The position numbers and the translations under genes were made by a program. Under the pieces are notes generated by a model. The model saw only the letters and a program-made list of their open reading frames with translations. It searched no databases and had not been told where the DNA came from. This document shows positions 1 to 20,000 of a stretch of DNA of 20,000 nucleotides, piece by piece; positions within the stretch are counted from its first letter, which is position 1; every line of letters begins with the position of its first letter. Source of the DNA: an uncultured virus (IMG/VR IMGVR_UViG_3300020048_000098) (Duplodnaviria > Heunggongvirae > Uroviricota > Caudoviricetes). The DNA lies in IMG/VR virus record IMGVR_UViG_3300020048_000098, positions 55,005 to 75,004 of that record, one strand, 5' to 3'.

Positions 1-1223
1 TTGGTAGAGATACCATTGTAATCAGAAATCTCATCCTGTAATCCAGATATTTCTTTATTCAGTCTATCGCATTCTTTTTTGGTATCCGAGTACTTACCTA
101 CTGCTGTTTCTAGAACGTTTATAGTTAAACCATAAGATTCAATAGCTTTAGTATGGGTTACTTCACTAGATTCCAGCTCTTTAAGCAATTCCAAAGTATC
201 ATTCCTAAGTTTCCGGGCCTTAAGCGGTTTTAATGATTCCCCGCATTTAGGGCAAATTGAAGGAGGGGTTTCTAATTCCTTTCTTAGTAGTTTAATTCTA
301 GCCCTAACCCCGGTAAGGTTATTTTCCTCAAACATCAAATCAGACTGCCTTTGTTTTAACTCCAGGGTATTTGAGCCATGTGTTATAGCATCCAAAGTAC
401 CCTCCAACCTTTTTAATTCCAATTTCCATTCCATAAGCAACGCAGTAGGGGGTGCAGGTGTTAACTCCAATTCTTCTTTCTCTTTCCTAAACCCCTTGAT
501 ACTTTCTCGTATAGCTCCTAGCTTCGACTGTTTCTGTTTCTCAAAATTAGCTTCTTGTCTTTCAGCCATTGTTAAGAATCCTTCATTCTGTTCAATCTTA
601 GCTTTCAATGCAGAAACTTCCGGGGTAACCCTGCTTAAGGCAACTAATACGTTTTTCTTTTCAGTTTCTACCCTTGATTTTGCTTCCTCTATAAATTGGG
701 TTTCGAATATCTCCTCAAAGATTTTCTTCTTATCGGGTCCTGTTTCTTCAATTAACCTTTTTACTTTCTGGCCAAATACCATTGAATTACTGAAGAGTTT
801 GAAGGAGAATCCTAGAATTGATTTGACTTCAGCTGATACGGCGTTATTCCCCCTTAAGTCGGCCCTGTAAGTACCATTCTCCATTAGGATTAATTGGTCC
901 TTTCCAATGGTATCATTTACGATTTTACCCTTGTAATCCTTACATCTTACAATTTCGTATTTGTTATCCCCTTTCCTAAACTTTAAAGAAACCATTGTAC
1001 CCTCAGTATATCCTAGTTCTGGCCAGGGTGCTATGCTTGAGCCTTTCTTTAAAAGGTCCCCCCATTGTACCCAGGTAAGGGCATTTAGTATGGAGGTTTT
1101 ACCTGCACCATTATCACCCTGGATAATAGTAAGGCCTGGCTTATTCAAATTAAACAATAATGGGCCCCGGATTGAACCGAAACCCACTATCTTAAGTTTT
1201 GAGTATGTAATCTTATTGCTCAT
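1..1223 (-). CDS. SbcC/Rad50-like (T4 gp46-like) recombination ATPase, 3' end outside the window
   Basis: Not in the ORF track because it runs off the edge. Manual translation from ATG at 1223 gives MSNKITYSKLKIVGFGSI..., Walker A IIQGDNGAGKTSILNAL, Q-loop-like SNSMVFGQ, a coiled coil and a zinc-hook CPKC near 243-254. It lies directly downstream of the SbcD-like gene. Confidence 0.92.
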   Translation of the reverse strand, partial: MSNKITYSKLKIVGFGSIRGPLLFNLNKPGLTIIQGDNGAGKTSILNALTWVQWGDLLKKGSSIAPWPELGYTEGTMVSLKFRKGDNKYEIVRCKDYKGKIVNDTIGKDQLILMENGTYRADLRGNNAVSAEVKSILGFSFKLFSNSMVFGQKVKRLIEETGPDKKKIFEEIFETQFIEEAKSRVETEKKNVLVALSRVTPEVSALKAKIEQNEGFLTMAERQEANFEKQKQSKLGAIRESIKGFRKEKEELELTPAPPTALLMEWKLELKRLEGTLDAITHGSNTLELKQRQSDLMFEENNLTGVRARIKLLRKELETPPSICPKCGESLKPLKARKLRNDTLELLKELESSEVTHTKAIESYGLTINVLETAVGKYSDTKKECDRLNKEISGLQDEISDYNGIST

Positions 1224-2223
1224 GGTTTAATACCTGTATAAGTTTGTTAACTTTCGCTTTATCTTCAATATTCTTTATCTTGCAATAGTTTTTAGCTAGT
1301 TTGGATTTACTTTCCATACTTATGATTGGTGACTTATTCTCCTGCGTTACTTGGTCTGCAGGAATTTCAATCCAGTAATTGGTATCCCTATCAATCTCAT
1401 CTACCCAAGGTTCTGTACCTCTTTTAAAGTATTTGAACTTAGGTAATTCATCAAATTCAATGAATTTCTGGGATACATCTGCCCTGATAATCCACATACC
1501 TAAGTTTGCATCAGAATCCGATTTCCTTAGTTGTGTAGGTGTACCAATAGTTAGGGTATTAAACCTATCACTAAACTGCGGTAGATGTATATGCCCATTT
1601 AATACTAAATCGAAATCATTGAATAAAGCTGCTACCTCAGTCTTTTTAAGGTTTTCAAAGGAACCTACTTCCCTGCCATCAGTATCTAATAACCCCGGTA
1701 AGTCCATGTGAGTAAGTAGGATATTTGTATCACCTTCTTTATTAGCATGTGCTTTTTGCAAGTTTTCCATTAACCCCAAGTTATGTGTATAGTAAGGTAA
1801 TCCATGGAATCTAACCTGGGTATCTCTTAGTATGAAGTCCTTATAAGTATTATCCAGGCAAATAAGGTTAGGACAAATCCTGGATAAGCTTCTTACCCAA
1901 CTTGGTGAAGAATGTTCCCCAGTATTTTGTTGGCTCATATCATGGTTACCCGATATACATAGGATACCCATTATTGATTTCTCAAATAGGGGTAGTATGA
2001 ATTTAGTGATAAGGTCAAAGAGTTCATTTGAACAGGAGTTATCTGCATTAAGTAAGTCACCAGCAATTATAAGTGGTACCTTATAATCATTGGCCTTCTT
2101 TACTGCCATTTCTAAAGCAGAATAGGAGGCCCAAAACCTCCTATTTTCTTGATTGTATTGTTTCCAGATGTGTAAGTGTATATCTGAGATAGCTACTGCT
2201 ATTACCGGGCTAGTGTTTGCCAT
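1213..2223 (-). CDS. SbcD/Mre11-like (T4 gp47-like) metallophosphoesterase nuclease
   Basis: Calcineurin-like motifs SDIHLH, AGDLL, SGNHD, LLTH and LNGHIHLPQ; adjacent to the Rad50-like gene. Confidence 0.92.
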   Translation of the reverse strand: MANTSPVIAVAISDIHLHIWKQYNQENRRFWASYSALEMAVKKANDYKVPLIIAGDLLNADNSCSNELFDLITKFILPLFEKSIMGILCISGNHDMSQQNTGEHSSPSWVRSLSRICPNLICLDNTYKDFILRDTQVRFHGLPYYTHNLGLMENLQKAHANKEGDTNILLTHMDLPGLLDTDGREVGSFENLKKTEVAALFNDFDLVLNGHIHLPQFSDRFNTLTIGTPTQLRKSDSDANLGMWIIRADVSQKFIEFDELPKFKYFKRGTEPWVDEIDRDTNYWIEIPADQVTQENKSPIISMESKSKLAKNYCKIKNIEDKAKVNKLIQVLNHEQ

Positions 2224-3109
2224 ATTGGGAATTATAGTTTTTAAAGGTATCTATGAATTCTGGTTTAGTAAAAGTGGTAATGGAATAGAGTTTTGAAATC
2301 TTGGCAATCTCCATCACATTTAACTTAGGGTTTTCATCAATATAGTAGGGGAGTTTTGTTTTTCTCTCGAACTTAATATAATAGTGACGCAGATTGATTA
2401 AACCATTGTTTCTAGTGATTAACTCACGGAACTTAGTATTATCTAATGGTTTAAATGTTTCACCCGATTCTAGATAGTTTTCTATGCTACCGTATTTATC
2501 CAGGAATGCCAATGCAGTTTTAGGTCCTACCTTAGGATATCCCGGGATATTATCTGAATCATCCCCGTTTAATACCAGGTAATCTAAAGCATACTTCAAG
2601 TCATATCCTATATGGTGTTTGAAAGTATGGGCATTTAATTCTACATCCTTACCTGGGTTATAAATACTACAGTCATCAGAAATACATTGGTGAAAGTCCT
2701 TGTCAGCAGAGATGATAACCTTGTGCCCAGGAGTTTCCCTCATAATTTTATATATGAGGTCATCTGCCTCGGTATCTTCTTTACCTATGACAACCTTTAA
2801 ACCCAAGTTGTAACATAATTGCATTACTACTTCCTTTTGTTCCATGAAGTTCTGGAAATCAAATCCCAACTTAGGAGTTCTAACTTTGTATTCAGGTAAG
2901 AGTTCCCGGCGATAGGTACTCTTACCCTTATCAAATACAATGTACACATCTGATGGTTGGTATTTATCGAATAACCTACGTATAATATATGGGAAGCCAT
3001 ATATGCAAGAAGTGCTTTGTCCATCTCTTGCCGTCATGTTATTGAATTTATAATAAGCCCGATATAGGGTATTATTACCATCTATGATTAGTGTACTATT
3101 CTTCTTCAT
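2210..3109 (-). CDS. 5'-3' exonuclease / flap endonuclease (PolI N-terminal, T5 D15 / T4 RNase H-like)
   Basis: Motifs LIIDGNNTLYRAY, VFD, YRRELLPEYK, EADD, ISADKDFHQ and H3TH GDDSDNIPGYPKVGPKTA. The ATG at 3109 (MKKNST) is preferred over the TTG at 3136. Confidence 0.93.
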   Translation of the reverse strand: MKKNSTLIIDGNNTLYRAYYKFNNMTARDGQSTSCIYGFPYIIRRLFDKYQPSDVYIVFDKGKSTYRRELLPEYKVRTPKLGFDFQNFMEQKEVVMQLCYNLGLKVVIGKEDTEADDLIYKIMRETPGHKVIISADKDFHQCISDDCSIYNPGKDVELNAHTFKHHIGYDLKYALDYLVLNGDDSDNIPGYPKVGPKTALAFLDKYGSIENYLESGETFKPLDNTKFRELITRNNGLINLRHYYIKFERKTKLPYYIDENPKLNVMEIAKISKLYSITTFTKPEFIDTFKNYNSQYGKH

Positions 3110-4217
3110 CTGCCCCAGTTTTAAGGTTTGCAACACTGTATAGGTTATTAGTGGTATTCTCTAATTGTTTCCTAGTTTTAGATAGGGTATTAATACCTGA
3201 AGCAGCAATTAGGGACTTACGTAATTTAGAGTTAGTCCTAATAACTTCATCGAAGTTATCCATACTGCTTGCAACCTTATCCTCACCAAAGTAAACTGCA
3301 TTACCCCGTTTTTCAACTACCTGTAATCTTAGGAATACTTCATTCAAACCATTATATTTATCGTACCCGATATCATCCCCAGCTTCATCGGTAAAGTATA
3401 CCTTAGTATGGAAACTTGGTTTAGGGGGTGCAATCTTATTCTTATGTACCCGGAATGATACCTCATTACCTAATCTACTAGGATTAGTTTTAGTACCCCC
3501 TTTGATTTGTTTACCTCTGTAAAGGAATACCCGTTGAGAAGCAAAGAATTTCATAGCACCACCCCCTGGAGTTGTATCGGCTTCCTCATACATAGAAGCA
3601 CCTACTTTAGCACGGAGTTGGTTAATGCAGATTGTACATATCCCAAGTGAGTCCAGGATAGGATTTCTTAGCCTAATCATTTTATAGATTGCTTTAGCGC
3701 GGTTACCCATTTCTGCTTTACTATCCAATAGGGTTGAGTCCATATTCTGTTCGCAATCCAGGGCAGCAAGGGAATCTATGATTAAAACGATAGGCTCATT
3801 ATTTACTAGTACCTTTCTTAGTTCTAATACCATATCCCCAATCCAGTCCCCAATCTTCTCAATTGAAATCTCGGGAAGGATATATACCTTTTCTAGGTTA
3901 ACCCCATTTTGAATTGCCCAGCCAGCAGTAAATGCCCTTTCAGCATCTACGAATAAACCAACTCCCCCTAGTGCTTGAGCAACTGATAAGAAGTCTAATG
4001 CTAAAAGGGTTTTACCTGATGACTCTTCACCAGCTAATTCTAACATTCTTCCATAGAGTATACCACCACCCAATGCTTCGTTAATACCGATATTCCTGGA
4101 TGGAAGCCATATAGCGTCTTCTTTAGGTACGCATATATCAGAAGCCAGCCCGGCGTTTGGATATTTCCGGGCTATATCTGACTTTCTTTTTATTCCTATT
4201 TTACTTATCTTGGCCAT
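3096..4217 (-). CDS. recA: Phage RecA/UvsX recombinase
   Basis: LGGG, Walker A GEESSGKT, FVDAE, IIDSLAAL, INQLR and TTPGGGAMKFFASQR match RecA motifs. Confidence 0.93.
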   Translation of the reverse strand: MAKISKIGIKRKSDIARKYPNAGLASDICVPKEDAIWLPSRNIGINEALGGGILYGRMLELAGEESSGKTLLALDFLSVAQALGGVGLFVDAERAFTAGWAIQNGVNLEKVYILPEISIEKIGDWIGDMVLELRKVLVNNEPIVLIIDSLAALDCEQNMDSTLLDSKAEMGNRAKAIYKMIRLRNPILDSLGICTICINQLRAKVGASMYEEADTTPGGGAMKFFASQRVFLYRGKQIKGGTKTNPSRLGNEVSFRVHKNKIAPPKPSFHTKVYFTDEAGDDIGYDKYNGLNEVFLRLQVVEKRGNAVYFGEDKVASSMDNFDEVIRTNSKLRKSLIAASGINTLSKTRKQLENTTNNLYSVANLKTGADEEE

Positions 4218-4219
4218 GA

Positions 4220-4984
4220 TTACATATCATCATTACGAGATTTTTTTCCTTTTCTTTCTTCTTTGTCCTTGTTACGGTCCTTACGTTTTCTTCTGCTTTC
4301 AGATTCATCCTCTTCTGCATCGGGTGTAGCAGTATTAAGGAATTTAGCAAGGTATTCTTCAGTTTCCTCATAAGTAGGAATGATACCTTTAACCATCTCT
4401 TCAAGGTTAATTGGTTTTGACCAACCCTTTGGACCTGCCGTATTTTTGCAGGGAGAAACAGTATATTCTGTATCTAATTTACCTTTACCTTCACGGGTAA
4501 GTTTTAAATCGTAACCATCTTCTGGGTCAGTGAAATCCCCCCAATCATCTTCATCAAGGAATAGGTCAATGATTTCATTGTAAAGGGAAGCAGTGATTTG
4601 AACAAATCTACCAGAACGTTCTTCATCTAATTCTTTACCCTTTTCATCTTTGTATACCGCTACTGGTAGTAGGTATTTGTTTTTAGGGGCAAGGATTTTA
4701 GCTAATGCCTTATCATCATCATCCTTAGATTTTTTAAGGGATTCATATTTCTCCATGATTGCGCATGGCATTCCAAATGTAGCTGGGGATATAATACCCT
4801 TGATTTCTGCACCCAGGTAGAATTGAACTACTTCCATTACGAAGTCTTCATCTTTACCTACTGGTAAAGGTCTAACTCTTAGTGTTCCCTCTTTTAGGAA
4901 AATAAGGTTCCCGCCCCCTTTTGAATTGTTTTTGAGGTCAGCTTTCTTAGCTTTTAACCTTTCCTTTAAACTCTGTTTCGCCAT
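4220..4984 (-). CDS. Single-stranded DNA-binding protein (gp32-like phage SSB)
   Basis: N-terminal LKEGTLRVRPLP and GYDLKLTREGKGKLDTEYTV patterns typical of phage gp32-like SSBs; highly charged C-terminal tail; position between the UvsY-like gene and recA. Confidence 0.75.
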   Translation of the reverse strand: MAKQSLKERLKAKKADLKNNSKGGGNLIFLKEGTLRVRPLPVGKDEDFVMEVVQFYLGAEIKGIISPATFGMPCAIMEKYESLKKSKDDDDKALAKILAPKNKYLLPVAVYKDEKGKELDEERSGRFVQITASLYNEIIDLFLDEDDWGDFTDPEDGYDLKLTREGKGKLDTEYTVSPCKNTAGPKGWSKPINLEEMVKGIIPTYEETEEYLAKFLNTATPDAEEDESESRRKRKDRNKDKEERKGKKSRNDDM

Positions 4985-5004
4985 TTTTATTAGGTTTAAT
5001 TAAA

Positions 5005-5463
5005 TTAACTTTGTTTCCTTAAATTAGCACTTAGCGTTTGCATCAAAAATGAACGTTGTTCAAATGATTTTACGCAGGTATCAAGAATACCTAAATTCTC
5101 TAAAGCATCTAGGTATTCCTTATTAGCTTTGGCATATTCCTCTGATACATCAGCATGTGCTTTAGCCATATCATTGTTGTAAACTTTCCCAGTTTCGGGG
5201 TCTAGGTCATTTTTATAATCAATATAAACCTTTGACCAGGCTTTATTCCTTTCTATATCCTTATCTTCCTTAATACGGGCATATTTTTTATGTAGCATAC
5301 ATAAGAACCCATAAGATTGGGGATTAACAAGCAACTCATCATTGATGTTATTCTCATTTATTACTAATTCCTCGTAAAGGTTAAATTTGAACTTTTCTTC
5401 CCCATACTTAATGGAGATGTTCATAAGGTCTGCCTTTGAAGCGTATCTGTGTAGTTTACTCAT
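5005..5463 (-). CDS. UvsY-like recombination mediator (helical/coiled-coil)
   Basis: 152 aa, predominantly helical, C-terminal KSFEQRSFLMQTLSANLR resembles UvsY-type proteins; synteny with SSB and RecA. Confidence 0.55.
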   Translation of the reverse strand: MSKLHRYASKADLMNISIKYGEEKFKFNLYEELVINENNINDELLVNPQSYGFLCMLHKKYARIKEDKDIERNKAWSKVYIDYKNDLDPETGKVYNNDMAKAHADVSEEYAKANKEYLDALENLGILDTCVKSFEQRSFLMQTLSANLRKQS

Positions 5464-5492
5464 TTTCTAATGATTTAGTTAATATAGCATTA

Positions 5493-6113
5493 CTAGTTAT
5501 TAAGGAATTCAGCAATCAACTTATATCTGTCCTCAATTTCCCCCCATGTATCAATACGTAATATCTTCGTGTTTGGGCAGTTATCCTTGAAGTATCTTTC
5601 GTAGGTATCTTCAAATACGGCAGTTACCATTCTTTGGTAGTATGGGTTATCAACCCTTGACCCATTATCTTCAATCTCTAAAGTTGGGTTTGAAAGGAAG
5701 ATAACATGTGTTAATTCATTAAAAGCCCTCATGCAACGGTTGATAAAGAATTCACAACGGGTAGCACCCATTAGGGGAGAACATTGTAGCATGAAGTAAC
5801 TTAGGTTATCTAATGGGGTTCTGTCAATAACAAAGTTATCATTTTCAGCTATGAAGGATACCCTTGCCTCTAATACTGCCTTTTGGAATTCCCAACCAAA
5901 TTCGGGGTTGATGTGTGATAACCTGATAACATCTTTATGCCCAGATTGAGTCCAGCCATATTTATTTACCAGTTCATTCTGTACTTCTTCTGCCATAAGT
6001 AATCCTGCAGAGTTTTCTTTAAATTTTAAACCCAATCTCTCTTGGATTAGGTTTGCCTGTGTGGTTTTGCCAGAGCCGGAGTGTCCACAGAATCCTACTT
6101 TAATTGTTTTCAT
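5493..6113 (-). CDS. P-loop nucleotide kinase (AAA_28/NadR-like; putative dNMP kinase)
   Basis: Walker A GHSGSGKTT at the N-terminus, VIDRTPLD motif typical of NMP-kinase-like proteins, and lid-like EDNGSR. Confidence 0.72.
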   Translation of the reverse strand: MKTIKVGFCGHSGSGKTTQANLIQERLGLKFKENSAGLLMAEEVQNELVNKYGWTQSGHKDVIRLSHINPEFGWEFQKAVLEARVSFIAENDNFVIDRTPLDNLSYFMLQCSPLMGATRCEFFINRCMRAFNELTHVIFLSNPTLEIEDNGSRVDNPYYQRMVTAVFEDTYERYFKDNCPNTKILRIDTWGEIEDRYKLIAEFLNN

Positions 6114-6116
6114 AAT

Positions 6117-8291
6117 TTATTTGTTTAACCAGGTTGTGTAATCTAAATTCTTATCATATTCGTGTAAGTCAGCCCAATGCCTACCTATTTCGCATTCTGC
6201 TTTCATTTTAACCTTTTCGAATTGGAACCCAAAGAATTCTTGGGTTTGGGGGTTTGAACATATCTCAATTAATTTTGGTACTAACCAATGGATATCCTCA
6301 GCTTTTACATAAAATCCCAGTGAGTCATGGACGGTGTATCTTAAATCCATGTAAGCAGGGAATTCCCCTAACCTTATTTTTTCCCATATAATAATGGCAC
6401 TAAATAAAGTAAAGTAGGAAGCTGCACCTTGTATAGGAGCATTAACGGATTGGCGCATTGCTTCTAATTGTTTTCCAAACATTGAGGAGTAAACATCTGG
6501 TAACCTACGTTTGAAACCAAAAGGGTTATATACATACCCATTCTCTTTAACGAAGGCATGTTGCTTAGCAATCCATTTTTTAATACCCGGAAATGATTTG
6601 AACCAATCATCTAATCCCTGTTGTGCTTCCTCTACCGTACAAACCTCTTTAGTTGCATTAGTAATTGTTTCAGCTAACTTCTTGGCAGACTGCCCGTAGA
6701 GTATCCCAAAGTTGTAGGTTTTTGCCTTCTTCTTCATCTTATTTGCCCAGTCATGCCTTGGATGACTTTCATCCTTAGTCATATCCCGGAGTTCCTTATA
6801 ATCCATATTTGCCATCTTTGCAGCAGTGGCAACGTGTATACTATAACCTTCCTGGAACATCTGAACCATATTCTTATCCCCTGACATCTCAGCAACTACC
6901 CTAAGTTCTGCTTGGGAGTAGTCTAATTCCATGTGTAGGAATCCATCCGGGGGTGTAAACATTCGTTTGATATCTGCATTGGTTGTTACACGGGGTATAT
7001 TCTGCAAATTGGGTGTTTCACTACTTAACCTGCAAGTTACAGTCCCATGTATCTTATAATTGGTATGAATCCAACCATCATCGGATGCCTCAGCTAATAT
7101 CCCTACGATATTTGTGGAATGTAACTTAGTTAAACCCCTATAATCTAGCATGGTTTCCAGGAACCCAGAATCATCCTGTTTTGCTAATTCTACCAATACA
7201 GATTCATCAGTTGAAGGTCTTTGTGTTTCCTTCTTGGTTTTCTTATCAACGGTATATTTTACGATATCGAATTGGAATCCATATTTACTGTTGAAAAGCA
7301 ATTCAATCATCTGGTTAGGACTTGCAAAATTGAAGGGTTCAAATGCTTCTAAGTCTTTTTTTGTAGTAAAGACATTGTTTATAATGTTAGATACTTTCTG
7401 CTTTCTAGTAGCTATCTGTTTTTGAATCGCAGCAACCTTCTTTTTGTCTACAATAGGTATATTTGCAGAAAGTGCTATGATTTCATCCTTGAGAACCCTT
7501 ATCATTGCCTTCTTCTTGGTTTTTAACCTTGCCTTGTCATATTTTAATACAAAAGGATGGCTGTTAAGAATAATCAGGGCATCTTCAATCTTTTTATCGT
7601 ACCTAAGTTTTAAGTCATTTAAGTATTCCATATCTAAGTGCATACCTTGGAACTCGGTTGTACCTAGAACCCTTGTAAGCATCATATTCATATTACGGAA
7701 TAACATATAAAACCCATTGTCAATACATTTCTTTTCGAATTGTAGCATTAATCGGAAAGTTGCATCGCAATCTATACCACAGTAAGTACCCATCGTACCC
7801 ATTGGAATTTTACCCCAATCTCTACCACTTTTTTCACCTAATTCCTTTTCATACCCAGCAAAGTCAGGTAAGAACCTTGCTACCATTGATTTCAGGTCAT
7901 TGGGTCTTTCTTCATTCAATAGGTACTTAGCTAACATACCATCAAAGAACCTACCCATTATTCTAACTTTGCTTGATTTGAACCATTTGTATTCATATTT
8001 GGCATTCCAAGCTATTTTAGTAATCTTTGGGTCAGACATAACCCCTTTACCGAATTTCTGCAGGATTCTTTCCCACTCACCCTTGAAAGGGGACTCATGG
8101 TGCCCTAATGGGATTATCCAGGTATTACCGGGTTGGAATGATACCCCTAACATTAATGGGATAGAGTAATCCTCGTAGTATTTTAAGTCCAGGGTTTCAA
8201 AGTCAATACAGGCATACCCTGTCTCTTTACAATAAGAAATCAGAGTTTCTAGCTCTGATTCCGTGTTAACCCAATTTAAGGTCGTTCTCAT
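6117..8291 (-). CDS. polA: DNA polymerase family A with 3'-5' exonuclease domain
   Basis: Exo I IDFET, Exo II WNAKYE, Exo III YCGID; RLSSETPNLQNIPR; motif A LDYSQAELR; motif B KAKTYNFGILYG; NAPIQG; motif C VHDS. Confidence 0.96.
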   Translation of the reverse strand: MRTTLNWVNTESELETLISYCKETGYACIDFETLDLKYYEDYSIPLMLGVSFQPGNTWIIPLGHHESPFKGEWERILQKFGKGVMSDPKITKIAWNAKYEYKWFKSSKVRIMGRFFDGMLAKYLLNEERPNDLKSMVARFLPDFAGYEKELGEKSGRDWGKIPMGTMGTYCGIDCDATFRLMLQFEKKCIDNGFYMLFRNMNMMLTRVLGTTEFQGMHLDMEYLNDLKLRYDKKIEDALIILNSHPFVLKYDKARLKTKKKAMIRVLKDEIIALSANIPIVDKKKVAAIQKQIATRKQKVSNIINNVFTTKKDLEAFEPFNFASPNQMIELLFNSKYGFQFDIVKYTVDKKTKKETQRPSTDESVLVELAKQDDSGFLETMLDYRGLTKLHSTNIVGILAEASDDGWIHTNYKIHGTVTCRLSSETPNLQNIPRVTTNADIKRMFTPPDGFLHMELDYSQAELRVVAEMSGDKNMVQMFQEGYSIHVATAAKMANMDYKELRDMTKDESHPRHDWANKMKKKAKTYNFGILYGQSAKKLAETITNATKEVCTVEEAQQGLDDWFKSFPGIKKWIAKQHAFVKENGYVYNPFGFKRRLPDVYSSMFGKQLEAMRQSVNAPIQGAASYFTLFSAIIIWEKIRLGEFPAYMDLRYTVHDSLGFYVKAEDIHWLVPKLIEICSNPQTQEFFGFQFEKVKMKAECEIGRHWADLHEYDKNLDYTTWLNK

Positions 8292-8703
8292 ATATCCTTT
8301 CTACGTTTACACCACATTTCATTAATAAATCAATTCCCTCTGTAGTTCTGTAGGGGGTTAGGTATACTACAGTTTGAATACCTGCCTGTACTATTAATTC
8401 AGCACATTTTCTGCAAGGCCCAGATGTACAGTATAAAGTAGCACCTATTAAGGATATACCGAATCTGGCAGCATAAGAAATAGCATTAGCTTCGGCATGT
8501 ACGGTATTTAAGCAAGGGTTATCGGCATTACAATTTTCATCAGTGCAATGTGGTAAACCCTTTATTGAACCATTATACCCAGTTACTATTATCCTACCAT
8601 CCTTAGTAACGGTGCAACCCACCTTTCCCCTGTTGCAAGTGGAGCGTTGCGATACGACGAGTGCTATCTGCATCGCCATCTGAATTCTTGAAATCCTTGC
8701 CAT
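8266..8703 (-). CDS. dCMP deaminase (ComEB/cd family)
   Basis: RSTC..KVG, TGYNG, zinc motifs HAEANAI and PCRKCA. Confidence 0.93.
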   Translation of the reverse strand: MARISRIQMAMQIALVVSQRSTCNRGKVGCTVTKDGRIIVTGYNGSIKGLPHCTDENCNADNPCLNTVHAEANAISYAARFGISLIGATLYCTSGPCRKCAELIVQAGIQTVVYLTPYRTTEGIDLLMKCGVNVERIYENDLKLG

Positions 8704-8992
8704 ATTTTATTTTGTTTAGTAATTTATCCCTCCTATTATTATAGTGGGAATCAAAACCTTGCTGTTCCTCCCTAGATAGTTTTGCTATCTGCAGTGCAAT
8801 AAAGAACTGAGCATGTGCCAATTCCTCAATAAACTTTTCTTTAGTTTGCTTGTCCTTCTTGCCATTTACGATTTTACAGAGTGGGTGAGTTAACTCTGCC
8901 ATTTCCTCTATCAACTTAACTTGGGAGTAGTTAACCCCCAAGTTTTTGTCTGATGCCGATATGATTTCTTTTAAACTATTCAGCTGGTTCAT
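8603..8992 (-). CDS. MazG-like nucleotide pyrophosphohydrolase
   Basis: KLIEEMAEL...EELAH resembles the MazG EExxEL...EExxD pattern, with the last Asp replaced by His. The C-terminal ~33 codons overlap the deaminase gene. Confidence 0.6.
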   Translation of the reverse strand: MNQLNSLKEIISASDKNLGVNYSQVKLIEEMAELTHPLCKIVNGKKDKQTKEKFIEELAHAQFFIALQIAKLSREEQQGFDSHYNNRRDKLLNKIKYGKDFKNSDGDADSTRRIATLHLQQGKGGLHRY

Positions 8993-9722
8993 ATCCTGTA
9001 ATATCTTGAATACATGTTTTTAGAGTACCCCAATCTTTTTTGTAGGAATGAAGAGAAGTGATGTTATGGTATAGAAATCCGGGTTCTAACCTCGCACGTT
9101 GTGCAACGTACTTCATAAGTTCGAATGCTAACCATACATCATTCCCAAAGTGCACTACTACATCTGCACTCCTTTGATTGTAAATAATATGTAATCTACC
9201 GTTTCTTGCTAAGAATTGGTAGTATACCGAGCAGGGTACTCTTTTCTTACCCCCGATAGTAAGGATATCTGTTCTATCCCATACAGATAGTATACATTGC
9301 CTTGAATCTGGGTTACGTTTTAATTCGCATACGATATTTTGAAGGAATACTGGAGCATACATACGTTCACTGTAAGTATAATCCTGTTTACCATCTACCA
9401 AGAATTGTTCCCATAGTTCAGGTCTTATTTTCCAAGCTTCACCTGGGTTAGAAGGTATATTACTTACTCTTTCCTGGAATTCTGCTTTTACCCATTCTTC
9501 AGAACGTTTATCGGCTTTAAATAAATATTCTTCCTTATCTCTACTTTGTAGGCAGTAAGAATAATTTATAATTTCCTTNNNNNNNNNNTCCTTAGTGATG
9601 TAGTCATCATTGCCTTCAATCACTTTATTTTGCATTGACTTGGGTTTTACTATTTGGCCCATTTCATAAACTTCTCTGAAAGCCTCAGACATAAGTTCGT
9701 AGCAGTTCTCATATATCCTCAT
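8976..9722 (-). CDS. Thymidylate-synthase-fold enzyme 1, dCMP hydroxymethylase (T4 gp42)-like
   Basis: YTYSERM, NPDSRQCILSVWD, catalytic PCS, QFLAR, QRSADVVVHFGNDVW (compare T4 gp42 RSNDVVFGFRNDYAW) and SLHSY. Contains a 10-N assembly gap at 9579-9588. Confidence 0.85.
   Translation of the reverse strand: MRIYENCYELMSEAFREVYEMGQIVKPKSMQNKVIEGNDDYITKXXXXKEIINYSYCLQSRDKEEYLFKADKRSEEWVKAEFQERVSNIPSNPGEAWKIRPELWEQFLVDGKQDYTYSERMYAPVFLQNIVCELKRNPDSRQCILSVWDRTDILTIGGKKRVPCSVYYQFLARNGRLHIIYNQRSADVVVHFGNDVWLAFELMKYVAQRARLEPGFLYHNITSLHSYKKDWGTLKTCIQDITGYEPAE
9579..9588. other. Assembly scaffold gap (10 N) with 5-nt duplicated flank
   Basis: TCCTT occurs on both sides of the N run; collapsing it restores in-frame YITKEIINY. 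Confidence 0.85.
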
Positions 9723-9770
9723 AAGGTATTTGTTTTAGTTAATATATAATAGAATCTAGTTTATTTATAG

Positions 9771-10547
9771 TTAAACACTTAAGTAACAGTCTTTTGCTAC
9801 GAAATCTTTCACTGGAAACTTATCTGCCTGCAATCTTTTAACTGCCCGCAAGTGAACTTTATACTTGATAGTAGCCGGGTCCACATGTTTGAAGTGTTTC
9901 AGGGTATCAACTACCTTCTTTTGAAAAGGTAGCATCTCGGATTTAGTATCTATGATTTTACGGATTTTCTTATGGTTATTATACATGGCACTGAACTCAG
10001 CAGTGGTATAAATATTACCGCAGAATAGTTGTAAACCAAAAGCCTTTTCCCCATAAACATATTCTCCCATTCTTTGGAGTAATAATAGGTCTACTGCCAA
10101 TCTCTTTACTACTTCCGAAGAACGTAGGTTGAATAACAGTACAGGTGCTATACCTGATGGCCTCCTTAAGAAAGTACAGCTTAATAAACACCCTTTACCC
10201 GAACCATGGGAGTTAGAGAAATTAAAGGATATATTATATTGTTTGCTGTTCTTCATTTCCCGGGATAAGATTTCGCTTTTTACCAAGTCAAGGTAGTCCA
10301 GGTTTATGTAGTTACTTACTAGGGATTTCCATTTAGTAGGGGTATATCCAAAGAGTTTACCGAAGTTAAAGTCAGGACTTAACCAGGCACGGTGTATATC
10401 AACGAAGTGATTATATGAAACAAGTTGGGAGCCTGTACGTAGGCCCCCCCTTTGCAATATCTCCGTTTCATGTTGCATAAAGTATTCGTTGATACCTTCC
10501 CAACATTCTTGTGAACTCCCGTAGGAGTGGGTTTTTACTAAGTCCAT
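9771..10547 (-). CDS. Thymidylate-synthase-fold protein 2, divergent
   Basis: GKGCLLSCTF then LFNLRSSEVVKRLAVDL reproduces the Cys...RSxD/E-x7-N/D spacing of the TS fold. It lacks a recognisable H-x-Y motif (FCGNIY) and is adjacent to TS-fold gene 1. Confidence 0.65.
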   Translation of the reverse strand: MDLVKTHSYGSSQECWEGINEYFMQHETEILQRGGLRTGSQLVSYNHFVDIHRAWLSPDFNFGKLFGYTPTKWKSLVSNYINLDYLDLVKSEILSREMKNSKQYNISFNFSNSHGSGKGCLLSCTFLRRPSGIAPVLLFNLRSSEVVKRLAVDLLLLQRMGEYVYGEKAFGLQLFCGNIYTTAEFSAMYNNHKKIRKIIDTKSEMLPFQKKVVDTLKHFKHVDPATIKYKVHLRAVKRLQADKFPVKDFVAKDCYLSV

Positions 10548-11185
10548 TAATACTTAGATTTAATTCTGAAGAAATTAACTCTGTTCTTTTTGTAGTATAG
10601 GTTTACCATCTCCAGTGGGTTTATTTGTAGATAAGCACACATTTTAAGGAAAGCTCTCCAAGATAGTTTTAGATTATCCCTGAAAGCAGTGGTATCCGTA
10701 ATCATCTGTGTTTGTTTCCAAGGTTTGTTTTTTAGGCAATTCCTTGCAATCATTAAATGGTAAGTAACTTGCCACATAACTTTAGAGATGTTACCAAGTT
10801 CCAATTCATTGGTATCAACTGGGTATTCCATTACCTTTAAATCATCTGGTTGTAATCCAGCATAGATAAGGGTTTCTAATAAAAAATGTAGAGCATCTGC
10901 CACTTCCTCAGTTGCATTACTCATGTGATTTAACCATTCTGTAGAACCCATATCTTCTGCCCCAGCCATGCAATAGGATTCGTAGGATTCCCCTAATTCT
11001 TCAACTACCCTGCCAATGAAATCCTTGAAGAGTACCTGGTTAGTTTTCATATCTGGATTAATTGGGTACTGAGGTAATCCCTCAATTGAAATGTAATGGT
11101 CAAGCAATTCTTTTTGCCAACCGAACAAAGCAACTATTGGGTTGCCTGTTATAACTGGTACTTCTTTAATGTCTCTTACGTCCAT
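10547..11185 (-). CDS. Dimeric (all-alpha) dUTPase / T4 gp56 dCTPase-like pyrophosphatase
   Basis: VEELGESYE, EEVADALHF, KNKPWK and C-terminal YYKKNRVNFFRIKSKY match the all-alpha dUTPase/dCTPase pattern. Confidence 0.82.
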   Translation of the reverse strand: MDVRDIKEVPVITGNPIVALFGWQKELLDHYISIEGLPQYPINPDMKTNQVLFKDFIGRVVEELGESYESYCMAGAEDMGSTEWLNHMSNATEEVADALHFLLETLIYAGLQPDDLKVMEYPVDTNELELGNISKVMWQVTYHLMIARNCLKNKPWKQTQMITDTTAFRDNLKLSWRAFLKMCAYLQINPLEMVNLYYKKNRVNFFRIKSKY

Positions 11186-11562
11186 TGGAATAGGGTTTTT
11201 ATTTGTTTAGTAGTGAATTGGTATTTCTTTTTAATCATTATCCTGATACGAGCATCAGATACACCCGCCTTCTGTTTTTTCTGGATAAACTTTTCTACTT
11301 CTAACCTTGCTTCTAATGCACCGGCATCTAAATCTTTGAAGGTTGCTTTCTTTTCTTCCCCTTTTCTAATCTTCTTCATGCTCTGGCTAAAAGCTATTGC
11401 ACATGCCTCAATATCCCCGCAGAGTTGGCACTCATGGGCATTTAAGTCATATTCCTTACCAAAGCAAGGGTCATCATCACCCCCGAGTTTAAGGAACTGC
11501 ATTGGTTTCATTAAATCTTCATCAGGTATACTGCTACTCCTGGATTCTCTAAACTTGCTCAT
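11176..11562 (-). CDS. Hypothetical protein with Cys cluster (putative zinc-binding)
   Basis: PCFG-x8-ECQLC-x5-C and a Lys-rich helical C-terminus; translationally packed with its neighbours. Confidence 0.6.
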   Translation of the reverse strand: MSKFRESRSSSIPDEDLMKPMQFLKLGGDDDPCFGKEYDLNAHECQLCGDIEACAIAFSQSMKKIRKGEEKKATFKDLDAGALEARLEVEKFIQKKQKAGVSDARIRIMIKKKYQFTTKQIKTLFQWT

Positions 11563-11563
11563 A

Positions 11564-12979
11564 TTAGAATTTTTTTATTACTTTGATTTGTTCATTCTTA
11601 TAATAGTTTACCCGATGTTTTGAGTGTCTTTGCAAATACTTCCCTGAGTCATAGATATCGTCAAGGTATATTCGGTTTTTAGTTTCTGATGTTCTAAGTC
11701 CTCTTCCGAGTACCTGCAGAACGTTTGCAGCAGAGTCTCCCCCTCCGGCATTACAGATGTATTTAATTAAAGGCATATTCTGACCTCTCTTAATAATCAT
11801 TGAGGTAATCAGTACATCTAGTTTACCTTTCCTGAATTTCTCTATAATCTTTGCTCTGTCTTTTACTTCATGGTGTATGAACTTGCAGGATATTTTGTTT
11901 TCTGCTAGTTTATCTTTCATGAACTTATATAGATTTTCTACGTGTTCATGGAATATTGCAACTACGAGCATCGGTTTTCTGCCATGCTTTAAATTGAATA
12001 TAACTCTTTCATAAACTATTTGGTGTCTATCTTCATTTAGAGTTATATTATACCGGTACTCGGTAGGATAATCTGGGTAAGAAGGTCGGTTTGGTGCTTG
12101 TATTATCTTAATAATGGGCTTGGTTGAAATGCCCATATCGATTAGTTCATGGTTTTTTATTATGAATACCTCATACCCCATGAAGGAATGTAATTCTAGG
12201 TGTTTTAATTCATCCTTCTTTAACTTACTCATAAATACAGTACCTGATAATCCTACTCTGATGGGTGCATTGTATAAAGCCTCTATACATTTCCTATACG
12301 TTTTAGAAGTACCTAAGTCACATTCATCAATAATTACGGTAGAAACATCATTTAATTCCTCCCGGTACCTTTGTAGGTTATTTATAAGTGTTTGAACCAT
12401 CACTACATTAATCTTGGAACCCCAACGAATATCCTTGCCTTTCATACAACCCCATTCCCCGTCTGCAAATACTTTGGGCATATCTTTTATGAACTGGTCA
12501 TATAGGGCTGTGTTATTAAGTAGGATTATACTTACGTTATCCCGGAATGATAAGTGTACACCAAATAACATATAGGTTTTACCCGCATTAGTTGCTGCAT
12601 TAATTACCCCTACGGGAAACTCAACCTCCCCTACGGTATTTTCTACCAGGGCTTTTACTGCTTCATATTGATAACCTCTTAAGGAAGTACCTGAAACTTC
12701 TTCTGGTACTCCTATATAAGTAGGTAGTACCCGTAAGTCCCTTAACTCCCAACTATACCCCAGTTCTTCTATCTTTGCTACTACTGCGGGGAATAAACCG
12801 GTTTTGAAGTATGCTGCTTCGGTTATGTAGTATACGCAACCATCCCACCCTTTCGGCATGTGAGACCTGATGTGAAAAGCGTTTGGGTGTTTTACCTTTA
12901 GTTCATTCCTAATCTTATTAAGCTTAACTAATTCTCCTTCCAACTTACCCTTGTTGTTGTTTAATACAATTCTTATCAT
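11564..12979 (-). CDS. SF2 DExD helicase (UvsW/Hef-like)
   Basis: Q-motif LRGYQ, Walker A AATNAGKT, DECD, motif III GLSGT and motif VI QVLGRGLR. Confidence 0.92.
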   Translation of the reverse strand: MIRIVLNNNKGKLEGELVKLNKIRNELKVKHPNAFHIRSHMPKGWDGCVYYITEAAYFKTGLFPAVVAKIEELGYSWELRDLRVLPTYIGVPEEVSGTSLRGYQYEAVKALVENTVGEVEFPVGVINAATNAGKTYMLFGVHLSFRDNVSIILLNNTALYDQFIKDMPKVFADGEWGCMKGKDIRWGSKINVVMVQTLINNLQRYREELNDVSTVIIDECDLGTSKTYRKCIEALYNAPIRVGLSGTVFMSKLKKDELKHLELHSFMGYEVFIIKNHELIDMGISTKPIIKIIQAPNRPSYPDYPTEYRYNITLNEDRHQIVYERVIFNLKHGRKPMLVVAIFHEHVENLYKFMKDKLAENKISCKFIHHEVKDRAKIIEKFRKGKLDVLITSMIIKRGQNMPLIKYICNAGGGDSAANVLQVLGRGLRTSETKNRIYLDDIYDSGKYLQRHSKHRVNYYKNEQIKVIKKF

Positions 12980-13794
12980 AGGTTCTTTAAGTTTTTTAAT
13001 CCTACTTTCTTAGTTTCACAGCCCTTTAAGTTTTTCTCGTATAGGTATTTATTCAACCTTTGGATTGCTCTTTCATTTGTTAGTTGTCCGGGTTCCGGTA
13101 ATCCCTCCTTGTATTCTAATCCTGCAAACTGAGCTCGGATATAGATTTTAACTGATACCCTTAACTTCCTGCAGGTTTCTGCCACCCTTTTGAAGTGTAT
13201 CATCTTGGTTGGGTCATTCTCTAAACCCATTGAGATACCTGTTCTTTCCAATACCTTGGTATTATATACATGGTATGCTTCCTCGGTTTCAGAGCGGTGT
13301 TCATCTTTCATTAATTCATAGGTGCATTCAAAACAGGAATTAATATACCCAGCTAAACTCTTTAAAGTGCTTAGGTTGAAATTCCTCATCTTACCCAATC
13401 CTATTGTTATGTATTTAATGTAACCTTCCCTCTTCTCTAATTCAAAGGCATTACAAAATTCATTTGCAAGTTCTACCACTTCCTTTAAAATCAACCAATC
13501 CTTACTTGAGGGTTTGATTTGTTGTATACCCCTATGTTTGAGTTGTCTTCTAGTGTTTAAAAGCAAATTAGCAAATAAATCAGTATCTGATATGGTGGCA
13601 GATGCTACTTTAGTTGCTTTCTCTTCCATTTTCTTATTATCAACCCTGATACCCCTATTGGAACAGGACTTATGTTTTATCAACCTCATAATCATTGCAC
13701 AGTATTCGTATGTAGATTCACTACCATCTACTGCTACATTGTCGAATGCCCATTCTAAGTCTGATAATTTTACGTGTATGCTTGGGTCTCTCAT
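12976..13794 (-). CDS. Hypothetical replication-cluster protein
   Basis: 272 aa ORF with 4-bp ATGA overlaps to both neighbours (primase and SF2 helicase); no recognisable motif. Confidence 0.7.
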   Translation of the reverse strand: MRDPSIHVKLSDLEWAFDNVAVDGSESTYEYCAMIMRLIKHKSCSNRGIRVDNKKMEEKATKVASATISDTDLFANLLLNTRRQLKHRGIQQIKPSSKDWLILKEVVELANEFCNAFELEKREGYIKYITIGLGKMRNFNLSTLKSLAGYINSCFECTYELMKDEHRSETEEAYHVYNTKVLERTGISMGLENDPTKMIHFKRVAETCRKLRVSVKIYIRAQFAGLEYKEGLPEPGQLTNERAIQRLNKYLYEKNLKGCETKKVGLKNLKNL

Positions 13795-14729
13795 TTCCTA
13801 AGTTTTAAAATGTCTGTATAGGATAAATATCTATTTTTCCTGCATATATTTATAGTTTTCTTCTTACCGTAGGAGTTAACATCTTCTTCACCGGGTAAGC
13901 ATATTACTTTGACTTTCTTATAGGGTTGTAGGAATAATGCCATTGATATAGCTTTATCCTGAGCATCTGGGTCAAGTATTATTATAAAGTTTTCTACGGG
14001 GGATTTAACCAGCATTGATAGCTGTGCATTAGAAAAGGACTTACCCCCTCCCGCTATAGCAGCATCCCCGATTGTACGGGCATTAAGTACTGATTCAACT
14101 ATGTAAACTGTTTTGTAAATGGCAAGGGCATCAAAGTTATATATTACCAGTGACTTCCCTATATTTACTTCCTCAATAGGTGGGTTATTAAATCTAGGGC
14201 CTGAACCCAGGAATAACCTTGCGTGGAAATATACCAGTTTATTTGCCATATAGAAAGGCATTATTATATACCCTTGGTATTTCCCAGAAGTACAATATCC
14301 AAAACCAGCTAGGGTCAAATCATCAATATCGAACCCACGCCCCTCCATATAGCTCCTAGCCGATATGCCCCATTGTGAATCTCCCATAGATAAAGGGGAG
14401 AAACTTTCGGGGAGTTCCGCATTAGCATTGTATACTAGGTCAGGTATATAATCCTTGTATTCTGCAGTTGATTCTATCCCGGCAAGTAAACTATAGTATT
14501 CTTGGTTTGAAGTGAATCCCTCAACCTCCATTATAGTTTTCTTAAGGTCAGGATAACCCCCACAGTAAAAGCAGTTAGCCCGGTTCATCCCAATATGGAC
14601 CCCGAACTTATCTTCTTTACCACAACGGGGACAGTTACCTTTTAACCATCCCCGTGTGTAATTACGCATACCTAGTCGTTTTATGAAGTAGGTATATACC
14701 TTATTTTTAGAGTCCCTTGTTAAACTCAT
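13791..14729 (-). CDS. DNA primase (zinc-binding domain + TOPRIM)
   Basis: CPRC...CFYC zinc ribbon, YMEGRGF, IIMPF, TOPRIM IVES...LDPDA and EDVN; adjacent to the DnaB-like helicase. Confidence 0.88.
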   Translation of the reverse strand: MSLTRDSKNKVYTYFIKRLGMRNYTRGWLKGNCPRCGKEDKFGVHIGMNRANCFYCGGYPDLKKTIMEVEGFTSNQEYYSLLAGIESTAEYKDYIPDLVYNANAELPESFSPLSMGDSQWGISARSYMEGRGFDIDDLTLAGFGYCTSGKYQGYIIMPFYMANKLVYFHARLFLGSGPRFNNPPIEEVNIGKSLVIYNFDALAIYKTVYIVESVLNARTIGDAAIAGGGKSFSNAQLSMLVKSPVENFIIILDPDAQDKAISMALFLQPYKKVKVICLPGEEDVNSYGKKKTINICRKNRYLSYTDILKLRK

Positions 14730-16102
14730 TCGTCATCTCCTATTTCCATTTGAGTTTGTGAGAACATCTTATCATACTCATGGCGTTGAGCCGGTTTCAT
14801 TTCCTCTATTCTTTGGCATTCTGCATCTACATAGAATACCCCCCTGCCCGTAGGTTTACCATCTCGTTGAACTATAAGTTCCATCCTTACTATACCTTCT
14901 TCCAATTCCTCCTCATTTGCATTTAAACCATAGATGGCATGTACGTGCCTAACTATATCAATACATTTGGCAATATCAGATTCCTTATACTTAGTTTTAC
15001 TGCGTTTTTCAGCATCCCTTACAACGTGATGGGCAGTCCATACATGTTCTATATCATTCCTCTCAGCTAAGTTGGCAACATCAATATAAGCATCTGATAT
15101 CCTTTCAGTATCATCTTGCTTACGAGATATAGAACCCATCTTACCCAAGTAGTCAATAACTAATACCTGTGTTTGGAATCCATGGTCCCTATATAGTTCA
15201 TCCATTACTGCTTGGATATCCATTGCATTTGAAAAAGCTGGTAACCTGCGTATTACTACTTCACCCCCTATTCGGCGGTATTTCCTTAAAATCTTTTGTA
15301 TGTACTTATCCTCTTTACCGGATAAAATTTCCTGTTTAGTGGATTTTGATAAACTTTGCTCGATACGTATTGCAATTTCTTCTTCTCCATTCTCTAAGTC
15401 AATATAGAGTACCTTCTTCTTAAGTTTCATATAACCCCTGGAAAGGTTTACTAACATTGCTGTTTTAAGTTTCTTTGGCCTATCCAATACTAACATGATA
15501 CTGTTCTTAGCATACCCCCCGGCATTGGTTAAAGCATTGATTTGTCTAAAGGGGGTAGGTATGATGTGAGACTCAGTTTGACGTTTCATTTGCCTATCCT
15601 TGATATCCTTTATTAAGAATGTCCCCTTTACAGTATCTTTATAAGTCCTTAAGTTTATTGCCTTTTGAACCTTTGCTGCAAATTCTGGGTAGGTTGCTAC
15701 ATTGTAGATATCTATGTTTTCTACCTGGTCCTTCATCTCAGTAAAGGAAGCAAAGTTTGCGCATTTATTAAATATCTCGTCAGAATCCTTTAAATGCTTA
15801 GCAAATAAGGTATCAACTAATTTAATAACATTCTTTTGGTCATCCCCAGTAAGTGACTCGATATATTCTCTTTGTTTGAACATATCATAGAGTTCCTCTT
15901 TTAATATGGTTTTCCCTGGAACTCTTTTATTCTTGTTATAGAATTCCTTTATTGCTGTGGCAATTACTGCATGTTCTAGAAGTGCAAAGTATGAATCTTT
16001 AAATAACTCAACCACTAAGTGCCCGTTTCTGTCTAGAACTGCATAGGATAATAAATCTTCTTGGTAATCTAACCCGTATTCAAATTTCGGTGTATCCCTC
16101 AT
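14726..16102 (-). CDS. Replicative DnaB-like (SF4) helicase
   Basis: IPTPF..IN..T..GG, Walker A-like DRPKKLKT, VLYIDLENG, Walker B VLVIDY, WTAHH and QRDG; next to primase. Confidence 0.85.
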   Translation of the reverse strand: MRDTPKFEYGLDYQEDLLSYAVLDRNGHLVVELFKDSYFALLEHAVIATAIKEFYNKNKRVPGKTILKEELYDMFKQREYIESLTGDDQKNVIKLVDTLFAKHLKDSDEIFNKCANFASFTEMKDQVENIDIYNVATYPEFAAKVQKAINLRTYKDTVKGTFLIKDIKDRQMKRQTESHIIPTPFRQINALTNAGGYAKNSIMLVLDRPKKLKTAMLVNLSRGYMKLKKKVLYIDLENGEEEIAIRIEQSLSKSTKQEILSGKEDKYIQKILRKYRRIGGEVVIRRLPAFSNAMDIQAVMDELYRDHGFQTQVLVIDYLGKMGSISRKQDDTERISDAYIDVANLAERNDIEHVWTAHHVVRDAEKRSKTKYKESDIAKCIDIVRHVHAIYGLNANEEELEEGIVRMELIVQRDGKPTGRGVFYVDAECQRIEEMKPAQRHEYDKMFSQTQMEIGDDE

Positions 16103-16192
16103 CTTGGTTAATTTTCTTTATATAGCATTTAAGTATAACACCCTGAATAGTAGTATTCTACTATCACGGGGTTATTTTGAGTTATTTTTCTG

Positions 16193-16225
16193 TTTGCAAT
16201 TTAATATATTATATATATATTTGCA
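16193..16225 (+). promoter_or_regulatory. Bacteroidota sigma-ABfr-type promoter (-33 TTTG / -7 TAnnTTTG)
   Basis: TTTG at 16193-16196, a 19-nt spacer, then TATATTTG at 16216-16223 followed by CA, about 40 nt upstream of the ATG at 16266. Confidence 0.8.
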
Positions 16226-16265
16226 TTTCAATTAAGAATTAAGAATCCTTCAACCCTTATTATTT

Positions 16266-16901
16266 ATGGAACTTCACAGGTTAAAAGAAATGCCGGAGAA
16301 TTATAATCCGGAGTTATTCAATAGTTTATATGAGAAAACTAAGCAATTAAGAAACTCTCTATCTTACCAGATTGACCACCGCAGATTGGGGGTTACTCAG
16401 GATGAAATCAAATCCTGGTTTAGTGATAAGTTTATGTTTGCTTATTGCAAGTACTTTGAGGAATTCGAAGAGAATATCCTTTTGGGGCATATTATTAAAT
16501 CCCTACAATTTTTTAAATGTAGAATTCTCAGAAAAGTATACCAGGAATCCTCTAGCCTTTATTCAAATGAGATTTCCCTGGATAACGTTCAACTTTCAAA
16601 TATTATTGAAGATGAAACAGAGATGGGAGAAAAGGAAGTCCTTATGAATCTAGCATTAGAATTTATGAAGAATAAGATTTCCAATGATGCGTATCAGTTG
16701 TTAACACTAGAACTTCAACCTCCTATCTATATAACCAGCAGGATTGCTTCTACAAGTAGTAGGATACCTAATAAATTAATCCTAGAATTTTTAGGGGTAC
16801 CTTACAATCAGAATACCCAAGATTACATCAAGGGTCTAAGAGAGGAAATACAAACTGGTATTTCTAATGCTCGGGAATACTTTTCTCAGGTATCTATATA
16901 A
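16266..16901 (+). CDS. Putative phage-encoded sigma-factor-like transcription regulator
   Basis: The only credible plus-strand gene, with its own promoter and terminator. The N-terminal LFNSLY...QDEIKSWFSDKFMFAYCKY resembles sigma region 2 and the C-terminal ISNDAYQLL...NKLILEFLGV resembles a region 4 HTH. The function is inferred. Confidence 0.5.
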   Translation: MELHRLKEMPENYNPELFNSLYEKTKQLRNSLSYQIDHRRLGVTQDEIKSWFSDKFMFAYCKYFEEFEENILLGHIIKSLQFFKCRILRKVYQESSSLYSNEISLDNVQLSNIIEDETEMGEKEVLMNLALEFMKNKISNDAYQLLTLELQPPIYITSRIASTSSRIPNKLILEFLGVPYNQNTQDYIKGLREEIQTGISNAREYFSQVSI

Positions 16902-16904
16902 CAC

Positions 16905-16933
16905 AAAGAAGCCCAGATAATTTCTGGGCTTTT
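16905..16933. terminator. Bidirectional intrinsic terminator between convergent genes
   Basis: Stem AAGCCCAGA (16909-16917), loop TAATT, stem TCTGGGCTT (16923-16931), with short T runs on both strands; lies between stops at 16901 (+) and 16945 (-). Confidence 0.8.
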
Positions 16934-16944
16934 CCGTGAGAGTA

Positions 16945-18288
16945 TTAGTCTAGTTTTATCCTGAAGTACATGTATACCTGATTTACCGCAGCATCACCAC
17001 TTTGGAGGAACATTACCTCCCTTGTGTTATGGTCTATATAGATATGTCCTACGCTTACATCGTAATGTATGGGTAGTTCTGTAACTTGCGTCATATCAGA
17101 GGGTACGTAACCTGCTGGAAGAGTAAAGACTACAACCCCATCAATCCCACCTACGTATTGTACCATACCCTCTACTACTAGGTAACCCGCTTTCTCTTTT
17201 TTAAACCTAAGACTACGGTAAGCGGGGCTGGTATTACTCCACCCAGTCCCGAAAGCTGGGGCAGCACCTACTCCAACTATCTTCCAAGCTTCTTCAGCAA
17301 CTTCTAAAGCATCTACCCTGGTATCCATTGCTGTATCAGCTGATTTAAGGGCTGTGATATCAGCAGTTTGCCTACCAGTATTGCTTAGTATGAACCATTG
17401 TTCTGGGGAGTTGTTAGTACAAACCATATCTAATAAATCCCCATTCTTCAATTCATAGTTAGTTGGTAAACCCACTAGGTTCTTATGTAGGAAGGTAGCA
17501 CCATCTAAAACCCCTAGTACTACTATCATTAACCTAGTACCGGGGTAGTGTAGGGTAGAGGCATCACCCCTAATAGAAGTAAATATACCACCCTCGTATG
17601 GGTTGAATAAAGTAAAGTTTCCATCCATACCAGTACGGAACTCTGTTCCGGAGATAGGGGTAGGAGAGGTAGTGGGTTTATATGAAGCCTGGGTTTTAGT
17701 AAATACATTACGGGCATGTAGTTGTGCGTACTTATTTGCGAAATCGTATTGGTCATCTAGGACAGCATTCCCTAGTGTAGGTACTGGGTATTTCCAGAAG
17801 TTTAAAGCAGAGAAAGCATTAGCACCCGGTGCAGAATCAATGATACATAAAGCAACTTGGTTCTGGTTAGCTAGGCCCGGTACCAAACCATCGTTAGCAC
17901 CCTTAATAACTACTAAGTTAGCTTCTTGCCCATTCTGGGTTTTTACATAAGTGTATTCTAATGCAATAACATCTAATCTGTGGTTAACACTTCCTACGTT
18001 GAAGTCAATTACTGCATGTAAATCCTGACCCGGTATGTGTATGATTGTACCAGCTTGGGTTACTACTAAACCACATGGGGTCCAATCCACAGAGTTATTG
18101 TCATCATGTTGGAAGAACCCAGTTACTGTATGATTAAGGTTTATAGTAACAGCAGACCCAGATGTAGAAACATGTTCCATGCCATCGAATCCTCGGTATC
18201 TACCTGCACACAGTAAACCCTGGTTCTTCTCATTGAGAGACCAGGATGTTATTGGAGTTTTATACTCCTGAAATCTTTTAGTTATCAT
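16945..18288 (-). CDS. Tail fibre / receptor-binding virion protein
   Basis: Beta-rich G/T/N composition, a short coiled coil (ITALKSADTAMDTRVDALE), and a C-terminal GWSN...LRFKK..G.LVVEG...VFTLPAGYVP domain typical of tail fibre/RBP ends. Confidence 0.7.
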   Translation of the reverse strand: MITKRFQEYKTPITSWSLNEKNQGLLCAGRYRGFDGMEHVSTSGSAVTINLNHTVTGFFQHDDNNSVDWTPCGLVVTQAGTIIHIPGQDLHAVIDFNVGSVNHRLDVIALEYTYVKTQNGQEANLVVIKGANDGLVPGLANQNQVALCIIDSAPGANAFSALNFWKYPVPTLGNAVLDDQYDFANKYAQLHARNVFTKTQASYKPTTSPTPISGTEFRTGMDGNFTLFNPYEGGIFTSIRGDASTLHYPGTRLMIVVLGVLDGATFLHKNLVGLPTNYELKNGDLLDMVCTNNSPEQWFILSNTGRQTADITALKSADTAMDTRVDALEVAEEAWKIVGVGAAPAFGTGWSNTSPAYRSLRFKKEKAGYLVVEGMVQYVGGIDGVVVFTLPAGYVPSDMTQVTELPIHYDVSVGHIYIDHNTREVMFLQSGDAAVNQVYMYFRIKLD

Positions 18289-18293
18289 ATAAA

Positions 18294-18707
18294 TTAAGTT
18301 AGGTTAATTCGTATTGTCCATTCTACCTGTAAATCGGTAAGTCCATCCTTTACTACAGAAAGCCCGGAAACTATAGAAAATGATTGGCTTTCATAAATGG
18401 AATCCAATTTTAATTTCTCTATAGTACCGGCGAATGAGGCAGCGGATATATTACCAGTGAAAGTAACTTCCCCTTGATTCGGGCTAGTAAGGGTTGCTCC
18501 TACAGTAGTAGAACCCAATACTACGTCCCCAGCAGCGAGGCAAGTTATCTTATCGATTTTAGCCAATCCCGTAAGGGCTTTCCGTATAATGTTTTTGGCT
18601 TCTACTTGTATTGCATTCTTTTGGTCCAGGATTAACACCCGGCAATTTTCTCTGAATTCGTAAAGCTTGATATGTCCTGAGACTTCAAGGTTAAGGTTTT
18701 CTTTCAT
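18294..18707 (-). CDS. Putative baseplate / tail-associated structural protein
   Basis: 137 aa beta-rich protein (GHIKLYE...KNAI...LQVEWTI) directly upstream of the tail fibre gene; the pattern resembles small baseplate/fibre-associated proteins. Confidence 0.5.
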   Translation of the reverse strand: MKENLNLEVSGHIKLYEFRENCRVLILDQKNAIQVEAKNIIRKALTGLAKIDKITCLAAGDVVLGSTTVGATLTSPNQGEVTFTGNISAASFAGTIEKLKLDSIYESQSFSIVSGLSVVKDGLTDLQVEWTIRINLT

Positions 18708-19324
18708 CAGTCTGGAAGTTTTTGAATGTAAGTTTGGTGTTCAATTAGAAATTTATCAAATAGTTCACTAACAGCATCTAATGTTTGTTCCATGGTAGAA
18801 GCGGGATTAACTACCCTTTTATATAACCCGTCAATCAATAACTCTGGTTTGAAGGTATTAATTAAGTGGGTTTCTAAAGTGTATTTATGGTACCGAAGCA
18901 TACGTAGGTTAAATACATGACTGTTGTAGTTAGTAATAATAGTATTTTCAAGGATTTTCTTTATATCCTTTTGTCTTTCCGGGTCATCTCTGTGATTGTT
19001 GATATATATCTTAGTCATCCTCATGATAATCTCATGTTTGAAGCTAGTGTAGTTTACCTCTACCAATTTAACTGCAGTAGGTTTGTCTACGTAGTTGCAA
19101 ACCTTACGGTAGGATAATTCTATTAACATATCCATTTTTTCAATGTAGGAAGTCTGGAAGTCATTAGATTTCCTTTGGGCAGACCGTTCTTGTAAGGCCT
19201 TGATTAAGCTTAAAGTAACATTAGCTAATAATGCAATAAGAATCAGCCAGAAAATTTGGCTCTTATCCAACATCTTAATTACTTCTAATTCTGTTGGGGC
19301 AGTTGCAAGGAGTGATAGTACCAT
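18707..19324 (-). CDS. Membrane-anchored protein (single N-terminal TM helix), possible holin/lysis accessory
   Basis: Hydrophobic IFWLILIALLANVTLSLI followed by a ~160 aa soluble helical domain. Confidence 0.55.
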   Translation of the reverse strand: MVLSLLATAPTELEVIKMLDKSQIFWLILIALLANVTLSLIKALQERSAQRKSNDFQTSYIEKMDMLIELSYRKVCNYVDKPTAVKLVEVNYTSFKHEIIMRMTKIYINNHRDDPERQKDIKKILENTIITNYNSHVFNLRMLRYHKYTLETHLINTFKPELLIDGLYKRVVNPASTMEQTLDAVSELFDKFLIEHQTYIQKLPD

Positions 19325-19545
19325 TATTTTTTCTTTCTTTTGATGGTTTGACCTACTTTGTATTTCTTCTTTATATCAGTAAAAGTCCTGGTCTCTCCCT
19401 TCCGTGTCTTTGCAGTGTAATCAACCACTGTACCCTGTAAAGTATAAGTGCTCTTCTCGCTTATTTTGGTTATTTCTAGGGTTTCTCTGCAACTTGCTAG
19501 TGCAATTAAACATATAGTAAAGATAATTATTCGTTTCATAATCAT
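19324..19545 (-). CDS. Small lipoprotein
   Basis: Signal peptide II: MKR, hydrophobic IIIFTICLIA and lipobox LASC; basic mature part of about 55 aa. Confidence 0.7.
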   Translation of the reverse strand: MIMKRIIIFTICLIALASCRETLEITKISEKSTYTLQGTVVDYTAKTRKGETRTFTDIKKKYKVGQTIKRKKK

Positions 19546-19570
19546 AATGTTTCTAGATAGTTAATAATTT

Positions 19571-19605
19571 AAACAAAAAGTGGAGCTATTGTTGTAGCCC
19601 CACTT
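19571..19605 (-). terminator. Intrinsic terminator
   Basis: The minus strand reads AAGUGGGGCUA-caacaa-UAGCUCCACUU followed by UUUGUUU. One pair is G-U on the minus strand only, which fixes the orientation. It starts about 10 nt after the stop at 19615. Confidence 0.78.
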
Positions 19606-19614
19606 AGTTGGTAG

Positions 19615-20000
19615 TTATTTAAGTAATTCCTGTTTGTTGGTTGTAAAGATAGATAGTCCAATAATCCCCACTAAGAAGAGGTAGAGGGCCCAAATAAAAT
19701 CTTTTAATAATCCGGCATGCAGGTAAGGAAAAGCTGTAAGTATTATAGTAATTGATATGTATCCCGTCCAATATACCCGAGTCATAAATTTGGAGCAAGA
19801 TGAAATCCATCTATTAAGGATTGGGCTGTTGAGTTTTAGTATGCCCGAGTAAACCTTCTCGATGTTGGGTAATAGTTTTAAACCCATTAATAATATCCAT
19901 ATTCCCCAACTTAGTAAGAACCGTAATCCAGGTTCTTGGGTAGTTGTAGGAATTGCTGGGGCATTAGTTACTGCAGCGGAATCCTTCGAGATAACTGAAA
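19615..20000 (-). CDS. Multi-pass membrane protein (holin-like), 5' end outside the window
   Basis: The frame of ORF 19615..19887 stays open to the window edge (SVISKDSAAVTNAPAIPTTTQEPGLRFLLSWGIWILLMGLKLL...). It has three hydrophobic segments and is followed by a terminator. Confidence 0.6.
   Translation of the reverse strand, partial: SVISKDSAAVTNAPAIPTTTQEPGLRFLLSWGIWILLMGLKLLPNIEKVYSGILKLNSPILNRWISSCSKFMTRVYWTGYISITIILTAFPYLHAGLLKDFIWALYLFLVGIIGLSIFTTNKQELLK

Follow-up and report, generated by a model that had tools for sequence, protein, structure and literature searches.

Thymidylate synthase (TS) homologs that work on cytosine nucleotides have been described from several systems. In the T-even hydroxymethyl-dC (hm-dC) pathway, a pyrophosphatase (gp56), a cytosine-type TS homolog (gp42), a kinase (gp1, PF21448) and a deaminase (cd) are encoded at scattered positions, and T4 also has a glucosyltransferase and a family B polymerase. 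Phage Xp12, in which cytosine is fully replaced by 5mC, carries a compact run of DHFR, dCMP deaminase, a TS homolog with Asp at position 177 (Asp177) and a PRA-PH pyrophosphatase (PF01503), with a family A polymerase (PolA) nearby in its relative AXL1. The 5-hydroxy-dCMP synthases RB69 gp48, DLP3 gp80 and HY126 AfhB are flavin-dependent TS homologs that act on dCMP and have a diagnostic Asp169Asn substitution. MilA, the CMP hydroxymethylase of the mildiomycin pathway, is a cellular antibiotic-pathway enzyme of cytosine-type TS fold with a ribonucleotide substrate and Asp at both 143 and 177 (PMC13326640).

Two positions have been used to read the chemistry of such enzymes. According to the MetaGPA study (Yang et al., eLife 2021, PMC8670742), Asn177Asp switches ThyA to dCMP, Asp177 and position 147 are the features most tied to cytosine-modified phage contigs among 433 metagenomic TS homologs, and it is specifically on modified contigs that TS is accompanied by domains of dCMP deaminase and pyrophosphohydrolase. 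The Asp/Asn177 substrate rule is applied likewise in PMC13326640. In a study of T4 dCH, hydroxymethylation required the Asp/Glu three residues before the catalytic Cys, and the Asp145Asn variant had no activity.

We analysed a window of 20,000 nucleotides from the 75-kb genome of an uncultured virus, for which an earlier note had proposed a cytosine modification pathway encoded by seven contiguous nucleotide-metabolism and polymerase genes. All seven ORFs were confirmed at 5493..11185, every one on the minus strand. They are given here in order of transcription, preceded by the ORF directly upstream:

11176..11562, minus strand: conserved ORF with no assigned family, 128 aa, directly upstream of the pyrophosphatase
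10547..11185, minus strand: all-alpha NTP pyrophosphatase of the dimeric dUTPase/dCTPase type, 212 aa (PF08761, phrog_12184)
9771..10547, minus strand: TS-fold 2, predicted from structure to have a thymidylate-synthase fold, in a divergent branch confined to viruses, 258 aa
8976..9722, minus strand: TS-fold 1, 248 aa (PF00303)
8603..8992, minus strand: small ORF, possibly a MazG-like pyrophosphohydrolase, 129 aa (phrog_2245 only)
8266..8703, minus strand: dCMP deaminase, 145 aa (PF00383, phrog_174, TIGR02571)
6117..8291, minus strand: PolA with a 3′-5′ exonuclease domain, 724 aa (PF00476, PF01612, phrog_17)
5493..6113, minus strand: P-loop nucleoside/nucleotide kinase of predicted dNK/TMPK fold, 206 aa (phrog_2107, model)

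We consider that this cluster probably encodes a pre-replicative pathway, akin to those of T4 and Xp12, that exchanges dC for a C5-substituted dC, with incorporation by the phage polymerase inferred. The 75-kb genome has no canonical Asn177 TS, ThyX or DHFR, which agrees with this reading. Gene order is kept across related contigs; the arrangement is not due to chance. Among 80 related loci from IMG/VR, the syntenic core consists of the pyrophosphatase (at least 71/80), TS-fold 2 (80/80, by construction of the search), TS-fold 1 (78/80) and PolA (80/80, split into two to three places in 20 of them). The 128-aa ORF lies at the same position in 73 of the 80 and had no match in Pfam, PHROG or NCBIfam. 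The same module was also found in cultured C. perfringens phages and in Serratia phage Serbin, where its genes are annotated as ordinary thymidylate genes. 

The pyrophosphatase matches PF08761 (dUTPase_2) with an E-value of 2.1e-10 and a score of 41.6 bits (cut-off 22.9), and phrog_12184 with 6.3e-21. T4 gp56 matches the same Pfam family (2e-5, 25.4 bits) as well as an HMM built from the family of the window protein (4e-11), bearing out the initial description of this gene as dCTPase/dUTPase-like. The pyrophosphatase of Xp12 belongs to a different family (see above), though both are of the all-alpha type, and Xp12 and Pamexvirus share with the window a compact set of dCMP deaminase, Asp177 TS homolog and pyrophosphohydrolase in a phage with PolA.

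TS-fold 1 (PF00303, 5.1e-17) was aligned with E. coli ThyA, T4 gp42, SPO1 gp29 and the Xp12 TS. It retains Glu58, Trp80, Tyr94, Arg126, Cys146, Arg166, Ser167, Asp169, His207 and Tyr209, and differs from ThyA at Asn177 (Asp), Leu143 (Arg) and His147 (Ser). Without exception, 51/51 relatives carry Asp at position 177, Arg three residues ahead of the Cys and the Gly-Asn-Asp motif. The gene contains a masked run of 10 N at 9587-9596. Beyond the Tyr209 column the family has 14-21 residues (21 in the window protein), compared with 55 in ThyA, 61 in the 289-aa Xp12 TS, where the segment resembles that of ThyA, and 28 in T4; TS-fold 1 thus has no C-terminal tail, the published mark of reductive methylases. 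With its Cys, its Asp at position 177 and its short C-terminus it is like T4 gp42, and the position-177 residue, read from the alignment, supports dCMP rather than dUMP as its substrate.

TS-fold 2 had no match in Pfam, NCBIfam or PDB sequences. Its AF2 model (pLDDT 94.8) shows a TS fold, with MilA, T4 dCH and HY126 AfhB as the best Foldseek neighbours; VIA gave Z-scores of 14.3 to 9iqu (181 residues aligned) and 13.8 to 9iqc, both of AfhB, 13.2 to MilA and about 10.5 to canonical TS, the lead of AfhB over MilA being within the tie range of the tool. An hhalign mapping with an E-value of 0.0015 and a probability of only 16.5%, taken together with conserved spacing, places Cys120 at Cys146, Arg142 at Arg166, Glu145 at Asp169 and Asp153 at Asn177; the low probability of this mapping counts against the pathway reading. 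The Cys, the Arg166 equivalent and the Asp are kept in the family, the Asp in 52/52 and 27/27 sequences. We regard TS-fold 2 as a putative second cytosine-type Cys enzyme that is obligatorily co-inherited with TS-fold 1. Neither T4 nor Xp12 has such a second TS-fold gene. The MetaGPA contigs combine an Asp177 TS with deaminase and pyrophosphohydrolase domains as the window does, while the accessible portion of that text makes no mention of a second, Pfam-invisible TS-fold partner (PMC8670742). 

With Asp at the Asn177 position in both paralogs, the proposal that the TS-fold enzymes act on a cytosine nucleotide holds up, and two readings lose most of their weight. One is that these are conventional genes for making thymidylate and dNTPs. 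The annotations of CPD4, Clo-PEP-1 and Serbin point that way (thymidylate synthase, dUTPase, thymidylate kinase, cytidine deaminase), as does the Serbin genome announcement, which describes thymidine/cytidine metabolism genes (PMC6509536). Such a reading is very unlikely given the invariant Asp in place of Asn in TS-fold 1 and TS-fold 2, the missing tail of TS-fold 1 and the non-canonical partner that always accompanies it. Still more improbable is a thymidine-type pathway like that of SPO1, in which deaminase-supplied dUMP would become 5-hydroxymethyl-dUMP: SPO1 likewise encodes a family A polymerase together with a TS homolog, a dUTPase-like protein and a putative dCMP deaminase, but SPO1 gp29 retains Asn at 177 and most relatives of the window locus do without the deaminase.

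The active-site residues also fit the suggestion of a chemistry unlike that of T4. Where hydroxymethylases have Asp/Glu three residues before the Cys, TS-fold 1 has Arg and TS-fold 2 has Gly (as against Asp143 in MilA, a cellular rather than a viral protein); the favoured product therefore draws no backing from the known hydroxymethylase signature. The Asp169Asn of 5-hydroxy-dCMP synthases is likewise absent, TS-fold 1 having Asp and TS-fold 2 Glu; among structural neighbours of the latter, AfhB ranks first. Since neither paralog bears the hydroxymethylase, the 5-hydroxy-dCMP synthase or the reductive-methylase signature, the modified base cannot be named.

The remaining genes are less uniform. 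The MazG-like ORF matches phrog_2245 (1.8e-6, residues 3-64) and nothing in Pfam, NCBIfam or PDB; it occupies the 273-nt gap between TS-fold 1 and the deaminase, shares 101 nt with the deaminase ORF and, found in 0/80 related loci, is lineage-specific. The ‘extra MazG’ of the earlier note comes down to one weak PHROG match. The dCMP deaminase is well defined (PF00383 2.1e-24, phrog_174 4.3e-55, TIGR02571 3.9e-37, with HAE and PCxxC zinc motifs), yet occurs in only 24/80 loci; it and a trimeric dUTPase/dCTP-deaminase-like gene are almost mutually exclusive. By these counts both the MazG-like ORF and the deaminase are accessories, and we propose that the deaminase either supplies dUMP in an accessory role or deaminates a 5-substituted dCMP. 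PolA is secure (PF00476 5e-79, PF01612 1.8e-17, phrog_17 4.8e-118) and, unlike that of T4, of family A. The kinase matches phrog_2107 ‘thymidylate kinase’ (3.2e-13) and, in Pfam, AAA_28 (1.4e-6) and dNK (7.4e-5, below cut-off). Its model (pLDDT 95.1) has a dNK/TMPK fold, with M. mycoides deoxyadenosine kinase, A. aeolicus TMP kinase and dCK as best Foldseek matches (TM about 0.62), and the family retains the P-loop, an Asp-Arg pair and two further Arg. It was found in only 56/80 loci within the fetched flanks, and it is not a member of the gp1 family, which weakens the parallel with gp1 drawn in the earlier note; both points count against the favoured pathway.

Deamination of 5-methyl-dCMP yields dTMP. 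The cluster might accordingly serve to convert dCTP to dTTP for an A+T-rich genome, skipping dUMP and host ThyA and leaving the virion base unmodified: dCTP to dCMP (pyrophosphatase), to 5-methyl-dCMP (TS-fold 1), to dTMP (deaminase), to dTDP (thymidylate-kinase-like enzyme). The 37.6% G+C content, the absence of a canonical TS or ThyX from the genome and the label and fold of the kinase would all suit this route. It is nevertheless unlikely, as the deaminase is absent from 56/80 loci that retain TS-fold 1 and TS-fold 2, TS-fold 1 has neither the reductive-methylation tail nor the DHFR that adjoins the TS in Xp12, TS-fold 2 is left without a role, and Asp177 homologs are statistically linked to modified DNA (PMC8670742).

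Other features of the genome bear on how far replacement goes. No glycosyltransferase was detectable in it or in one complete relative, which extends the earlier observation on the window; T4 glucosyltransferase thus has no detectable counterpart. Nor did we find in this genome an arabinosyltransferase, a point of difference from the 5-hydroxy-dCMP systems, a carbamoyltransferase, which defines the branch (5-carbamoyloxymethyl-C) characterised in the MetaGPA study (PMC8670742), or detectable downstream hypermodification genes. The label ‘Bacteroidota phage’ found no real backing. Elsewhere in the genome lies a C5 DNA-methylase-like gene (PF00145, 7.7e-17, with the invariant Cys in motif IV), kept in 5/5 relatives examined, which would have no substrate if all cytosines were C5-substituted and so counts against full replacement. 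A single GATC is present where about 248 would be expected, and several further palindromes containing C are under-represented, indicating phage DNA that is still under restriction pressure. The methylase-like gene and the near-total avoidance of GATC argue against T4-like blanket protection of cytosine.

Both features would be reconciled with unmodified bulk DNA by the dCTP-to-dTTP route. They also favour a reading in which a modified cytosine nucleotide is made without wholesale replacement of dC, for partial substitution or another end such as evading or poisoning host defences that deplete nucleotides or are directed at dCTP, restriction being handled through sequence-specific C5 methylation by the methylase-like enzyme; the lack of detectable hypermodification genes is in line with this. 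We hold it to be a minor possibility, because full replacement is classically marked by what is seen here, a dedicated gp56-family pyrophosphatase and a kinase in close linkage with the polymerase, and our literature searches turned up no known precedent.

Under the favoured reading, in which dC gives way to a C5-substituted form, the pyrophosphatase would, by analogy with its family, hydrolyse dCTP and probably dUTP to the monophosphates, draining the canonical pool while providing substrate. TS-fold 1 would then transfer a one-carbon unit to C5 of dCMP by means of its Cys nucleophile and, given the retained Glu58 and Asp169, probably methylene-tetrahydrofolate, with TS-fold 2 making a second C5 derivative or acting together with TS-fold 1. 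The kinase and host NDP kinase would raise the modified dNMP to the triphosphate for incorporation by the phage PolA. The deaminase, or elsewhere the trimeric dUTPase/dCTP-deaminase-like gene, would divert cytosine nucleotides to dUMP for thymidylate synthesis by the host, which fits a genome of 62% A+T.

The window is the final 20 kb (55005-75004) of one 75,004-bp phage contig, and the end shared by contig and window falls within an ORF. Outside the window the genome specifies a virion with a contractile tail (tail sheath, gp19-type tube, baseplate J, gp25, V, portal, major head protein and terminase), along with an ATP-dependent ligase, a PDDEXK nuclease, a GNAT, a DUF3310 protein and a C5 DNA-methylase-like protein. 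Window positions 1-16102 form a single minus-strand replication and recombination block, where the gene cluster lies together with SbcCD, FEN, a UvsX-like recombinase, a gp32-like SSB, a UvsY-like protein, helicase, primase and DnaB. All seven ORFs named in the earlier note were recovered, in the transcription order pyrophosphatase, TS2, TS1, MazG-like ORF, dCMP deaminase, PolA and P-loop kinase, and five of them have firm family assignments: a PF08761 pyrophosphatase, a PF00303 TS homolog, a PF00383 deaminase, a PolA with a proofreading domain and a P-loop kinase. The features referred to below are as follows (window positions unless stated).

8603-8703, 101-nt overlap, in different frames, of the MazG-like ORF and the deaminase ORF
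8976-9722 (-), TS1, the first of two genes with a thymidylate synthase (TS) fold
9587-9596, run of exactly 10 N inside TS1
9771-10547 (-), TS2, the second TS-fold gene
11176-11562 (-), orf128, conserved 128-aa ORF upstream of the pyrophosphatase
16266-16901 (+), 211-aa ORF that separates the replication block from a structural-like block; no other sizeable ORF of the window is on the plus strand; no match in Pfam, PHROGs or NCBIfam
genome 27640-28665 (-) (L002:8640-9665), outside the window, C5 DNA-methylase-like gene

Little was found to sustain the Bacteroidota host originally proposed for this phage. In the Atlas, Bacteroidota appeared in a single faint row (phylum known for 2), and a host search of MAG contigs matched only two phage-sized contigs and one 573-bp contig. 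The sole sequencing run containing the sequence is labelled aquatic metagenome and is stored in the form of contigs. A blastn search against phages returned only three short matches.

TS1 matches PF00303 in Pfam (5.1e-17). Runs of exactly 10 N occur three times in the contig, the other two at genome positions 41576-41585 and 46601-46610; because the run inside TS1 turns residues 44-47 into X, its own sequence is unusable for identity look-ups and folds. TS1 and ten relatives were aligned with E. coli ThyA, whose numbering is used here, T4 gp42, SPO1 gp29 and the Xp12 TS homolog. In this alignment TS1 retains Glu58, Trp80, Tyr94, Arg126, Cys146, Arg166, Ser167, Asp169, His207 and Tyr209. At the Asn177 position TS1 has Asp, as do the cytosine enzymes of T4 and Xp12, whereas SPO1 gp29, which acts on uracil, has Asn; the surrounding Gly-Asn-Asp motif is invariant in 51/51 TS1 relatives, as is an Arg three residues before the catalytic Cys. 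The TS1 family has 14-21 residues after the Tyr209 column, compared with 28 in T4 dCH, 55 in ThyA and 61 in Xp12. Its C-terminus is therefore short and of the T4-dCH type, and the ThyA/Xp12-type segment that closes the cofactor site for hydride transfer is absent. DHFR often accompanies reductive methylases of that type, as in Xp12, but family searches found no DHFR domain in the genome.

TS2 has no match in Pfam, NCBIfam or PDB by sequence, and PF00303 was matched by 0/30 members of its family scanned. A structural model built from 52 homologs (pLDDT 94.8) bore out the fold call of the earlier note, as TS-fold enzymes account for all of its best PDB matches. The top Foldseek matches (E 1e-5), MilA, T4 dCMP hydroxymethylase and phage HY126 AfhB, act on cytosine nucleotides. 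By VIA, the model has a Z of 14.3 with AfhB (9iqu), 13.2 with MilA and about 10.5 with classical TS, so that AfhB is the highest match but within about 1 of MilA. Residues were mapped by profile-profile hhalign (E 0.0015, probability only 16.5%) together with an identical Arg-to-Asp spacing, giving Cys120 for Cys146, Arg142 for Arg166, Glu145 for Asp169 and Asp153 for Asn177. Across 27/27 divergent members, the most distant at about 15% identity, Cys120, Arg142 and Asp153 never vary, and Glu145 is almost invariant. Gly117, three residues before the Cys, is also invariant in the family, position 169 is Glu rather than Asn in 52/52 sequences, and there is no Arg126/127 pair. None of the 107 close TS2 homologs carries a Pfam domain; at a 50% identity threshold the family falls into about 227 clusters (E <= 1e-3; 1.84 billion representatives searched), and its neighbours in the Atlas are viral. 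A BFVD search identified an uncharacterised protein of Pseudomonas phage PMBT14 as a structural relative (TM 0.70).

Some TS2 relatives (e.g. P0005, P0013, P0030, P0231, P0260 and P0272) carry additional C-terminal features. A Lys/Arg-rich extension with a conserved PYPEDCI...RKKFK motif is found in 88/190 full-length relatives and is not present in the window TS2; AT-hook-like GRP strings occur in three relatives, and in some distant members the C-terminus is an acidic stretch and then GGY/F-R/K. It is possible that these extensions serve as a nucleic-acid or replisome tether.

The meaning of position 177 as a substrate determinant is established. Changing Asn177 to Asp is reported to turn ThyA towards dCMP, and among 433 metagenomic TS homologs analysed by MetaGPA, positions 177 and 147 were those most associated with cytosine-modified phage DNA (PMC8670742). 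Because both carry Asp at this position, we read TS1 and TS2 as predicted cytosine-nucleotide enzymes, and SPO1-type hmU/thymidine chemistry was rejected on the same residue.

The product is less readily assigned. Hydroxymethylases are described as having Asp or Glu three residues before the Cys (T4 Asp145) (PMC6400193, PMC13326640), and the T4 dCH Asp145Asn mutant is reported to yield no product (PMC6400193); neither paralog has such a residue, with an invariant Arg in TS1 and the invariant Gly117 in TS2. Flavin-dependent 5-hydroxy-dCMP synthases are reported to have Asn in place of Asp169 (PMC13326640), where TS1 keeps Asp. Reductive methylases are reported to require a site-sealing C-terminal tail (PMC6400193). 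The product of the pair is not assignable from these three published signatures. A further rule, that a hydrophobic residue at Leu143 means methyl, was dropped as the Xp12 methylase itself has Asn there in our alignment. We lean towards TS1 making a non-reduced one-carbon adduct, since it keeps the folate-activating Glu58 and Asp169 yet would be unable to seal its site.

In IMG/VR, a TS2 relative is encoded by 446 of 561 candidate stretches (at least 446 loci), and we analysed the best 80 of the 446. Gene order in these loci is fixed: helicase, orf128, pyrophosphatase, TS2, TS1, (deaminase), PolA, (kinase).

Genes of the cluster in 80 related loci (best 80 of 446), with presence scored by tblastn at 1e-5
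PolA: 80/80
TS1: 78/80; missing only from two contigs, of 4.9 kb and 9.7 kb
Pyrophosphatase: 67/80; at least 71 using the family HMM
Kinase: 56/80
dCMP deaminase: 24/80
MazG-like ORF: 0/80

The interval from helicase to PolA also receives accessory genes. A trimeric dUTPase/dCTP-deaminase-like gene (PF00692 / PF22769; e.g. L018:10812-11327, L026:10623-11183) is found there in 21/80 loci. Of the 24 loci with a deaminase only 2 also have it, which suggests that it and the deaminase supply dUMP by alternative routes. A Cpn10/GroES-like gene (PF00166, about 1e-15; e.g. L020:10787-11098, L017:1287-1601) lies between TS2 and TS1 in 16/80 loci, and homing endonucleases are further accessories. The PolA match is split into 2-3 places in 20/80 related loci and in MT121964 (L004:13169-16306), a relative from human faeces, and HNH, DUF559 and GIY-YIG homing-endonuclease ORFs lie near the split PolA; together these suggest introns or inteins in the polymerase gene. 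MT121964 further has two tandem TS2 paralogs before TS1 (L004:8274-9038 and 9292-10014) and a pyrophosphatase match broken in two by an insertion.

The pyrophosphatase scores 41.6 bits against PF08761, compared with 25.4 bits for T4 gp56 (gathering cut-off 22.9), and T4 gp56 matches the HMM of the window pyrophosphatase family at 4e-11, which places the protein in the gp56-type family as a predicted dCTPase/dUTPase. PDB sequence searches gave nothing useful for the pyrophosphatase, the kinase or the MazG-like ORF. The kinase model (pLDDT 95.1) has as its Foldseek tops deoxyadenosine kinase (dAK), TMPK and dCK, with E about 1e-7 to 1e-5. The protein has the features of dNK/TMPK enzymes, with a P-loop, an Asp-Arg motif and lid arginines on that fold; Gly10, Ser12, Gly13, Gly15, Lys16, Thr18, Asp97, Arg98, Arg153 and Arg196 are invariant in its family. 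T4 gp1 matches PF21448 at 3.1e-107, a family to which the window kinase does not belong, and pairwise BLASTP between the two proteins returned nothing; by these sequence comparisons the window kinase is unrelated to T4 gp1. The dCMP deaminase (PF00383, 2.1e-24) has the zinc-binding HAE and PCxxC motifs in its translation.

In the case of the MazG-like gene, an ORF is present as the earlier note described, and it may be a MazG-type pyrophosphohydrolase, though it is the weak member of the set: its one family match is phrog_2245 at 1.8e-6, with none in Pfam, NCBIfam or PDB, and it is absent from the loci of all 80 relatives. Its translation has EExxE-like and EELAH strings in which the usual Asp is His, and it has no significant similarity to the Xp12 PRA-PH pyrophosphatase. 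Given the overlap at 8603-8703, either the deaminase begins at a later Met or the C-terminal quarter of the small ORF is not real.

The same module is found in cultured phages. In the group of C. perfringens phage CPD4, exemplified by CPD4 itself, CPD4_73 is the pyrophosphatase (34% identity, 3e-37), CPD4_74 is TS2-like (hhalign 96%, 2.6e-9) and retains the Cys and the Arg-x-x-Glu...Asp motif, and CPD4_75 is TS1-like: it is 42% identical to P0108, a relative of TS1, and has an Arg ahead of the Cys, Asp177 and a short C-terminus. Pol I comes after CPD4_75. Serratia phage Serbin has the order 'thymidylate kinase', PF08761 'dUTPase', hypothetical gp51, 'thymidylate synthase' gp50, 'cytidine deaminase' and Pol I. 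Phage Tlacuache shares this order. Serbin gp50 bears the TS1 signature, and gp51 aligns weakly to TS2 (E 9.5e-4, probability 22%) with the Cys and motif retained. Alignment between the Serbin kinase and the family of the window kinase is limited to the 30 columns of the P-loop, so the two were not called as one family. The Serbin genome announcement treats the module genes as ordinary nucleotide metabolism (PMC6509536), and among the literature listings for the relatives' accessions, PMBT14 and CPD4-group phages there was none pointing to DNA modification. The cluster is genuine and conserved, and cultured phages carry it under the wrong annotation.

The T4-like pathway put forward in the earlier note survives in its logic, which is that of T4 and Xp12 and already known, but blanket modification of cytosine is countered by two observations. 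First, the C5 DNA-methylase-like gene (PF00145, 7.7e-17), which adjoins terminase and lysis genes, is kept in 5/5 related phage genomes examined, and such an enzyme would be pointless on fully C5-substituted DNA. Its motif IV is GAP(D/N/S)CG(H/P)SS, with an invariant Cys, in place of PPCQ, and the ENLP and QxRxR motifs are retained. Second, the 75,004-bp genome has a single GATC where a maximal-order Markov model predicts about 248 (z about -15.7); other depleted palindromes, observed versus expected, are ATGCAT (1 vs 14.5), CATATG (2 vs 16.3) and CCTAGG (0 vs 11.9). The GATC depletion looks like a host-specific adaptation, as the observed-to-expected ratio falls below 0.2 in only 10/80 relatives' loci. 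The methylase-like gene and GATC avoidance fit either a modest or partial modification, or conversion of the nucleotide pool, whereby dCTP would be turned into dTTP via 5-methyl-dCMP and the virion base left unmodified. The remark that glycosyltransferases are lacking extends to the whole genome, in which no glycosyltransferase, TET or carbamoyltransferase is detectable; nor were these found among 79 further ORFs scanned in a complete 81.3-kb relative, a count that leaves out one giant ORF.

By its aligned residues, the enzyme pair is new in its signatures. TS1 lacks a C-terminal tail and combines Asp177 with an Arg three residues ahead of the Cys, and TS2 is invisible to Pfam, with Gly at the same -3 position, Glu at 169, Asp at 177 and no Arg126/127 pair. 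On these traits we put forward, tentatively and with considerable doubt, that TS1 and TS2 may be two undescribed, co-evolving branches of the TS superfamily, jointly making a C5-substituted cytosine distinct from the 5-methyl, 5-hydroxymethyl and 5-hydroxy forms, in a number of phage lineages, cultured phages of Serratia and Clostridium among them. Such a base could arise if the exocyclic methylene were trapped by a nucleophile other than water, or if TS2 used a substrate that is not a free 5'-monophosphate. The literature searched yielded no account of either the TS2 partner or the base; bioRxiv supplements and the MetaGPA supplementary tables lay outside this search and could bear on the point.

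Which restriction, CRISPR and glycosylase defences act on a phage depends on its base modifications; these also bias sequencing and virome surveys, and they have been a source of enzymes for epigenetic tools. The module is widespread, with at least 446 IMG/VR loci, about 227 TS2 clusters (50% identity) and at least two cultured phage groups, and is nonetheless annotated as plain thymidylate metabolism. TS1 and TS2 break all three published residue rules that predict product (hydroxymethyl, hydroxy and methyl), and the pair is therefore either a direct test of these rules or a route to a new base. If the latter is true, the new base would be present in several lineages, including Serratia and Clostridium phages now annotated with ordinary thymidylate genes.
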